NCBI GenBank assembly: GCA_045634645.1
Contig: JAZRAQ010000006.1
Coordinates: forward strand, 10,365 to 74,364
DNA from: Acutalibacteraceae bacterium
GTDB lineage: Bacteria > Bacillota > Clostridia > Oscillospirales > Acutalibacteraceae
Direction: 5' to 3'
Length of the DNA: 64,000 bases
Shown: one piece after another, positions 1 through 64,000 of the stretch
Layout of the letters: every line of letters begins with the position of its first letter
Numbering within the stretch: the stretch's first letter is position 1
The notes under the pieces: generated by a model
Database searches by the model: none
What the model saw: only the letters and a program-made list of their open reading frames with translations
Told to the model about the DNA's origin: nothing
Made by a program: the position numbers and the translations under genes

Positions 1-1
1 T

Positions 2-217
2 ATTGTAAACTATATAATGCTCCCCGTAGGCGCATTTATATTTATAATTTTCTGTACCTGGCGTTACGGTTGGGGTTGGGATAAGTTTGTAAACGAAGCC
101 AATACCGGTAAAGGTCTTAAAGTTAAAAATTGGATGCGTATTTATATGAAATATGTATTACCGCTTATGGTTTTAGTAATTTTAGTTTACGGCCTTGTAA
201 CTTTTAAATACAGATAA
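2..217 (+). CDS. C-terminal fragment of a sodium-dependent (SNF/neurotransmitter:sodium symporter-like) transporter; 5' end lies outside the window
   Basis: The frame is open from the window edge (IVNYI precedes the first Met). Two hydrophobic TM-like segments flank WRYGWGWDKF. A hairpin terminator follows. Confidence 0.4.
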   Translation: MVNYIMLPVGAFIFIIFCTWRYGWGWDKFVNEANTGKGLKVKNWMRIYMKYVLPLMVLVILVYGLVTFKYR

Positions 218-219
218 GA

Positions 220-250
220 AAAGCGACCTTTACGGTCGCTTTAATTTTTT
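220..250. terminator. Bidirectional rho-independent terminator between convergent genes
   Basis: Stem AGCGACC / GGTCGCT (222-240) flanked by A-run and T-run. Confidence 0.7.
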
Positions 251-1074
251 TCAAAACCTATTATAATTCCGCCCTTTTCAGCGTAAAAACTGCAAAGTCC
301 TGCCGTTTTGTATATTTCTACATCCCCAGCGCCAAATTCGCCTTTCACAACCGTTGCAATCATTTGAGCAAGTGGCTCATTCAAGCAGTGTGTTATGCGG
401 ATTTTTCCGCCTTTATAACCTTCTTTTGCAAGGCAGTTTATGAGTTCCTTTATCGCCTTTTTTTCGCCCCGTGCTTTTTCAAGCATTTCTAATGTGCCAA
501 CTTCACTACCCTTGCCGATAACACGAATTCCCAAAAGCCCCGCTATTTTAGAAGCGGTTGTACCCACTCTTCCGTTATTTGCAAGATTTTTAAGGGATTC
601 GAGCATAAACAAAACCCCCGTGCTTTTTTGGTACTGCTTAATAGCCTTGCAAATTTCTTCAAATTTTTCGCCTTTTAATATTAACTCTTCTAATTTTTCA
701 GCAATAAGTTTCAACTCCGCTCCTGCCGACAAGGAATCAATAACAAACACCTTGCTTTCAGGGTGGGCGCTTTCATACTCCTGCTTTGCAAGTATTGCCG
801 AATTGAAACTGCCCGAAAGATTGCTTGAAATAGTTATGCAAAAAATGTATTTGGCTTCGCCAAAGCGTTCAAGCCAATCCGACACCGAGGGACAGCAGGT
901 AGATGATTTTCCCGAATAACCGTTAAGGTATAAAACCATTTCTTTAACGTCTAAATCCTCACCGTCAATATATTCCTTGCTATCGGTTATAATTTTTAAT
1001 GGCGCCAATTCCAACGGCACCTTATTTAATTTTATTATATCTGCCGAAGAATCGACAATAATTTTATATTCCAT
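241..1074 (-). CDS. DegV family fatty-acid-binding protein (FakB-like)
   Basis: The N-terminus MEYKIIVDSSADI is typical of DegV and the length is about 277 aa. ATG at 1074 is preceded by AGAGG. The 9 extra codons in the ORF track have no RBS. Confidence 0.8.
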   Translation of the reverse strand: MEYKIIVDSSADIIKLNKVPLELAPLKIITDSKEYIDGEDLDVKEMVLYLNGYSGKSSTCCPSVSDWLERFGEAKYIFCITISSNLSGSFNSAILAKQEYESAHPESKVFVIDSLSAGAELKLIAEKLEELILKGEKFEEICKAIKQYQKSTGVLFMLESLKNLANNGRVGTTASKIAGLLGIRVIGKGSEVGTLEMLEKARGEKKAIKELINCLAKEGYKGGKIRITHCLNEPLAQMIATVVKGEFGAGDVEIYKTAGLCSFYAEKGGIIIGFEKN

Positions 1075-1217
1075 AATAAACCTCTTTTTTGCTTTATACA
1101 CTTATTATGGCACAAATTTCCAATTTAATCACTCTAATAATTAAAATTTCACTCTACTGACAGTAGAATTGAATTTTTCAAAGGTTTATGATATACTTTT
1201 TGTAAGGGGTTGAGGTT

Positions 1218-2486
1218 ATGAAAATAAAAGTAGTTAAAAAAAGCTATGACGAGGTTGTAAATCTACCTGTAAAACCACATAAAAAACCTTTAAAACCAAA
1301 CTTTATACTTGCAACGGTTATTAGGGTTTTATCTTTCTTTTCATTATTTCCGTTAAAATTTAAATTCAAAAAAATAGGTATGCAAAAGATTTCTAAAAGA
1401 GAACCTGCACTTATTTTAATGAACCATTCAAGCTTTATTGATTTGAAAATTGCAAGCAAACTATTATATCCCAGACGCTACAATATTGTTATGACATCTG
1501 ACGGTTTTGTGGGCAAAAATTTACTTATGCGTCTAATAGGCTGTATCCCAACCCAAAAATTCATCAGTGATTCGGTTTTGGTAAGAGATATTTTTCACTG
1601 CATTAAGAAAAATAAAACTTCAGTTCTTATGTACCCTGAAGCCAGTTACAGTTTTGACGGTACTGCAACCCCCTTGCCCGAAAGTTTAGGTAAACTTATA
1701 AAGAAATTAGCGGTTCCCGTTATTATGATTAAAACCTACGGTGCTTTTGCGCACGACCCGCTTTATAACAATCTGCAAACCCGAAAGGTACAGGTTTCTG
1801 CAGATATGGAGTATATTTTATCCCCTGAAGAAATAAGCCAAAAATCTCCCGCAGAGATAAATGAAGTTGTAAATAAACATTTTTCGTTTGATAACTTTTT
1901 ATGGCAACAACAAAATGGCGTTAAAATTACCGAAAACTTTAGAGCCGATTTCTTAAACCGCGTTTTATATAAATGCCCGAACTGCGAAGCAGAGGGTAAA
2001 ACGCTCGGTAAAGGTATTCATCTTAAATGTAAGAATTGCGGTAAAGTTTACGAGTTGACTGAAGACGGATTTATGAAAGCGTTATCGGGCGAAACCGAAT
2101 TTCCTCACATTCCCGATTGGTACGCTTGGCAAAGGCAATGTGTCCAAGAGGAAATAAAAAACAACCGATATATGCTTGATATACCGGTTGAAATTTATAT
2201 GATGATTGATACAAAATGTGTTTATGCTGTGGGAAGCGGTCGCCTAACCCATAGTTTTGACGGTTTTCATTTAACCGGTTGTGACGGGAAATTGGATTAC
2301 ACCCAATCTTCACTACTATCCTACAGCCTTTATTCCGACTATTATTGGTACGAAATAGGGGATATTATTTGCATCGGCAACGGTAAAGTTTTATATTACT
2401 GCTTCCCTGAAACTAAAACCGATGTTGTTGCAAAAACCCGTATTGCAACCGAAGAAATATTTAAAATTCGTTCTAAAGAAGATTAA
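1218..2486 (+). CDS. PlsC-type lysophospholipid acyltransferase with a C-terminal extension carrying a CxxC...CxxC zinc ribbon
   Basis: HX4D acyltransferase motif NHSSFIDL, plus YPEASYS. C-terminal half contains CPNCEAEGKTLGKGIHLKCKNCGKVY. RBS GGGGTTGAGG lies before the ATG. Confidence 0.7.
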   Translation: MKIKVVKKSYDEVVNLPVKPHKKPLKPNFILATVIRVLSFFSLFPLKFKFKKIGMQKISKREPALILMNHSSFIDLKIASKLLYPRRYNIVMTSDGFVGKNLLMRLIGCIPTQKFISDSVLVRDIFHCIKKNKTSVLMYPEASYSFDGTATPLPESLGKLIKKLAVPVIMIKTYGAFAHDPLYNNLQTRKVQVSADMEYILSPEEISQKSPAEINEVVNKHFSFDNFLWQQQNGVKITENFRADFLNRVLYKCPNCEAEGKTLGKGIHLKCKNCGKVYELTEDGFMKALSGETEFPHIPDWYAWQRQCVQEEIKNNRYMLDIPVEIYMMIDTKCVYAVGSGRLTHSFDGFHLTGCDGKLDYTQSSLLSYSLYSDYYWYEIGDIICIGNGKVLYYCFPETKTDVVAKTRIATEEIFKIRSKED

Positions 2487-4009
2487 GAATTCCAATACTT
2501 TCTGTCAAGACTTCTAAAAGATATTGCCGAAAATACATGTTGCTTTTCAATATTTTCGCTACCCTCTAAATCGGCGATGGTTCTTGCAACCTTTAAGATG
2601 CGGTCGTAAGCTCTTGCCGACATACCGAGTCTTTCAAAAGCCAATTCTAAATAATTTTCCGCATCCTTTGACAGAACGCAATATTTCTTAATCAAATCAG
2701 GGGTTAGTCTTGCGTTACAGTTAACGGATGTTCCCTGATAGCGTTTTCTTTGAATTTCGCGAGCTTTATTAACACGCTTTTTAATTTCCGCTGAGGTTTC
2801 CTCGGCGGTTTTTGAATTCAGGGCAGTATAATCTACCGGCGGCACCTCAACATGCAAATCTATTCTGTCAAGCATCGGTCCCGAAATTTTATTCAAGTAT
2901 TTATGCACCGCATTTTGCGAACAGGTGCATTGCTTTGTGGGGTGTCCGAAAAATCCGCAAGGGCAAGGATTCATCGCCGCTACAAGCATAATTGAACTTG
3001 GATATGTAAGAGAACCTGCCACGCGGGAAATTGTAACCTTTTCATCCTCAATAGGTTGGCGCAAAGCCTCCATAACATCTCTTCTGAATTCAGGGAACTC
3101 ATCTAAAAACAAAACGCCGTTATGCGCCAGAGAAATTTCACCCGGTCTTGGCACAGTTCCGCCACCGGCTATTCCCGCAACCGACACTGTATGATGCGGA
3201 GAACGGAAGGGACGGCAACTTACAAATGGATTTTTACTGTCAAGCGTGCCTGCAATAGAATGAATTTTAGTGGTTTCAATCGCTTCATCAAAGGTCATTT
3301 CGGGAAGAATACCCGGCAGCCTTTTAGCGAGCATACTTTTACCCGCTCCCGGAGGACCGACTAATATAATATTATGTCCGCCTGCCGCCGCAACCTCCAA
3401 CGCCTTTTTTGCCGCAACCTGACCCTTAACATCACAAAAATCTGGTACTCGCATCTGCGCGGTTTCAAATATTTCGGTTTTGGGTTGCTTTTTTATTAAC
3501 TTTTCACCTTTTAAGTGGTCAATAATCTGTTTTATATTCTCTATTGGGTAAATGTCTATTCCCTCTACAACTGCCGCTTCTTTAGCGTTTTGAGCGGGAA
3601 CGAAAATACTTTTTATTCCATTTTGCTGTGCAGTAATTGTAAGCGCCAAAACGCCGTTTACTGCGCGAACCATACCATCAAGAGCAACCTCGCCGATGGT
3701 AACAGCGCTTTGCAAATCTGCCTTTAATTGACCCGATGCTTTTAAAATTGCCAAAAGCACGGGCAAATCGTAAATAGAACCCTCTTTTTTACGGTTGGCG
3801 GGCGCTAAATTTACAGTAATTCTTGATACAGGAAATTTAAAACCGCAGTTTTTTATAGCAGCGCGCACTCTGTCGCGCGATTCTTTAACCGCCGCATCAG
3901 GAAGACCTACAATATCAAAGGAGGGGAGTCCGTTTGAAATATCGGCTTCAACCTCTATCATATAAGAATCTATTCCAAAAATTCCGACACTTTCTATCCT
4001 TGAAAACAA
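2483..4009 (-). CDS. comM: YifB/ComM family Mg-chelatase-like AAA+ ATPase
   Basis: Walker A GPPGAGKSM and Walker B VLFLDEFPEF. N-terminal Lon-protease-S16-like region and Cys cluster CPCGFFGHPTKQCTC, typical of ComM. Confidence 0.85.
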   Translation of the reverse strand: MFSRIESVGIFGIDSYMIEVEADISNGLPSFDIVGLPDAAVKESRDRVRAAIKNCGFKFPVSRITVNLAPANRKKEGSIYDLPVLLAILKASGQLKADLQSAVTIGEVALDGMVRAVNGVLALTITAQQNGIKSIFVPAQNAKEAAVVEGIDIYPIENIKQIIDHLKGEKLIKKQPKTEIFETAQMRVPDFCDVKGQVAAKKALEVAAAGGHNIILVGPPGAGKSMLAKRLPGILPEMTFDEAIETTKIHSIAGTLDSKNPFVSCRPFRSPHHTVSVAGIAGGGTVPRPGEISLAHNGVLFLDEFPEFRRDVMEALRQPIEDEKVTISRVAGSLTYPSSIMLVAAMNPCPCGFFGHPTKQCTCSQNAVHKYLNKISGPMLDRIDLHVEVPPVDYTALNSKTAEETSAEIKKRVNKAREIQRKRYQGTSVNCNARLTPDLIKKYCVLSKDAENYLELAFERLGMSARAYDRILKVARTIADLEGSENIEKQHVFSAISFRSLDRKYWNS

Positions 4010-4014
4010 AACTT

Positions 4015-4965
4015 TTACCTCGCTACGTTATTTTGTGGTTTTCCGTTTAAAAACGCAGTTATATTATCACATACAATGCCTAAAAGACGCTGTCTTGTGG
4101 CAAGGGGTGCCCAAGAGGTATGCGGAGTAATGGTAATATTCGGAGCATCAAACAATACACAATCGACTGCCATAGGCTCACTTGTTAAAACGTCTATTGC
4201 CGCACCCGATAATTTGCCGCTTATCAAGGCATCCCTTAAGGCTTGCTCGTCTACCACGCCGCCTCTTGCAGTGTTAACGAAAAACGCCCCGTCCTTGCAT
4301 TTTGCAAAGGTGTTACTGTTCATCATTTTTACACTTTCTTCATTCAAAGGACAGTGCATTGAAATAATATCACTCCGGCCAAGCAGAGTATCTAAATCGA
4401 CAAACTTCCCGTCTTTTTCTCTTACTTTTCTTGTGTAAACAATTACATTCATTCCAAGCGCCAATGCCACTTTTTCAACCGCTTTGCCAATAGCACCGTA
4501 ACCGATTATTCCGAGAGTTTTTCCGTAAACCTCATCGGTAGTGTAAACCAAAGGTGAAAAAACTTTAGAATCTTTCCAACCGCCGTTTTTAACAAAGTCA
4601 TCATACTTTGGCACCTTTGTATAATGATTTAAAATGTAGCATATAACCTGTTGCGCCACCGCATTTGTAGAATAACTTCCCGCATTGCAAACCGCAATTT
4701 TTCTTGTTTTAGCTTCTTTAATATCAATATTATTATATCCCGTTGCAAAAAGCCCCACATACTTTAAAATGGGGGCGTTTTCAAAAACCTCTTTATCAAT
4801 TAAGGTCTTATTGCAAAGAATTATATCGGTATCACTAACTTCTTTTAAAAGTTCAGTTCGTGTGATATTACCATACTCTACCACGTCACCGAACTGTTTT
4901 ATTACTTCTAGTGACAAATCACCGTTTGATTTTACGCTTGCACTGTCAGTTATCAGAATTTTCAT
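4015..4965 (-). CDS. D-isomer-specific 2-hydroxyacid dehydrogenase (glycerate/hydroxypyruvate reductase-like)
   Basis: NAD fold GIIGYGAIGKAV, ARGGVVDEQAL, and catalytic His context ITPHTSWA. Confidence 0.8.
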   Translation of the reverse strand: MKILITDSASVKSNGDLSLEVIKQFGDVVEYGNITRTELLKEVSDTDIILCNKTLIDKEVFENAPILKYVGLFATGYNNIDIKEAKTRKIAVCNAGSYSTNAVAQQVICYILNHYTKVPKYDDFVKNGGWKDSKVFSPLVYTTDEVYGKTLGIIGYGAIGKAVEKVALALGMNVIVYTRKVREKDGKFVDLDTLLGRSDIISMHCPLNEESVKMMNSNTFAKCKDGAFFVNTARGGVVDEQALRDALISGKLSGAAIDVLTSEPMAVDCVLFDAPNITITPHTSWAPLATRQRLLGIVCDNITAFLNGKPQNNVAR

Positions 4966-5164
4966 CTTTTCGTGTCACCTTTTTCTTAGTACCGTCAGGG
5001 TTTACAATGTAGGTGTTTTCCAACTGACCCACAAGACTTCTTTTAAAAGAGTCAATATACTCTCTTCTTAAAAAATATTGCTCATTTTTTTCTTCTACTG
5101 TAAGACCGACTGTTTTCTGTTTTTTTGCCAATTCATTTATTCGGTCAATCTTTTTTTGTTCCAT
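4946..5164 (-). CDS. DUF896/UPF0291 (YnzC-like) small protein
   Basis: 72 aa. IDRINELAKKQKTVGLTVEEKNEQYFLRREYIDSFKRSL closely resembles the B. subtilis YnzC pattern. Confidence 0.75.
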   Translation of the reverse strand: MEQKKIDRINELAKKQKTVGLTVEEKNEQYFLRREYIDSFKRSLVGQLENTYIVNPDGTKKKVTRKDENSDN

Positions 5165-5167
5165 AAA

Positions 5168-5770
5168 CTAAATCTCATTTCTGCCCTCTAATGCGCGAGC
5201 TAAAGTAAATTCATCGGCATATTCAAGGTCACTGCCTACCGGTATTCCGTAAGCCAAGCGGGTAACTTTTATCCCCATCGGCTTTACCAAACGGGAAATA
5301 TAGCTTGCAGTAGCCTCACCCTCAACCGTGGGGTTGGTAGCCATAATAATTTCTTTGACTTCACTGTTTGAAAGCCTCGCCATCAATTCCTTAATTCGCA
5401 AATTATCGGGACCAATATTATCAAGTGGTGAAATCACTCCGTGCAGCACATGGTAGGTGCCGCCGAATTCCTTTGTGCGCTCAAACGCCATAACGTCCTT
5501 AGGCTCTGCTACAACGCATATCACCGAACTGTCCCGCGAGCCATCCGAACAAATCGGGCAAATTTCCAAGTCGGTAAAGCCTTGACATTCCTTGCAAAAA
5601 TGAATTTTCTTGCGTGCATTTACAAGCGCCGCAGCAAACTTTTCCGCTCTTTCGGGCGGTTGCTCTAAAATATGATATGCCAGTCTTTGAGCCGTTTTTT
5701 GACCTATACCCGGCAAACGCTCAAACTGGGAAACCAATTCATTTAAAGGTACTATATTATAATTTGCCAT
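5168..5770 (-). CDS. recR: Recombination protein RecR
   Basis: HhH motif LPGIGQKTAQRLA, C4 zinc finger CKECQGFTDLEICPIC and a Toprim region. Conserved dnaX-ybaB-recR synteny. Confidence 0.95.
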   Translation of the reverse strand: MANYNIVPLNELVSQFERLPGIGQKTAQRLAYHILEQPPERAEKFAAALVNARKKIHFCKECQGFTDLEICPICSDGSRDSSVICVVAEPKDVMAFERTKEFGGTYHVLHGVISPLDNIGPDNLRIKELMARLSNSEVKEIIMATNPTVEGEATASYISRLVKPMGIKVTRLAYGIPVGSDLEYADEFTLARALEGRNEI

Positions 5771-5772
5771 AA

Positions 5773-6111
5773 TTAGAATAAGCCGGGCATATTAAATCCG
5801 CCTGTAATAGCGCCCATTTCCTCTTCTTGAGTTTTAATTGCATTAGAAATTGCCTCATTTACTGCAACTGTGATAAGGTCTTCAAGCATTTCTGCATCAT
5901 CAGGGTCTACAGCATCGGGATTTATTTTAATATTTTTTATCAAATGCTTACCGTCAACCGTAACTTCAACCATACCACCGCCCGAAGTTGCAGTGTATTC
6001 TCTTTCTTCAAGGTCGGCTTGAAGATTTGCCATATCCTCTTGCATTTTTTGTGCTTGCTTAAGCATTTGGTTCATATTTCCGCCGCCGTTATTTGGTAAT
6101 CTTACTTTCAT
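5773..6111 (-). CDS. ybaB: YbaB/EbfC nucleoid-associated DNA-binding protein
   Basis: GGGNMNQMLKQAQKMQEDM start, about 110 aa, located between dnaX and recR. Confidence 0.9.
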   Translation of the reverse strand: MKVRLPNNGGGNMNQMLKQAQKMQEDMANLQADLEEREYTATSGGGMVEVTVDGKHLIKNIKINPDAVDPDDAEMLEDLITVAVNEAISNAIKTQEEEMGAITGGFNMPGLF

Positions 6112-6125
6112 ATTATTTAATCCTT

Positions 6126-7676
6126 TCAGTTATTTTCAAATTGTTTCAATTTATCTGCCAACGCTTTTAAAGGGTCTTCAGCCGCTGAAACGGTTTGCTT
6201 TGTGTAAGGACCTAATTTATAGGTGTGTCCTAAAACCTTTTGAGCCGCTTTTCTTATACTGTCTTTATAAAGCCCGTTTGCATTGTTAATCATAGTTCTA
6301 AAGGAGTCATTTTTTGCATCAATAAGCAAATATGCGCCCTTAATGTAGGCCTTTGAATCGTCTAAAACGCCTGCAATCAAAGGACAACTTGTTTTCAATA
6401 TTGTTATAATTTCATCCCATTTTTCAACAGGTTTAATATCTTCACTCAAAGGTTCTTCTTGAGGTTTTTCTTCTTCAATCGGCTCTGTAATTTCTTCAAC
6501 AACAGGCTGTGTCTTTACCTTTTGAGGCTTAGGTTTAACATTACCATCCTCAAGTGCCGCAATTCTTCTTTCAATAGACTCTAAATCAACCGAAAGTGCG
6601 GGATTGCAAAGCTTAATTATTGCCATTTCCATTTCACAACGGCGGTTACCGCTTTGCATTACGGCGGTTGCGCCTTGCAAAATATTAAGGGTATACATAA
6701 TATCCTTAATATCAAAATCTTCTGCCTGCTCTTGAAGTTTTTTAAGGTGAGACGATGAACAAACTATAGGTTTTTTATCACCCTTTACTGTTTTTACAAT
6801 CATCAAATCCCTGAAATGAGAAATTAATTCACTCAAAAGTCTAGCCATATCAACAGAAGAATTATGCAATTTTTCAATCATTAAAAGAGCTTTTTCGGTA
6901 TCCCTTTGTTTTATAAACTCGGTAATTTCTAAAAGATAATCATTACCCGCCATTGCGCAAACACTTTCAACCGTCTGCTCATCAATATTCTTTGATGCAC
7001 AAGCACACAAATCCAAGATTGAAAGAGCATCACGCATACCGCCGTCCGCCGCAGAAGCAATTAATGTAGCAGCAGCGTCACTTAAAGTCAAGCCTTCGTT
7101 TTGGGCTACAAACTGTAACCTCTCGCAAATTTTGGTATTGTCAATTCTTCTGAAATCAAACCGCTGACAACGGGATAAAATAGTAGCAGGAAGCTTATGA
7201 ACTTCAGTGGTTGCCAAAATGAAAATTACGTGTTTTGGCGGTTCTTCTAAGGTTTTAAGCAAAGCGTTAAATGCGCCTTGGGACAGCATATGAACCTCGT
7301 CTATTATATAAACGCGGTATTTAGAAGATGCGGGCGCAAAACTTATTTTTTCTTTTAATTCTCTGATATTATCAACGCCGTTATTTGAAGCGGCATCCAT
7401 TTCAACAATATCGGTATTACGGTCTTCCAAAATTGCTTTGCAATTTTCACATTCTAAACAAGGGTCTGCGTTTTTAGAGTTCAGGCAGTTAACTGCATTT
7501 GCAAGTATTTTAGCGCAACTTGTTTTACCTGTACCTCTGGTGCCGGTAAAAAGATAAGCGTGCACAATTTTTCCGCTTGAAAGCTCCTTTTTCAAGGTTT
7601 CGGTTATATGCTCTTGTCCTACCACGTCTGAAAAAGTCTTGGGACGGTATTTACGGTACAAAGCCTGATATGACAT
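6126..7676 (-). CDS. dnaX: DNA polymerase III subunit gamma/tau
   Basis: MSYQALYRKYRP start with AGGAGG 6 nt upstream. Walker A GTRGTGKTS, zinc module CLECENC and DEVHMLS. The ORF-track extension to 7739 overlaps the SRP RNA. Confidence 0.93.
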   Translation of the reverse strand: MSYQALYRKYRPKTFSDVVGQEHITETLKKELSSGKIVHAYLFTGTRGTGKTSCAKILANAVNCLNSKNADPCLECENCKAILEDRNTDIVEMDAASNNGVDNIRELKEKISFAPASSKYRVYIIDEVHMLSQGAFNALLKTLEEPPKHVIFILATTEVHKLPATILSRCQRFDFRRIDNTKICERLQFVAQNEGLTLSDAAATLIASAADGGMRDALSILDLCACASKNIDEQTVESVCAMAGNDYLLEITEFIKQRDTEKALLMIEKLHNSSVDMARLLSELISHFRDLMIVKTVKGDKKPIVCSSSHLKKLQEQAEDFDIKDIMYTLNILQGATAVMQSGNRRCEMEMAIIKLCNPALSVDLESIERRIAALEDGNVKPKPQKVKTQPVVEEITEPIEEEKPQEEPLSEDIKPVEKWDEIITILKTSCPLIAGVLDDSKAYIKGAYLLIDAKNDSFRTMINNANGLYKDSIRKAAQKVLGHTYKLGPYTKQTVSAAEDPLKALADKLKQFENN

Positions 7677-7694
7677 ACTAAACCTCCTAAAAAA

Positions 7695-7848
7695 TTTGCG
7701 CATCCGAATGCACGAATGAGCCGATTTACTGCGGCGCACAGAAAAAACTACTTAATGCTGCTCGGTTCCCCGCCTGACATGGTTCGTAGCATCCCGTCGC
7801 ACAGGACCCGCCCATTCGCACATTCCGATACGCAATGTACTTAACACA
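7695..7848 (-). ncRNA. ffs: Signal recognition particle RNA (small/4.5S-like SRP RNA)
   Basis: The minus strand reads ...CATGTCAGGCGGGGAACCGAGCAGCATTAAG..., which matches the domain IV core AGG-stem-GGAA tetraloop-stem-AGCA. A long closing helix pairs TGCGTATCGGAATGTGCGAATGGGCGG with CCGATTT..CATTCGTGCATTCGGATGCGCA. An upstream TTGTAA-17-TAAAAT promoter is present, and the position upstream of dnaX matches Bacillus/Clostridia. The ends are approximate. Confidence 0.8.
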
Positions 7849-7963
7849 AACAATTTTACCATATTTAATTAAGATTTACAATAGCGAAAATATAAATTGT
7901 TGAATTTTTTTATTATTATTGGTATAATATAATATAATTAAACTATTTATAAGGAGAATTGTT

Positions 7964-8629
7964 ATGAAAGGAATAACCATTAGCGAACTTTACACTATAG
8001 AAAATCCTTTAATTTCCCCATTATTTGAAGGGCTTACCTACCCCTTTGAAGCATTACCTAAAATCGGAGAATTCATTAAAAATTTAGGTCCAACACTCGA
8101 TAAAGAAATCTACGATTGTATCGGCGATAATATCTGGATTGCAAAATCCGCTAAGGTTGCACCATCTGCTTCTATTACAGGCCCTTGCATTATCGGTGAA
8201 AACACCGAAGTCAGACACTGCGCTTTCATTCGCGGAAACGCTCTTGTTGGAAACGACTGTGTTGTAGGCAACTCTACCGAACTTAAAAACGTAGTGCTTA
8301 TAGGTAAGGTACAGGTCCCCCATTACAACTATGTCGGTGACTCTGTTTTAGGCTACGGCTCACACATGGGTGCAGGCTCTATTACCTCAAATGTTAAATC
8401 TGACAAAACCTTGGTTGTATTAAAACAAGGTGATGAAAAATATGAAACCGGACTAAAAAAATTCGGTGCAATGCTCGGTGATTTTGTTGAAGTAGGTTGC
8501 GGTAGCGTTCTAAACCCAGGCACTATTATCGGCAAAAATACAAATATTTATCCTTTGTCTTCAGTACGCGGTATTGTTCCTCAAAACAGTATTTTCAAAC
8601 GTGCTGAAGAAATTGTTGAAAAACGATGA
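7964..8629 (+). CDS. Left-handed beta-helix (hexapeptide-repeat) protein, GlmU C-terminal/sugar-nucleotide transferase-like
   Basis: Hexapeptide-repeat periodicity throughout (IGENTEVRHCAFIRGNALVGNDCVVGNSTELKNVVL...). RBS AAGGAGA. Substrate not assignable. Confidence 0.6.
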   Translation: MKGITISELYTIENPLISPLFEGLTYPFEALPKIGEFIKNLGPTLDKEIYDCIGDNIWIAKSAKVAPSASITGPCIIGENTEVRHCAFIRGNALVGNDCVVGNSTELKNVVLIGKVQVPHYNYVGDSVLGYGSHMGAGSITSNVKSDKTLVVLKQGDEKYETGLKKFGAMLGDFVEVGCGSVLNPGTIIGKNTNIYPLSSVRGIVPQNSIFKRAEEIVEKR

Positions 8630-9150
8630 TAACAGAAATCTGGGATATATTAAACGAAAACGGTGTTCCTACCGGCAAAACTACCGTACGGGGAACAGAT
8701 TTTTTAAAACCCGGCGAATATCATTTGGTAGTGCATATTTGGATTCTTTCAAGCGACGGTAAAATTTTAATTCAGCAACGCTCGCCGAAGAAAAAACTTA
8801 TGCCGGGCGAATGGGCGGCTACGGGCGGTGCAGCCATTTCAGGCGAAAGCTCATTTACGGCTGCAAGTCGCGAATTATTTGAAGAATTGGGTATACCGTC
8901 TACCCCAAAAACACTTAATAAGATTTTTCGTCTTAAAAGACGCAATTCTTTTTTAGATGTTTGGACTATTAATTGTGATATTCCGATAGAAAAACTGAAA
9001 TTACAGGAAAGTGAAGTTGCAAAAGCTCAGTGGGTTACAAAATCCGAGCTCGAACAAATGATTAAAACCGGTAAATTTCATAACTACGGAAAAGAATATT
9101 TTGAAAGAGTTTTTTCAAAAATAGACCTTTTTAGAGGAGTAACCTTATGA
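8626..9150 (+). CDS. NUDIX hydrolase
   Basis: Nudix box GGAAISGESSFTAASRELFEELGI (GX5EX7REUXEEXGU). The start overlaps the upstream stop (ATGA). Confidence 0.85.
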   Translation: MITEIWDILNENGVPTGKTTVRGTDFLKPGEYHLVVHIWILSSDGKILIQQRSPKKKLMPGEWAATGGAAISGESSFTAASRELFEELGIPSTPKTLNKIFRLKRRNSFLDVWTINCDIPIEKLKLQESEVAKAQWVTKSELEQMIKTGKFHNYGKEYFERVFSKIDLFRGVTL

Positions 9151-10007
9151 GCGAAAAGCAAAATCTTTCCTGTGCATTATGCCACGCTTATCTTTTCGAT
9201 GAAGACGATGTGGTATATTGCCCAGAATGTGGTGCGCCCCACCACAGAGAATGCTATAATTCAATAAACCACTGCGCTTTAGAGCAGTTACACGGAACAG
9301 ACCGTCAGTATGATATTTTAAAACGCAAGTCAGAAGAAGAAAAAAAAGAAGATAAAAAAAGTAACCCCGCTAAAGAACAAAAACCTTTCTCCACCAACTT
9401 TAACGATGGTATTTATATCGACCTTTTAGGCGGTATACCAAAAGACTATTTGCTTGACGAAAATGTAACTGCCGAAGATGCAAAAAACTTTGTATTGTCC
9501 AACACTATGCGATATATCCCAAAGTTTGCAAAGCTCGGAAAAGAAAATAAAATTTCGTGGAACTTTTTGGCATTTTTATTCCCTTGCAGTTGGTTTTTAT
9601 CGAGAAAAATGTATAAAAACGGTATTATTGCAGGACTTTTAACCGTTATTTCTTCCCTTTTTTCATTGCCCTTTAACAATGCAATTATAAACCTTGGGCT
9701 TGTTGATAATGATTCATATTATCAAATTGCTCAAAACATAACCGCCAATTTCGACAAAATAAATATAAGTATCATTTTAGTCGCATTTATAGGTATGTGG
9801 CTAAATTTAGGACTTCGTTTAGTTTGTGCGCTTTTTGGGGATTATTGGTATAAAAAGCATACCGTTTCAACCATACAGCAATTAAAAACCGAAAGCGACG
9901 ATTTACAAGCCGACTACCGCAAAAAAGGCGGAGTTAATTTAATTTTATTTATTTTAGGCTACCTTGCAGTTCAGTATATACCACTTATAATATCAACATT
10001 TATTTAA
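9147..10007 (+). CDS. Membrane protein with an N-terminal Cys/His zinc-finger and a DUF2628-like TM domain
   Basis: N-terminal CALCHAYLFDEDDVVYCPECGAPHHRECYNSINHC, a KE-rich linker, then a multi-TM region with WNFLAFLFPCSWFLSRKMYKNGI. Confidence 0.55.
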   Translation: MSEKQNLSCALCHAYLFDEDDVVYCPECGAPHHRECYNSINHCALEQLHGTDRQYDILKRKSEEEKKEDKKSNPAKEQKPFSTNFNDGIYIDLLGGIPKDYLLDENVTAEDAKNFVLSNTMRYIPKFAKLGKENKISWNFLAFLFPCSWFLSRKMYKNGIIAGLLTVISSLFSLPFNNAIINLGLVDNDSYYQIAQNITANFDKINISIILVAFIGMWLNLGLRLVCALFGDYWYKKHTVSTIQQLKTESDDLQADYRKKGGVNLILFILGYLAVQYIPLIISTFI

Positions 10008-10021
10008 AAGAAGGTGTCTTT

Positions 10022-10891
10022 ATGAAAATCAGAAAAGCTATAATCCCCGCTGCAGGACTTGGAACAAGAGTATTGCCCGCATCAAAATCTTGTCCGAAAG
10101 AAATGCTTCCAATCGTGGACAAGCCTGCTATTCAATACATAGTTGAAGAAGCCGTAAAAGCAGGTATTACCGATATTTTGATTATCACTAACCGTGGCAA
10201 AGGCATTATTGAAGACCATTTTGACCATTCGGTTGAATTGGAAAATATGCTTGAAAAACGTGGCAGAACAGACACCTTAAAAGAATTAAACGACCTTGCA
10301 AACATGGCTAACATTTACTATTTACGCCAAAAAGAAACACGCGGTTTGGGTGACGCTGTATTAAGAGCTAAACAATTTGTAGGCGACGAACCTTTTGCTG
10401 TTTTGTACGGTGACGATGTTATAATTGGCGAAATCCCGGCTATTGGTGAACTAATTCAATCTTATGAGGCTTTCGGTAAAAGTGTTGTAGGTATTAAAGA
10501 AGTATCGGATGATTTGGTTGTTAAATATTCTTCTTTAAAAACCGAAAAGCTGAACGGTATCAATTATTCCGTAACCGATATGATTGAAAAGCCAACCTTA
10601 GAAACTAAATTTTCAAACTACTCTATTTTAGGCAGATGTGTGCTTGAAAACGAAATTTTTGATATTTTGGAGAAAACACCGCTTGGTGCCGGAAATGAAT
10701 TGCAATTAACCGATGCTATGGCTCAAATCGCACGCACAAAAGGCATGATTGGTGTTGACTTTAGCGGCACCCGTTATGATATGGGTAACAAATTCGGAAT
10801 TTTAAAGGCTAATATTGAAGTTGGCCTAACCCACCCCGAAACCAAGGACGAATTAAAAGAATACATTAAGGAATTGGCTAAAACTTTATAA
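10022..10891 (+). CDS. galU: UTP--glucose-1-phosphate uridylyltransferase
   Basis: KAIIPAAGLGTRVLPASKSCPKEMLPIVDKPAIQYIVEEA is the canonical GalU N-terminus. VLYGDD motif present. Confidence 0.93.
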   Translation: MKIRKAIIPAAGLGTRVLPASKSCPKEMLPIVDKPAIQYIVEEAVKAGITDILIITNRGKGIIEDHFDHSVELENMLEKRGRTDTLKELNDLANMANIYYLRQKETRGLGDAVLRAKQFVGDEPFAVLYGDDVIIGEIPAIGELIQSYEAFGKSVVGIKEVSDDLVVKYSSLKTEKLNGINYSVTDMIEKPTLETKFSNYSILGRCVLENEIFDILEKTPLGAGNELQLTDAMAQIARTKGMIGVDFSGTRYDMGNKFGILKANIEVGLTHPETKDELKEYIKELAKTL

Positions 10892-11568
10892 TGTCGTACA
10901 CTTCAATTTTTCTTGATTTGGATAACACTCTGCTTGATTTTAACAAAGCGGAATATTTTGCCGCACAAAGTCTTTTTAAAAAGCATAATTTGCCTTTTGA
11001 TGATGACGCCTTAAAAACCTATTCAAAAATAAATCTTTCTTTTTGGAAACGATTTGAACGCGGTGAAATAAAAAGAGAAGATATTTTTGAAAACCGCTTT
11101 ATAGAATTTTGCAAATATTACGGTAAAACTGCAAATACGAAACAAATGGCACCCGAGTACTTTGAATTTTTATCCCAAGGTTATTACATAATCGATAGTG
11201 CTATACAAGTTTTGGAATATCTAAAAGCTAAAAATTATAAACTATACGCTACCACAAACGGTGTTGCCCTTACTCAATATCGCCGTATTAAAGAATCAGG
11301 ATTGCAACCATATTTCGACAAAATTTTTATTTCGGAGGAAACGGGATTTCAAAAACCTGCAAAAGAATATTTTGACTTTGTAATAAAAAATATTCCCGAA
11401 AATGATAAAGAAAAAATCTTAATTGTCGGCGACTCTCAGAGTTCTGATATTTTAGGCGGTGTAAATTCAGGAATAGATACTTGTTGGTACAACCCAAAAA
11501 AAGAAATTGCAAAATATTATTCAAAATTTGAAATAACCGATTTGTTACAATTGAAAACAATATTATAA
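10891..11568 (+). CDS. HAD-superfamily hydrolase (YjjG-like nucleotidase subfamily)
   Basis: Motif I FLDLDNTLLDF, motif II TTNG, motif IV VGDSQSSDILGG. Confidence 0.75.
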   Translation: MSYTSIFLDLDNTLLDFNKAEYFAAQSLFKKHNLPFDDDALKTYSKINLSFWKRFERGEIKREDIFENRFIEFCKYYGKTANTKQMAPEYFEFLSQGYYIIDSAIQVLEYLKAKNYKLYATTNGVALTQYRRIKESGLQPYFDKIFISEETGFQKPAKEYFDFVIKNIPENDKEKILIVGDSQSSDILGGVNSGIDTCWYNPKKEIAKYYSKFEITDLLQLKTIL

Positions 11569-11570
11569 TG

Positions 11571-11600
11571 AAAGAGATGCGAATTTATCGCATCTCTTTT
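11571..11600. terminator. Bidirectional terminator hairpin
   Basis: AAAGAGATGCGA ... TCGCATCTCTTT perfect stem between convergent genes. Confidence 0.8.
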
Positions 11601-11601
11601 G

Positions 11602-12414
11602 CTATAACAGATAATCTGGTAAATCTCTAATGTAAGTTTGTTTTGGTTGGATTTTTGGTTTACTTTTAATAGTCGGTTTTTTATCAAACTTTCCAAGTGC
11701 GAAAGATTTTGGCGAAATTCCCGTCACCCTTTTAAACGCATAAGAAAAATATGACTGGCTGGAAAACTCTAAAATTTCTGCCACTTTAGTTATACTTTCA
11801 CCCGCAAGCAAAAATTCCTTTGCTTTATTCACTTTTAAATTTAAATAATATTCATGAGCCCCAATATTTGCATATTTAGAAAAAATACGCTTTAAATGAG
11901 AAAGACTTATATTAAGCATATCGGCCAATTCATCAACCGAAAAAGTAGACATCATGTATTTGTTCATTATGCCAATCGACTTTTTGAATAAAATTGTATC
12001 GCGCTCTTCAGCTGGCAAAAGATTACTTTCATTTGTAGCACAAAAACTCAAGCAAATTTCTAATGCCGATTGCATATCAAATATATAATTTTGGTTCGCC
12101 TCACAAAGCGAAGAAAACAACCTGCTTTCTTCTTCATCAAGTTTTAAAGTCTTTCCTCTCAAATCATAAAGTTGATTATCGTTTGAACTAAAATCGAATA
12201 TTTTATAATCTGCATTATCTTTTGAATTTACATAATAAAAATCCTCAGGAGAAATTATCAATGCGCTAAAAGGTGTTAAAAAATATACGGAGTCATTCAA
12301 AGTTACTGTTAGCTCGCCCGACAGCAAATAAAGCAGTTTCCAATTTTTTTCGCCTATCAGCATATTAAACTCATCTATTTTATCATTTTGTGAAATGAAT
12401 TCTATGTTCATCAT
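11602..12414 (-). CDS. AraC family transcriptional regulator (cupin-like N-domain plus C-terminal HTH)
   Basis: C-terminal dual HTH (VDELADMLNISLSHLKRIFSKY ... ITKVAEILEFSSQSYFSYAFKRVTGISP). Confidence 0.85.
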   Translation of the reverse strand: MMNIEFISQNDKIDEFNMLIGEKNWKLLYLLSGELTVTLNDSVYFLTPFSALIISPEDFYYVNSKDNADYKIFDFSSNDNQLYDLRGKTLKLDEEESRLFSSLCEANQNYIFDMQSALEICLSFCATNESNLLPAEERDTILFKKSIGIMNKYMMSTFSVDELADMLNISLSHLKRIFSKYANIGAHEYYLNLKVNKAKEFLLAGESITKVAEILEFSSQSYFSYAFKRVTGISPKSFALGKFDKKPTIKSKPKIQPKQTYIRDLPDYLL

Positions 12415-12464
12415 TTTTGCACCGTCCTTAAACTATAATGTGTATTTTATTAGATTATAGTTCA

Positions 12465-12492
12465 ATTATATCACATATTAACTATTTGTCAA
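12465..12492 (-). promoter_or_regulatory. Sigma-A-type promoter for the AraC gene
   Basis: Minus strand TTGACA (12492-12487), 16-nt spacer, TATAAT (12470-12465). Confidence 0.6.
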
Positions 12493-12494
12493 TA

Positions 12495-12530
12495 TATAAA
12501 AATTCCGTACAGAACACTGTACGGAATTTT
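12495..12530 (-). terminator. Terminator closing the BMC operon (after pduL)
   Basis: AATTCCGTACAG-AACA-CTGTACGGAATT 12-bp stem with a T-run on the minus strand, directly after the pduL stop. Confidence 0.8.
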
Positions 12531-12533
12531 AAA

Positions 12534-13181
12534 TTATTTAACTATCTTTACTTTAAAACCATTGCCTATACCTGCGGCATTCGCATCGTCAGTATCAATG
12601 TGCATTTCAAGTCTGAATGCTTTATTGACACGAACCTGAACATCATAGAATGTAGTTCTTCTCTCTCCTTCAATTTCAACCGTTACATAATCTCCATCGT
12701 TGAGGCCGAACTGTTTGCCCTCTTCGTCACTCATATGTATATGACGGTTAGCAATTATACAACCCTCTTTAAGAGTTACTGTGCCTTTAGGTCCGATAAT
12801 TGTTATCGGCGCAGAGCCTTTAATATCACCCGACTCGCGTACAGGAGGTTTAACCTTTAATGTAAAAGAGTCGGTACGGGAAATTTCAACCTGAGATTCC
12901 TTACGGATTGGTCCCAAAACTCTTACACCCTCAATAGCGCGAAGTGAAGGACCGATAATTGTCAACTGCTCTTTACAAGCAAACTGACCAGGTTGTGACA
13001 AATCCTTAATAGGTGTTAATTCGTATCCTTTGCCGAAAAGAATTTCCAAATGCTCGGCACTTAAATGTATATGACGGTTTGAAACGCCCACCGGAACGGT
13101 ATCATTGCTATTCCCGCCATTTTGACACTGAGCAATAACACGATTTACTATCTCGGCTACTAATTGTGCATCATAAGCCAT
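12534..13181 (-). CDS. pduL: Phosphate propanoyltransferase PduL
   Basis: Duplicated PduL signature (VGVSNRHIHLS and ANRHIHMS). N-terminal amphipathic helix AQLVAEIVNRVIAQ followed by a G/N/S linker. Confidence 0.9.
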   Translation of the reverse strand: MAYDAQLVAEIVNRVIAQCQNGGNSNDTVPVGVSNRHIHLSAEHLEILFGKGYELTPIKDLSQPGQFACKEQLTIIGPSLRAIEGVRVLGPIRKESQVEISRTDSFTLKVKPPVRESGDIKGSAPITIIGPKGTVTLKEGCIIANRHIHMSDEEGKQFGLNDGDYVTVEIEGERRTTFYDVQVRVNKAFRLEMHIDTDDANAAGIGNGFKVKIVK

Positions 13182-13197
13182 AATTCATACCTCGCAA

Positions 13198-14640
13198 TTA
13201 AATGATTCTAAAGCTGTCTGCCATTACGCAACGGCGTTGACGAGTAAAACTACGGGCAGAAGTTATACCCTCACCTGTTGGACCTGCAATTGTAAATGTT
13301 GCATGACCTTCACCGCCGAAACCGATACCTGCATAAGAAGGTGCATTCTTAACGAAAATTGTAGTTTCAACTGCACGTGCAAAAGCAGACAAATGGTCAA
13401 TATTTTTTGAGTGCATGTGTGCAGTATGGCGATTGCCGTGTTCTGCTTTAACTGCCAATTCAATAGCTTGTTCAATATTATCAACACGAACGATAGGAAG
13501 AATAGGCATCATAAGTTCTTCTTGAACAAAAGGATGATTGAAATCGGTTTCGCAAATAATACAACGAATGTCCTTACTTACGTTTATACCTATTTTTGCA
13601 AGAATTACATCCGCATCTCTGCCAACACAGTCGCGGTTAACAATCTTTTTAACATTTCCTTTCTTGTCTTTTTTATCAACAAGAACTATATCTGCCAACT
13701 TATTAGCCTGCTCAGCATTTATCATATAGGCGCCGTTTTTAAGCATTGAGGAGATTAACTCATCTGCTATATTGCGGAAAGCAAAAACTTCTTTTTCTGC
13801 GATACAAGGTAGGTTGTTATCAAAGGTGCAACCGTCAATAATATCCTTACCCGCCTTTGCAATATCTGCAGTATCGTCTACGATAACAGGTGGGTTGCCT
13901 GCGCCCGCGCCGATTGCCTTTTTACCTGAAGAAAGCACTGCTTTAACAACGCCGGGACCGCCTGTGCATACGAGCAAACGAACAAGCGGATGTGACTGCA
14001 TAATCGCTGCAGATTCCAAAGTAGGTTTAACCATTGAGCAAACCAAAACCTCAGGGCCGCCTGCAGCCTTAGAAGCGCGGTTTACAAGGTCTACTGCATA
14101 GTTAGAGGTGGCGATTGCATTTGGGTGTGGGTTGAAAACAACGCCATTACCTGCAGCAATCATACCGATACTGTTACAAATTACAGTTTCACTTGGATTG
14201 GTACTTGGTGTTATAGCGCCAACTACACCAAACGGCGCCATTTCTACCAAAGTAAGACCGCTATCACCTGTTTTAGCATTTGAAAGAATATCCTCGGTAC
14301 CAGGGGTTTTATCTGCAACCAAGATATGCTTTAAGCGTTTATGCTCTACCTTACCCATTCCTGTTTCGCTAACGCCTAATTGAGCCATAATCGGAGCTTC
14401 TGCTCGGGTTAAACGGCGAATTTCAGTAATAATAGCCTCTCTTTTTTCAACCGACATTGCACGAACAGCTAAATAAGCCTTTTGAACCTCGGCAATAGCA
14501 TCATTCATATCTGCATAAACACCAACAAACTTACGGGGACCGTAATGTGTGCTGTCCCAATCGGTTGTGTTTCCAGTTTGCATTTTATTAAGCACAAGGC
14601 TTACTACCTCGCGAATTTCAGCTTCAGAAATATTAGCCAT
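13198..14640 (-). CDS. pduP: CoA-acylating (propion)aldehyde dehydrogenase, PduP/EutE-like
   Basis: ALDH fold with catalytic Cys context NNLPCIAEKE. N-terminal helix EAEIREVVSLVLNKM. Length 480 aa. Confidence 0.88.
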   Translation of the reverse strand: MANISEAEIREVVSLVLNKMQTGNTTDWDSTHYGPRKFVGVYADMNDAIAEVQKAYLAVRAMSVEKREAIITEIRRLTRAEAPIMAQLGVSETGMGKVEHKRLKHILVADKTPGTEDILSNAKTGDSGLTLVEMAPFGVVGAITPSTNPSETVICNSIGMIAAGNGVVFNPHPNAIATSNYAVDLVNRASKAAGGPEVLVCSMVKPTLESAAIMQSHPLVRLLVCTGGPGVVKAVLSSGKKAIGAGAGNPPVIVDDTADIAKAGKDIIDGCTFDNNLPCIAEKEVFAFRNIADELISSMLKNGAYMINAEQANKLADIVLVDKKDKKGNVKKIVNRDCVGRDADVILAKIGINVSKDIRCIICETDFNHPFVQEELMMPILPIVRVDNIEQAIELAVKAEHGNRHTAHMHSKNIDHLSAFARAVETTIFVKNAPSYAGIGFGGEGHATFTIAGPTGEGITSARSFTRQRRCVMADSFRII

Positions 14641-14646
14641 ACTTAA

Positions 14647-15840
14647 TTACTCCTTACAAAATTTTGCGGTATCTAACGCAATCATATATTCCTCATTGGT
14701 AGGTATTACCAATGTTTTAACCTTTGCATTTTTAGCCGAAATATCTGCATCAACACCTCTGGTTTGGTTTAATTCATTATCAATTTCAATACCAAAGAAG
14801 TCCATATTTTCGCAAACCTCTTGTCTTAACCAAGCGCTGTTTTCACCGATACCTGCAGTGAAAACTAATGCGTCAATTCCGTTTAATTCGGCAATATAAC
14901 TGCCTACTATCTTTTTGATACTGTTCACAAGTATCTTTTGAGCAAGTCTTGCTCTGTAATCACCTGAATTTGCAGCGTCTGTAACCTTACGGCAGTCGTT
15001 TGAAATACCGCTCACGCCCAAAAGACCGGATTTGCGGTTTAATATATCTTCAATCTCATCAGCGTTTAGGTTTTTAGTTTTCATAATATAAGGGATAACT
15101 GTTGGGTCGATACTTCCGCTTCTTGTACCCATTGGAAGTCCTTCTTGTGGGGTGAAACCCATTGAAGTATCAATTGCAATTCCCTTATCAACCGCTGTAA
15201 TTGAAGAACCGTTACCCAAGTGACAAGTAATAATTTTAAGTTCTTCGATAGGTTTTCCTAACATTTCTGCCGCTTTAGCCGAAACATAGCGGTGAGAAGT
15301 GCCGTGGAAACCGTAACGGCGGATTTTATTTTCAGTATAAAATTCATAAGGTATCGGGTATATAGTACGAAAATCTTCCATTTGTGAATAGAAAGAGGTG
15401 TCAAACACCGCAACCTGAGGAACTTCTTTCATAAGTCTTCTGCAAGCGTTAATACCCTTAATTGCCGGAGGTCCGTGCAAGGGATTAATCGGCACAATGC
15501 CTTCAAGATACTCGATTGCCTCATCATCAATAAGCGAAGATGCCTTGAATTTTTCGCCGCCGTGAGCCACTCTGTGACCTACAGCACCAATTTCATCAAT
15601 ACTTGCAATCACACCGTATTCCTTGCTAACAAGCAAATCAAGAACTATTGAAAGTGCTTTTTCGTGGTCAGCAAGTTCTACCTGCATCTCGTGTTTTTTA
15701 TCGCCGTATTTATGGGTTACAGAACCCATCTTATCGCCGATACATTCACAAAGTCCCTTTGCTAAAACATCGCCTGTTTGCATATCAAACAATTGATACT
15801 TAAGCGAAGAACTACCTGCATTAACTACCAAAATTTTCAT
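14647..15840 (-). CDS. ackA: Acetate/propionate kinase
   Basis: MKILVVNAGSSSLKYQLF start and ASKHA motifs (HRVAHGG, FHGTSH). RBS GGAGG. Confidence 0.92.
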   Translation of the reverse strand: MKILVVNAGSSSLKYQLFDMQTGDVLAKGLCECIGDKMGSVTHKYGDKKHEMQVELADHEKALSIVLDLLVSKEYGVIASIDEIGAVGHRVAHGGEKFKASSLIDDEAIEYLEGIVPINPLHGPPAIKGINACRRLMKEVPQVAVFDTSFYSQMEDFRTIYPIPYEFYTENKIRRYGFHGTSHRYVSAKAAEMLGKPIEELKIITCHLGNGSSITAVDKGIAIDTSMGFTPQEGLPMGTRSGSIDPTVIPYIMKTKNLNADEIEDILNRKSGLLGVSGISNDCRKVTDAANSGDYRARLAQKILVNSIKKIVGSYIAELNGIDALVFTAGIGENSAWLRQEVCENMDFFGIEIDNELNQTRGVDADISAKNAKVKTLVIPTNEEYMIALDTAKFCKE

Positions 15841-15851
15841 ACCAAAACCTC

Positions 15852-16610
15852 CTAGTAAACTAATTCTACGCCCTTATCTTTAAAATACTCTACCCATTTT
15901 TCAGAAGGTTGTTCATCAGTTACTACTGTATCAATATCATTTAATTCACACACGTGAACAAAAGAAATTTTATCAAACTTAGTACCATCTACTGCGAGAA
16001 TTTTGCGGCTTGCGGCTGAGAATATAGCACCTTTAATTTCTGAATCTTTTTCATTAGAATCAGTAACGCCCATATTCATATCAATACCCTTTGAAGAGCA
16101 AATTGCCAAATCAACATGAAAGCCTCTAATCATTCGCTCGGCAGAGGCTCCTACCAAGGATAGCGCTCCTTTTTTAAGCGAACCGCCGGTTGAAAGAATT
16201 TTCCAATCGCTTTTATCAGCCAATTCTATTAATATTTCAACCGAATTTGTTATCAAGGTAATATCTTTTTTATTAGTTATAGCCTTCGCCACATAGATTG
16301 CAGTGGAACTTGCATCAAGCATTATATAGTCGCCGTCATTAATCATTTGAGCAATTGTTTCAGCGATTTTTTGCTTCCGCTCTACATTAGCGCGCTTACG
16401 CACATTAAAAGGCAAATCAACATTCAAATTCTGATTTATTACCGCGCCGCCGTAGGTCTTGGTAGCAAGACCTTCATTGTCAAGTTTTTCAAGGTCACGG
16501 CGAATAGTTTCTTCAGTAACATCAAACTCACGGCTTAAATCTGTAACGATTACTTTGCCTTCGGCATTCAATTTCGCAAGTATTGCATTACGTCGTTCTA
16601 TCGCGAGCAT
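15852..16610 (-). CDS. DeoR/GlpR family transcriptional regulator embedded in the BMC operon
   Basis: N-terminal wHTH (ERRNAILAKLNAEGKVIVTDLSREFDVTEETIRRDLEKL) plus a sugar-phosphate-binding C-domain. ATG at 16610 lies 8 nt after AAGGAG; the track start at 16616 is a TTG. Confidence 0.88.
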   Translation of the reverse strand: MLAIERRNAILAKLNAEGKVIVTDLSREFDVTEETIRRDLEKLDNEGLATKTYGGAVINQNLNVDLPFNVRKRANVERKQKIAETIAQMINDGDYIMLDASSTAIYVAKAITNKKDITLITNSVEILIELADKSDWKILSTGGSLKKGALSLVGASAERMIRGFHVDLAICSSKGIDMNMGVTDSNEKDSEIKGAIFSAASRKILAVDGTKFDKISFVHVCELNDIDTVVTDEQPSEKWVEYFKDKGVELVY

Positions 16611-16624
16611 ATTCAATACTCCTT

Positions 16625-17173
16625 TTAAAGAATTTTACTCCAGAATTTTTTATCGGGGCGGGGGATAACTGCGCTGTCCAAGAACATACCATTCTCGCCC
16701 GCGCCTTGTTTTGCGCGCTCGATAGCGGCCTCAACAGCGGCAATTTCGCCTGTTAAGAGTAAGTAAGATTTTCCGCACATACCGCGCGCCAAACGTAGTT
16801 CGATTAAATCTACAAGCGCAGTTTTTGCGGCAATATCTGCAGCAACTACTGCGGCAGATGCTGAAAATGTTTCCAACACACCCAATGCATTCGGGTTACC
16901 GATATCGGTAGCACCGTAAAGCGCTGAGAAAATTGAATCGTGCGGATTTCCTAAAACAAATGTATCAATCAACTGTTCGCTATCCTGTGCGGCAGCGGCT
17001 TCAACAGCAGCGTTAACTGCGCTTAAGTCACCACTTATAAGCGCCAAAAATTTACCGGGGCAAACAGTATCTGCCTGTAACAATTCCACCTCAGCGGTTT
17101 TAACCATACGGTCAGCCGCTCTCATACCGGAGGAAACCGTTTTCATTTCTATCATACCTATTGCTTTTTTCAT
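16625..17173 (-). CDS. pduT: Tandem-BMC-domain shell protein, PduT-like (BMC-T)
   Basis: 182 aa with two BMC domains. Conserved Cys in TVCPGKF corresponds to the PduT pore [4Fe-4S] ligand position. Confidence 0.85.
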   Translation of the reverse strand: MKKAIGMIEMKTVSSGMRAADRMVKTAEVELLQADTVCPGKFLALISGDLSAVNAAVEAAAAQDSEQLIDTFVLGNPHDSIFSALYGATDIGNPNALGVLETFSASAAVVAADIAAKTALVDLIELRLARGMCGKSYLLLTGEIAAVEAAIERAKQGAGENGMFLDSAVIPRPDKKFWSKIL

Positions 17174-17186
17174 TTCAAGTCCCCTC

Positions 17187-18515
17187 CTATTCCACGGAAA
17201 TTATTATATTCTTTTGGGTAACGTCTACAACCTTACCCGTAAGAGAAGCGTGTATTCCAACGCTTAAAGCATCATCCATCGGTTTTGCAATTAATTGTCC
17301 CTCAGTCACATTATCACCTTTTTTAACTATAGGCTTAGCAGGTGCGCCGATATGCTGTGACAAAGCAATTACAAGTCTTTTTACCTTAACCTGCTTTTCG
17401 GTTATGGGAGCAGATTTATTGTAAGGCTCAAGCCCTAATCTTGCTCTCAACCTTGAAACAGGTATCATTCGAAGCGGTCTTGTTGAGTCGACATCACTCA
17501 TATCAGGGTTTTGAGGCGGTTTTACACCGTTCTGTCTCAATACGCCCTTTGTAGCATTTAACAGTGCTCTTGGTGACAAACTTTGGTTGCAAGAGTATGC
17601 TTCACAAAGTCCGCAACCTGAACAAAATGCAGCATTTATATAAGGTGTTGCATCATTTGTTACCGAATGAGCGGCAGCGTTCATTAATGCGCTCGGATCA
17701 ATCGGGTGTCCTAAAAGGTGACGCGGGCAAAGCGAAGTGCAATAATTACACTGACAGCAAGCCGACATCGCTCTTCTAATGTCAATTGAAGTATTAGTTT
17801 GCTTTCTTTGTATCAAAGGCATATCCTTTGGCAAAACCAAAACCGCATTGGTTGTTTTAGTAACGGTTTGTGACGGAGAACCTAAAGTTCCCATCATTGG
17901 GCCGCCTAAAAGATACGCAGGGTCTTTAATAGTAACTCCTCCTGCCATATCTACAAGCTTTTCAATAGGTGTTCCGATAGGAGCATATACCGTAACGGGA
18001 TTTTTAACTTCTCCAATTACTGTTACATACTTGTGTGTAACGCCCTCTCCATTCATTGCTTTATATACATTGTAAACGGTTTCAACGTTAAGCACTGTAA
18101 CACCGACAGAAAGCGGTATCTGACCTGCGGGTACTACCCTACCGGTCGCTTCATAGGTAAGCACTACCTCATCTCCCGCGGGATAAATTTCAGGCAAGGT
18201 GCAAACCTTCATATTATTAAAGGAAGAAATTTCTGCATTAACGGCATCAACGGTTTCTTTATAAGAAGCCTTTATGCCTATTATGACATTTTCTACTCCT
18301 ACAATTTTCGAAATTTCATAAAGTGTACTTAAAATTTCATAAGTATACTTTTTAAGTACCTGACGGTGCAAGCGCAAAAGCGGCTCACATTCCGCGCAGT
18401 TTAAAATTAAAGTATCGGCTTTGGGTGACAATTTTGCGTATGTAGGGAAACCTGCGCCGCCCGCACCGACAACTCCTGCTTGTCGCAAAAGTTCTTTTAA
18501 TTCTTCGATATTCAT
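17187..18515 (-). CDS. pduS: PduS/RnfC-like flavin and 2x[4Fe-4S] oxidoreductase
   Basis: GVVGAGGAGFPT nucleotide-binding motif, two ferredoxin clusters (CCQCNYCTSLCP, CSGCGLCEAYSC) and a barrel-sandwich-like C-terminus. Confidence 0.85.
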   Translation of the reverse strand: MNIEELKELLRQAGVVGAGGAGFPTYAKLSPKADTLILNCAECEPLLRLHRQVLKKYTYEILSTLYEISKIVGVENVIIGIKASYKETVDAVNAEISSFNNMKVCTLPEIYPAGDEVVLTYEATGRVVPAGQIPLSVGVTVLNVETVYNVYKAMNGEGVTHKYVTVIGEVKNPVTVYAPIGTPIEKLVDMAGGVTIKDPAYLLGGPMMGTLGSPSQTVTKTTNAVLVLPKDMPLIQRKQTNTSIDIRRAMSACCQCNYCTSLCPRHLLGHPIDPSALMNAAAHSVTNDATPYINAAFCSGCGLCEAYSCNQSLSPRALLNATKGVLRQNGVKPPQNPDMSDVDSTRPLRMIPVSRLRARLGLEPYNKSAPITEKQVKVKRLVIALSQHIGAPAKPIVKKGDNVTEGQLIAKPMDDALSVGIHASLTGKVVDVTQKNIIISVE

Positions 18516-18793
18516 TAACCTATCACTCCGGCAAGGCCAGTACCGGCATCAATTATACCGACAATTGCCGCATCAACGGGAGATTCTGCCATATCGCAGC
18601 CAATTCTTGCAGCGCTTCCGGTAGCAACTAAAACAAGCTCACCGATACCTGCGCCGATATTATCAATAGCAACGATTTTTTTGTTTGGCTCACCCAATTC
18701 GGCAATGGGTTCTACAACCATAAATTTACAGCCGATAAGATTTTCGTTTTTTCGTGTGGAAACTACGCTTCCTACTACTTTTCCGACTATCAT
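18515..18793 (-). CDS. pduN: BMC vertex pentamer (EutN/CcmL/PduN family, BMC-P)
   Basis: MIVGKVVGSVVSTRK canonical N-terminus. ATG at 18793 lies 5 nt after AGGTGA; the track start at 18802 is a GTG. The stop overlaps the pduS start (TAATG). Confidence 0.88.
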   Translation of the reverse strand: MIVGKVVGSVVSTRKNENLIGCKFMVVEPIAELGEPNKKIVAIDNIGAGIGELVLVATGSAARIGCDMAESPVDAAIVGIIDAGTGLAGVIG

Positions 18794-18833
18794 CGTTTTC
18801 ACCTGTTCTTTCGTATAATAAAGGGTGTCAACC

Positions 18834-18859
18834 GAGGGGGAGTTTTATTCTTCCCCCTC
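18834..18859 (-). promoter_or_regulatory. GC-rich intra-operon RNA hairpin between the shell hexamer genes and pduN
   Basis: GAGGGGGA (18834-18841) pairs with TCCCCCTC (18852-18859) across a 10-nt loop. There is no following U-run on the transcribed strand. Confidence 0.5.
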
Positions 18860-18889
18860 AATAGTTAACAAAACAGATACCTACTCAAA

Positions 18890-19168
18890 TTATTTAAGTG
18901 TGGGTAGGATTTTTTCCACATCGTCATGAGGACGGGGAATTACGTGTGTAGCAACTAACTCGCCTAAACGAGAAGCTGAAGTAGAACCTGCTTCAACTGC
19001 AGATTTAACTGCTCCAACATCGCCACGTACCATAACAGATACAAGACCAGAACCGATTTTTTCGGTACCGATAAGTTGTACATTTGCAGCTTTAACCATT
19101 GCATCAGCAGCTTCTATAGCAGCTACTAAACCTCTGGTTTCTACCATACCTAATGCTTCAAGTGCCAT
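18890..19168 (-). CDS. pduA: BMC-H shell protein (PduA/PduJ-like)
   Basis: 92 aa. [30 protein letters not shown]...[20 protein letters not shown] aligns residue-for-residue with PduA. RBS GGAGGA. Confidence 0.92.
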
Positions 19169-19197
19169 TTTTTTATCCTCCTAAATTAATTTGCAAA

Positions 19198-19566
19198 TTA
19201 TTTCAAGGTGGGGAGAATATTCTCCACATCACCGTGAGGGCGGGGAATTACATGAGTTGCAACTAACTCACCCAAGCGGGAAGCAGATGTGCTACCTGCC
19301 TCAACAGCAGATTTAACTGCTCCAACATCGCCACGAACCATAACGGTTACACGACCGGAACCGATTTTTTCGGTGCCAACGAGTTGAACATTTGCAGCCT
19401 TAACCATTGCATCAGCAGCTTCAATTGCAGCTACTAAACCTCTGGTTTCTACCATACCTAATGCTTCAAGTGCCATTTTCTTTACCTCCTTTTTGGGTGC
19501 TTTAACCTCGGTTTTTTCAACCGGTGTTTCTACTTTTTTTGCGGTGGTTGTTTTGTTCTCAGCCAT
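19198..19566 (-). CDS. BMC-H shell protein, near-identical paralogue, with an optional 30-aa Lys/Thr/Glu-rich N-terminal extension
   Basis: The core differs from 18890-19168 at 5 residues (I33V, L42R, S44T, D82G, K86N). An internal ATG at 19476 is preceded by AAGGAGGT at 7-nt spacing. Confidence 0.85.
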
Positions 19567-19571
19567 GAGAT

Positions 19572-19865
19572 TTACCTACCTTTCTTAGCAATTCGAGCAG
19601 CGCTTATTTGAAGTAAACGCCAGGTTTCTTCGTGGGGACTTGCAATTACAGCACTTGCAACCGGCTTTTTAAGACCGTTTGCAACGGCATTTTCAACTGC
19701 GGCGCTTACCGCAGAAACATCGCCTTGTACAATCACTGTTACAAGTCTTCCACCTAACTTACGTTCCCAAGTAACAAATTCAACATCTGCTGATTTGCAC
19801 ATAATGTCTAAACAATCTATCGCAGCAGTTACGCCCGATACTTCAATCATTCCTAATGATTTCAT
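19572..19865 (-). CDS. Divergent BMC-H shell protein with a basic C-terminal tail
   Basis: BMC fold pattern [28 protein letters not shown]...[10 protein letters not shown]. The pore loop is RKLGGRL instead of EKIGSGL. Confidence 0.8.
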
Positions 19866-19880
19866 TTTAATCTCTCCTAA

Positions 19881-20156
19881 TTAGAACTTGGGGAGAATTT
19901 TTTCAACATCCTCATGAGGACGGGGGATTACGTGTGTAGCTACCAATTCGCCTAAAGCAGATGCAGTAACGCTGCCAGCTTCAACAGCAGCCTTTACAGC
20001 GCCAACATCACCGCGTACCATAACAGATACAAGGCCTGAACCGATTTTTTCAGTACCGATTAACACTACTTCCGCAGCCTTAACCATAGAGTCTGCTGCT
20101 TCGATTGCTGCGGTAAGACCGCGGGTTTCTATCATACCAAGTGCTTGCTTTACCAT
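19881..20156 (-). CDS. BMC-H shell protein (PduA/PduJ-like)
   Basis: 91 aa. [30 protein letters not shown]...[20 protein letters not shown]. Confidence 0.92.
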
Positions 20157-20182
20157 TTTGAGTTTCCTCCGATTATTATAAT

Positions 20183-20497
20183 TTAATTTTTATCAAATGC
20201 GTTTAATTTTAGCATCGGCTCTGTGTCCGATTCGGTGCGAGTAATAATGTGTGAGGTCACAACGCCTGAAACCTTTTCGGCTGCTGCTTTTGCAGCTTCA
20301 ACAGCGGCTTCAACATCGGTAACATTGCCACGGAATTTTACCGCAACAATTAGCGGAACTTCCATTGATTCTGCATTGCCGGGCTTGTTCTTGTCAAAAT
20401 GCTCTACCGTAACATTCGCCGCCTTGCATCCGGCGTCACACGCTACAAAAGCAGTTACAAGACCGTAAACCTCAACTATTCCGGTTGCATTTCCCAT
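20183..20497 (-). CDS. BMC-domain shell protein, divergent single-domain type with an insertion
   Basis: 104 aa. [24 protein letters not shown] ... [17 protein letters not shown] follows the BMC-domain pattern, with an extra [13 protein letters not shown] segment in place of the usual pore loop. Confidence 0.75.
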
Positions 20498-20514
20498 TTT
20501 AAAATACCCCCGAA

Positions 20515-21714
20515 TTATTTATTAACAATCGCAATCTTCAAACCTTCCATCTTAAGATTGGTTTGTAGTGCCTCGTTGATTTGTTCTAACGGATATTTGT
20601 GAGTAATAAGTTTTTGCATCGGAAGTCCGATTGCTTTAGCACGCTTAAGGAAATCAAATGTTGTTGCATAATCGCGAAGAGTGTATACCCAAGAACCAAC
20701 TGTTGTAATTTCTTTAGCGCAAATATCAAAGTGGGGGTTAATCGTAGCATCGCCACCGTTGATGAAGAAACCTAATTCACAAAGTCCGCCACCGTTACGG
20801 ATGAACTTATAGATATTGCTGTGTGCTACAGGAGAACCTGTGCATTGGAAAGCAAAATCTGCTTCGTATCCGCCGAAAGCATCCTTAACCGCGCCGCTCA
20901 ATGCCTCAATACCCTTATGGTCTTTGAAGTTTACGGTATGGTCTGCGCCCATTTCGCGAGCGAAGGAAAGCCTCTTTTCTTCACCGTCAACCGCAACAAT
21001 GTTTTCAATACCCATTGTGCGTAAAATTGCAATACAGATAAGACCGATAGGTCCGCAACCTTGTACTACAACACGGCTGTTAAAACGAAGAATACCTGTT
21101 GTTTTTGCACGCTCTACTGCGTGAATTAAAACTGCGCATGGCTCAATTAAGATTCTTGAATCTAAATCAAGGTCGCTTACATTAAATACTGTTGAACCGC
21201 CACGAACTAATATGTAATCACTGAACCAACCGTTTAGGTGGATGTCGTCATCAGGAAGAAGACCGTAAACATCAGCACCGCCAACATTTTGTTTGTTAAG
21301 GTCGTACATAGTGATGTCCGGATTGTCCTTAAATATCATACAGGTTACAACCTTATCGCCAATCTTCAAAGGCTTACCTGCGCTGTCCTTCTTAACATTT
21401 TTACCCATCTTAACAATCTCGCCTGTGCCCTCATGACCGAGCGCTACAGGGATAAGGCCGAACGGGTCACGCTTGAACTCGTGCGCGTCAGTACCGCAAA
21501 CACCGCAACCTTCAACCTTTACGAGAATGTCATCATCGCCAACTGCCGGCATTGGATATTCTTTAATTTCGAACTTTTCAAGACCGGTTAGCATTGCAAC
21601 ATGGGCAGTTGAAGGAACATTGCCGGAAGGTGCTGATGAAGTAGAAGACGTTCCCTTCATATCAGACAAAACCTGACGGACAATAGCTTCAATATTAGAA
21701 GAATTAATATCCAT
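20515..21714 (-). CDS. Zinc-dependent medium-chain alcohol dehydrogenase with an N-terminal encapsulation-peptide-like extension
   Basis: MDR motifs CGVCGTDAHE, GHEGTGEIV and GCGPIGL. About 45 extra N-terminal residues: helix IEAIVRQVLSDM then an S/T/P-rich linker. Confidence 0.85.
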   Translation of the reverse strand: MDINSSNIEAIVRQVLSDMKGTSSTSSAPSGNVPSTAHVAMLTGLEKFEIKEYPMPAVGDDDILVKVEGCGVCGTDAHEFKRDPFGLIPVALGHEGTGEIVKMGKNVKKDSAGKPLKIGDKVVTCMIFKDNPDITMYDLNKQNVGGADVYGLLPDDDIHLNGWFSDYILVRGGSTVFNVSDLDLDSRILIEPCAVLIHAVERAKTTGILRFNSRVVVQGCGPIGLICIAILRTMGIENIVAVDGEEKRLSFAREMGADHTVNFKDHKGIEALSGAVKDAFGGYEADFAFQCTGSPVAHSNIYKFIRNGGGLCELGFFINGGDATINPHFDICAKEITTVGSWVYTLRDYATTFDFLKRAKAIGLPMQKLITHKYPLEQINEALQTNLKMEGLKIAIVNK

Positions 21715-21716
21715 AA

Positions 21717-22193
21717 CTAATTTCTGCCTTTCTCAAATAATTGTTTTCCGTATTCTGCCAAAGCAGTGTCCTGTTCTTCTGTTCCGCCGCTTACTCCTAA
21801 TCCGCCGATTATATCACCCTTGCTGTTACACAAAGGCTCACCACCGCCGAAAATCACAATTTTACCGCCATTGGTAAACTGTATTCCGTAAAGTGAACCG
21901 CCGGGTTGGCTTAACGGTTTTAACTGAGAAGTAGACATTTTAAGGGATACTACCGTAAAGGCTTTGTTAACCGCTACATCGTAGCTTGCAATATATGAAT
22001 CATCCATACACTCTACCAAAACGGGATTTCCCGCATTGTTAGATATTGCAACTACAGCATTAACACCCATTTGGGCAGCCTTTTCGCGTATCTGTTCACT
22101 CAAAGCGCGTGCTTGTGATAAAGAAATATTACCCTTTACACCCATTTCATGAACAATAGTATCCACTATTTTCTGTAAAGCATGTGTATCCAT
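21717..22193 (-). CDS. GlcG/DUF336 (PduO C-terminal-domain-like, haem-binding family) protein
   Basis: 158 aa. GVNAVVAISNNAGNPV ... GGLGVSGGTEEQD is typical of DUF336. N-terminal helix ALQKIVDTIVHEM. Confidence 0.75.
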   Translation of the reverse strand: MDTHALQKIVDTIVHEMGVKGNISLSQARALSEQIREKAAQMGVNAVVAISNNAGNPVLVECMDDSYIASYDVAVNKAFTVVSLKMSTSQLKPLSQPGGSLYGIQFTNGGKIVIFGGGEPLCNSKGDIIGGLGVSGGTEEQDTALAEYGKQLFEKGRN

Positions 22194-22204
22194 GCTAACA
22201 CCTC

Positions 22205-22996
22205 TTACTTACCGAGAGATTCAAGCACCTTGCGGGTAATTTCAGCAACCATATCTGCATCCTTACCGTGTGAGCAGTTGCCACCGCAACCGTGACAGCT
22301 TGGTTTGCCATCCTTAGCGTTGGGGCAGAGGTTTGCAGGATGCTTACCTGTCATACCAAACTGACGGCGGATTTCATATAAGCGCTGTACTTGAGATTCA
22401 GAAAGTTCCTTAGGACCGCCGAGTTGGTTAGAAATATAAAGAAGATTTGCATAGAATTCAAGCGATTCCATTTTGTGATAAGCATTTAAAAGGCTGTCAG
22501 AGTAAGAAAGTGCACCGTGATTTTCCAAGAGTACAGCATCAAAATACTGGAGATGTTCAGAAACTGCATCTGGAATTTCTTCTGTAGAAGGTGTGCCGTA
22601 TTTAGCAATCGGAACGCAACCGAGAGCAATTACAGCTTCAGGCATAATAGGTTGAGTTAGCGGAATACCTGCAATTGCAAAGCCTGTTGCATACATTGGG
22701 TGAGCGTGAACTACTGCCTTAACGTCAGGACGCTCTTTGTATACACGCATGTGCATTTTAATTTCTGATGAGGGTTTGAAACCGGGGTTGGCTTGAATAA
22801 CCTTACCGTCACGGTCAACCTTACAAATGTATTCAGGAGTCATAAAGCCCTTACTTACACCTGTAGGTGTGCAAAGAAATTCGTTTTCGCCAATTTTTAC
22901 GGAAATGTTACCGTCATTAGCTGCAACCATTCCTCTGTCATAGATGCGTTTACCGATTTCGCAAATCTGTTTTTTAATTTCAAATTCATTTACCAT
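22205..22996 (-). CDS. fucA: Class II aldolase (L-fuculose-1-phosphate / L-rhamnulose-1-phosphate aldolase-like) with a C-terminal extension
   Basis: NDGNISV, the metal-His context VVHAHPMYATGFA, and LLENHGALS. A C-terminal 42-aa extension carries a Cys/His-rich segment plus the amphipathic helix DMVAEITRKVLESL. Confidence 0.85.
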   Translation of the reverse strand: MVNEFEIKKQICEIGKRIYDRGMVAANDGNISVKIGENEFLCTPTGVSKGFMTPEYICKVDRDGKVIQANPGFKPSSEIKMHMRVYKERPDVKAVVHAHPMYATGFAIAGIPLTQPIMPEAVIALGCVPIAKYGTPSTEEIPDAVSEHLQYFDAVLLENHGALSYSDSLLNAYHKMESLEFYANLLYISNQLGGPKELSESQVQRLYEIRRQFGMTGKHPANLCPNAKDGKPSCHGCGGNCSHGKDADMVAEITRKVLESLGK

Positions 22997-23045
22997 TTTG
23001 GGTTTCTCCTTTGAATTTATTTGTTTTTTATTTTACTATGGATAA

Positions 23046-23074
23046 ATATTACCATAATTAATAACTAAAGTCAA
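23046..23074 (-). promoter_or_regulatory. Internal sigma-A-type promoter upstream of the aldolase gene
   Basis: Minus strand TTGACT (23074-23069), 17-nt spacer, TAATAT (23051-23046), inside the only long intergenic gap (114 nt) in the upstream half of the locus. Confidence 0.5.
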
Positions 23075-23110
23075 TAGAAAAATCTGTTTTTTTCTGTTTT
23101 TTTGTGTTTT

Positions 23111-23560
23111 TTATTTGGTTTTGTGTGGTTTTAGGTGTTCGATTATGTCCGAAACGCCCTCGCCGCTCTTTGAATTTACAAAAAATACCTTTTTGCAACC
23201 CGAAAGTTTTAACCACTGTTCTGCTCTTGCGGGGTCCGCTTTGTCGATTTTGGTTACCACTCCCACAACCTCACGGTTCACAAGGCAGGTAATACAGGGC
23301 GGAAAAAGTGAATAATCGTCATCTGCTGCAATCAAAAGCGCTACCACATCCGCCTCGTAAGAGTAGAGCGCCAACGCCGCGCCTAAATCGTGATTTTCGG
23401 CGTATTCACCGGGCGAATCAATTAAGAAATCGTTAAAAACCATACCTTGTGTTTTTTGGTAGTGAAGTTTTTCACCCCGAAGCGCTTGGGTTAAGGAAGT
23501 TTTTCCGCAACCGCTGCGACCTATCAAAAGCAGTTTTTTTAAGTCCTGGTTATTTCGCAT
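23111..23560 (-). CDS. pduV: EutP/PduV family small GTPase
   Basis: P-loop [16 protein letters not shown], and a TKID NKxD-like motif. 149 aa. Confidence 0.85.
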
Positions 23561-23913
23561 ACGGCAAAACCTAACTTATTTATTGCATATTCGGTTACTG
23601 CGGTCAGCGCCGCCTCAACCTGAGAAACTGTACCGGTTACAATTACTGTACCGCTAAAGCGGTCAACAAACCCTAATTCTACACCCGAAGCCTTCATAGC
23701 AATATCGCCTGCGATGATTGCCGTTTCGCTTGGTGAAAGGGTTAGTATTCCGATTGCGCCGGAATGTTCTTCGGAAGGGTCTAATCCCAACTTGTAATAA
23801 AGCACTTTATCAGGATTAGCGATTATGTGCGCCAAGGTAATTTGCTTACCCGGAACTATCTCCTGAATTATACGCGCCTTATTATCAGACGAGAGATAAT
23901 CTTCTAAATTCAT
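23539..23913 (-). CDS. pduU: Circularly permuted BMC shell protein (PduU/EutS type)
   Basis: 124 aa. [20 protein letters not shown] ... [33 protein letters not shown] matches the PduU/EutS pattern. Confidence 0.85.
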
Positions 23914-23917
23914 TTTA

Positions 23918-24709
23918 TCAACCTCCCAAATGTGTAGTTAGTCCGTATGCCTTGCAAACACCGATTAGTTCTTGCATTTTTTCGTTCGTAGGCGAGGGTA
24001 TATCCCCCATTAAGTATTCTCGGGAAAGTCCGTCATACTTATCCTTACCCATACGGTGATAAGGCAACAGATGAATTTCGTTTACATTAGGTAAACGGGA
24101 AGTAAACTGGGCAATCAGTCCAACTTCTTCGGTTGTATCATTAAAGGTCGGTATTACCGGAACTCTAATAATTAAGCGTTTAGCCTTTTCGGCAATCAAA
24201 CGGGCATTTTTTAATATCAGCGCGTTCGGTCGGGTGGTAAATTCCTCATGCTTTTTAGTGTCGATATGTTTTATATCCATCAAAAAAGTATCAACATAAG
24301 GAATAAAGCGTTCTATCGTTTGCCACTCGGCAAAACCGGTAGTTTCGATTGCAGTGTTAATACCGTTTTCTTTAGCCGCTTTTAATAAAGCGACTGCAAA
24401 ATCGGGTTGCACCAAACATTCACCGCCCGAGAGGGTTAAACCGCCGCCGCTTCTGCGGTAGTAAGGACGGTCACGCATTACCTCTTCAAGTACTTCCCCC
24501 ACCGTGACATCGCGGCCTATGGTTTTCATTTTGCCTTTTTGAAGCATCTGCTGAATTTCATAGGACTGCGATTCGGGGTTGCAACACCAACGGCACCTTA
24601 AGGGGCACCCCTTTAAGAACACTATTGTTCGCACACCCGGTCCATCGTGGGTTGAGAAACGCTGAATATCAAATATTCTGCCCTTCACATTATATATATC
24701 ATTTGTCAT
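23918..24709 (-). CDS. Glycyl-radical enzyme activating enzyme (radical SAM)
   Basis: [13 protein letters not shown] (CX3CX2C) and the [13 protein letters not shown] motif. The start directly abuts the GRE stop codon. Confidence 0.92.
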
Positions 24710-27238
24710 TTAGAAATCTCCCTGCTCGGTACGGTTAATAATATCATCCTGAAGCGAGCGTGAAAGTGTTGTGAAAAGTGCGCTATAGCCTGCAACACGA
24801 ACAACCAATGATTTATATTTTTCAGGGTTCTTTTGGGCATCGCGCAAGGTTTCTCTGCTGACAACATTAAACTGCATATGGCTTCCCTTTTGGTCAAAGT
24901 AGCCTCTAACCAAAGCTACAAAGCTTTCAAGACCGCTTTCCCCCGCCAAGGCTGTCGGATGGAACTTCATATTAAACAAGGTTCCGTTTGACGCAATATA
25001 ATGGTCTAATCTTGAAACAGAGTTTGCCGCAGCGGTCGGTCCCTTAACATCTCTGCCTGCCGCAGGTGAAACACCGTCTGCCACAGGGGTATTTGCCAAA
25101 CGACCGTCAGGCGTAGCGCCTGTTTGCGCACCAAGCGGTACATTTGCCGATACAGGATAAAGTCCCGCTTGATACTGACCGCCTCTTGGATTTTTATAAT
25201 TAAGCATCGGTCTTGTGTATGTATAGGCAACGTCTCTTGCAAAAGCGTCAACCTCATCATTATCATTACCGAACTTTTCAAGTGCCTCTATCTTTTCAAG
25301 CAAATCCGAATACTTTTGCTTTTGCTCGTCATTGCAGTTATTTTTAACCACTGTTTCGTAAATAGTCTGCACGTCTTCGCGAGAGAGCATTTTGCCGTCT
25401 TCAACAAGTTTTTTAGCTACGTCTGCAGTAATCTTTTCGGCAATCTTTGAATCCATATCCTTGCCGTAGTTATTGTCAAGCGCTTCTTTATAGTCGGCCA
25501 TTGTAACACTTTTTTCTTCAAAAACAAGTTTTTTAATTGCATATAAAGCGTCCGCCATATTTGCAATACCAAAACCTTGAGGACCTGTGAAGTTATAAAT
25601 AGCGCCGCCCTCTTGAAGACTTTTTCCTCTGCCGATACAATCCTCAACCATACAGGATTGGAAAGGAAGCGGACAACGCTCCGCATGAGCCAAGTCAATT
25701 GCGTTATCTGCATTAACAAGCAGTTCTATAAAGTATGTCATCTGCTTTTTATAAGCGTCATAAAATTCTTCAAAGGTGGTCATTTTAGTAACATCGCCTG
25801 TCTGAAGACCTAACTGAACGCCCTTGTCAACACCGTTTGAGAAAACTAACTCAAGGGGTCTGCACATATTAAAGAATGCCGCATCGTGCCAACCGTCAGT
25901 CTTGGCTGATTTTTGAGGTTCAACACAACCGATTATATTATAGTCACGCGCATCCTCTAAAGTTAAGCCTCTGCTTTGAAGTGACGGAATAATAACCTCG
26001 TCATTATAGTAAGCAGGAAGTCCCACGCCCGTTCTTGTAACCTCTGCCGCGCGAAGCATAAATTCGTGAGGTGTTCCATTCCAAACGCGAACAGAAAATG
26101 AAGGTTGAGGTAAGTTCACGTGTAAGGTAGCGTTCATACACATATATGAAATATCGTTTGTAGCATCCTTACCGTTAGAATCCTGACCGCCTACAATAAG
26201 GTTTTGGAAAAGGCTGTAACCCGCAAAGCCTTCTGCAGAAGCCGCATCACGAACTTTATTAAGGTCGTTTAGTTTAACCCAGATACAGTCAATCAATTCC
26301 TGAGCAAATTCACGGGTAATCGTACCTTTTTGCAAATCTGCTTCATAATACGGATTCATATATTGGTCAAATCTACCGGGAGAAATTGAATGTCCGCTGG
26401 ATTCTGTTTGTAAAAGCATTTGCACAAACCAGAAAGACTGACAAGCTTCATAAAAAGTGGTTGCGCCCTCGGCAGGTACTCGTTCACAGTTTTTGGCAAT
26501 CTGTAAAAGCTCCGCCTTGCGAGTCTCATCTGCACAATTTTGAGCCTCTTCTTTTGCTAAAGTAGCATATCTTTTAGCATAATCACAAACCGCATTACAA
26601 CTAATGATTACTGCTTGCAAGAAATTATATCTCTTTGCATAATCCTCATCAGCTACGCTAAGCTTTGCAATAGCTTCTTCAGTTTCTTTTATAATTCCCT
26701 TGTAGCCTATTTTTAAAACTTTGCCGTAATCAACGGTCAAATGGCCGATACCGTTATAAAAATAGTTGCCGGGAGTGAAAATATTATGGTCAATAGCAGC
26801 CAAAGCCTCAGGAGACATATAAGCGGTTGCCAATTCGCTTGTTGTTTTACCTGCCCAATAAGGATAAACTTTTTTAAGGATTTCCTTTGTCTGTTCGGAT
26901 ATGTAAAACGGGTCGGCGCTTCTGGTTGCCACAGTGTCAAACTCATCCTGTAGCCAGGTGTATGAATATTCGGGGAATACCTGACATCCGCGAGGAGCCT
27001 TTGTGTTGCTGCCGACAATCAATTCCAACGGACGAATCGTAATAGGAAGTTTTTCTAATATATGTGCAAAAGCCTTTGCTCTTCGCAAAATTATAGGCAA
27101 ATTTTCGGTTTGCTTATAGCTTTCGGTTAAAAGCACGGCGCGGTCAGCCTCAATTTCGGGCATTTTAGCAAACAAATGCTCAATCAACTGAGGAATACGA
27201 GCTGATTTTTCAATTTTTTCAGTATACACTGTCTTCAT
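24710..27238 (-). CDS. Glycyl radical enzyme, B12-independent diol (1,2-propanediol) dehydratase type
   Basis: 842 aa. Glycyl radical motif VVRVAGYSALF near the C-terminus. Thiyl loop IIGCVEPQKSAKTDGWHDAAFFN resembles glycerol/propanediol dehydratases rather than CutC, judged from memory of those motifs. Confidence 0.85.
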   Translation of the reverse strand: MKTVYTEKIEKSARIPQLIEHLFAKMPEIEADRAVLLTESYKQTENLPIILRRAKAFAHILEKLPITIRPLELIVGSNTKAPRGCQVFPEYSYTWLQDEFDTVATRSADPFYISEQTKEILKKVYPYWAGKTTSELATAYMSPEALAAIDHNIFTPGNYFYNGIGHLTVDYGKVLKIGYKGIIKETEEAIAKLSVADEDYAKRYNFLQAVIISCNAVCDYAKRYATLAKEEAQNCADETRKAELLQIAKNCERVPAEGATTFYEACQSFWFVQMLLQTESSGHSISPGRFDQYMNPYYEADLQKGTITREFAQELIDCIWVKLNDLNKVRDAASAEGFAGYSLFQNLIVGGQDSNGKDATNDISYMCMNATLHVNLPQPSFSVRVWNGTPHEFMLRAAEVTRTGVGLPAYYNDEVIIPSLQSRGLTLEDARDYNIIGCVEPQKSAKTDGWHDAAFFNMCRPLELVFSNGVDKGVQLGLQTGDVTKMTTFEEFYDAYKKQMTYFIELLVNADNAIDLAHAERCPLPFQSCMVEDCIGRGKSLQEGGAIYNFTGPQGFGIANMADALYAIKKLVFEEKSVTMADYKEALDNNYGKDMDSKIAEKITADVAKKLVEDGKMLSREDVQTIYETVVKNNCNDEQKQKYSDLLEKIEALEKFGNDNDEVDAFARDVAYTYTRPMLNYKNPRGGQYQAGLYPVSANVPLGAQTGATPDGRLANTPVADGVSPAAGRDVKGPTAAANSVSRLDHYIASNGTLFNMKFHPTALAGESGLESFVALVRGYFDQKGSHMQFNVVSRETLRDAQKNPEKYKSLVVRVAGYSALFTTLSRSLQDDIINRTEQGDF

Positions 27239-27298
27239 ATATAATATACCTCCGTTAAAATCTCGCTAAAGGACACTACTTCACACTAATTTACTAAC

Positions 27299-27327
27299 AT
27301 TTTAACATAAAACCACATGCTTGTCAA
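27299..27327 (-). promoter_or_regulatory. Primary sigma-A-type promoter of the BMC locus
   Basis: Minus strand TTGACA (27327-27322), 17-nt spacer, TAAAAT (27304-27299). About 55-nt leader, RBS GGAGGT. Confidence 0.65.
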
Positions 27328-27486
27328 TAGCAAAACCACAAAAAAACAGAAAAACAACGAATAAAACCAAATATTATGTTAATCATCATAAACGACCTAA
27401 ATTCAAAAAAACACATTATTTTAACAGATTTTTTCTTTACATATATTCATTGTTTTGTTAAAATAATTATAAAGGAGGAAATTATT

Positions 27487-28425
27487 ATGATTCTAATAGT
27501 TTTAGTAGTTGTTTTAGTTTTGATTTTACTCTGCTTAAGAGTTGTTCCGCAAGCAAGTGAACACGTTATTGAGCGATTGGGTAAATATTGCAAAACCTGG
27601 GAGGCAGGACTTCACTTTCTAATACCGGTAATTGACCGCGTTGCAAAACGCGTAACCTTAAAAGAACAAGTTCTTGACTCTCCGCCGCAACCCGTTATCA
27701 CCAAAGATAATGTAACAATGCAAATCGACACTGTTGTTTACTTTAAAGTGTTTGATGCTAAATTGTTCACATACGGTGCAGTAAATCCCATCAGTGCGCT
27801 TTCAAATCTTACCGCCACAACACTTCGCAACATTGTTGGCGAGTTGGAATTAGATGATACCCTCACCTCGCGCGATACGATAAATGGTAAAATGACCGAA
27901 ATTTTAGACTGCGCTACTGACCAGTGGGGAATCAAGGTTAACCGCGTAGAACTTAAAAATATTATTCCACCCTCTGAAATTCAAAACGCAATGGAAAAGC
28001 AAATGAAGGCTGAACGCGACCGCCGCGAAACTTTATTAGAAGCAGAAGGTCACAAAGCCGCAGTTATTACCCGCGCCGAAGGCGATAAACAGGCAATGAT
28101 TTTAGCCGCCGAGGGTGAGCGCGATGCAAGAATAGCCCGTGCTGAAGGTGAGGCAAAAGCTATATTACTTGCTAAAAAAGCGGAGGCTGACGGTTTGGCC
28201 GCCCTTAAAGCTGCAAATGCAGACTTGAGCGTTTTAGAACTCAAAAAATATGAAGCCTTGGTTGCCATGTCTAACGGCAGTGCTTCAAAAATAATCATCC
28301 CAACCGATGCGGTTGAGATGACAAAATCAAACGTTATATTTAGCGAAACAAGCGGTCTTGGTGATGTTACGAAATCCGAGCCCCAAAAGCCCCAAAAGAA
28401 AAAAAGTGACCCTTGTTGTGATTAA
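27487..28425 (+). CDS. SPFH/band-7 (stomatin/prohibitin-like) membrane protein
   Basis: N-terminal TM, then RVVPQASEHVIERLGKY...PPQPVITKDNVTMQIDTVVYFKV and an AE-rich coiled coil. ATG at 27487 lies 7 nt after AAGGAGGA. Confidence 0.88.
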   Translation: MILIVLVVVLVLILLCLRVVPQASEHVIERLGKYCKTWEAGLHFLIPVIDRVAKRVTLKEQVLDSPPQPVITKDNVTMQIDTVVYFKVFDAKLFTYGAVNPISALSNLTATTLRNIVGELELDDTLTSRDTINGKMTEILDCATDQWGIKVNRVELKNIIPPSEIQNAMEKQMKAERDRRETLLEAEGHKAAVITRAEGDKQAMILAAEGERDARIARAEGEAKAILLAKKAEADGLAALKAANADLSVLELKKYEALVAMSNGSASKIIIPTDAVEMTKSNVIFSETSGLGDVTKSEPQKPQKKKSDPCCD

Positions 28426-28428
28426 TAC

Positions 28429-28462
28429 AAAAAAGCCGATGCTTTACGCATCGGCTTTTTTT
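28429..28462. terminator. Bidirectional terminator
   Basis: AAAAGCCGATGC-TTTAC-GCATCGGCTTTTTT. Confidence 0.85.
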
Positions 28463-29729
28463 AGAAACTAATATATTTAGACGGATTAACCTGTTTTCCG
28501 TTTTTAAGAATTTCAAAATGCAAATGAGGTCCTGTTGAACGACCGGTATTACCAAGTTTTGCAATTTGCTGACCTTGAGTTACAGTATCTCCTTTTTTAA
28601 CACAGTTTGAACTGTTGTGGGCATATCTGGTTTGATAACCGTCACCATGGTCAATTACTACTGAATAACCGTAGTTTCCGTCTCTGCCGGAGAAGATTAC
28701 CGTACCGCCCTTTGCGGCGAAAATAGCTCTTCCCGTGTCACCCGCAAGGTCAATACCCTTGTGTCCGCGTCCATCACCCCAATAAGCTGTGATTTTCTTG
28801 ACATCGCCCTTATTCATAGGACGGATAAATCCGGCAGAAGTAGCCTCTGCTCTTTCGGTTGCACTGCTGTAAGCAGACTTTGTTCCCTTTTCAACAACAC
28901 GCTCTTGGGGTTCAGAGATAACCTGACTTGAAATTAAAGTTTTTGAAATTTCTTTGCCGTTAATTGTTTCAACCTCATCAACGTTACGGGTTACACCCTT
29001 TACGCCCGCAGATATAACCTTTGTATATCCAACGTATTGCTTTGAGTTTTTAACGGTCTTTGTTTTATATGCAGTTTCTACATCGGTGGTAACTGTAGAA
29101 AGGGTTTTAACCTCTAACGTATCAATCTTTTCTTTGAAAGATTGCTCATCATCTAAGGTGTCAACTAAATAATAACCCTCTTCAAGTGTTACTTCTTGAG
29201 TAAAGCTCGCGGTATTCTCGGCACCTTCTACATAATAACGGCAACGGGCTTGTTCCAAATAGTCCTTTGCGCCGCTAAAAGTGGAATGGGTCAAGGTTTC
29301 ACCGTCTACCTTTACAGCATAACCAGCTACAAGGTTGTCAGTATTTTCTACGATAGCATTGGCCAGCTTGTCCTCACCGTCTATCTTATCATTGATAGTA
29401 ATGGTTAAAGCAAATTTAGGATTTTTAATCGCATTAGCGGTTTCTTCGTCCTCAATGTTTTCCAAAAGCAAGGCTTTAGCCTTATCGAAAACTTGGGTTT
29501 TGCGTACGACGGCAATATTTTTGCCCGAATAATTAACATTAAAGCCAACGGTTATACCGCAAGCAACTATACTTACTACCAAAGAAAGCATTGCAACCAG
29601 GGCAAAGCTTGTAAATTTAACCAATATTCTGTTTCCTTTTACGAATCTAAAAACTGTGTTAAGTTTTTCGGTTATTAAATTCTTAAAAATAACAGTCCAC
29701 TCCTTTGAAAAGTTACAATTTGTAATCAT
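28461..29729 (-). CDS. Membrane-anchored G5-domain M23 family metallopeptidase (peptidoglycan endopeptidase)
   Basis: M23 motifs HKGIDLAG and GPHLHFEI. G5-like segment VETINGKEISKTLISSQVISEPQERVVEKGTK. The start is uncertain: a TTGCAA-17-TATAAT promoter overlaps the first codons of the track ORF. Confidence 0.8.
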   Translation of the reverse strand: MITNCNFSKEWTVIFKNLITEKLNTVFRFVKGNRILVKFTSFALVAMLSLVVSIVACGITVGFNVNYSGKNIAVVRKTQVFDKAKALLLENIEDEETANAIKNPKFALTITINDKIDGEDKLANAIVENTDNLVAGYAVKVDGETLTHSTFSGAKDYLEQARCRYYVEGAENTASFTQEVTLEEGYYLVDTLDDEQSFKEKIDTLEVKTLSTVTTDVETAYKTKTVKNSKQYVGYTKVISAGVKGVTRNVDEVETINGKEISKTLISSQVISEPQERVVEKGTKSAYSSATERAEATSAGFIRPMNKGDVKKITAYWGDGRGHKGIDLAGDTGRAIFAAKGGTVIFSGRDGNYGYSVVIDHGDGYQTRYAHNSSNCVKKGDTVTQGQQIAKLGNTGRSTGPHLHFEILKNGKQVNPSKYISF

Positions 29730-29963
29730 CACGAATGTTATTATAACAAAAAGGTTACAAAATTGCAACCTTTTTTGTAACTTTTTTAATATTTTTTTAA
29801 TTTTTTCATAAAAAATACAAAAAATTTTCGCATTTCAGTTATTTTTTAAATATTTTTTATAAAAATTGGTTGCGAAAACCGTTTTTTGAATATACATATA
29901 TATTTTTGTTGTACTAAAGTCAAAAAAATGGTAAAATAAATTAAATCATTTTTGAGGTGTAAA

Positions 29964-32123
29964 ATGGATATTTTAAAGAAACTTACAGAAGAATTTTCAC
30001 TAAAACCGTTTCAGGTTGAAAATACGGTAAAATTGATTGATGAAGGTAATACCATACCTTTTATTGCCCGTTACCGCAAGGAAGCGACAGGTTCGCTTGA
30101 AGACCAGATTTTGCGCGAGCTTTCTGACAGACTGACCTATCTTCGCAATATGGACGAAACGAGAGAAAAAATCAAGTCATCTATTGAAGAACAGGGTGCT
30201 TTGACTGATGAACTTATAGAGGCTATCGAAAACGCGCTAACCTTAACCGAACTTGACGATATTTACCGTCCTTACAAGAAAAAACGTAAAACAAGCGCTT
30301 CGGTTGCCAAGGAAAAGGGACTTGAGCCTTTAGCAGATATTATTTACACCCAAGAGCCTGATTGCCAAGAGCCTGTTATTTTGGCAAAAAAATATATAAA
30401 TCCCGAACTTGGTGTTGAAACTGCCGAGGACGCCTTACAAGGCGCTATGGACATTATTGCCGAAAAAATCTCGGATGATGCCGATATCAGACGCCGTATG
30501 CGTTTTGTTTGCTCGGCTCACGGAATTTTAAACGTTAAGGGTACCAAGGACGAGCTTGGCGTTTATGAAATGTACGCCGATTACAGTGAAAGCATTTCAA
30601 AAATCGCCGACCACCGTATTCTTGCCATTAACCGCGGTGAAAAAGAAGAATTTTTAAAGGTTTCAATTGATTTTGATAAAGAAAAAGCATTATTTATAAT
30701 CGCTAAAAACCATATAAAAGAGGGTTCACCCGCTACCGAAACGGTAAAATTGGCAGCAGAGGATGCTTATTCAAGACTTATCTTCCCGTCAGTTGAGCGT
30801 GAAATCCGTTCAGAATTAACCGAAAGGGCAAGCACTTCGGCTATTAAGGTTTTCTCAACCAATTTAAAGCAATTACTAATGCAACCTCCCGTTAAGGATA
30901 AGGTTACATTAGGTTTAGACCCCGGATACAGAACGGGTTGTAAGGTGGCTGTAGTTGACGGTACAGGTAAGGTTTTAGACACAGGTGTTATCTACCCCGT
31001 ACCCCCTAAAAACGACATTGAAAATGCCAAGAAAATAATAAAAGATTTCGTTAAAAAATACGGTGTAGAGGTTTTTGCTATCGGTAACGGTACCGCAAGC
31101 CACGAAACCGAAGTTTTTGCCGCAGACGTTATTAAGGAATTAGACCAAAACGTTTCATATATGGTGGTAAGCGAAGCGGGGGCCAGTGTTTACTCAGCTT
31201 CAAAATTAGCGGCAGAAGAATTCCCCGAATATGATGTTTCTTTAAGAAGCGCGGTTTCTATTGCCCGCCGACTTCAAGACCCATTGGCAGAGCTTGTTAA
31301 AATTGACCCAAAGGCAATAGGCGTTGGCCAATATCAGCACGATATGCCCCAAAACCAGTTAAACGGCGCGCTTGACGGTGTTGTAGAATCTTGCGTTAAC
31401 AACGTAGGCGTTGACCTTAACACCGCTTCGGTTCAGTTGTTGGCACGCGTTTCCGGTCTTGGTAATGCGGTTGCTAAAAATATTGTAACCTACCGCGAAG
31501 AAAACGGAAAATTCGTTTCCCGAGCAGGACTTAAAAAAGTTCCTAAATTAGGACCAAAAGCATTCGAGCAGTGCGCAGGCTTTTTGCGTATTGCAGACTC
31601 AAAGAACGTGCTTGATAACACATCAGTTCACCCCGAAAGCTATTCGGCAGCCGAATCTCTTTTAAAACTTTGCGGTTATACCGATAATGATGTTAAATCA
31701 GGCTCGGTTTCAGACCTTACACAAAGAGCAGAGGCTAAAGGTATTGAAAACATTGCAAACGAATTAGGAATCGGTGTGCCAACCCTTAACGATATTATTA
31801 AGGAATTAGAGCGCCCCGGCAGAGACCCGCGTGACGAATTGCCGCCTCCTTTACTTCGCACCGATATAATGTCTATGGAAGACCTCAAAAGCGGAATGGA
31901 ACTGACAGGTACGGTTAGAAACGTTATCGACTTTGGTGCTTTTATTGACATTGGAGTTCATCAGGACGGACTTGTTCACATATCCCAAATAACCGATAAA
32001 TATATAAAACACCCCAGCGAAGTTTTAAAGGTTGGCGACATTGTAAAGGTTTGGGTTTTATCGGTGGACGTAAATAAAAAGCGTATATCGCTTACTATGC
32101 GAAAGGATAAACTTAACGGATAA
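29964..32123 (+). CDS. tex: Tex-like transcription accessory protein (YqgF/HhH/S1 domains)
   Basis: IPFIARYRKEATG N-terminus and a C-terminal S1 domain (GTVRNVIDFGAFIDIGVHQDGLVHISQI). ATG at 29964 follows GAGGTG. Confidence 0.92.
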   Translation: MDILKKLTEEFSLKPFQVENTVKLIDEGNTIPFIARYRKEATGSLEDQILRELSDRLTYLRNMDETREKIKSSIEEQGALTDELIEAIENALTLTELDDIYRPYKKKRKTSASVAKEKGLEPLADIIYTQEPDCQEPVILAKKYINPELGVETAEDALQGAMDIIAEKISDDADIRRRMRFVCSAHGILNVKGTKDELGVYEMYADYSESISKIADHRILAINRGEKEEFLKVSIDFDKEKALFIIAKNHIKEGSPATETVKLAAEDAYSRLIFPSVEREIRSELTERASTSAIKVFSTNLKQLLMQPPVKDKVTLGLDPGYRTGCKVAVVDGTGKVLDTGVIYPVPPKNDIENAKKIIKDFVKKYGVEVFAIGNGTASHETEVFAADVIKELDQNVSYMVVSEAGASVYSASKLAAEEFPEYDVSLRSAVSIARRLQDPLAELVKIDPKAIGVGQYQHDMPQNQLNGALDGVVESCVNNVGVDLNTASVQLLARVSGLGNAVAKNIVTYREENGKFVSRAGLKKVPKLGPKAFEQCAGFLRIADSKNVLDNTSVHPESYSAAESLLKLCGYTDNDVKSGSVSDLTQRAEAKGIENIANELGIGVPTLNDIIKELERPGRDPRDELPPPLLRTDIMSMEDLKSGMELTGTVRNVIDFGAFIDIGVHQDGLVHISQITDKYIKHPSEVLKVGDIVKVWVLSVDVNKKRISLTMRKDKLNG

Positions 32124-33053
32124 ATGAAAACCAATAATTTAAAAGGAAGTTTAATTTTAGGTTTAGCCTCGCTTATATGGGGGCTTGCCTTTGTGGCACA
32201 AAGCAGCGCGGCAGACAAGGTGCCGAGTTTTACATTTAATGCGCTTCGCTCATTCATCGGCGCATTTGCGCTACTCATTTTTTGGAAAATCACCAACTTA
32301 AAGGAAAAAACAAGTTTTTTCCCTAAGGACAAAAAAGCTAAAAAAGGATATTTTTTATCAGCAATCGTTTGCGGTGTGTGCCTTGCAATTTCGATTAACT
32401 TCCAACAGTTCGGTATCGAGGCATACCCAAACGAAGGGGTTGCCAAAGAGGCGCGCGCAGGCTTTTTAACCGCTCTTTATGTTATTTTAGTGCCGATTTT
32501 TTCAGTGCTTTTACGCAAAAAAATATCTCCCCTCGTTTTAGTAGGCGGTGTGGTGTCAATAGTGGGCATCTACTGTCTTTTAGGCGGGAAATTCGAAGGC
32601 ATTTATTTAGGTGATGTTTTGCTATTCCTGTGTGCCATAAGCTTTGCTCTGCATATAATGTCGGTAGATAAATTTGTAACGCTCACCGGCGGAGTAAAAT
32701 TATCAATTATGCAATTTTTAGTGGCAGGTATCATTTCAGCCATTTTAGGACTGATTTTTGATACGGTAAATTGGCAAAACGTACTCTCTTGCGCGCCACA
32801 AATTTTATATTTAGGTGTAATGTCAAGCGGAGTTGCATATACACTGCAAATAGTCGGCCAAAAATATGCCGAGCCTGCAGTGGCATCAATCACTATGAGT
32901 CTTGAAAGCGTGTTTGCCGCATTAGGCGGTATGGTAATATCGGGAAATATGCTACTGCCAAACGAGCTGCTAGGCTGTGCATTGGTATTTACGGCTATAA
33001 TAATTGCCCAAATCCCAGAACTATTAAAGAAAAACAACCCAAATTCCATATAA
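32124..33053 (+). CDS. DMT superfamily (EamA-type) transporter
   Basis: 10 predicted TM segments and duplicated EamA-like halves. The start abuts the tex stop. Confidence 0.75.
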   Translation: MKTNNLKGSLILGLASLIWGLAFVAQSSAADKVPSFTFNALRSFIGAFALLIFWKITNLKEKTSFFPKDKKAKKGYFLSAIVCGVCLAISINFQQFGIEAYPNEGVAKEARAGFLTALYVILVPIFSVLLRKKISPLVLVGGVVSIVGIYCLLGGKFEGIYLGDVLLFLCAISFALHIMSVDKFVTLTGGVKLSIMQFLVAGIISAILGLIFDTVNWQNVLSCAPQILYLGVMSSGVAYTLQIVGQKYAEPAVASITMSLESVFAALGGMVISGNMLLPNELLGCALVFTAIIIAQIPELLKKNNPNSI

Positions 33054-33070
33054 GGAATTTGGGTTGTTTA
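33033..33070. terminator. Bidirectional terminator overlapping the DMT gene 3' end
   Basis: AAACAACCCAAATTCC-ATATAA-GGAATTTGGGTTGTTT 16-bp stem. Confidence 0.8.
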
Positions 33071-33071
33071 T

Positions 33072-34955
33072 TTAAGTCAACTCTAGTGCGCCGAGTTTTT
33101 CGAAAGTTTTAATATTATAATAATAAACACTATAATCTGTAACTATATAAAACACATCGCCTATATAAACACCACGGCAAATGTCCATACCGTCAATTTC
33201 AGTCTCCAGTTTTTTAATAAACCCACCGTTTTCATAAGAATAAATGAAGTAGGTGTTTTTTTTATAATTTCCATATCCGGAAAAGGCTATAATGTTTTTA
33301 CCGTAATCGGCAAGTATAGCCTTATGATTATAAAGCGACTCTGAATATACCGCAGGAACATCGGTTTTATCATTTTCGGTAACATTTGCAGGGTCGCTTA
33401 TATCAAACATTGAAAGCTTCATACCGTTTGTTCTGCCGGTAGTTTCATCAGCATTTTGGCCGATACCTAAAAGCTTGCCCTCGCCATAGGGGAAAAGATA
33501 ATTCGAAAAACCGGGGATTTTTAAAGCGCCGATTATTTTTGGATTTTTAGGGTCTTTTAAATCAACACTGAAAAGTGGGTCAACCTGACGGAAGGTTACA
33601 AAATACGCAGTGTCACCCATAAATCGTACCGAATAAACCCTTTCATCAGGCGCTATATCGGTGATTTTTCCGCTCTCCTTTAAATTACTATCCAAAACAA
33701 CAAGAGAGTTAATGGTTGTTGTCTTGTCGGGATATTTGGTTACACTATCGCCTTTTTCTATAACCGCGCCCTCTTGTAATATTTTATTTTCGGTTAAAAC
33801 AAAACGGAAATGGTCGTTATATTCATCTATAGAAAACTGATTCAAAAGGCTTCCGTTAAGCTTTGCCGAGCTTTTAAGTTCAATAGTTCCGTCTTGTATT
33901 TTAAAACGGGCAATTTGGGTTTGATTTGAGTCACTCATTCCTGCAACGATTATATTATCTGTGCTTACATATACAGTATTAGTGCCACCCAAGACCGACT
34001 GTGTTGAAATCAAAGTGCCATCCTTAATATTAAACGCGGAAATCACCGTAAACTCAGGTGAGCGGCATTCCTCGTAAAGATATACCGTATCGCACGCTAC
34101 CGAACCCTTAAATTCTTTGCTGTAAATATAAGGCATATAGGTTTCGGTATCGCTTTTTACCATATTATTAACATTTACATTAAGATTAGATATAACATAA
34201 AGTTTATTGCCGATAAGTCTTGAGGTGTTTATATAACCGCTTTGTGTGCAAATCTGCACCAATTCGGGTTTTTCAGGATTTGAAATATCATATATTATGG
34301 CCTTTACTTCTTGCTCATCAGCTTTATCGCTTAATATAACAAGTCTGTCGCCATTTAAATATAAATTTGCAGAATATACATTTTGGTCAATAATAATATC
34401 CGAAAGTTGAATTGGATTTTTTCCGGACTGGACTATTTTTATCCTGTTTCCGCCGTCACGATGGCTTAATATATATATATATTTCCCGTCCGTTTTTACG
34501 ATATCCGCTTCATCAACCCCCTCAACCTGAGTGGTAGTTTGACTATGGTTGCTTTCATTCGTACTGCTATATGCAGTGTCAGTAGTCACATCTTCAACCA
34601 TTAACTCGTTTTTCGCAAATCCGTTAATACCAATCGAATCTTTTAATTCGTCCCAAACGCTTTGCTTAAATTCCTTTAAAGCAGAATAAATTTTATCATA
34701 ATCATTTACAGTTTCCAACGGGGTTTTATTTTCTACCACAATTGTGTTAGGCGCGCTGTTTCTGCCCATTATAGCGCCTATTGTAAAAACTAAAGCCAAA
34801 GATAATACCGCTGCTACAGCTTTACCAAAATAAATCTTCATACTCTTTGTTTGCGGCTCTTTCTCATTTTGAGATAGTTTTCGTCTTACTTTTTGTTTTA
34901 TATATCCGTCCGGCTTGATTTTATCCATTTGATTCTTATAATCGTTTCCAAACAT
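33072..34955 (-). CDS. Single-pass membrane protein with a large extracytoplasmic beta-propeller domain; candidate anti-sigma factor
   Basis: A 45-aa basic cytoplasmic N-terminus and one TM (AVAAVLSLALVFTIGAIM), then about 560 aa resembling the secreted beta-propeller family (COG4880-like, from memory). The start overlaps the sigma gene stop (TAATG). Confidence 0.6.
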   Translation of the reverse strand: MFGNDYKNQMDKIKPDGYIKQKVRRKLSQNEKEPQTKSMKIYFGKAVAAVLSLALVFTIGAIMGRNSAPNTIVVENKTPLETVNDYDKIYSALKEFKQSVWDELKDSIGINGFAKNELMVEDVTTDTAYSSTNESNHSQTTTQVEGVDEADIVKTDGKYIYILSHRDGGNRIKIVQSGKNPIQLSDIIIDQNVYSANLYLNGDRLVILSDKADEQEVKAIIYDISNPEKPELVQICTQSGYINTSRLIGNKLYVISNLNVNVNNMVKSDTETYMPYIYSKEFKGSVACDTVYLYEECRSPEFTVISAFNIKDGTLISTQSVLGGTNTVYVSTDNIIVAGMSDSNQTQIARFKIQDGTIELKSSAKLNGSLLNQFSIDEYNDHFRFVLTENKILQEGAVIEKGDSVTKYPDKTTTINSLVVLDSNLKESGKITDIAPDERVYSVRFMGDTAYFVTFRQVDPLFSVDLKDPKNPKIIGALKIPGFSNYLFPYGEGKLLGIGQNADETTGRTNGMKLSMFDISDPANVTENDKTDVPAVYSESLYNHKAILADYGKNIIAFSGYGNYKKNTYFIYSYENGGFIKKLETEIDGMDICRGVYIGDVFYIVTDYSVYYYNIKTFEKLGALELT

Positions 34956-35452
34956 TATAAATCCTCCGTTCCAAGTATTATTTTTAATCTCGCCCTTGCG
35001 CGCGAAAGGTGAGTTTTAACGGTTGCGGGCGCTATTTTAGTTATTTGGGAAATTTCCTCAACCGAGTAGCCCATATAATAGTGAAGATGAATTACGGTAC
35101 GGTATTTAAGCGGAAGCTTTAAAACAGCTAAAAGTGTTTCATTATCAGTCGGTTTATCGGGCGACTGTAAAGAATCACTCAAACCCTCGGTATTTTTAGA
35201 CCAAAAAGAAGAAAGCAGACTGTTAGAGCAATTTATTGTTATTCTGATAAGCATAGCCTTTATATGCTCTTCGGACTCCATTTTGCCCCACACCTTCATA
35301 TACCGCAAAAATACCTCCTGCAATATGTCGTCTGCATCGTATTTGCTTTTTGTGCGCAAAAATCCAAGCCGATAAACCATATCTGCATAACGTTCAAAAA
35401 CCGCTTCAGGTTCAGCAAAAAGCTTGTTCCCCGTATTTACTGCTTCTTTCAT
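34955..35452 (-). CDS. ECF-type RNA polymerase sigma-70 family factor
   Basis: Region 2 (DADDILQEVFLRYMK) and region 4 HTH (YYMGYSVEEISQITKIAPATVKTHLSRAR). ATG at 35452 follows GGAAGGGAAG. Confidence 0.85.
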   Translation of the reverse strand: MKEAVNTGNKLFAEPEAVFERYADMVYRLGFLRTKSKYDADDILQEVFLRYMKVWGKMESEEHIKAMLIRITINCSNSLLSSFWSKNTEGLSDSLQSPDKPTDNETLLAVLKLPLKYRTVIHLHYYMGYSVEEISQITKIAPATVKTHLSRARARLKIILGTEDL

Positions 35453-35576
35453 TCTTCTTCCCTTCCATTCTATCAATAATACTTTTCGAAATGCCAAAAG
35501 GTTTCATTTTTGGAAAAATTTTTCTATATTCAATTTTAAACTTGAAAATATCCTTTTGTCAACAATTCTATTATTA

Positions 35577-35610
35577 AAAAGCCCAATTCCAAAAAAGGAA
35601 TTGGGCAAAA
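35577..35610 (-). terminator. Terminator after the folD-downstream gene
   Basis: GCCCAATTCC-AAAAAA-GGAATTGGGC with a T-run on the minus strand. Confidence 0.75.
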
Positions 35611-35615
35611 TAATT

Positions 35616-36236
35616 TTAATTTTTATTTGTAAAAGAATCTTTTATAATCAAACCTAAAACAAAAACTGCAAAAACAGAAAATACTATTATTCCTGCGGTG
35701 GCTACCCCTTTAAAAACAGCGCTTGGTTCTTTTATCTGGTCGTTGAAATAATCTTCAATATAATCGGTATCCTCATTTATATCGGTATGAAAGCTTAAAA
35801 TTAAATTTACACCGTTATCAACAGTGATATATTGAGTTAAAATGTACTCTCCGCCCGAATCTTTAGTCCTTGCAGTAACTTTTAAGAATTTATATTTTCC
35901 TCTTTCGATTATTTCACCGTTTTCAGTGACGCTTAATTCCTTAGCAAGCTCTAAAATTTCGCTGTCCCTAAGGGAATAAAAGCTATCAACCTCTTTAGAA
36001 AATTCATCCATATATTCAGTTGTTTTAATTTGCTTTGTATTATCCTTATTTACTGCCAAATATTTTATGTTGGTATACTCAACATAATCGCGAAGTTCAA
36101 CCGCTGACATACCTAAAATTTCGGCAACCTTATTAGAGTCCTTGCCGTAAACATAAAATGTATCACCACTTTTAGCCGACACGTTAAACGACAAAAGACA
36201 AATAAGACAAACAAAAATTAAAGCTTTTTTAAACAA
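35616..36236 (-). CDS. Hypothetical exported protein (N-terminal signal peptide, C-terminal TM anchor)
   Basis: Signal-like MFKKALIFVCLICLLSFNVSA and C-terminal TM GVATAGIIVFSVFAVFVLGLII. No family recognised. Confidence 0.5.
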   Translation of the reverse strand: MFKKALIFVCLICLLSFNVSAKSGDTFYVYGKDSNKVAEILGMSAVELRDYVEYTNIKYLAVNKDNTKQIKTTEYMDEFSKEVDSFYSLRDSEILELAKELSVTENGEIIERGKYKFLKVTARTKDSGGEYILTQYITVDNGVNLILSFHTDINEDTDYIEDYFNDQIKEPSAVFKGVATAGIIVFSVFAVFVLGLIIKDSFTNKN

Positions 36237-37088
36237 TTAAATCACCTTGTTTTGTTTTTTCGCTGCTGTTAAAGTGTTTTGCATAAGCATTGCAATAGTC
36301 ATAGGCCCCACTCCGCCTGGCACGGGGGTTATGGCAGAGCATTTGTCTTTTACACTCTCAAAATCCACATCGCCAACCAACTTCCCGTCAACACGGTTTA
36401 TGCCGACATCTATTACAACCGCACCGTCTTTGACCATATCAGCTTTTACAAAATTCGGCTTTCCTACTGCCGCCACCAAAATATCTGCCTTGCGGCAAAC
36501 CTCTTTTAAATTTTCGGTTTTAGAATGACAAACCGTAACCGTACCGTTTTTATGAAGTAAAAGCATACTCATCGGCTTACCAACTATGTTAGACCTACCT
36601 ATTACTACACAAGTTTTACCTGTAATATCTATATTTTCAAAAGCCAGCATTTCCATTATTCCCGCAGGTGTGCAAGGTACAAAATCGTAGTCGCCTAACA
36701 TTATTTTGCCAACATTTGTGGGATGAAAAGCGTCAACATCCTTTTCTGGCGCAACGGCATTTATAACGGCATTTTCGTCCAAATGTTTCGGTAGAGGTAA
36801 TTGACACAAAATACCATTAATGCTCTTTTCTTTATTAAGTGTATCAATCAACGCTAACAATTCCTCTTGGGTTGTATTCTCAGGCAAGGCATATTCTTGC
36901 GAAATTATCCCCAAAGCCTCGCAAGCTTTTTTCTTGTTTGCAACATAAACCTTTGAAGCGGGGTCCTCACCTACAATTATAACCGCAAGGCCGGTTGTAA
37001 TTCCATTTTTCTTCAGGGCTTCAACCTCTTTTTTTACTCTCTCTTTAACACTTGTGGAAATTACCTTACCGTCAATAATTCTATACAT
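36237..37088 (-). CDS. folD: Bifunctional methylenetetrahydrofolate dehydrogenase/cyclohydrolase
   Basis: MYRIIDGKVIS start after GGAGGAAC. Also LAVIIVGEDPASKVYV, PGGVGPMTIAML. Confidence 0.93.
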   Translation of the reverse strand: MYRIIDGKVISTSVKERVKKEVEALKKNGITTGLAVIIVGEDPASKVYVANKKKACEALGIISQEYALPENTTQEELLALIDTLNKEKSINGILCQLPLPKHLDENAVINAVAPEKDVDAFHPTNVGKIMLGDYDFVPCTPAGIMEMLAFENIDITGKTCVVIGRSNIVGKPMSMLLLHKNGTVTVCHSKTENLKEVCRKADILVAAVGKPNFVKADMVKDGAVVIDVGINRVDGKLVGDVDFESVKDKCSAITPVPGGVGPMTIAMLMQNTLTAAKKQNKVI

Positions 37089-37947
37089 CTTGTTCCTCCG
37101 AATTTTCCCCAAACTGACTTACATATTCTTTTTGCGGTTTCAACTTTTTGCGTATTACGATAATTGCAGTAGTGCTTGTGATAAAAAGTAAAAAAGCCAA
37201 AAGACAGGATACGCGAATATTGCCAATCATTAAACTATCGGTTCTGAGTAGTTCAATAAAGCCTCTGCCGAAACCATACCAAGAAAGATACATTAAAAAT
37301 GTTTCGCCGCTGAATTTACGGTTTTTACTTAAATGATGGATAATGAAAAATCCTGCGATACACCAAATCGACTCATACAAAAAGCAAGGATGAACAAGTC
37401 CTTCTCCCATTTCATAAACCGTTCTTTCACTGCTCATTCCCCACCAGCTGCTGCCGGTAAAAGTGCCGTATGCCTCTTGGTTTATAAAGTTGCCCCATCT
37501 GCCAACGCCTTGACCGATAAGAAAACCCAACGCTGCCAAATCGAACATATCCGCAACCTTTATTTTTTTAATTTTACACATCGCAAAACCCGAAACAAAG
37601 GCTCCGATAACACCGCCGTAAATAGCAAGTCCCGAAAATCCCGAAGAATCGCCGAAGCCGAAAAAATCACCGATACTTTGAAGTTTTTCGCCGTCAAATA
37701 TAAGATAATATGTCCTTGCACACAAAATTGCAATAGGTGTTACAACCAATACCGTATCAAGCATCTTATCCTTGTTAATAGAAAATCGCTCTGCATTTTT
37801 AAATCCGTAAATAATCGCGAGCAAAAAGCCCAACGCAATTATTATACCGTACCAATAAATATCCCAGTGATTATTTCCCAACGGGATTGAAAATGCAATA
37901 GGGTTTAATTTTAAATGAATACCAAAAATCGTAATATTATATACCAT
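37081..37947 (-). CDS. lgt: Prolipoprotein diacylglyceryl transferase
   Basis: GRWGNFINQEAYG signature, multi-TM, about 288 aa. Confidence 0.92.
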   Translation of the reverse strand: MVYNITIFGIHLKLNPIAFSIPLGNNHWDIYWYGIIIALGFLLAIIYGFKNAERFSINKDKMLDTVLVVTPIAILCARTYYLIFDGEKLQSIGDFFGFGDSSGFSGLAIYGGVIGAFVSGFAMCKIKKIKVADMFDLAALGFLIGQGVGRWGNFINQEAYGTFTGSSWWGMSSERTVYEMGEGLVHPCFLYESIWCIAGFFIIHHLSKNRKFSGETFLMYLSWYGFGRGFIELLRTDSLMIGNIRVSCLLAFLLFITSTTAIIVIRKKLKPQKEYVSQFGENSEEQDV

Positions 37948-37948
37948 T

Positions 37949-39220
37949 TTAATTCCCTCTGTTTTTTGGATTAATTACCGAAAGCACAGTTTTATCATTA
38001 TCTAACAAATCAAGTCTTTTGTAAACATCATCAACTGTAATTGATTTTAAATATTTTATATCATCAAAAAGGCAACTGTCATTCATAGCACAATCAGCCA
38101 ACTGCATTGCTATACCTTCAACACTATTAAAAATTCTGATTGCATTGCCGTAAAGACCGCACCTTACAGCCGAGAACAATTTTTTATCTATACCCTCAGC
38201 TTTTAATCTTGCTACTTCTTGTTTTATTTCTTCGGCCACTGCTTTAGGATTATTGGACTCACCCTCAAAAATTACCGCCGCATAACCCTCGCCAACGAAA
38301 TATTCAAAAGAAAATTCATCATTAATAAGTCCGTCATTAGTGAGTTTTTTATAAAGCGGTGAAGCATCGCCTGCAATAATTTCAAGCAAAACTGCAGTAC
38401 AAACACGGTTTTTCACGCTTCGCTTTTTATCTGCATTTTCCTTGTAACCAAAGCAAAACATCGGTTGCGCAACCTCTAAATTTTGCTCAACATAATCCAC
38501 CTTTACGACATCTTCTTCATTGGGCATAATGCGAACAATTTCCTTTTTGTCGCAAGGCTTGATTGACTTTTCAACCATTTCGAGTATTTTTTCGGTATTA
38601 ACATTACCCGCAATACACAAAAACATATTTGAAGGGTTGTAAAAAGTGTTATAGCATTTATAAAGCAACCCGGCATTAATTTGGGAAATGGATTTCACAG
38701 TGCCCGCAATATCTATTCTGACGGGGTGATTTTTATACATAGCCAGAAGCATATTAAACATAACGCGCCAAGCGGGGCTATCATCATACATAGTAATTTC
38801 CTGACCTATGATACCCTGTTCCTTTTGAACTGTAGCCTCGGTAAAATAGGGCGACTGCACAAAATTTAAAAGGATATCCAGATTTTCATAAAATCTATTA
38901 GAACAAGAAAATAAATAACAGGTCTTATCAAAAGATGTAAATGCGTTAGCATAAGCGCCCGTTTCGGCATATTTTGTAAAGGCGTCCCCATCCTCACTTT
39001 CAAAAAGCTTATGCTCTAAAAAATGGGCAATACCCTCAGGTACCTCGCATTTTTCACCGTCCACCGAAAAACAGTTATCTATCGAGCCGTACTTAGTTCC
39101 AAAGAGTGCATAAGCGGTATTATACTGAGGCTTTTCCAAAATATAAATTTTAAGTCCCGATGAATGTTCTGCTAAAATATAACTTTCTCCAATTTCGCTT
39201 TCGAAATATTTTTTTAGCAT
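37949..39220 (-). CDS. M16 family zinc peptidase (catalytically competent subunit)
   Basis: Inverted zinc motif HFLEHKLFE (HxxEH). Confidence 0.85.
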   Translation of the reverse strand: MLKKYFESEIGESYILAEHSSGLKIYILEKPQYNTAYALFGTKYGSIDNCFSVDGEKCEVPEGIAHFLEHKLFESEDGDAFTKYAETGAYANAFTSFDKTCYLFSCSNRFYENLDILLNFVQSPYFTEATVQKEQGIIGQEITMYDDSPAWRVMFNMLLAMYKNHPVRIDIAGTVKSISQINAGLLYKCYNTFYNPSNMFLCIAGNVNTEKILEMVEKSIKPCDKKEIVRIMPNEEDVVKVDYVEQNLEVAQPMFCFGYKENADKKRSVKNRVCTAVLLEIIAGDASPLYKKLTNDGLINDEFSFEYFVGEGYAAVIFEGESNNPKAVAEEIKQEVARLKAEGIDKKLFSAVRCGLYGNAIRIFNSVEGIAMQLADCAMNDSCLFDDIKYLKSITVDDVYKRLDLLDNDKTVLSVINPKNRGN

Positions 39221-40497
39221 ATCGGTCCCTCCTTGGGCAACAATTTGAAAACTGTGTGTAATTTTACACCTTTTGCGGCGTAAATTACATCCTCGCGTGT
39301 GATTTTTTTAATTTTTTCTGCGATATCCTCAGGCGAATAAAGATTATCATTATTCACCTTTAACGCATACCATAAATCAAGGGAGTTTTGACTGTCATTA
39401 TATCCATTAAGCGAATCGCAAATGCTTTTAACAGAAGACTCAAATTCAAAATCCGAAAACTCGCCATTTTTAATTATTTCAAGCTGATTTAAAATTTCAT
39501 TCTGCGCCTTTTCGGCATTTTCAAATTCAACACCCGAATCAACCGTAATAAGCCCCTTGTATCTGACCGACGAAGCCGAACAGTAATAACAAAGACTCAT
39601 TTTTTCACGCACGTTTGAAAAAAGTCTCGAATAAGGTCCGCCGCCGAAAATATCACACATAACCATTAACGGCAAGGATATATCATCATTTCCGTATAAT
39701 TCACTGGAAAATCCCATAACAAGCTTGCCTTGTTTTACGTCCATTTTTTCAAATACGGTTTTAGGCTTATCGGTTGCCTTTGTAGGCATACATAATTTGC
39801 AGTCCGTTATATTGAAACGGTCAATATTTTCGAATTTTTCACCAATATCCTCAAACAAACGGTTGGGAATAGCCGCCCCCACAACATGAACCCGCACAAA
39901 AGCCGTTGACAGCATATTTTCCCAAGCTTTATAAAGGCTTTTGCCTGTAATTTTTTCAACCTGCTCAGCAGTACCGCATTTTGGGATACCGTAAGCGCTG
40001 TCTTTATACATTTCACTTATAAGACGGTTTTTAGCGTAAATTCGCTTTTCAGCAATTTCACCTTTAATATGTTCAATCGCCTTGCGTTTTTCACGCTCAA
40101 CATCCATTTCTAAAAACTCACCGTTTTCGATATTGGGATTAAAAATCAAGCCCAATAAAAGTTCACTTGCCTGTTTTACCAAAGAATCACTGTCAAAGGT
40201 AAACTTATCGTTTATAACCGAAACTCTCATTCTTAAAAGCTGACAGTCGCCGTATTTTTCGGTACTTGCGTCAAGCCTTGCTCCGTATAACTTATTCAAC
40301 TTGTAATTCAAAGCCGAAAAGTCAGGATATTTCTTTCCGCAAGAGGTAAGAATAAATGGAAGCAGTGCATTTTCTGCCACAGTTTCTTGCTTTAAGGGTA
40401 AATAAAAATTATACGAAATACTTGTTGTATTAAATCTTGCATTTTCTATAAATAACCCTTCAATCCCGTTTTTAAGGGTAACTTTTTTCTTAAGCAT
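39214..40497 (-). CDS. M16 family peptidase-like protein lacking the HxxEH motif (probable non-catalytic partner)
   Basis: M16 fold-like length and pattern, but the equivalent N-terminal region (ALLPFILTSCG) has no HxxEH. ATG at 40497 lies 6 nt after GGGAGA. Confidence 0.7.
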   Translation of the reverse strand: MLKKKVTLKNGIEGLFIENARFNTTSISYNFYLPLKQETVAENALLPFILTSCGKKYPDFSALNYKLNKLYGARLDASTEKYGDCQLLRMRVSVINDKFTFDSDSLVKQASELLLGLIFNPNIENGEFLEMDVEREKRKAIEHIKGEIAEKRIYAKNRLISEMYKDSAYGIPKCGTAEQVEKITGKSLYKAWENMLSTAFVRVHVVGAAIPNRLFEDIGEKFENIDRFNITDCKLCMPTKATDKPKTVFEKMDVKQGKLVMGFSSELYGNDDISLPLMVMCDIFGGGPYSRLFSNVREKMSLCYYCSASSVRYKGLITVDSGVEFENAEKAQNEILNQLEIIKNGEFSDFEFESSVKSICDSLNGYNDSQNSLDLWYALKVNNDNLYSPEDIAEKIKKITREDVIYAAKGVKLHTVFKLLPKEGPIC

Positions 40498-40620
40498 TAC
40501 CATTCTCCCTTTCACTAAAGGTTAATTGTATTTATTTTACCACATATATGACATTTTTTCTACTATTAATTGCAAATTGCAAAATAATATGTTAAAATTA
40601 TTTTTTAAAGGAGGGATTAT

Positions 40621-42153
40621 ATGAAAAGACAAACTAAACGCGGTATAAGAATACAAAACCGTTTTATAATTTCTGCATTCTTATTGTTAGTACAGTTATT
40701 ATTCCTCTTTGCTTTACTTTATGATTTTACATTAGGCTCCGCCTGGTCGTTGGCGGCATCATCGCTTTTGGGCGCTGCAACCTCCATTTTCATACTGAAC
40801 AAGCGTGGAAACCCTGACCATAAGGTTGGTTGGATTATCTTTATACTTTTATTTCCCATTTTCGGTATTTCGGTCTATCTGCTATGGGGTGGCGGCAGAG
40901 TTTTACCCTCCTTAAAGAAAAAAATGCGCATTGCCGAGTCTCATTATATCCCCTATTTAAAAGTCAACCATGATACTGACGACCATATAAAGTATTTTGA
41001 TTTAACACACTCCCGCCAAGCTGATTATCTGATGAATGAATCAGGGTATCCTCTATACGATAATACTTCTGCTGAATACTTGCCCTCAGGGGAACGTTTT
41101 TTTGACCGCTTATTAGAAGAACTTGGAAAAGCGGAAAAATATATCTACTTTGAATTTTTCATTATAGCTGAAGGCTATATGTGGCAAAAAATTTACGAAA
41201 TATTAAAAACTAAAGCTCAAAACGGCGTTGAGGTTAAGGTTATATTTGACGATTTCGGTTCTATAAGACGGCAACGCAAAGGTTTTTTAACAAATTTACG
41301 AAATGCTGGCATCGAGGTTTCGGTTTTTAATCCTATTTATCCTCTTTTCAATAACTTCTTAAACAACCGAAATCACAGAAAAATCGTAGTTATAGACGGT
41401 AAGATTGCCTTTACGGGCGGCGTAAACATAGGCGACGAATATATCAACCGTGAAATGCGTTTCGGACACTGGATGGACAGCGGTGTTATTTTAAAAGGAG
41501 ACGCGGTCAAAAGCTTTGTTTGTATGTTTCTTAATATGTGGGAATTTATAACAGGGAAACAGATTGACGTTGAAAATCACTTTGCAGAAAGCAACACGAT
41601 AGATGACGGCTTTGCACTTCCTTACTGTGATGGTCCTTTGAATGACCGCAATCCTGCAGAAGGCTTGTATATGCAAATTCTCAACTCGGCGCAAAAATAC
41701 GTTTACATTATGACTCCGTATCTCATAATTGATAATATGATGACCGCAGCACTATGTTTAGCAGCAAAATCAGGGATTGAGGTTTGTATTATAACTCCTC
41801 ATATTCCCGATAAAACTTATGTTCATAATGTTACTCAATATAACTATTTAGAATTATTAAATGCAGGTGTTAAAATTTACGAATACACGCCAGGTTTTTT
41901 ACATTCAAAAGTTTTCTTGTCTGACGATTGTGTTGCAACTGTCGGCTCGGTTAATATGGATTATAGGAGCTTTGTTTTTCACTTCGAATGCGGCGTGTGG
42001 ATTTGCAATAAACAAACCGCGCTTGATATTAAGCAACATTTTCGTGAAGTTTTGGCAGTTTCAAAAGAAATAAAGCTTGAAGAATGGAAAAAGCGACCGA
42101 TTTTCACCCGTATCAAGCAAGGTTTTTTACGCATTTTCGGACCTTTAATGTAA
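40621..42153 (+). CDS. cls: Cardiolipin synthase (PLD superfamily)
   Basis: Two HKD motifs (NHRKIVVIDG, LHSKVFLSDD) and two N-terminal TMs. Confidence 0.92.
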   Translation: MKRQTKRGIRIQNRFIISAFLLLVQLLFLFALLYDFTLGSAWSLAASSLLGAATSIFILNKRGNPDHKVGWIIFILLFPIFGISVYLLWGGGRVLPSLKKKMRIAESHYIPYLKVNHDTDDHIKYFDLTHSRQADYLMNESGYPLYDNTSAEYLPSGERFFDRLLEELGKAEKYIYFEFFIIAEGYMWQKIYEILKTKAQNGVEVKVIFDDFGSIRRQRKGFLTNLRNAGIEVSVFNPIYPLFNNFLNNRNHRKIVVIDGKIAFTGGVNIGDEYINREMRFGHWMDSGVILKGDAVKSFVCMFLNMWEFITGKQIDVENHFAESNTIDDGFALPYCDGPLNDRNPAEGLYMQILNSAQKYVYIMTPYLIIDNMMTAALCLAAKSGIEVCIITPHIPDKTYVHNVTQYNYLELLNAGVKIYEYTPGFLHSKVFLSDDCVATVGSVNMDYRSFVFHFECGVWICNKQTALDIKQHFREVLAVSKEIKLEEWKKRPIFTRIKQGFLRIFGPLM

Positions 42154-42182
42154 TTGACAATTTTAAAAATATTTGATATAAT
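42154..42182 (+). promoter_or_regulatory. Consensus sigma-A promoter for the small ORF
   Basis: TTGACA (42154-42159), 17-nt spacer ending in TG-n, TATAAT (42177-42182). Confidence 0.65.
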
Positions 42183-42211
42183 AAATCAAACAAAAGAAAG
42201 GCGGTTTCAAT

Positions 42212-42358
42212 ATGAAAGGTTTTTTAAAATTTTTAATCTCATTGTTTGCACTTTTCGGCGCTGCTATTGGTGCGCTTGCTGTTTTTGATAATATAAAAAA
42301 TAAAAACCGCATAAAAGGTGACTATTTAGAAGTTTACGACACGGACATTCAGGAATAA
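42212..42358 (+). CDS. 48-aa small membrane protein, below the ORF-track length cut-off
   Basis: Translates as MKGFLKFLISLFALFGAAIGALAVFDNIKNKNRIKGDYLEVYDTDIQE. RBS GAAAGGCGG. Has its own consensus promoter and terminator. Confidence 0.55.
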   Translation: MKGFLKFLISLFALFGAAIGALAVFDNIKNKNRIKGDYLEVYDTDIQE

Positions 42359-42365
42359 TTTTAAA

Positions 42366-42392
42366 AGGGCTTCACATTGAGGCTCTTTTTTG
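42366..42392 (+). terminator. Rho-independent terminator after the small ORF
   Basis: AGGGCTTCA-CAT-TGAGGCTCT (with G:U pairs) followed by TTTTTT. Confidence 0.6.
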
Positions 42393-42572
42393 TTCCCTAA
42401 AAATACCTATTTTTTGTCACTTTTGCCAAACTTTCTTTGTAATTAAATAATTTTAACGATTTTTTTATGCGAATTGCACAAAAATTTCCCAAATTATACT
42501 ATACGTAGTGACTTGAAAAATATTAATTATTGTTGTATAATAAATCATCACTTAATTCGAGGGGATTTCTTT

Positions 42573-44975
42573 ATGAAAAATATTACTCCATCAAAGCTTT
42601 CAGCTTTAATCGAGAAAAAACTTTCTCACAATTTCGGTGTTACACCCGAACAAGCTTCCGATGAACTTTTTTACAAGGCCAGTGTTTTAGCATTGCTTGA
42701 AATAATGAATGAACGCCGCGCCGAGTTTAAAAAATCCATACACGAACAGCAGGCAAAAACCGTTTACTATTTAAGTATGGAATTTTTGATGGGCCGTTCT
42801 TTCAAAACCAATCTTTACAATTTAGAACTTACCGATACGATGGCAAAGGCGCTCAAGAAATTCAATGTAAAGCTTGATAACCTTTTTGAATTAGAACCTG
42901 ATGCCGGACTTGGAAACGGCGGTTTAGGAAGACTTGCCGCCTGCTTTTTAGACGCTCTTTCAAGCGGCGGTTACTCCGCAATGGGCTATTGCATCCGCTA
43001 TGAATTAGGTATTTTCCGCCAAAACCTTGTTGACGGTTGGCAGACCGAAATGCCTGACTTTTGGCTTCCGGGCGGCAGTGTTTGGCTTGAAGCTAAACCC
43101 GGCTCTGCAGTAGACGTTAATTTTGACGGATATGTTAACGACTGGTGGGACAACGGAATCCACCGTGTTGAATACAATAATTACAAAACCGTTCGCGCTG
43201 TACCTTACGACCTTATGGTTGCCGGTAAGGACGGTAAAACCGTTAACGCCCTTCGCCTTTGGAGCGCTGAATGTCACGATTTTGATATGTCTGCATTCAA
43301 TCAAGGTGACTATCTGCGCGCAGTTGAGCAACGCGCAATGGCAGAAAATATTTCAAAGATTTTATATCCTGCAGACAATCATATTGAAGGTAAATCTTTA
43401 AGACTTCGTCAACAATATTTCTTGGTATCGGCTTCCATTCAAGATATATTAAACCGCCATTTAAGGCATTACAACACACTTGAAAACCTGCCCGAAAAGG
43501 TAGCTATTCATATTAACGATACCCACCCAACCCTATCAATTCCGGAACTTATGCGCTTCCTTTTAGACGAATGCGGTTATTCGTGGGAAAAGGCTTGGAA
43601 AATCGTTACGGGCACCGTTGCATATACAAACCACACAATTATGCAAGAGGCGTTAGAATGTTGGTCGGAAGAACTTATCAAAGAAAGACTTCCCCGTATT
43701 TACCAAATCATCAAGGAAATTGACAATCGCTATCGTCAGGAAGTTATTGCAAAAACAGGCGACTTTGACCTTGCGGAGCGTACCGCAATCGTTTCTAACG
43801 GTGTTGTAAGAATGGCAAATCTTTGTGTTGCTGCCTGTCATTCAGTAAACGGTGTTTCAAAGCTTCACAGCAAAATTATCGTAGATGAACTTTTCAAAGA
43901 TTACTCTTCTATGACCCCCGAAAAATTCAAAAACGTTACTAACGGTATTGCTCACAGACGTTGGCTATGTTGCGCCAATCCACAACTCACCTCTTTCTTG
44001 AGCGAAACAATTGGTGACGATTTTATTAAAGATGCCAGAAATCTCGAAAAGCTTATGGCTTTTGAAAACGACAAACAGGTGTTAGACCGCTTGGCAGAAA
44101 TTAAGCGTAATAATAAACTTCGTTTTGCAAAATATGTTAAGGATACCCACGGCGTTATCTTAAATCCTGACTCTATATTCGATATGCAGGTTAAGCGCTT
44201 GCACGAATATAAGCGTCAACACCTTAACGTTTTGAATATTATCAGCGAATACCTGTTCATAAAGAACAATCCAAACGCCCCCTTTACACCTAAAACCTAT
44301 ATTTTCGGCGCTAAGGCGGCTCCGGGTTACTTGTTTGCAAAACAGATTATTCAGATGATTTACAAACTATCAACCGTGCTGGAAAACGACCCGCAAGTTA
44401 AGGATAAATTAAAAATCTTCTTCTTGCAGGATTACCGTGTTACCATGGCTGAATTGATGATTCCCTCTGCTGATATAAGCGAGCAAATTTCGTTAGCATC
44501 AACCGAGGCTTCGGGAACCGGTAATATGAAACTTATGATGAACGGTGCCGTAACCTTAGGCACTGAAGACGGTGCAAACGTTGAAATTCATAAAGCAGTA
44601 GGAGACGATAATATTATTATCTTCGGTATGCATACACCTGAAGTTTTAACATTGCAAAAGAGCGGATATTCGCCTTATGAATATTACAATAACAACGCCG
44701 AATTGCGCCAGGCACTTGACTTTATAGGCGCGGGCTTTGCGGGACAAAACTTTAACGATATTTATTATTCTCTCAAAAATCACGATAATTATATGGCGTT
44801 GGCAGACTTCTCTGACTACCGTAATGCTCAAAGCAAGGCTTCTGCGCTTTATAGCGACCGTGACACATGGAATAAAATGTCACTTACAAACATTGCAAAA
44901 TCAGGCATTTTTGCCGCAGACCGTTCAATAGAAGATTACGCAAGAGATATTTGGAAGGTTGACCCTATTAAATAG
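42573..44975 (+). CDS. glgP: Glycogen/maltodextrin phosphorylase
   Basis: PLP-lysine motif EASGTGNMKLMMNGA and GLGNGGLGRLAACFLDA. ATG at 42573 follows GAGGGGA. TTGAAA-17-TATAAT promoter at 42513-42541. Confidence 0.93.
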   Translation: MKNITPSKLSALIEKKLSHNFGVTPEQASDELFYKASVLALLEIMNERRAEFKKSIHEQQAKTVYYLSMEFLMGRSFKTNLYNLELTDTMAKALKKFNVKLDNLFELEPDAGLGNGGLGRLAACFLDALSSGGYSAMGYCIRYELGIFRQNLVDGWQTEMPDFWLPGGSVWLEAKPGSAVDVNFDGYVNDWWDNGIHRVEYNNYKTVRAVPYDLMVAGKDGKTVNALRLWSAECHDFDMSAFNQGDYLRAVEQRAMAENISKILYPADNHIEGKSLRLRQQYFLVSASIQDILNRHLRHYNTLENLPEKVAIHINDTHPTLSIPELMRFLLDECGYSWEKAWKIVTGTVAYTNHTIMQEALECWSEELIKERLPRIYQIIKEIDNRYRQEVIAKTGDFDLAERTAIVSNGVVRMANLCVAACHSVNGVSKLHSKIIVDELFKDYSSMTPEKFKNVTNGIAHRRWLCCANPQLTSFLSETIGDDFIKDARNLEKLMAFENDKQVLDRLAEIKRNNKLRFAKYVKDTHGVILNPDSIFDMQVKRLHEYKRQHLNVLNIISEYLFIKNNPNAPFTPKTYIFGAKAAPGYLFAKQIIQMIYKLSTVLENDPQVKDKLKIFFLQDYRVTMAELMIPSADISEQISLASTEASGTGNMKLMMNGAVTLGTEDGANVEIHKAVGDDNIIIFGMHTPEVLTLQKSGYSPYEYYNNNAELRQALDFIGAGFAGQNFNDIYYSLKNHDNYMALADFSDYRNAQSKASALYSDRDTWNKMSLTNIAKSGIFAADRSIEDYARDIWKVDPIK

Positions 44976-44977
44976 TT

Positions 44978-46837
44978 ATGAATTACTATCCTTTTGATTC
45001 AAGAAATCCTTTATACCGTGACAAATTCGGAGCTTTAGCCGAGGGGGATACCCTTCGGCTAAAGTTGTTGTTGCATAACAGCAACAAAGTAAATAAAGCA
45101 TTTTTAAGAATTCAAAATGATGCCACTAGCCAAACTCAGTTGATAGAGATGCGCCCTGCCGATACGCTTGAAGATTACCGTTTTTATGAATGTGATTTGC
45201 AACTGAACGAGGGTATTTACTGGTATTCCTTTAAATACCTGACTTTGCACGGAGAATTTTTTGTCACAAAAGACGAGCATTCTTTAGGTATCGTTTCTCC
45301 AAGAGGAAATTCTTGGCAGATTACAGTTTACAAAAAAGATTACACCACACCCGATTGGTTGGACGGCGGAATTATATATCAAATATTCCCAGACAGATTT
45401 TATAATTCGGGTTCCAAAAAGAAAAATGTACCAAATGACCGATATATCGTTAAGGACTGGTCGAAACAACCCGAATACGAGCAAAAAGATAAAATCAAAT
45501 GTCTCGGAAACGACTATTACGGCGGTGACCTTTTAGGTATCAAGAAAAAGTTGCCCTATTTAAAATCCCTGGGAGTCAACTGCATTTACTTAAACCCCAT
45601 TTTTGAGGCTCACTCCAACCACCGCTATAACACCGCCGACTATATGAAAATTGACCCGCTTTTAGGAACCGAAAAAGATTTGGAATCTCTTGTGAAAGCG
45701 GCGGAAAAAACAGGAATTTACATTATTTTGGACGGTGTTTTCTCTCACACGGGCGATGATAGCATTTACTTTAACAAATATAGCCGATATGAAAGTAACG
45801 GCGCATATAACAGTGAAAACTCTCCCTATTCAAGTTGGTATTGTTTTAATGGCAGCCGCGATGATTACAAGGCTTGGTGGGGTGTTTCAACACTTCCCGA
45901 AACCAACGAAAACGACCCTGCCTTTACCGAATTTATTACAGGCGAAAACGGTGTTATAAAATATTGGCTAAAAAAAGGCATTAAAGGTTTCAGACTTGAT
46001 GTTGCGGACGAATTACCCGATGAATTTTTGGATAAAATCCGCAACGCTTTAAAAAGCGAGAGTCAACACAACTACCTTTTAGGCGAAGTTTGGGAAGACG
46101 CCACCAACAAAATCAGTTATGATAAAAGACGCCGATTTTTACGTGGCAATCAGTTAGATTCGGTTATGAATTATCCCTTTGCAAATGCAATTATAAGCTA
46201 TTTAAAGGGCGGTAATTCCCGAGATTTAATTGATACAGTTTTAGATATTTTAGAAAATTATCCACCGCAAGCGGTGAAACTCTTGATGAACCACATCGGC
46301 ACTCACGACACGCCAAGAATTTTAACCGTTTTAGGTAGTGAAAAAGAATACAAATCTGACCGCGAATGGCAGTCCAAACAAACCCTATCGGAAGAAGAAT
46401 ATAAAAAAGGCGTTAGTCTTTTAAAGGTTGCGGCGGTTTTACAATATACTCTTCCGGGTATTCCATCACTCTATTACGGAGATGAAGCAGGGCTTTCAGG
46501 ATACGGCGACCCATTTTGCCGCGCAACATATCCTTGGGGCAAGGAAGACCCCGAACTGTTGGAATTTTACAAAAAATTGGGCAAATTCCGCCGTCAAAGC
46601 GATGTTTTCGTTTCGGGCGAATTTTATCCCGTATATGCAAATTTCGGCGAAATCGTCTATTTAAGAAAGAGCGAAAATTCCTCTGTTTTAGTAGCAGTCA
46701 GCCGTTGGCACCAAGAAACAACCGTTACTATACCAAGCGAATTTGAAAACGCAAAGGTTATTTTCGGCAACAAGCCTGACGCTCAAAACCTCACCTTAAA
46801 TCCTTACGGATATACAATATTAGAACTAAAAAAGTGA
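44978..46837 (+). CDS. GH13 alpha-amylase family enzyme (neopullulanase/cyclomaltodextrinase-like)
   Basis: Conserved regions DGVFSHT, GFRLDVADE, GEVWED and NHIGTHD. N-terminal beta-sandwich-like domain. Confidence 0.88.
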   Translation: MNYYPFDSRNPLYRDKFGALAEGDTLRLKLLLHNSNKVNKAFLRIQNDATSQTQLIEMRPADTLEDYRFYECDLQLNEGIYWYSFKYLTLHGEFFVTKDEHSLGIVSPRGNSWQITVYKKDYTTPDWLDGGIIYQIFPDRFYNSGSKKKNVPNDRYIVKDWSKQPEYEQKDKIKCLGNDYYGGDLLGIKKKLPYLKSLGVNCIYLNPIFEAHSNHRYNTADYMKIDPLLGTEKDLESLVKAAEKTGIYIILDGVFSHTGDDSIYFNKYSRYESNGAYNSENSPYSSWYCFNGSRDDYKAWWGVSTLPETNENDPAFTEFITGENGVIKYWLKKGIKGFRLDVADELPDEFLDKIRNALKSESQHNYLLGEVWEDATNKISYDKRRRFLRGNQLDSVMNYPFANAIISYLKGGNSRDLIDTVLDILENYPPQAVKLLMNHIGTHDTPRILTVLGSEKEYKSDREWQSKQTLSEEEYKKGVSLLKVAAVLQYTLPGIPSLYYGDEAGLSGYGDPFCRATYPWGKEDPELLEFYKKLGKFRRQSDVFVSGEFYPVYANFGEIVYLRKSENSSVLVAVSRWHQETTVTIPSEFENAKVIFGNKPDAQNLTLNPYGYTILELKK

Positions 46838-46858
46838 CCTTTCAAAAAGGTCACTTTT
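46830..46858. terminator. Bidirectional terminator overlapping both convergent stop codons
   Basis: AAAAGTGACCTT-TCAAA-AAGGTCACTTTT. Confidence 0.8.
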
Positions 46859-47747
46859 CTGTTTTTATTTCAAGCTTTTCGTTTGTAACATCAAAGGTTA
46901 TGTCACCGTGTTTATCGGTTCTGAAAATCTTGGAATTTGCATTTTCCAAAGCGGTTAAGGTTTCCTTGTTAGGATGCGAATACATATTATCCTCACCCAC
47001 CGAAATCACTGCGTATTCAGGTGTTGTAGCCCTTAAAAATTCTTTTGAAGTGGAAGAATTGCTACCGTGATGCCCTACCTTTAACACATCACAATCCAAA
47101 TTTAAATTTTCCTCAAGTATATAGTTTTCTGCCTTTGTTTCGGCGTCACCCGCAAATAAGAATTTAAAACCTTTAATTTCCGCTATAGTGAAAACAGAGC
47201 GGTTATTTTCATTTCTTTTATCATTTAAGTATCCCAAAACCGTAATTTCAAACTCTCCGATTTTAAAATTAAGTCCTGCCACAGCGTTGTAAAAATTTCC
47301 ACCGTTATTTGTAATGAATGTTCTTGCATTTTTAGCCGCAGTAAGACTGGAATTTAAAATTTCAGGCATAATTAAATTTTTAACGGTATAGATTTCGGAA
47401 ATCTTTTTGAGCGCGCCGACATGGTCGGAATGAAGATGTGAAATTAAAGCTACATCAATTTCTTTTATCTTGCAAGAAGATAAATCCTCAAAAATTTCGC
47501 TGGCCGAATTCGGAAGACCCATATCAATTACGGCAGAATATCCGTTAGAATAAATAATCGCGCTGTCCGCTTGACCGACATCGGTAAACATTATAAAATC
47601 ACGCTCAATGTCGTTTTCGCCTTTTGTAATTTTTTTAATTGCAAGCGGATTTAAGATAAAATATACACAAATCGCAAAGCAAGCCACACATAATACTGCG
47701 AATATTATGTATAAGGCTTGCTTTTTTCGAGAACTATTCCTCGTCAT
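46851..47747 (-). CDS. Membrane-anchored metallo-beta-lactamase-fold protein (ComEC/Rec2 C-terminal domain-like)
   Basis: HLHSDHVG motif, VGHHGS, and an N-terminal TM anchor. Confidence 0.8.
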   Translation of the reverse strand: MTRNSSRKKQALYIIFAVLCVACFAICVYFILNPLAIKKITKGENDIERDFIMFTDVGQADSAIIYSNGYSAVIDMGLPNSASEIFEDLSSCKIKEIDVALISHLHSDHVGALKKISEIYTVKNLIMPEILNSSLTAAKNARTFITNNGGNFYNAVAGLNFKIGEFEITVLGYLNDKRNENNRSVFTIAEIKGFKFLFAGDAETKAENYILEENLNLDCDVLKVGHHGSNSSTSKEFLRATTPEYAVISVGEDNMYSHPNKETLTALENANSKIFRTDKHGDITFDVTNEKLEIKTEK

Positions 47748-50118
47748 CAGAAGAAAGCTCCATTTCCATCAATTGTTCGGGCGTAATCAACACCTTACGG
47801 GGTTTAGAGCCTTCATAAGGTCCTACTACTCCTCTTTCTTCCATTTCGTCAATAATTCTTGCCGCTCTGGCATAACCGAGTTTGAGCTTTCTTTGCAAAA
47901 GTGATGTTGATGCCTGCCCGTTTTCAACAACAACCTTAATTGCTTCTTTAATCATCGGGTCGTCTGACGGACCATCTTCCGAAAGTCCGGTCTTCTGCTT
48001 TTTCTCAATCGCTGCCTGACGCTCAATTTCGAACATAATGTCTTCATCATATTTTGCAGAATGGTCGCCCTTAATAAAGTTTACAACGTCCTTAATCTCA
48101 TCATTGCTTACAAAACATCCTTGAACGCGCTTTGGCTTATTAGTACCAACAGGGCTGAACAGCATATCTCCTCTGCCAAGGAGTTTTTCTGCGCCCGCGT
48201 TATCAAGAATTGTTCTGGAGTCAATCTGTGAAGAAGTTGTAAGAGCGATACGGGTTGGAATGTTTGCCTTAATAACGCCTGTAATAACATCTACTGACGG
48301 GCGTTGGGTTGCCAAAATCAAGTGCATACCTGCCGCTCTTGCTTTAGCGGCGATACGGGCAATATAATCCTCCACCTCTTTGGATGCAGTTTGCATTAAA
48401 TCGGCAAACTCGTCTATCATAATAACGATATACGGCATTTTTTCGATTTCTTCATCGCCCAATTCTTCAACAAATTCGTTATATTCTTCGATATTTCTGA
48501 CCTTTCGGTCTGAAAGCATTTTATAACGCTTTTCCATTTCGGTAACTGCCCAGCCCAAAGCGCCTGCCGCTTTTCTTGGGTCAGTAACAACAGGCACCAA
48601 AAGATGAGGTATACCGTTGTACGGCTCAAACTCAACTGTTTTAGGGTCAATAAGCAAAAGCTTTAATTCATCGGGTGTATTTTTATACAAAAGACTTATA
48701 ATTATAGAGTTGGTACAAACCGATTTACCCGAACCTGTAGCGCCTGCGATAAGTCCGTGCGGCATTTTAGAAACATCAGCAGTTATAATGTTACCGCTAA
48801 TATCCTTACCCAAAGCAACAGTTAACTTGCTTTTGGCCGAAACAAATTCAGGTGATTCCAAAATTTCACGAATACACACAGCATTCTTTTCTTTGTTAGG
48901 TACTTCAATACCAACAGCCGCTTTATTAGGAATAGGCGCTTCAATTCTAACGTTACCTGCAGCAAGGTTAAGGGCAATATCGTCTGCCAAAGCGGTGATT
49001 TTGCTTATTTTAACACCTGCGCAAGGTTGGAGTTCATATCTTGTAACGGTCGGTCCCCTTGAAATATCAACAATTCTGGTTTCAACGCCGAAGCTTCTCA
49101 AAGTATTAACCAGATGCTCGGCAGTAACCGCATTGTCTTCGCCTATTTTACCGCTTGAAATTTTAGGTTCGTCAAGCAAAGTAAGCGGGGGGAAAACATA
49201 CCCTTCATCAGTAGCGGTATCTAGCCCTTCCTCAACATCCTTTGTAAAGCTTTCGGTTTCCGCCTTAACGTCAATATTTATTGCCTCTTGCTCGGCAGTT
49301 TTTAAAGCGGTATCCAGTTTTTCTTTATCCTCACTGCCTTCAGGATAAGAAATTCCGTAATTTTCTTTTTCAATCGGCACTTCCTTGCCGTAATATGTAT
49401 CAACAACCTTTTTCTGTCTTGCAGATAATTTGGCGGCGTTTTTCTTTTGATTTTCGAGGCTGTCATCAACAGGTATATCAACATTAAAGCCTTTTATAAC
49501 CTTTAATTCACCCTCTTGCTTTTCCATTCTTTCTTGATATGCAGTCTGCGCTTGGGTGCCGATTGATTTCACAGGTTTTGCAACCGTTTTAAAGAATGTA
49601 ATAAGAGTTGTGCCTGTGATGACCATAAATAAAACGAAAATAAGAAGTATTATGGTTATAGCCGCGCCGGTTTTTCCGAATGCCAGATAAATCGGCTGTC
49701 CGATAAGCGCGCCCAAAAATCCGCCGCTCTTAAGCGCCACACCCGAAGTATAAGCATTTGTTAAATGTTGCCAAAAAGACACATCGCTATGCTTTGAAAA
49801 AACATCAATACAAGAGCCTATCAAAACAACCGATAATGTACTCTCAATTATCTTGGCTTTAATAGAGCTTCCTAATTTATCCATAGCTGATATAACCGCA
49901 ACAAAACCCAATAAAAAAGGATAAAAATATGCGGTTACGCCAAATATTCCGAAAATAAAATTATGTAATGCTTGCCAAACATTCTCGCCCTTTATAAAAA
50001 CTACGCAAAGCAAGAAAATTGCCACTGTAAACCAAATTACCGAAAGCAACTGTCTGTTTGCCGCATTTTGCGCCTCTCTTCTCTTTTGGGCGGCTTTACT
50101 GCTTTTTCTCTTAGCCAT
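47734..50118 (-). CDS. ftsK: DNA translocase FtsK/SpoIIIE
   Basis: N-terminal TMs, Walker A GATGSGKSV, Walker B IVIMIDEFADL, and a C-terminal gamma wHTH (LLQRKLKLGYARAARIIDEME). Confidence 0.95.
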   Translation of the reverse strand: MAKRKSSKAAQKRREAQNAANRQLLSVIWFTVAIFLLCVVFIKGENVWQALHNFIFGIFGVTAYFYPFLLGFVAVISAMDKLGSSIKAKIIESTLSVVLIGSCIDVFSKHSDVSFWQHLTNAYTSGVALKSGGFLGALIGQPIYLAFGKTGAAITIILLIFVLFMVITGTTLITFFKTVAKPVKSIGTQAQTAYQERMEKQEGELKVIKGFNVDIPVDDSLENQKKNAAKLSARQKKVVDTYYGKEVPIEKENYGISYPEGSEDKEKLDTALKTAEQEAINIDVKAETESFTKDVEEGLDTATDEGYVFPPLTLLDEPKISSGKIGEDNAVTAEHLVNTLRSFGVETRIVDISRGPTVTRYELQPCAGVKISKITALADDIALNLAAGNVRIEAPIPNKAAVGIEVPNKEKNAVCIREILESPEFVSAKSKLTVALGKDISGNIITADVSKMPHGLIAGATGSGKSVCTNSIIISLLYKNTPDELKLLLIDPKTVEFEPYNGIPHLLVPVVTDPRKAAGALGWAVTEMEKRYKMLSDRKVRNIEEYNEFVEELGDEEIEKMPYIVIMIDEFADLMQTASKEVEDYIARIAAKARAAGMHLILATQRPSVDVITGVIKANIPTRIALTTSSQIDSRTILDNAGAEKLLGRGDMLFSPVGTNKPKRVQGCFVSNDEIKDVVNFIKGDHSAKYDEDIMFEIERQAAIEKKQKTGLSEDGPSDDPMIKEAIKVVVENGQASTSLLQRKLKLGYARAARIIDEMEERGVVGPYEGSKPRKVLITPEQLMEMELSSDDEE

Positions 50119-50146
50119 AAATTTCTCCTTATGTATAGGCGCAAAG

Positions 50147-50821
50147 TTACGCCTTATTTTCTATCAAATCATAAAGGCCCTCTATCACTTGGTTCAAAGA
50201 GCCGATTTCATCAATAAGTCCTTCTTCCACTGCCTTTTCGCCTGACAGTACCGAGCCGACATCAGTAACCATTTCACCCGTATTCATCATAATTTCGGTG
50301 AATCTTTCGGGTGATATTTTAGAATTTCTCGTTACAAAATCGGTAATTCTTTCTTGCATTCTTGCAAAGTAATTGAACATCTGCGGAACACCGATTATAA
50401 GTCCGTTAGTTCTGACGGGATGCACCGTCATAGTAGCCGATGGCGCTATAAACGAACGCTTTGCCGATACCGCTAACGGAACCCCTATTGAATGTCCGCC
50501 GCCTAAAACAAAGGAAACGGTGGGTTTTTTCATGCCCGAAATAAGCTCGGCAATAGCAAGACCCGCTTCAACGTCACCGCCGACAGTATTAAGTATTACA
50601 AGCAGTCCTTCAATTTCTTTTGATTCTTCAACCGCCACCAACTGAGGTATAATATGCTCATATTTGGTGGTTTTGGTCTGTTCTGAAAGAACGTTATGCC
50701 CCTCAATCTCACCGACTATGGTAAGGCAATATATTTTATGCTTTCCCGAAAAAGAGGTTATTGCTCCGAATTCCTTAATTTCCTCGGTTTGTTTATTTTC
50801 TTTAGTATTTTTGTCGCTCAT
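50147..50821 (-). CDS. tepA: ClpP-fold serine protease-like protein (TepA/YmfB-like)
   Basis: ClpP-like core (LNTVGGDVEAGLAIAELI, GGGHSIG). Adjacent to ftsK as in Bacillus. ATG at 50821 lies 6 nt after GGGGTG. Confidence 0.75.
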   Translation of the reverse strand: MSDKNTKENKQTEEIKEFGAITSFSGKHKIYCLTIVGEIEGHNVLSEQTKTTKYEHIIPQLVAVEESKEIEGLLVILNTVGGDVEAGLAIAELISGMKKPTVSFVLGGGHSIGVPLAVSAKRSFIAPSATMTVHPVRTNGLIIGVPQMFNYFARMQERITDFVTRNSKISPERFTEIMMNTGEMVTDVGSVLSGEKAVEEGLIDEIGSLNQVIEGLYDLIENKA

Positions 50822-50992
50822 ATAATTCACCCCAAATTAGTATGGAATGAAAGTCGCAACATATACATAATTTATTATATCACATACACCAAATTATAAC
50901 AAGCAATTTTACTTTGTTTAAATCAAAAAATCGTTGTAAAATGTCGAAAAATGTGTTAAAATATATATGAAATTTATTGTGAGGGGTAAATT

Positions 50993-51835
50993 ATGAGAGC
51001 GGACGGAAGAAGACTGAGAAATACCGACCCTATGTATAGGGTTGCGGCTCATATTATGGATAAACGTGTGGACTCTATGAATATGACCACTATCGATATT
51101 CCATACGAGCCACTTCAGGAATACATAAACAAAAAGCGTAAGGAAGGTATAAATATAAGCCACATGGCTTTAGTTATTGCAGCATACCTTCGCACTGCGG
51201 CTGAGTATCCTGAAATTAACCGCTTTGTTGTTAACAAAAAGGTATATGCCAGAAATGAATTTGCGGTTGGTATGGTTGTTTTAAAATCGCTTAAAGACCA
51301 TAACGGCACTATGTCAAAAATGTACTTCAAGCCTGAAAACACAATTTTTGATGTCAACAATATTATTAACACTTACGTTGCCGAAAACCAAGCAGCTCCC
51401 GAAAAAAACGGCACTGAAAAGATAATAAAATTTCTTTTAAGTATACCGGGACTTTTAACTGTGGGTGTTGGCTTATTTAAATTCTTGGATAAACACGGAC
51501 TTTTACCAAAAGCTATTATTGATATGTCACCATTCCATATGAGTCTTGGCATCACCAATCTGGCATCTATCAGAACCAATCATATTTATCACCACTGTTA
51601 TGAATTTGGTACCACCAGCGTATTTATGGCAATGGGTAACTTGCGCGAAATACCAAAACGCAAGGGCAAGGAAATCGTCTTTGAACGCAGTTTGCCTATC
51701 GGCGTTACTATGGATGAGCGTATATGCTCGGGCAGTTATTTCGCCTCAGCATTCAGATGTATGAAAAAGTATCTTGCTAATCCCGAACTTTTAGAAACCC
51801 CGCCCGAAACCGTAATTGAAGATAATTGCAAATAA
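50993..51835 (+). CDS. Stand-alone 2-oxoacid dehydrogenase E2/CAT-like acyltransferase-fold protein
   Basis: E2 catalytic-domain-like pattern (ISHMALVIAAYLRTAAEYPEINRF ... GVTMDERICSGSYFASAF). The canonical DHRxxDG reads DERICSG. Confidence 0.55.
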   Translation: MRADGRRLRNTDPMYRVAAHIMDKRVDSMNMTTIDIPYEPLQEYINKKRKEGINISHMALVIAAYLRTAAEYPEINRFVVNKKVYARNEFAVGMVVLKSLKDHNGTMSKMYFKPENTIFDVNNIINTYVAENQAAPEKNGTEKIIKFLLSIPGLLTVGVGLFKFLDKHGLLPKAIIDMSPFHMSLGITNLASIRTNHIYHHCYEFGTTSVFMAMGNLREIPKRKGKEIVFERSLPIGVTMDERICSGSYFASAFRCMKKYLANPELLETPPETVIEDNCK

Positions 51836-51898
51836 CCCCTTGATTTCAAAGGTGTTTTAGTATAAAATATATTGGAAAAAATATTTGGAGGAACTGAA

Positions 51899-52762
51899 AT
51901 GTTAGTATCTGCAAAAGAAATGCTACAAAAAGCAAAGGCCGGCAAATATGCAGTTGGTCAATTCAACATCAACAATTTGGAATGGACTAAAGCCATTCTT
52001 CAAACCGCTCAAGAGTTAAACTCTCCCGTAATCCTTGGTGTATCAGAGGGCGCAGGCAAATATATGTGTGGCTATAAAACCGTAGTTGGTATGGTTAACG
52101 GTATGTTAGAGGAAATGAATATCACTGTTCCTGTTGCACTCCACCTTGACCACGGTTCATACGAAGGCGCAAAAAAATGCATCGAAGCAGGATTTTCTTC
52201 CGTTATGTTTGACGGTTCACATTACCCGATTGAAGAAAACATTGCAAAGACCAAAGAATTGGTTAAAACCTGTAATGAATTAGGTTTATCACTTGAGGCT
52301 GAGGTTGGCGCTATCGGTGGTGAGGAAGACGGTGTTATCGGCAGCGGTGAAGTTGCAGACCCCGAAGAATGCAAAATGATTGCAGATTTAGGCGTTACAA
52401 TGTTGGCTGCAGGTATCGGCAATATTCACGGTAAGTACCCTGAAAATTGGGCAGGCTTGAGCTTTGACACACTTGATAATATCCAAAAATTAACAGGCGA
52501 TATGCCTTTAGTACTTCACGGCGGTACAGGTATCCCCGCTGATATGATTAAAAAGGCAATCTCTTTAGGTGTTTCTAAAATCAATGTTAACACCGAGTGT
52601 CAATTATCATTTGCAGACGCTACAAGAAAATATATTGAAGCAGGCAAAGACCTTCAGGGCAAGGGATTTGACCCAAGAAAACTTTTAGCAGACGGTTGCC
52701 AAGCAATCAAAGACACTGTTAAAGAAAAAATGGAACTCTTCGGTTCTGTAAACAAAGCATAA
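51899..52762 (+). CDS. fba: Class II fructose-1,6-bisphosphate aldolase
   Basis: MLVSAKEMLQKAKAGKYAVGQFNINNLEW, VALHLDHG, VLHGGTG. ATG at 51899 follows GGAGGA. Confidence 0.93.
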   Translation: MLVSAKEMLQKAKAGKYAVGQFNINNLEWTKAILQTAQELNSPVILGVSEGAGKYMCGYKTVVGMVNGMLEEMNITVPVALHLDHGSYEGAKKCIEAGFSSVMFDGSHYPIEENIAKTKELVKTCNELGLSLEAEVGAIGGEEDGVIGSGEVADPEECKMIADLGVTMLAAGIGNIHGKYPENWAGLSFDTLDNIQKLTGDMPLVLHGGTGIPADMIKKAISLGVSKINVNTECQLSFADATRKYIEAGKDLQGKGFDPRKLLADGCQAIKDTVKEKMELFGSVNKA

Positions 52763-52779
52763 ACTTATTACTATATATA

Positions 52780-52815
52780 AAAAACTCCCGATGAAAATTC
52801 ATCGGGAGTTTTTAT
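52780..52815. terminator. Bidirectional terminator
   Basis: AAAACTCCCGATGA-AAAT-TCATCGGGAGTTTT. Confidence 0.85.
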
Positions 52816-52819
52816 TGTA

Positions 52820-54268
52820 TTATACCTTTTTCTTTTTAATAAACTTTTCTTTTACGCTATCCAAAAATGCCATAGCCTCTTTATCGCGAGTAATCAATAT
52901 CAATGCCATATAAATAATTATACCCACAAAACCTTGAACCATTGTGCACAAAACACCGTCCAAACACAAGGAAATCGGAAAAATGACAGCAAACATAATC
53001 GCCGCATATAAAACATATTTTAAGCATCTCTTTATATCGCTTAAAATCGGAATTTGCTTGCGAATACAAATAACCTCTATTATAATTACAACCATTTCAG
53101 CTATTACGGTTGCAACCGAAGCGCCGAAAGCATTATAGAACCTTATAAGTATCAAATTTAATACAAAATTTGTAACCGCACCGCCTACTACCGCTAAAGT
53201 AAACACCTTTTGTCTTTTAGAAGGAACCAAATACTGTCTTCCAACCACGGTGGACATACCGATTGCCAAAATAATCGGACTTGCAACCATCATAAGCGGG
53301 CCTACTACCGAAAATTCCTTGCCGTAAAACCAAATAACGAAATTATTTGCACAGGCGGCAATGCCAAACATCATAGGACAACCTAACATAAATACAAATT
53401 GCACTGATTTTTTCATCATTGAAGCAATTTCGTCATTCTTGCCCTTGGCAAAAGCATTGGTCATCGCAGGAAGCATAACCACGCTTAACGATGTAATCAA
53501 CTGTAAAACGGCTTTTATTATGTTTTGCGAATAGGTGTAGAAAGCAACATTGTCAATGTTAGGTGAAATAATACCTACCATCGTTTTATCCAATACAGTA
53601 TAAACCTCAATAGCAATTTGCGGTATAAAAAGTGCTATCATCGGCTTAACATAACCCAAAACCGATTTAAATTCAACCTTTGTTTTTACCAAATATTTCG
53701 GCAGATAAATCCACAGTGACAAATTGCCGATTAATGTCGGCAAAATAAAACATAATGTGTACTTATAAATGTCTTCGGGGGATTTTACAAAGATAAATAT
53801 TGAAGTTACGCCCAAAAGCTTAAAAACAGTATTTCTTGCAACGATTTTCCCGAATTCTTCCATACCTTGAAAAAACCAAGTAACATCTACCATATTGGAA
53901 ATCAATTCAAGAAAAAGCACAAAATAAAGCAAACGGTATTCCTTTACACTAAAAACAAAGCCTACATAAATCAAACTACTTATCAAAAGCGTAATTATAC
54001 GAAAAACAAGCATTTCTCCAAAAGCCTTTGAACGCTTTTGCTTGTCATCTTGAAAATAGGCCACTTCTCTTTGGGCAAAAAGCGAACTTCCCAATGTTCC
54101 GAAAAGCACGAAGTAGGTAATAATTGAATATCCGTAATTAAAAATTCCTACGCTTGTTGCTTTTAAAGTTCTTGCTAAATAGGGCGAGGTTATAAGCGGT
54201 GTTATAACAAGTAAAACTTGATACGCTGTATTATAGATATAATTCTTGAAAACTTTTCCCTTTGCCAC
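52820..54268 (-). CDS. wzx: MOP/Wzx-type oligosaccharide flippase
   Basis: 482 aa, about 12-14 TM segments, polysaccharide-biosynthesis-protein pattern. GTG start. Confidence 0.8.
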   Translation of the reverse strand: MAKGKVFKNYIYNTAYQVLLVITPLITSPYLARTLKATSVGIFNYGYSIITYFVLFGTLGSSLFAQREVAYFQDDKQKRSKAFGEMLVFRIITLLISSLIYVGFVFSVKEYRLLYFVLFLELISNMVDVTWFFQGMEEFGKIVARNTVFKLLGVTSIFIFVKSPEDIYKYTLCFILPTLIGNLSLWIYLPKYLVKTKVEFKSVLGYVKPMIALFIPQIAIEVYTVLDKTMVGIISPNIDNVAFYTYSQNIIKAVLQLITSLSVVMLPAMTNAFAKGKNDEIASMMKKSVQFVFMLGCPMMFGIAACANNFVIWFYGKEFSVVGPLMMVASPIILAIGMSTVVGRQYLVPSKRQKVFTLAVVGGAVTNFVLNLILIRFYNAFGASVATVIAEMVVIIIEVICIRKQIPILSDIKRCLKYVLYAAIMFAVIFPISLCLDGVLCTMVQGFVGIIIYMALILITRDKEAMAFLDSVKEKFIKKKKV

Positions 54269-54298
54269 AGCTTAATACCCTTACCCTTCCGTTAATTT

Positions 54299-55240
54299 TT
54301 ATTTGCTGTAAATTTTATAAAACAATTTTGGGGCAAGCCACAAAATCAAAACCCCTATTTTAAAACGTTTGCTGTAATAAGGCGCAAATAGAATATGGCG
54401 TTTTTTAGTAACCACTCTTTTACGCAAACCCTTTAGTCTGTCAAAAAACTCGTCACTGCCCGATGTTAAAATCTGACGCAGAAGAACAAACGTAGCGTGC
54501 GCCTCATAACTAACCCATTTTTTATAAAGTTCCTTATTATTACCGCACTCCGTCACATATTTATCTCTTAATACCAAAGGATAAAAATGTTCTTCCTTGA
54601 GTTTGGAATGCATACAGGATTCATTGTGAATATAGTAATTATAAGTTATATTATTAATGATTCGAACACGCTTTGCTTTTGTTATGAAATCGTGAACAAA
54701 AATCGAATCCTCCGCCACTTTCACACTCGTATCAAAGCGCAAATCACCTATAACCTCTTTGCGATAGAGTTTATTGCAACAACCCTCTCTTATATCGTAC
54801 ACAAAGTAGCAACCTAAAATATCGTCAGGTGTTTCAGCCTTTACATCATTGATAGGATATGGCACCTCGTGTCCATCAGGCCAAATTTCTTTATAGGCAG
54901 CTTGTGTCATATCAAACCCGTCAATGTTATTATACAACAACTCTAATGTGTATGGTTCTATTGTATCGTCACCGTCAAGAAAATAAATATATTCTCCCTT
55001 CGCATTGTTAAGTCCAACATTTCTTGCATTTGACACACCACCGTTTTCAATTACAATCGGCACAAAACGAGTGTCTTTTTGAGCGTAAAAATCTATTATT
55101 TCTTGGCTTTTATCGGACGAACCATCGTTAACGGTAATTATTTCAAAATCGGTATAGGTTTGTGCCAAAACACTATCCAGACATTTGGACAAGTGTTTTT
55201 CCAAGTTGTAAACAGGTATAATCACAGTAATTTTCGACAT
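54299..55240 (-). CDS. Family 2 glycosyltransferase
   Basis: MSKITVIIPVYN...VNDGSSD...LDGDD motifs (GT-A fold with DxD). Confidence 0.85.
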   Translation of the reverse strand: MSKITVIIPVYNLEKHLSKCLDSVLAQTYTDFEIITVNDGSSDKSQEIIDFYAQKDTRFVPIVIENGGVSNARNVGLNNAKGEYIYFLDGDDTIEPYTLELLYNNIDGFDMTQAAYKEIWPDGHEVPYPINDVKAETPDDILGCYFVYDIREGCCNKLYRKEVIGDLRFDTSVKVAEDSIFVHDFITKAKRVRIINNITYNYYIHNESCMHSKLKEEHFYPLVLRDKYVTECGNNKELYKKWVSYEAHATFVLLRQILTSGSDEFFDRLKGLRKRVVTKKRHILFAPYYSKRFKIGVLILWLAPKLFYKIYSK

Positions 55241-55244
55241 AAAA

Positions 55245-56351
55245 TCAACTTCTTTCGCCATTCTTGAAAAATTCAAACATTTTTTTGCCTTCGGCAACTA
55301 TATCGTAATTATGCTCGGCAACTAATTCGTGGGGATTTTCAATCCTCTTTTGGCTTGCGCTTTTTAAAGCGCTACACCATTTGCTGAAATCATCTTCTAA
55401 AGACAGAAATTCCATATATCCTGTCACATCCGCCTCATAGCTTACACCGGTTGAAGTTACACAAGGCACACCACAGCTTTGAGCTTCAAGCAAAGTTAAA
55501 GGTAACCCCTCGATTATAGATGGTAGAAAGAAAACATCCATAGAGTTATACAAGGCGCAAAGGTCTTGCTTGCCGGTTAAAAATGTAATCTTCTCATATA
55601 TTCCGAGATTTTTTGAAAATTCTATAATCTCACCATTTGCACTGTCACTTAAAAATAACATTTTAGCATTTGGCTCATTTTTTGAAAAATGCGCAAAAAC
55701 CTCAAGTAAAAAATGTTGGTTTTTTTCACGGCAAATGCGTCCAATATGTCCAACAACAAGCGAATCTCCGAAGCCATATTGTTCTCGTAAGTCGTTACGC
55801 TTTTGGCTATCAGGCTTAAAACGCTCAAGACTTATAGCGTTATTCCAAACTCTAACCCTATTTTGTAGCCTTTTAGGATACATAAACCGTCCCGATTTTT
55901 TAGAGCAAGCCCAAATTTCTGTTGCATACTTATCAATAACGAACTTATTTCTGTAGTGCATAATTGGGACTAAAATCTTCATCAACGGGCTTCCCCAAGA
56001 AAAGCCTGATGCGTGAGAATGGGTTATTCTTATTGGAACACCCGCTTTTTTAGCGAGCTTTAAAATGTCGATATTAGTAAGTCCCGAATAGTTACACCAA
56101 ACCGCATCATATTTATTTGTATTAAATATGTGTTTCAGGTCTTTTTTATATTGTATATAATTTTCTCTGCGTCCGGTAGCATATAAAATATTACCTCCGA
56201 GCGCCCTGATTTTTTGTTCTAATTCGGGGTATTTTTCATATTGCAAAAAGTCACATTCACAACCTAATTGGATGAGCTGTTTAGCATAATCTAAAACAAT
56301 AGCCTCTACTCCGCCCATCGGTTCTTTAGGACCGAAAACTAAAATTTTCAT
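55245..56351 (-). CDS. GT-B fold glycosyltransferase (GT4-like)
   Basis: C-terminal EGLPLTLLEAQSCGVPCV (E-x7-E region). 368 aa. Confidence 0.82.
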   Translation of the reverse strand: MKILVFGPKEPMGGVEAIVLDYAKQLIQLGCECDFLQYEKYPELEQKIRALGGNILYATGRRENYIQYKKDLKHIFNTNKYDAVWCNYSGLTNIDILKLAKKAGVPIRITHSHASGFSWGSPLMKILVPIMHYRNKFVIDKYATEIWACSKKSGRFMYPKRLQNRVRVWNNAISLERFKPDSQKRNDLREQYGFGDSLVVGHIGRICREKNQHFLLEVFAHFSKNEPNAKMLFLSDSANGEIIEFSKNLGIYEKITFLTGKQDLCALYNSMDVFFLPSIIEGLPLTLLEAQSCGVPCVTSTGVSYEADVTGYMEFLSLEDDFSKWCSALKSASQKRIENPHELVAEHNYDIVAEGKKMFEFFKNGERS

Positions 56352-56355
56352 AAAA

Positions 56356-57867
56356 TCAGGCTTCCTTTTTACCTTTAATTAAACGGTATGTAAACGATTC
56401 TTTGAAATCTTCAGAGTTCTTATTTAAACAATATCCCACGCACAGCCAGAAAAACAATGCCGAAAACGAAGTTTGGAACAAGAACAAATCCGAAAGGAAA
56501 AATCCTGCAATAGCAATTAGCGCTACAATCGTTGAAAAAACAATAGTTTCAAGTGTAACATTCTCACACAATGCAGTTTTTATAACAAAGCTTGCCGCCA
56601 AAAGCAAGAAGGTAAAAATAGCAATAAATCCAAACATTCCCGTTCCTACCAAAACTTCAAGGTAAGTGTTATGCACATTGTAACCCGCTTGCGCCATTGA
56701 AGTATCCGGTGCATTCTCTCTTGCAAAGGAATGTATTCCTCTGGGAGAGGTTCCAACGAACGGTGTTTTTGCAAAAATTTTTAAACCATTCTTCCAACGG
56801 TCAATTCTGCCGTTTGAAACATCGTCCTTTTTATCGGTACGGTCGAGCTTTTCAACCTCGACCTCTTCTTGCGTTTGCGAGTTTTCAATTTCTTCCATTT
56901 TTTCTTCAGTAAGAAATCCGCCGACTATTTCAACCCTGCCAAATTGATAAAGCGAATCGTACGCTTTATGGATATTAACATAATCTTTTTTAGATGTTAC
57001 TGACAATAACTCTTTTTTAACTAAAGGCATACCGCTACTAACAAAATTATCAAGCCCTATAGGTATTAACACCGATATAACCGTCGCTAAAACAAAGGTA
57101 AAGAGGCGGTATATAATCTTTATATTCAGCTTTTTCACTACAATTATAAGCGAGAACCAAACAAGTATAAAAATCATACTTACAATAGCCATTCTAGAAC
57201 CGCTTGAGCAGATATAAATAAGGTTAAAAAAGTCTATTATGATTATTAAAACCTTCAAAAACACCGATTTTGCTCTTTTGAATAACAACAACGAAGACAT
57301 TATCGCGATAAGTAAAAACATTGAAGCATAGTTAGGGTCAAAAAACAAACCCCACAGACGATTGTACAAGGTACTAAAGCCTATATCCGAGCCATCTGCA
57401 AGCAGGTATGTTACATCTAAGAAATACATTGGAATAGAGAAAAATGAAAAAAAACCCAATGTATAGAATGCTGTATTAAAACAAGAGTAAATCGTACGCT
57501 TTTTATCATCTTTAAACGCTTCAGGATAAATTAAAAATATATAAATTACGAATGCTGCGATACCCTTAACATTTGAAAACAAATCGTAATTATAATTCAA
57601 AACGGATGAAATGCCGGTTATTACAAGAAAAATAACGGGTAAAATCAAGTGCTTGGTTTTAAAGCAAAAGCGATTGTTGAAAAAGTCCACCGCAATAAAC
57701 AAGGCTGCCACAAGGTAAAAGCAAAATGTTATTATTGTGTACTCGGCAATAAATTTTAAAGGTGTTATTTCACGCAATATTAAATAAACTGTAAAAAAAC
57801 ATAAAAATACGCGTTTTAAAAGATTAAACGTATCATTAACTTTTTCATTTCTTAAAAATTCAAACAT
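56356..57867 (-). CDS. wzy: O-antigen polymerase/ligase-like (Wzy-type) membrane protein
   Basis: At least 10 TMs and a large hydrophilic loop (EEKMEEIENSQTQEEVEVEKLDRTDKKDD), typical of the Wzy_C family. Confidence 0.7.
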   Translation of the reverse strand: MFEFLRNEKVNDTFNLLKRVFLCFFTVYLILREITPLKFIAEYTIITFCFYLVAALFIAVDFFNNRFCFKTKHLILPVIFLVITGISSVLNYNYDLFSNVKGIAAFVIYIFLIYPEAFKDDKKRTIYSCFNTAFYTLGFFSFFSIPMYFLDVTYLLADGSDIGFSTLYNRLWGLFFDPNYASMFLLIAIMSSLLLFKRAKSVFLKVLIIIIDFFNLIYICSSGSRMAIVSMIFILVWFSLIIVVKKLNIKIIYRLFTFVLATVISVLIPIGLDNFVSSGMPLVKKELLSVTSKKDYVNIHKAYDSLYQFGRVEIVGGFLTEEKMEEIENSQTQEEVEVEKLDRTDKKDDVSNGRIDRWKNGLKIFAKTPFVGTSPRGIHSFARENAPDTSMAQAGYNVHNTYLEVLVGTGMFGFIAIFTFLLLAASFVIKTALCENVTLETIVFSTIVALIAIAGFFLSDLFLFQTSFSALFFWLCVGYCLNKNSEDFKESFTYRLIKGKKEA

Positions 57868-57877
57868 TTTTTCTCCC

Positions 57878-58906
57878 TTATTTTATCAAAATCTTTACCA
57901 CTGTAACCATATAGTAGCAAAGCAAAGTATTTCCGCTTTTCAAAACTTCTGTTAAAATCTTTAAAGCTAAACCTTGGGGTTTATATTTACTTAAGACATT
58001 TTTTGTAACCGAGTCGCTCAAAACTTCCTTGATTTTTTCTCTTTGTTGTTTTTGGGATAACTTTGCCGACTTTGAGCCATTGCGAATAAACACAGAAACT
58101 AAATGTTTTATAAAAATAAAATAAACATATTGCAAGTTTTCTTGCGTATCGCTTTTAGTGTGTTTTAAAAAGGTCTTTTCCATACCAAATTTTCGCTTAA
58201 CCAAATTGAAGAATTCAGGGGAATAGGCGCTCACAAGAGTTTGAGTAGCAGGTTTTCTGTAATTATAAAAGCAATTTTCAATAACCTTGATTTTTTCGGT
58301 TTTCTCAAAAAGTTGTATATTAAAAAGAAAATCCTCTATCAATTTTGTAGGTTCAAATTCTATCCCGCTACTGATTAAAAATTCACGGTTATAAGCCTTG
58401 TTGCAGGCAAACGGAAAAACTCTCGCCTTATTTAGTTCTATTAAAAGTTGTCCAACTTGCGACAACTTTTCGGTAGTTGTCGGAACAGGGATTTGACTGT
58501 CAGTTTTGTAAACCTTTCCCTGTTTATCCTCGTAAAAACGGGTCATGCCAAAAACGGTAATATCGTATCCTTCAACCTCACTGCTTAATATTTCCAAGCA
58601 ATCGGGAGTAATTGTGTCGTCCGAATCCATAAAAAGCACAAATTTACCCTCTGCCACTTTTAAGCCGTTGTTTCTGGTAATTCCAAGTCCGCTGTTTTTT
58701 TGATTATGTAAAACCTTTACACGCTTGTCCTTTATAGCAAAGTCTTCACACATTTTTGGACAATTATCAGGCGAACAATCATCAACTAATATGAGTTCAA
58801 AGTCATCATAACTTTGATTTAAAACACTATTTGCCGCTTCATCAAGGTATTTTTCAACCTTATAAACCGGCATAATTATACTAAAATAAGGTGATTTTTG
58901 TTTCAC
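57878..58906 (-). CDS. Family 2 glycosyltransferase
   Basis: FSIIMPVYK...VDDCSPD...MDSDD. GTG at 58906 lies 6 nt after GAGGAGG; the track start at 58921 sits inside the RBS. Confidence 0.85.
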   Translation of the reverse strand: MKQKSPYFSIIMPVYKVEKYLDEAANSVLNQSYDDFELILVDDCSPDNCPKMCEDFAIKDKRVKVLHNQKNSGLGITRNNGLKVAEGKFVLFMDSDDTITPDCLEILSSEVEGYDITVFGMTRFYEDKQGKVYKTDSQIPVPTTTEKLSQVGQLLIELNKARVFPFACNKAYNREFLISSGIEFEPTKLIEDFLFNIQLFEKTEKIKVIENCFYNYRKPATQTLVSAYSPEFFNLVKRKFGMEKTFLKHTKSDTQENLQYVYFIFIKHLVSVFIRNGSKSAKLSQKQQREKIKEVLSDSVTKNVLSKYKPQGLALKILTEVLKSGNTLLCYYMVTVVKILIK

Positions 58907-58935
58907 GCAAATCCTCCTCACAATTATTCTATTAT

Positions 58936-58964
58936 ATTATATCAAAAATATAAATTCTTTTCAA
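58936..58964 (-). promoter_or_regulatory. Consensus promoter of the polysaccharide operon
   Basis: Minus strand TTGAAA (58964-58959), 17-nt spacer ending in TG-n, TATAAT (58941-58936). Confidence 0.6.
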
Positions 58965-58979
58965 CCCCATTTAAAAGCA

Positions 58980-59015
58980 AAAAACCTTAAGTTTTAAGCA
59001 AACTTAAGGTTTTTG
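58980..59015 (-). terminator. Terminator after the 111-aa membrane protein gene
   Basis: AAAACCTTAAGTT ... ACTTAAGGTTTT stem with a T-run on the minus strand. Confidence 0.75.
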
Positions 59016-59017
59016 AA

Positions 59018-59353
59018 TTACAATATATAATTTATGCCTAACAATATGTAAAGTGGGCCAAAGCAGTAAACCATAAACATCTCTGTATGAGGAACTCTGG
59101 TCTGGAAACAGTCAGTAACTGCAAGGCATTCAAACAAATACGCTCCCGCGCCGCAAAAATATGCTATCGCTTTTAAAATATCTAAATGCGAGAATATGGA
59201 AATCAAAAATAAAATCACAGCTAAAGCAACGAATAAATTTCGCAAAATGAGCAATATATAATCGATTTTAGGATGTAGCCCATGAGTAAATTCCTCCTTA
59301 TCAGGAATCGTGGCATCAACCGCATGCTTTATTTCTTCGATTAGATGTGACAT
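59018..59353 (-). CDS. Hypothetical small membrane protein (3 predicted TMs)
   Basis: 111 aa with hydrophobic segments. RBS AAAGGAAG. No family recognised. Confidence 0.5.
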   Translation of the reverse strand: MSHLIEEIKHAVDATIPDKEEFTHGLHPKIDYILLILRNLFVALAVILFLISIFSHLDILKAIAYFCGAGAYLFECLAVTDCFQTRVPHTEMFMVYCFGPLYILLGINYIL

Positions 59354-59367
59354 ATATCAAACTTCCT

Positions 59368-60666
59368 TTATTCATCCGTTTTTTCTTTTACCCGTGCGAG
59401 TTTAGTTTCTCTTCTATTTTGAACTTCTTCAGATTTAGGTTTAATTTCACCAGCGGCGGTAAGTGCCATACGGGTTAGCAAAGGACCTACAAGCTCATAA
59501 ACCAAAACTGCAAAAAGAGTGATGTTACGAATTAATCCGCCCTCGCTTCCCAACTGCATAGCAGTAGCGCACATACCGAGCGCAACGCCTGCCTGAGGGA
59601 AGAGGGTAATACCCAAATATTTGCAAATGTTACTATCACAAGCGGTGACTTTTGCACTTATGAAAGCACCAATATATTTACCGAAGCATCGCGTAATTAT
59701 ATAAATCACGCCAATGATAACTATGGAACCGCTTGTAAAGACACTTAATTCTAATTCGGCACCGCTTATTACAAAGAAAAGCGCAAATAGCGGAGAAGTC
59801 CATTTGTCCGAGGCAGCCATAAGGTCGTGCGACAGCGGGCATATATTACAAAATACCGTGCCTAACATCATGCAAGTCAAAAGTGATGAGAACTGAATAT
59901 GAACACCGCTGATTTCAAATTTGAGCATAGAGAGAGACGCGGTTAAAAATACTGCGCCTATAGTTAAATTCAAGCGATTGGTATTTGAATTGAAAAGTTT
60001 TTCAAGTTGTGTTAAAATCCATCCCATAACCGCGCCCAATAAAAGTGAACATACAATTTCAATTATTGGATTTACAATAATAGAAATAATATCTATGCTG
60101 CCCGAAACCAATGTTTTAGCCATTCCAAATGATACTGCAAAAACAACCAATCCTACCGCATCATCCAAGGCAACAATAGGAAGCAACAGCTTGGTCAAAG
60201 GTCCTTTTGCTTTATATTGTCTAACTACCATAAGTGTTGCCGCAGGAGCTGTTGCAGTTGCAATAGCCCCCAATGTTATTACTTGCGAAAGGGTAAATTT
60301 TTCAGGTATTGCCAAATGCACTCCATATAAAGCAAAATCAACACAAAGAGTTGCGAAAATAGCTTGAACAACGCCTATTACAAGAGCCTGCTTACCTGTT
60401 TTTTTAAGGTCGGAAACTCTGAATTCATTTCCGATTGAAAAGGCGATAAAGCCTAATGCAACCTCTGAAACGAGAGAAAGTTTTGCCACAGCATCTGCAG
60501 AATTAAAACCGAAACCATCGAAACCAATTTTACCCATTAAATATGGCCCTACGAGTACACCCGCAATTAGATATGCCGTGACTGACGGTAATTTTAAAGG
60601 TTTAAAAAGTCTTGTCATTAAAAGTCCCGCCAGCAACGCTACCGAAACAGAAAGTAGTGTATTCAT
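59368..60666 (-). CDS. Cation:proton antiporter (CPA2/Kef-type Na+/H+ exchanger family)
   Basis: About 12 TMs, 432 aa, typical Na_H_Exchanger pattern (LPSVTAYLIAGVLVGP). RBS AGGGGGA. Confidence 0.8.
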   Translation of the reverse strand: MNTLLSVSVALLAGLLMTRLFKPLKLPSVTAYLIAGVLVGPYLMGKIGFDGFGFNSADAVAKLSLVSEVALGFIAFSIGNEFRVSDLKKTGKQALVIGVVQAIFATLCVDFALYGVHLAIPEKFTLSQVITLGAIATATAPAATLMVVRQYKAKGPLTKLLLPIVALDDAVGLVVFAVSFGMAKTLVSGSIDIISIIVNPIIEIVCSLLLGAVMGWILTQLEKLFNSNTNRLNLTIGAVFLTASLSMLKFEISGVHIQFSSLLTCMMLGTVFCNICPLSHDLMAASDKWTSPLFALFFVISGAELELSVFTSGSIVIIGVIYIITRCFGKYIGAFISAKVTACDSNICKYLGITLFPQAGVALGMCATAMQLGSEGGLIRNITLFAVLVYELVGPLLTRMALTAAGEIKPKSEEVQNRRETKLARVKEKTDE

Positions 60667-60697
60667 AAAAAATTCCCCCTAATAATAAACCTCATAG

Positions 60698-60726
60698 ATT
60701 ATATCACCCCACACAAGCTTTGTCAA
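60698..60726 (-). promoter_or_regulatory. Consensus extended -10 promoter for the antiporter gene
   Basis: Minus strand TTGACA (60726-60721), 17-nt spacer ending in TG-n, TATAAT (60703-60698). Confidence 0.65.
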
Positions 60727-60741
60727 TCGCAATCAATTGCA

Positions 60742-60770
60742 AAAAACCGCCTTGTTAGGCGGCTTTTTGT
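60742..60770 (-). terminator. Terminator after the LuxR-type regulator gene
   Basis: AAAGCCGCC-TAACAA-GGCGGTTTTTT on the minus strand. Confidence 0.75.
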
Positions 60771-60771
60771 C

Positions 60772-61923
60772 TTATTTATTATTTTTATTTTCTTCCTTAA
60801 GATATTTTTCTATGTAATCTACAGAAATTAACGGTTTTAATTGTTCTATAAATACTTTTGTTGAAGAAACTTCAAAAAGATTACGCAATTTTTTCAAATG
60901 ATAATTAAGCGCATCTAAAGAAATAAACATTTTCTCGCATATCTCGTTATTGCTATAACCTCGCAAAATAAGCATTAAAACTGTAAAGTTTTTAGGCGAA
61001 AGCTGATTGAAAGCACAGTCGATTTTACTATAATAAGCAACATCACTGCTTATTATGTAATTTTTTGATGAAGTTATGTCAAACAAAAGTTTAGAATCGT
61101 TTTGTGTAGTCATTTTTGAATTTGAAAAAGAAAGACCATTAGTTGTTTCGCGTTCGTGAATATGATAAGGCAAATATAAAACAGTTGCCGAATAATTACA
61201 ATTTTCATTATTTTTAATCATTCTGTAAATATCAATTACCGCATCGCCAATTTTATTAAAATCAATTGAAAGCGAAGTGATGGGTACATTACATATCTGA
61301 GACAAAATGGTGTTTGAAAAGCTTACAATTGAAAGATTGCTTAAATATTCAGGATTATATTTACGCAGATGCTCAATTAACATAAGCGCCACATAATCGT
61401 TGGCACATATCACAGCATCGTAATAGTCTTGTGCCAAAAACTCTTTTAAGCAATCGTTTGTTGATTGAGTATTAAAAAAAATAGCATTGTTAGTTGAAGA
61501 AAAAGAATTAAAAGTGTCGGTCAAAAAGACATCTTCACATGAAAAAGGGCTTGCGCCAAATAGTGCTACGCGATTTTTTTTCGCCTTTTTAAACGTGCAC
61601 ATTATACGATTCAATGCATCGTATACATCGCCGCAAATAGAGTGATATCTAAAAGGTTCAGCCACATTTAAAAAACCGTTTGGTAAAATAACCTGTATAC
61701 CTTCCTTATTACATTTATCAACAACCCGTAAAACATTTGGCGTAGGGTGATTTGGTATCAAAACAACGCCGTTATTGTTTTTACATTCTTCAATTGTCTG
61801 GTCAATATCTTGGGATTCAATAAAATCTATATGTCGCGAAATAAGAACATGCTTAATTGCACGCGAGTAACGGTATGTCCATTGATCTTTTATTTTGGAA
61901 ATATTATTGATAAAGTATAAAAT
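60772..61923 (-). CDS. Hybrid regulator: LacI-type periplasmic-binding-fold sensor domain plus a C-terminal LuxR/FixJ-type HTH; probable non-canonical ATT start
   Basis: C-terminal LSPKNFTVLMLILRGYSNNEICEKMFISLDALNYHLKKL is a LuxR HTH. The frame stays open 54 codons upstream of the track TTG start (61761). That stretch encodes a sensible beta1-alpha1-beta2 start of the binding fold (KILYFINNISKIKDQWTYRYSRAIKHVLISRHIDFIES). GGGAGG (61937-61932) lies 8 nt before ATT at 61923. Confidence 0.6.
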   Translation of the reverse strand: MLYFINNISKIKDQWTYRYSRAIKHVLISRHIDFIESQDIDQTIEECKNNNGVVLIPNHPTPNVLRVVDKCNKEGIQVILPNGFLNVAEPFRYHSICGDVYDALNRIMCTFKKAKKNRVALFGASPFSCEDVFLTDTFNSFSSTNNAIFFNTQSTNDCLKEFLAQDYYDAVICANDYVALMLIEHLRKYNPEYLSNLSIVSFSNTILSQICNVPITSLSIDFNKIGDAVIDIYRMIKNNENCNYSATVLYLPYHIHERETTNGLSFSNSKMTTQNDSKLLFDITSSKNYIISSDVAYYSKIDCAFNQLSPKNFTVLMLILRGYSNNEICEKMFISLDALNYHLKKLRNLFEVSSTKVFIEQLKPLISVDYIEKYLKEENKNNK

Positions 61924-62074
61924 TTTAATTACCTCCCGTGCAAAAATTAAAAATCAATTAATACAATTTTAGCACCTGATACGCTGCAAATGCATTTGTC
62001 AAAAACGGCAAAGTTAGTACAGACATACCAAGTGCTAAAAATCATTTATTGTTTTTTATTATTTGTTGTAAATA

Positions 62075-64000
62075 TTAGTTTTGGCTAGTTTTCTTTTTAA
62101 TAACTACTAATGCTGCCAAAGCAAATACTGCAACAGCCATAACGATAGCTACAGCTACGGGTGCGCTTGAATCTCCTGTCTTAACAACAGTATCAGATTC
62201 AGCTGAACCGCCGTTCCAATCGAATTCCCAATCACCATTAGAATTGTCAAATGAATCATCTGAATCGTCCCCAGAATTGCCTATATCGGAATTATTGACA
62301 ATCTTGAGATTTGAAACATCAAGTCCAATAAGATAACTTGCAAATTGGAAATAAGCCTTTCCTGAATCCGCTAATTTATCAAGATTTGTATGAACACAAG
62401 GGTCATCATTTTCGGTAAGACTGATAACCTCTTCACCGTTAATTACTAACCACCAGTCATTGTTAACCTTTTTGAAACCTAAAGTATTTACTTGACCTAC
62501 TTTTAATGCGGGTATCGGCAACGTTCCTTTAGCATTACCATTCATACTATCGAACACCATATTCATACTGCCTGCAACTTGAATTGTGTTATAAGTAACA
62601 CCGTCTTTTTTATTATTAATTTCAGATTCTCCGTTGATTAACATAGAAAGAGGAGAATCTGTATTTACAAGAGCAAAGTTGAAAGGACGGCAGGTACTGC
62701 CAGCTTCGTTGTTCACTTTGAATTGAAGTGACTGAGTTTTAATATCAATAGGAGTTGTCAACACAGCAACACTTCTGTTAGCAAGAGATACTGAACCGGT
62801 ATACTTCAAGGAGTAACCTGTAGCAGCGTCACCACCCATTTTCCATGAGCCCTTGTCATCTACAGTGAATGCATCATCTGCTGCTGGTCCGCTTGTTGAA
62901 CCGCCGCTTGAGCCGCTAGCAGATTTTTCTACAACCTTAAGATTATTAATATTGTAAGATACAGGGTACTTTGTTGCATCAGGAGACCATGCAGTAAATG
63001 ACAAATAAGCTTTTCCGGATTCAGCTAATTTAGCGATACGAGCAGTAGCTTTGGGGTCTACAAGAGACATATTAACGACATTCTTGCCGTCAACAGAAAG
63101 CCACCATTCATCATCTACTTTATTAAAGCCAAATCTGTGTTTGGTTTCTTTTGTTAATGCCAAATCTTTACCAGTTGTTGGATTTTTATACATTACTGCA
63201 GACATAGAACTTTCCGTTCTCCATAGATAGAATACATCCCACTGATGATGCAAGTGTAAGTCATAGATGCTTCTCTCATCTAATATTTGAGTTGTTAAGA
63301 ATGCATCGGTACCTCTTGTGGTATCACCTTGCAACCTGAACACAAGACGAGTTTGATTACAGTAGTTAGAAGAAAATTCAATTTCTTGGGTATTAATATT
63401 AATCGGAGTTTTTAATAACGCAGAAGAATATTTAGTAATACCTTCAAGCTTGTAACCGCTATCAGCATCGCCGCTTACAGTTATTTCATCACTCTTATCC
63501 CATAATGATTCAGGAGTAGGAGCCTCTGAGCTTGTGTTGTCTGAACTTGTGTTGTCTGAACTTGTGTTGTCTGAACTTGTGTTATCTGAACTTGTGTTGT
63601 CTGAACTTGTGTTGTCTGAACTTGTGTTGTCTGAACTTGTGTTGTCAGAACTTGTGTTGTCAGAACTTGTGTTATCAGAACTTGTGTTGTCTGAACTGGG
63701 TTCGTCGATAACTTTAATTCCGCTGAAAGTACAAGCTTTGCCTGTACCTGCAACGCCAAGGTTCAAATAAGCTACGCCTGCATCGTATAATGCTTCAATA
63801 GCAGCAGCAGTATTAGGAACTTTTGTGGTTAAATCAACCTTGTTTACGCCATCAATAGTTAACCAGAAGTTATTTCCAACCTTAGCGATACCAAATGTAT
63901 GAACATCAGCTTTTGTGAAAGTAGTTAACCAAGTTGTAGCAACTGTGCCGTTATAAGCATCTAAACGCCAAGTATCACTGTTGCTACTTAATAAGAATGC
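62075..64000 (-). CDS. Large cell-surface protein with at least 3 copies of a roughly 200-aa beta-sandwich-like domain, low-complexity linkers and a C-terminal sorting-signal-like anchor; 5' end outside the window
   Basis: The frame is open from 63766 to the window edge; the track start is an internal TTG. Repeated motif FG(F/I)xKVxxxxWLx(V/I)(D/N)Gxxv ... GKAY(L/F). C-terminus is VVKTGDSS plus a hydrophobic helix plus KKKTSQN. Confidence 0.7.
   Translation of the reverse strand, partial: AFLLSSNSDTWRLDAYNGTVATTWLTTFTKADVHTFGIAKVGNNFWLTIDGVNKVDLTTKVPNTAAAIEALYDAGVAYLNLGVAGTGKACTFSGIKVIDEPSSDNTSSDNTSSDNTSSDNTSSDNTSSDNTSSDNTSSDNTSSDNTSSDNTSSDNTSSEAPTPESLWDKSDEITVSGDADSGYKLEGITKYSSALLKTPININTQEIEFSSNYCNQTRLVFRLQGDTTRGTDAFLTTQILDERSIYDLHLHHQWDVFYLWRTESSMSAVMYKNPTTGKDLALTKETKHRFGFNKVDDEWWLSVDGKNVVNMSLVDPKATARIAKLAESGKAYLSFTAWSPDATKYPVSYNINNLKVVEKSASGSSGGSTSGPAADDAFTVDDKGSWKMGGDAATGYSLKYTGSVSLANRSVAVLTTPIDIKTQSLQFKVNNEAGSTCRPFNFALVNTDSPLSMLINGESEINNKKDGVTYNTIQVAGSMNMVFDSMNGNAKGTLPIPALKVGQVNTLGFKKVNNDWWLVINGEEVISLTENDDPCVHTNLDKLADSGKAYFQFASYLIGLDVSNLKIVNNSDIGNSGDDSDDSFDNSNGDWEFDWNGGSAESDTVVKTGDSSAPVAVAIVMAVAVFALAALVVIKKKTSQN
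63533..63697 (-). repeat. 15-nt in-frame tandem repeat, 11 copies, encoding (SSDNT)11
   Basis: GAACTTGTGTTGTCT-type units on the plus strand, with a few synonymous variants (GTTATC, TCAGAA). Confidence 0.95.

Follow-up and report, generated by a model that had tools for sequence, protein, structure and literature searches.

In the window, i.e., the whole 64-kb stretch of DNA analysed here, 19 open reading frames were found tightly packed between positions 12534 and 27238 on the minus strand, to which all features described below belong unless stated otherwise. Neighbouring genes are spaced by -22 to 29 nt. Only two gaps are larger, one of 114 nt between pduV and the aldolase gene and one of 87 nt between the last BMC-H gene and pduN; no additional ORF fitted into the gaps between the 19 genes. 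An earlier note on this DNA had counted 21 genes, but its list consisted of 19 genes and two non-gene items; the gene order given there was found again with all named genes present, and each domain identity was confirmed by Pfam. As that note had also proposed, the cluster is bounded by a near-consensus promoter (27327-27299) and a terminator (12530-12499).

The glycyl radical enzyme (GRE; 842 amino acids, 24710-27238; Pfam PFL-like and Gly_radical) was assigned as a B12-independent 1,2-propanediol dehydratase. Its best solved relative was the crystallised 1,2-propanediol dehydratase of Roseburia inulinivorans (PDB 5I2A), with 1268 bits and 65.1% identity over one collinear stretch; residues G817, C438, E440 and H166 are retained. 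Matches to CutC structures (508-594 bits) were well behind 5I2A. Equivalog models for choline lyase (CutC), hydroxyproline dehydratase (HypD) and sulfopropanediol dehydratase (HpfG) all scored below their cut-offs. That the GRE is instead a B12-independent glycerol dehydratase, the compartment handling 3-hydroxypropionaldehyde, would seem extremely improbable. The Clostridium butyricum glycerol dehydratase 1R8W was the second-best solved relative (1052 bits), and NCBIfam placed the GRE only in the general PFL2/glycerol-dehydratase subfamily; however, propanediol dehydratase matches better and is collinear throughout, also over a 60-residue BMC-type insertion (approximately residues 594-653), which was aligned by 5I2A only and is missing in glycerol dehydratase and in non-BMC GREs. 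Also, the co-encoded aldolase and lactaldehyde reductase would yield propanediol, not glycerol, and published trees show the GRM5 GREs among the 1,2-propanediol dehydratases (PMC6325248). The GRE-activating radical-SAM enzyme (263 amino acids, 23918-24709; Pfam) is devoid of the ferredoxin-like insertion; TIGR02494 matched it in two stretches, skipping the insert, and its CxxxCxxC motif comprises residues 35-42. An activase of this short type is unique to GRM5 (PMC6325248).

The class II (FucA-like) aldolase (22205-22996; Aldolase_II, Pfam) ends in a Cys4 linker and an encapsulation-peptide helix (C224-x9-C234-H-x-C237-x3-C241, then VAEITRKVLESLGK); the Cys4 motif is conserved across relatives. 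Among solved structures FucA was closest, and residues E78, H97, H99 and H160, which we take to correspond to the FucA zinc ligands, are retained. Since neither the FucA model (124.6 versus 264) nor the RhaD model (59.8 versus 170) of NCBIfam was matched above its cut-off, the substrate of the aldolase is not fixed by sequence. Cleavage of another ketose-1-phosphate to another aldehyde, e.g., glycolaldehyde from a pentulose-1-phosphate, with ADH and GRE processing the matching diol, could be considered, as identity to characterised FucA enzymes is about 30% and every equivalog cut-off was missed, the top sub-threshold match being a 3-oxo-tetronate-4-P decarboxylase model. This is regarded as very unlikely, in view of the response of the orthologous loci in Clostridium phytofermentans and R. 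inulinivorans to fucose and rhamnose (PMC3557285) and of the GRE orthologue 5I2A, which is a dedicated propanediol dehydratase.

Next to the aldolase are encoded a DUF336/HbpS-like protein bearing an amphipathic helix at its N-terminus (21717-22193; Pfam, HbpS-like, formerly DUF336) and a Zn-dependent MDR alcohol dehydrogenase (20515-21714; ADH_N and ADH_zinc_N), predicted as lactaldehyde reductase and/or propanol dehydrogenase, whose N-terminus shows an encapsulation-peptide-like helix and a Ser/Ala/Pro linker. The 3' end of the cluster contains genes for an acetate/propionate kinase without terminal extension (14647-15840; Pfam), a CoA-acylating aldehyde dehydrogenase (ALDH) of the PduP/EutE type (13198-14640; Aldedh; NF011927, 668 bits) and a PduL phosphotransacylase (12534-13181; PTAC/PduL, Pfam), the latter two with N-terminal encapsulation peptides. 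Encapsulation-peptide-like helices are kept on five enzymes across relatives, while the kinase is without one and is therefore predicted to be cytosolic. Cargo targeting is predicted to proceed via a C-terminal amphipathic helix on the aldolase and N-terminal helices on ADH, ALDH, PduL and the DUF336 protein; for the GRE, the internal insertion would probably serve this role.

Shell proteins include a circularly permuted BMC protein of the PduU/EutS type (23539-23913; Pfam; 127 bits to PDB 4AXI, 116 bits to PduU 3CGI) and five single-domain BMC proteins (Pfam): a BMC-H variant of 104 amino acids with a 9-residue pore-loop insertion, as seen by alignment to HO BMC-H (20183-20497), a PduA/J-like BMC-H of 91 (19881-20156), a divergent BMC-H of 97 (19572-19865), one of 122 with a Lys-rich N-terminal extension of 30 residues (19198-19566) and one of 92 amino acids (18890-19168). 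The vertex protein BMC-P (PduN/EutN; 18515-18802; EutN/CcmL, Pfam) probably starts at the ATG at 18793, as judged from the sequence. PduT is a tandem-BMC (BMC-T) protein with Cys38 as 4Fe-4S site (16625-17173; Pfam), and PduS a flavin/Fe-S oxidoreductase (17187-18515; Complex1_51K, SLBB, Fer4, RnfC_N). A small GTPase of the PduV/EutP family (23111-23560; PF10662, 152 bits) is also present. The shell would thus be composed of four canonical or divergent BMC-H proteins, the BMC-H with the pore-loop insertion, PduU, Fe-S-containing PduT and PduN pentamers, and electrons would probably cross it via PduS and PduT, e.g., for activation of the GRE.

Two transcription units are suggested by two promoters. 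P1 (27299-27327; TTGACA-17-TGtTAAAAT, 11 of 12 matches plus TG) precedes the GRE, activase, pduU and pduV genes, and its equivalent position upstream of the GRE is conserved in 47 related loci. P2 (23046-23074; TTGACT-17-TGgTAATAT) would serve the genes from aldolase through pduL; at least 10 of 12 matches were present in 75% of 69 related loci, compared with 5.5% of shuffles, nearly all with the 17-nt spacer and TG. A repeat occurs at both promoters and is conserved across relatives: at P1, TGTGGTTTT(G/A) is present twice in direct orientation (27331-27340 and 27308-27317), flanking the -35 element and lying in the spacer, and two copies upstream of P2 (23114-23133, plus strand) are inverted relative to the operon. 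In GRE-upstream regions 80 copies were counted in 52 regions (6.5 ± 2.6 in composition-matched shuffles), in aldolase-upstream regions 151 copies in 77 regions (9.8 ± 3.0 in shuffles). The repeats are a candidate repressor operator, perhaps for the DeoR-family regulator encoded at 15852-16616 (Pfam), by which the operon is presumably controlled. An AraC-family regulator (11602-12414) with its own perfect sigma-70 promoter (12492-12465) is possibly associated with the locus; an AraC-family neighbour lies also 3' of pduL in two related loci (L006 and L021).

In the gap preceding pduN, a GC-rich intercistronic stem-loop (GAGGGGGA...UCCCCCUC; 18803-18889) was found (dG -24.4, z -2.56). At this site, 42 related loci gave a median z of -4.95, with 88% below -2, and the stem sequences differed. 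It is likely a partial terminator or an element of mRNA processing or stability, and would probably reduce expression downstream of the major shell genes. The internal promoter and this hairpin, both noted before, thus exist and are kept in relatives. In the intrinsic terminator (12499-12530), a run of U residues comes after the 14-bp stem (dG -19.5 kcal/mol, z = -7.5); none of 200 shuffles folded as well. In C. phytofermentans, per-gene induction goes up at the aldolase and down past the BMC-H genes (PMC3557285), which is consistent with P2 and the attenuating hairpin.

Close relatives of the aldolase are encoded in at least 583 species-level genome hits, and synteny is conserved in 45 complete related loci; the closest loci are from Acutalibacteraceae MAGs. 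DeoR has the same internal position in 27 of the 45, and the identical order of 19 genes, including the kinase, was present in 10; thus, the description of the locus as unusually self-contained could not be maintained. Sister Acutalibacteraceae genomes also contain derivatives of this locus type without the GRE (L006, L012).

GRM5 loci are defined by the aldolase (PF00596), Zn-ADH (PF00107/PF08240), PduS, PduT, DUF336 and, as defining ancillary gene, DeoR (PMC6325248, PMC4207490). These hallmarks are all present here, together with the short activase, CoA-acylating ALDH and PduL; with the GRE match to the R. inulinivorans enzyme, they uphold the assignment to GRM5, the route proposed earlier and the statement that the class was already known. 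The GRM5 loci of C. (Lachnoclostridium) phytofermentans (Cphy_1174-1187) and R. inulinivorans share the GRE, short activase, PduU, class II aldolase, Zn-ADH, ALDH, PduL, BMC-H set, PduN, PduS, PduT and DeoR, and the same predicted chemistry. In the present locus ALDH and PduL are at the 3' end past DeoR; the Lachnospiraceae variant differs in having ALDH after DUF336, PduL ahead of PduN, and DeoR in last place. The present operon contains in addition the acetate/propionate kinase and the PduV GTPase, and its host lineage is an uncultured, Acutalibacteraceae-like one within the Oscillospirales. The GRM3 type (Rhodopseudomonas palustris BisB18, E. coli) also has a glycyl-radical 1,2-propanediol dehydratase with internal targeting insertion, ALDH, PduL and a shell, but neither aldolase nor lactaldehyde reductase; its activase carries the ferredoxin-like insertion, and its GRE shares only some 52% identity with those of GRM5 (PMC5311937). 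PVM and PVM-like types share a homologous class II aldolase with C-terminal encapsulation peptide, DeoR, acetate kinase and fucose/rhamnose as substrate, but are without GRE and activase, their core enzymes handling lactaldehyde directly. Salmonella PDU resembles the locus in the downstream PduP/PduL/kinase/ADH pathway and in homologues of PduU, PduT, PduN, PduS and PduV, but has a B12-dependent diol dehydratase, Fe-ADH (PduQ) and the regulator PocR, and no aldolase.

For the compartment we infer the following route. L-fuculose-1-phosphate or L-rhamnulose-1-phosphate, produced elsewhere in the genome, would enter the shell and be cleaved by the aldolase to DHAP and L-lactaldehyde, which the Zn-ADH would reduce to (S)-1,2-propanediol. 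The activated GRE would convert this to propionaldehyde, kept in by the shell; ALDH would form propionyl-CoA and NADH, which can pay for lactaldehyde reduction, PduL propionyl-phosphate with recycling of CoA, and the cytosolic kinase propionate and ATP. Alternatively, propionaldehyde could be reduced to propanol by ADH. The single ADH gene for two proposed reductions counts against this scheme; the lactaldehyde reducer is disputed, being the Zn-ADH in PMC6325248 and PduS in PMC3557285.

The source of the ketose-1-phosphate is not seen, because genes for fucose/rhamnose transport, isomerase or kinase are absent from the 64-kb window, as stated earlier. Together with the encoding of every step from propanediol onward, and with cross-feeding of 1,2-propanediol documented in gut and food consortia (e.g., PMC10880516), this could suggest that the compartment, as an analogue of GRM3/PDU, mainly uses external propanediol, the aldolase and lactaldehyde reductase being minor or vestigial in the host. 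We consider this unlikely. No other protein of the locus is as highly conserved as the aldolase (79-95% identity across families), and both the promoter of its own and the targeting tail are conserved too, which points to strong selection for what the aldolase does; upstream sugar genes are unlinked in experimentally studied systems too, according to locus tables (PMC3557285), and scavenging and sugar-derived roles are compatible with each other.

Sugar-derived propanediol would also agree with C. phytofermentans, where fucose and rhamnose raise expression of the GRM5 locus 15-87-fold (PMC3557285; PMC6325248), and polyhedral bodies and production of propanol and propionate were described (PMC3557285; PMC6325248). 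The locus is an ordinary complete copy of the well-known gut-bacterial cluster GRM5, and the same layout is found in many related uncultured Clostridia. Very probably, the region represents a metabolosome locus of the GRM5 type in a genome of uncultured Clostridia from gut or rumen, by which products of fucose and rhamnose would be converted to propionate and propanol.

Open reading frame listings and Pfam scans showed 19 co-directional genes on the minus strand, between positions 12534 and 27238. Their order is: glycyl radical enzyme (GRE, 842 aa), activase (263 aa), PduU-type BMC protein, PduV GTPase, class II aldolase, DUF336/HbpS-like protein, Zn-dependent alcohol dehydrogenase (Zn-ADH), BMC-H proteins of 104, 91, 97, 122 and 92 aa, PduN, PduS, PduT, DeoR-family regulator, acetate/propionate kinase, CoA-acylating aldehyde dehydrogenase (ALDH) and PduL. 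The earlier note had counted 21 genes; its own list, however, comprised 19 genes, the other two entries being a promoter and a hairpin. The gaps of the operon leave no room for an additional ORF. Intergenic distances range from -22 to 29 nt, except for 114 nt before the aldolase gene and 87 nt before pduN. The boundaries proposed in the same note were recovered: upstream of the GRE a promoter (P1), TTGACA-17-TAAAAT with an extended -10 TG, at 27327..27299, and at the other end a terminator with a 14-bp stem and a U run at 12530..12499 (dG -19.5 kcal/mol, z = -7.5; equally good folds in 0 of 200 shuffles).

Directly after this terminator follows a gene of the AraC family (11602-12414, minus strand), driven by a perfect TTGACA-16-TATAAT promoter (12492..12465). 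Since an AraC-family neighbour is present 3' of pduL also in L006 and L021, two related loci from other genomes, the system may have a second regulator in this protein. On the other side, an HflK/SPFH-like ORF (27376-28425, plus strand) has its listed start only about 50 nt from P1. Translation probably begins at the Met close to residue 37 (about 27484), beyond a promoter-like site of the plus strand at 27436-27464; the divergent intergenic region would therefore measure about 245 nt, not 137 nt.

The GRE contains the domains PF02901 and PF01228, its cognate radical-SAM activase contains PF04055, and both genes adjoin genes for BMC shell proteins. When compared with all PDB sequences, the GRE matched best the diol dehydratase of Roseburia inulinivorans (5I2A; 1268 bits), in a single ungapped stretch from residues 8-841 to 8-841, with 65.1% identity over 834 residues and retention of Gly817, Cys438, Glu440 and His166. 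The glycerol dehydratase of C. butyricum followed with 1052 bits, and CutC entries scored 508-594 bits. The alignments to every PDB match except 5I2A fell into two pieces with a break at about 593/654, and therefore the GRE carries an insertion of about 60 residues, which is also the segment least conserved with respect to 5I2A (30%). An insertion of this kind has been described as the internal encapsulation peptide of GRM3, GRM4 and GRM5 dehydratases (PMC6325248, PMC5311937). NCBIfam assigned the GRE only to the general PFL2/glycerol dehydratase subfamily. The CutC model TIGR04394 gave 597 bits, compared to a cut-off of 1050, and the scores were far under the cut-offs of all equivalog models for CutC, HypD, HpfG and HpsG. 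Thus, as judged from its scores, the enzyme does not fall with the choline lyases, a grouping which the earlier note had regarded as contrary to its proposal. Choline lyase, hydroxyproline dehydratase, sulfopropanediol dehydratase and pyruvate formate-lyase were all ruled out by the PDB and NCBIfam scores. From its sequence, the GRE is predicted to belong to the 1,2-propanediol dehydratase group.

Loci of the GRM5 class are defined by a propanediol dehydratase GRE, an aldolase of PF00596, a lactaldehyde reductase of PF00107/PF08240, a DeoR regulator and a DUF336 protein; PduS and PduT occur in every locus and GrpU in none (PMC6325248, PMC4207490). An activase without the ferredoxin-like insertion of about 70 aa is unique to this class (PMC6325248). 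Each of these published hallmarks of gene content was checked and each was found in the operon, in agreement with the class assignment of the earlier note. The activase of 263 aa possesses a CxxxCxxC motif and no dicluster ferredoxin domain; the GRE-activase profile TIGR02494 aligned in two stretches, which skipped the profile positions of the insert (about 45-92). The Zn-dependent MDR alcohol dehydrogenase contains PF00107 and PF08240 and is the predicted lactaldehyde reductase. PduS and PduT are present, the latter with the Fe-S residue Cys38, and GrpU is absent; the permuted BMC shell protein is EutS/PduU-like and has a single Cys, residue 118. This position is apparently away from that of the GrpU Fe-S motif. 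The DeoR-family regulator and the DUF336 protein, which are ancillary markers of GRM5 (PMC4207490), are both encoded.

Other types of loci can be distinguished by the same features. The GRE of GRM1 and GRM2 is the choline trimethylamine-lyase CutC, which the enzyme described here is not, by score. GRM3 loci likewise contain a propanediol GRE, but have neither aldolase nor lactaldehyde reductase, and their activase carries the ferredoxin insertion, whereas aldolase and Zn-ADH are present in the window and the insertion is missing. PVM-like loci have the aldolase signature without a GRE; here, GRE and activase are both present and co-oriented. The locus is thus an intact, ordinary GRM5 of an uncultured Clostridia genome and of a known type, and the finding of the earlier note was correct, yet unsurprising. 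Induction by fucose or rhamnose, polyhedral bodies and formation of propionate and propanol have been established in no GRM5 carriers other than C. phytofermentans and R. inulinivorans (PMC3557285).

The features of the sequence speak for the standard GRM5 model. The aldolase would cleave a ketose-1-phosphate to DHAP and lactaldehyde, which Zn-ADH would reduce with NADH to 1,2-propanediol; dehydration by the GRE would then yield propionaldehyde. ALDH would convert the latter to propionyl-CoA with regeneration of NADH, PduL would form propionyl phosphate and regenerate CoA, and the kinase would produce propionate and ATP, with propanol as the alternative sink. An N-terminal amphipathic helix followed by a low-complexity linker is present in Zn-ADH (NIEAIVRQVL), ALDH (EIREVVSLVL), PduL (VAEIVNRVI) and the DUF336 protein (LQKIVDTIV). 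Divergent loci have kept these helices, as well as the C-terminal one of the aldolase. The kinase begins directly at its catalytic fold, without an N-terminal helix, which agrees with its presumed action outside of the shell (PMC6620236).

The aldolase (22205-22996, minus strand) matched PF00596 with 173 bits over residues 10-185. Its closest structures are those of FucA (6BTD, 91 bits), and Glu78, His97, His99 and His160 are kept at the positions of the zinc ligands of FucA. Since the scores were under the NCBIfam equivalog cut-offs for FucA and RhaD alike, the sequence does not decide between fuculose phosphate and rhamnulose phosphate as substrate. A C-terminal extension of about 50-75 residues ends in an amphipathic helix, VAEITRKVLESLGK, the predicted encapsulation peptide. 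Just ahead of this helix, within residues 214-263, is the motif GKHPA-x-LCPN-x7-SCHxCGGxC; its residues Cys224, Cys234, His235, Cys237 and Cys241 form the pattern C-x9-C-H-x-C-x3-C (224-241) between catalytic domain and helix. The motif was invariant or nearly so in 32 homologues, and at least four Cys residues occur there in 77 of 80 loci. Linkers of aldolases were called unconserved in a published survey (PMC4594438). The Cys-rich tail may bind a metal or an Fe-S cluster; the compartment is already rich in Fe-S proteins (PduS, PduT, activase). An AlphaFold2 model of the aldolase, obtained with a 32-sequence alignment in order to look for a metal-knuckle fold of the tail, was unusable, with a mean pLDDT of only 36.9, because all available homologues were at least 82% identical.

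Among the shell proteins, the BMC-H of 104 aa (20183-20497, minus strand) contains an insertion of 9 residues at the pore loop, which is short in canonical hexamers. The insertion is present in most of the related GRM5 loci sampled; a modified pore for a bulky phosphorylated substrate or DHAP would be speculation only. Another BMC-H paralogue (19198-19566, minus strand) has an N-terminal extension of 30 residues rich in Lys, Thr and Glu, and is otherwise about identical to the adjacent BMC-H of 92 aa.

The internal promoter suggested previously (P2, 23046..23074, minus strand) turned out to be a real and conserved feature, with TTGAC(T/A)-17-TGnTAnnAT in the gap before the aldolase gene in nearly all loci; matches of at least 10 of 12 positions were found in 75% of 69 loci, compared to 5.5% of shuffled gaps. 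The proposed hairpin (18803-18889, minus strand) was likewise borne out as a conserved GC-rich stem-loop in the gap that separates pduN from the last BMC-H gene. For 42 loci (e.g., L001, L009, L025, L027) the median z was -4.95 and 88% of the values were below -2, compared to a median of -1.4 for other gaps. The stem sequences vary by lineage, and thus structure, not sequence, is kept. The hairpin is missing in loci with PduL before PduN. An Rfam scan of positions 11000-28500 (E <= 1) gave no family match; riboswitches and leader RNAs were absent from its output, which consisted of two sub-threshold sRNA hits. The hairpin probably attenuates or stabilises transcripts and would so set the ratio of hexamers to pentamers and accessory proteins. 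In arrays of C. phytofermentans, induction was 44-61-fold for GRE to PduU, 73-87-fold for aldolase to BMC-H, and 49 falling to 26-fold for PduL to PduT (PMC3557285). Such steps are the pattern expected from an internal promoter and downstream attenuation; the latter parallel is only suggestive, since the C. phytofermentans gene order is generally without the pduN hairpin.

Both promoters are accompanied by a 9-mer repeat, TGTGGTTTT. Two copies are present at P1 (27308-27340, minus strand), flanking the -35 element and within the spacer, and two inverted copies upstream of P2 (23114-23133, plus strand). For the repeat, either promoter region shows an enrichment of about 15-fold over the remainder of the loci; counts against composition-matched shuffles were 80 vs 6.5 upstream of the GRE and 151 vs 9.8 upstream of the aldolase (12- to 15-fold), values which span some 50-77 related loci and are inflated by the kinship among them. 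From this distribution the 9-mer is a candidate operator, and DeoR its obvious putative binder. A tentative reading, which we consider less likely than not, is that the aldolase tail is a metal or Fe-S module docking or redox-gating the first enzyme of the pathway, and that the dual repeat-bearing promoters and the hairpin constitute an undescribed regulatory and stoichiometry layer of GRM5.

A scan with the aldolase, using one genome per species, yielded at least 583 confirmed species-level matches, of which the best 80 were retained. These are 79-95% identical and belong to Acutalibacteraceae, Oscillospiraceae, Christensenellaceae and Lachnospiraceae, mainly as gut or rumen MAGs. All proteins of the window were compared by tblastn with the 80 loci, of which 45 were complete at the 3' end, a sample biased to close relatives of the aldolase. 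The exact order of 19 genes including the kinase was found in 10 of the 45 (e.g., L001, L042, L045, L047, L057, L073), and the same order minus the kinase in 17. The order of Lachnospiraceae and C. phytofermentans (ALDH after DUF336, PduL before PduN, DeoR last) occurred in 13, and a third order in 5. An internal regulator is therefore the majority state and the kinase a common sub-variant among the 45 loci, and the description of the locus as unusually self-contained was not supported. Permease, isomerase and kinase for fucose or rhamnose are absent from the window, as had been stated; the remainder encodes housekeeping and exopolysaccharide functions. The block at 52-58 kb, which had the look of an ABC operon from its ORF sizes, actually encodes exopolysaccharide glycosyltransferases and a flippase.

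Across the sampled loci, the identity of aldolase and Zn-ADH amounts to 74-96%, and that of the aldolase to at least 79% even between bacterial families. The G+C content of the operon (0.38-0.43 within 12000-27000) is slightly above that of the flanks (0.34-0.39). These features suggest that the locus has spread laterally among gut Clostridia; no mobile-element genes are adjacent to the operon. In sister Acutalibacteraceae, loci without a GRE were noticed (L006, 10001-16692; L012, 10001-19983; L021, 1463-10126; and L008). They contain near-identical genes for aldolase (86-89%), shell, kinase and PduL, and lack GRE, activase, PduU and PduV; L006 is additionally without Zn-ADH and ALDH. The 10 kb upstream contain unrelated genes (citrate synthase, glucanotransferase and others). 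These loci look like "PVM-like" derivatives of GRM5.

Among uncultured Oscillospirales, Christensenellales and Lachnospiraceae this type of locus has a very wide distribution, as the number of species-level aldolase matches indicates, and it exists in three recurrent gene orders; the copy described here is one further example and adds little. What modest interest remains attaches to the conserved cis-elements and the Cys-rich aldolase tail, which could also serve engineering. Internal promoter, intercistronic hairpin, promoter repeat and aldolase tail are leads on how the stoichiometry of shell and cargo and the induction are set in GRM5, one route by which gut anaerobes convert fucose and rhamnose from host and diet to propionate and propanol.
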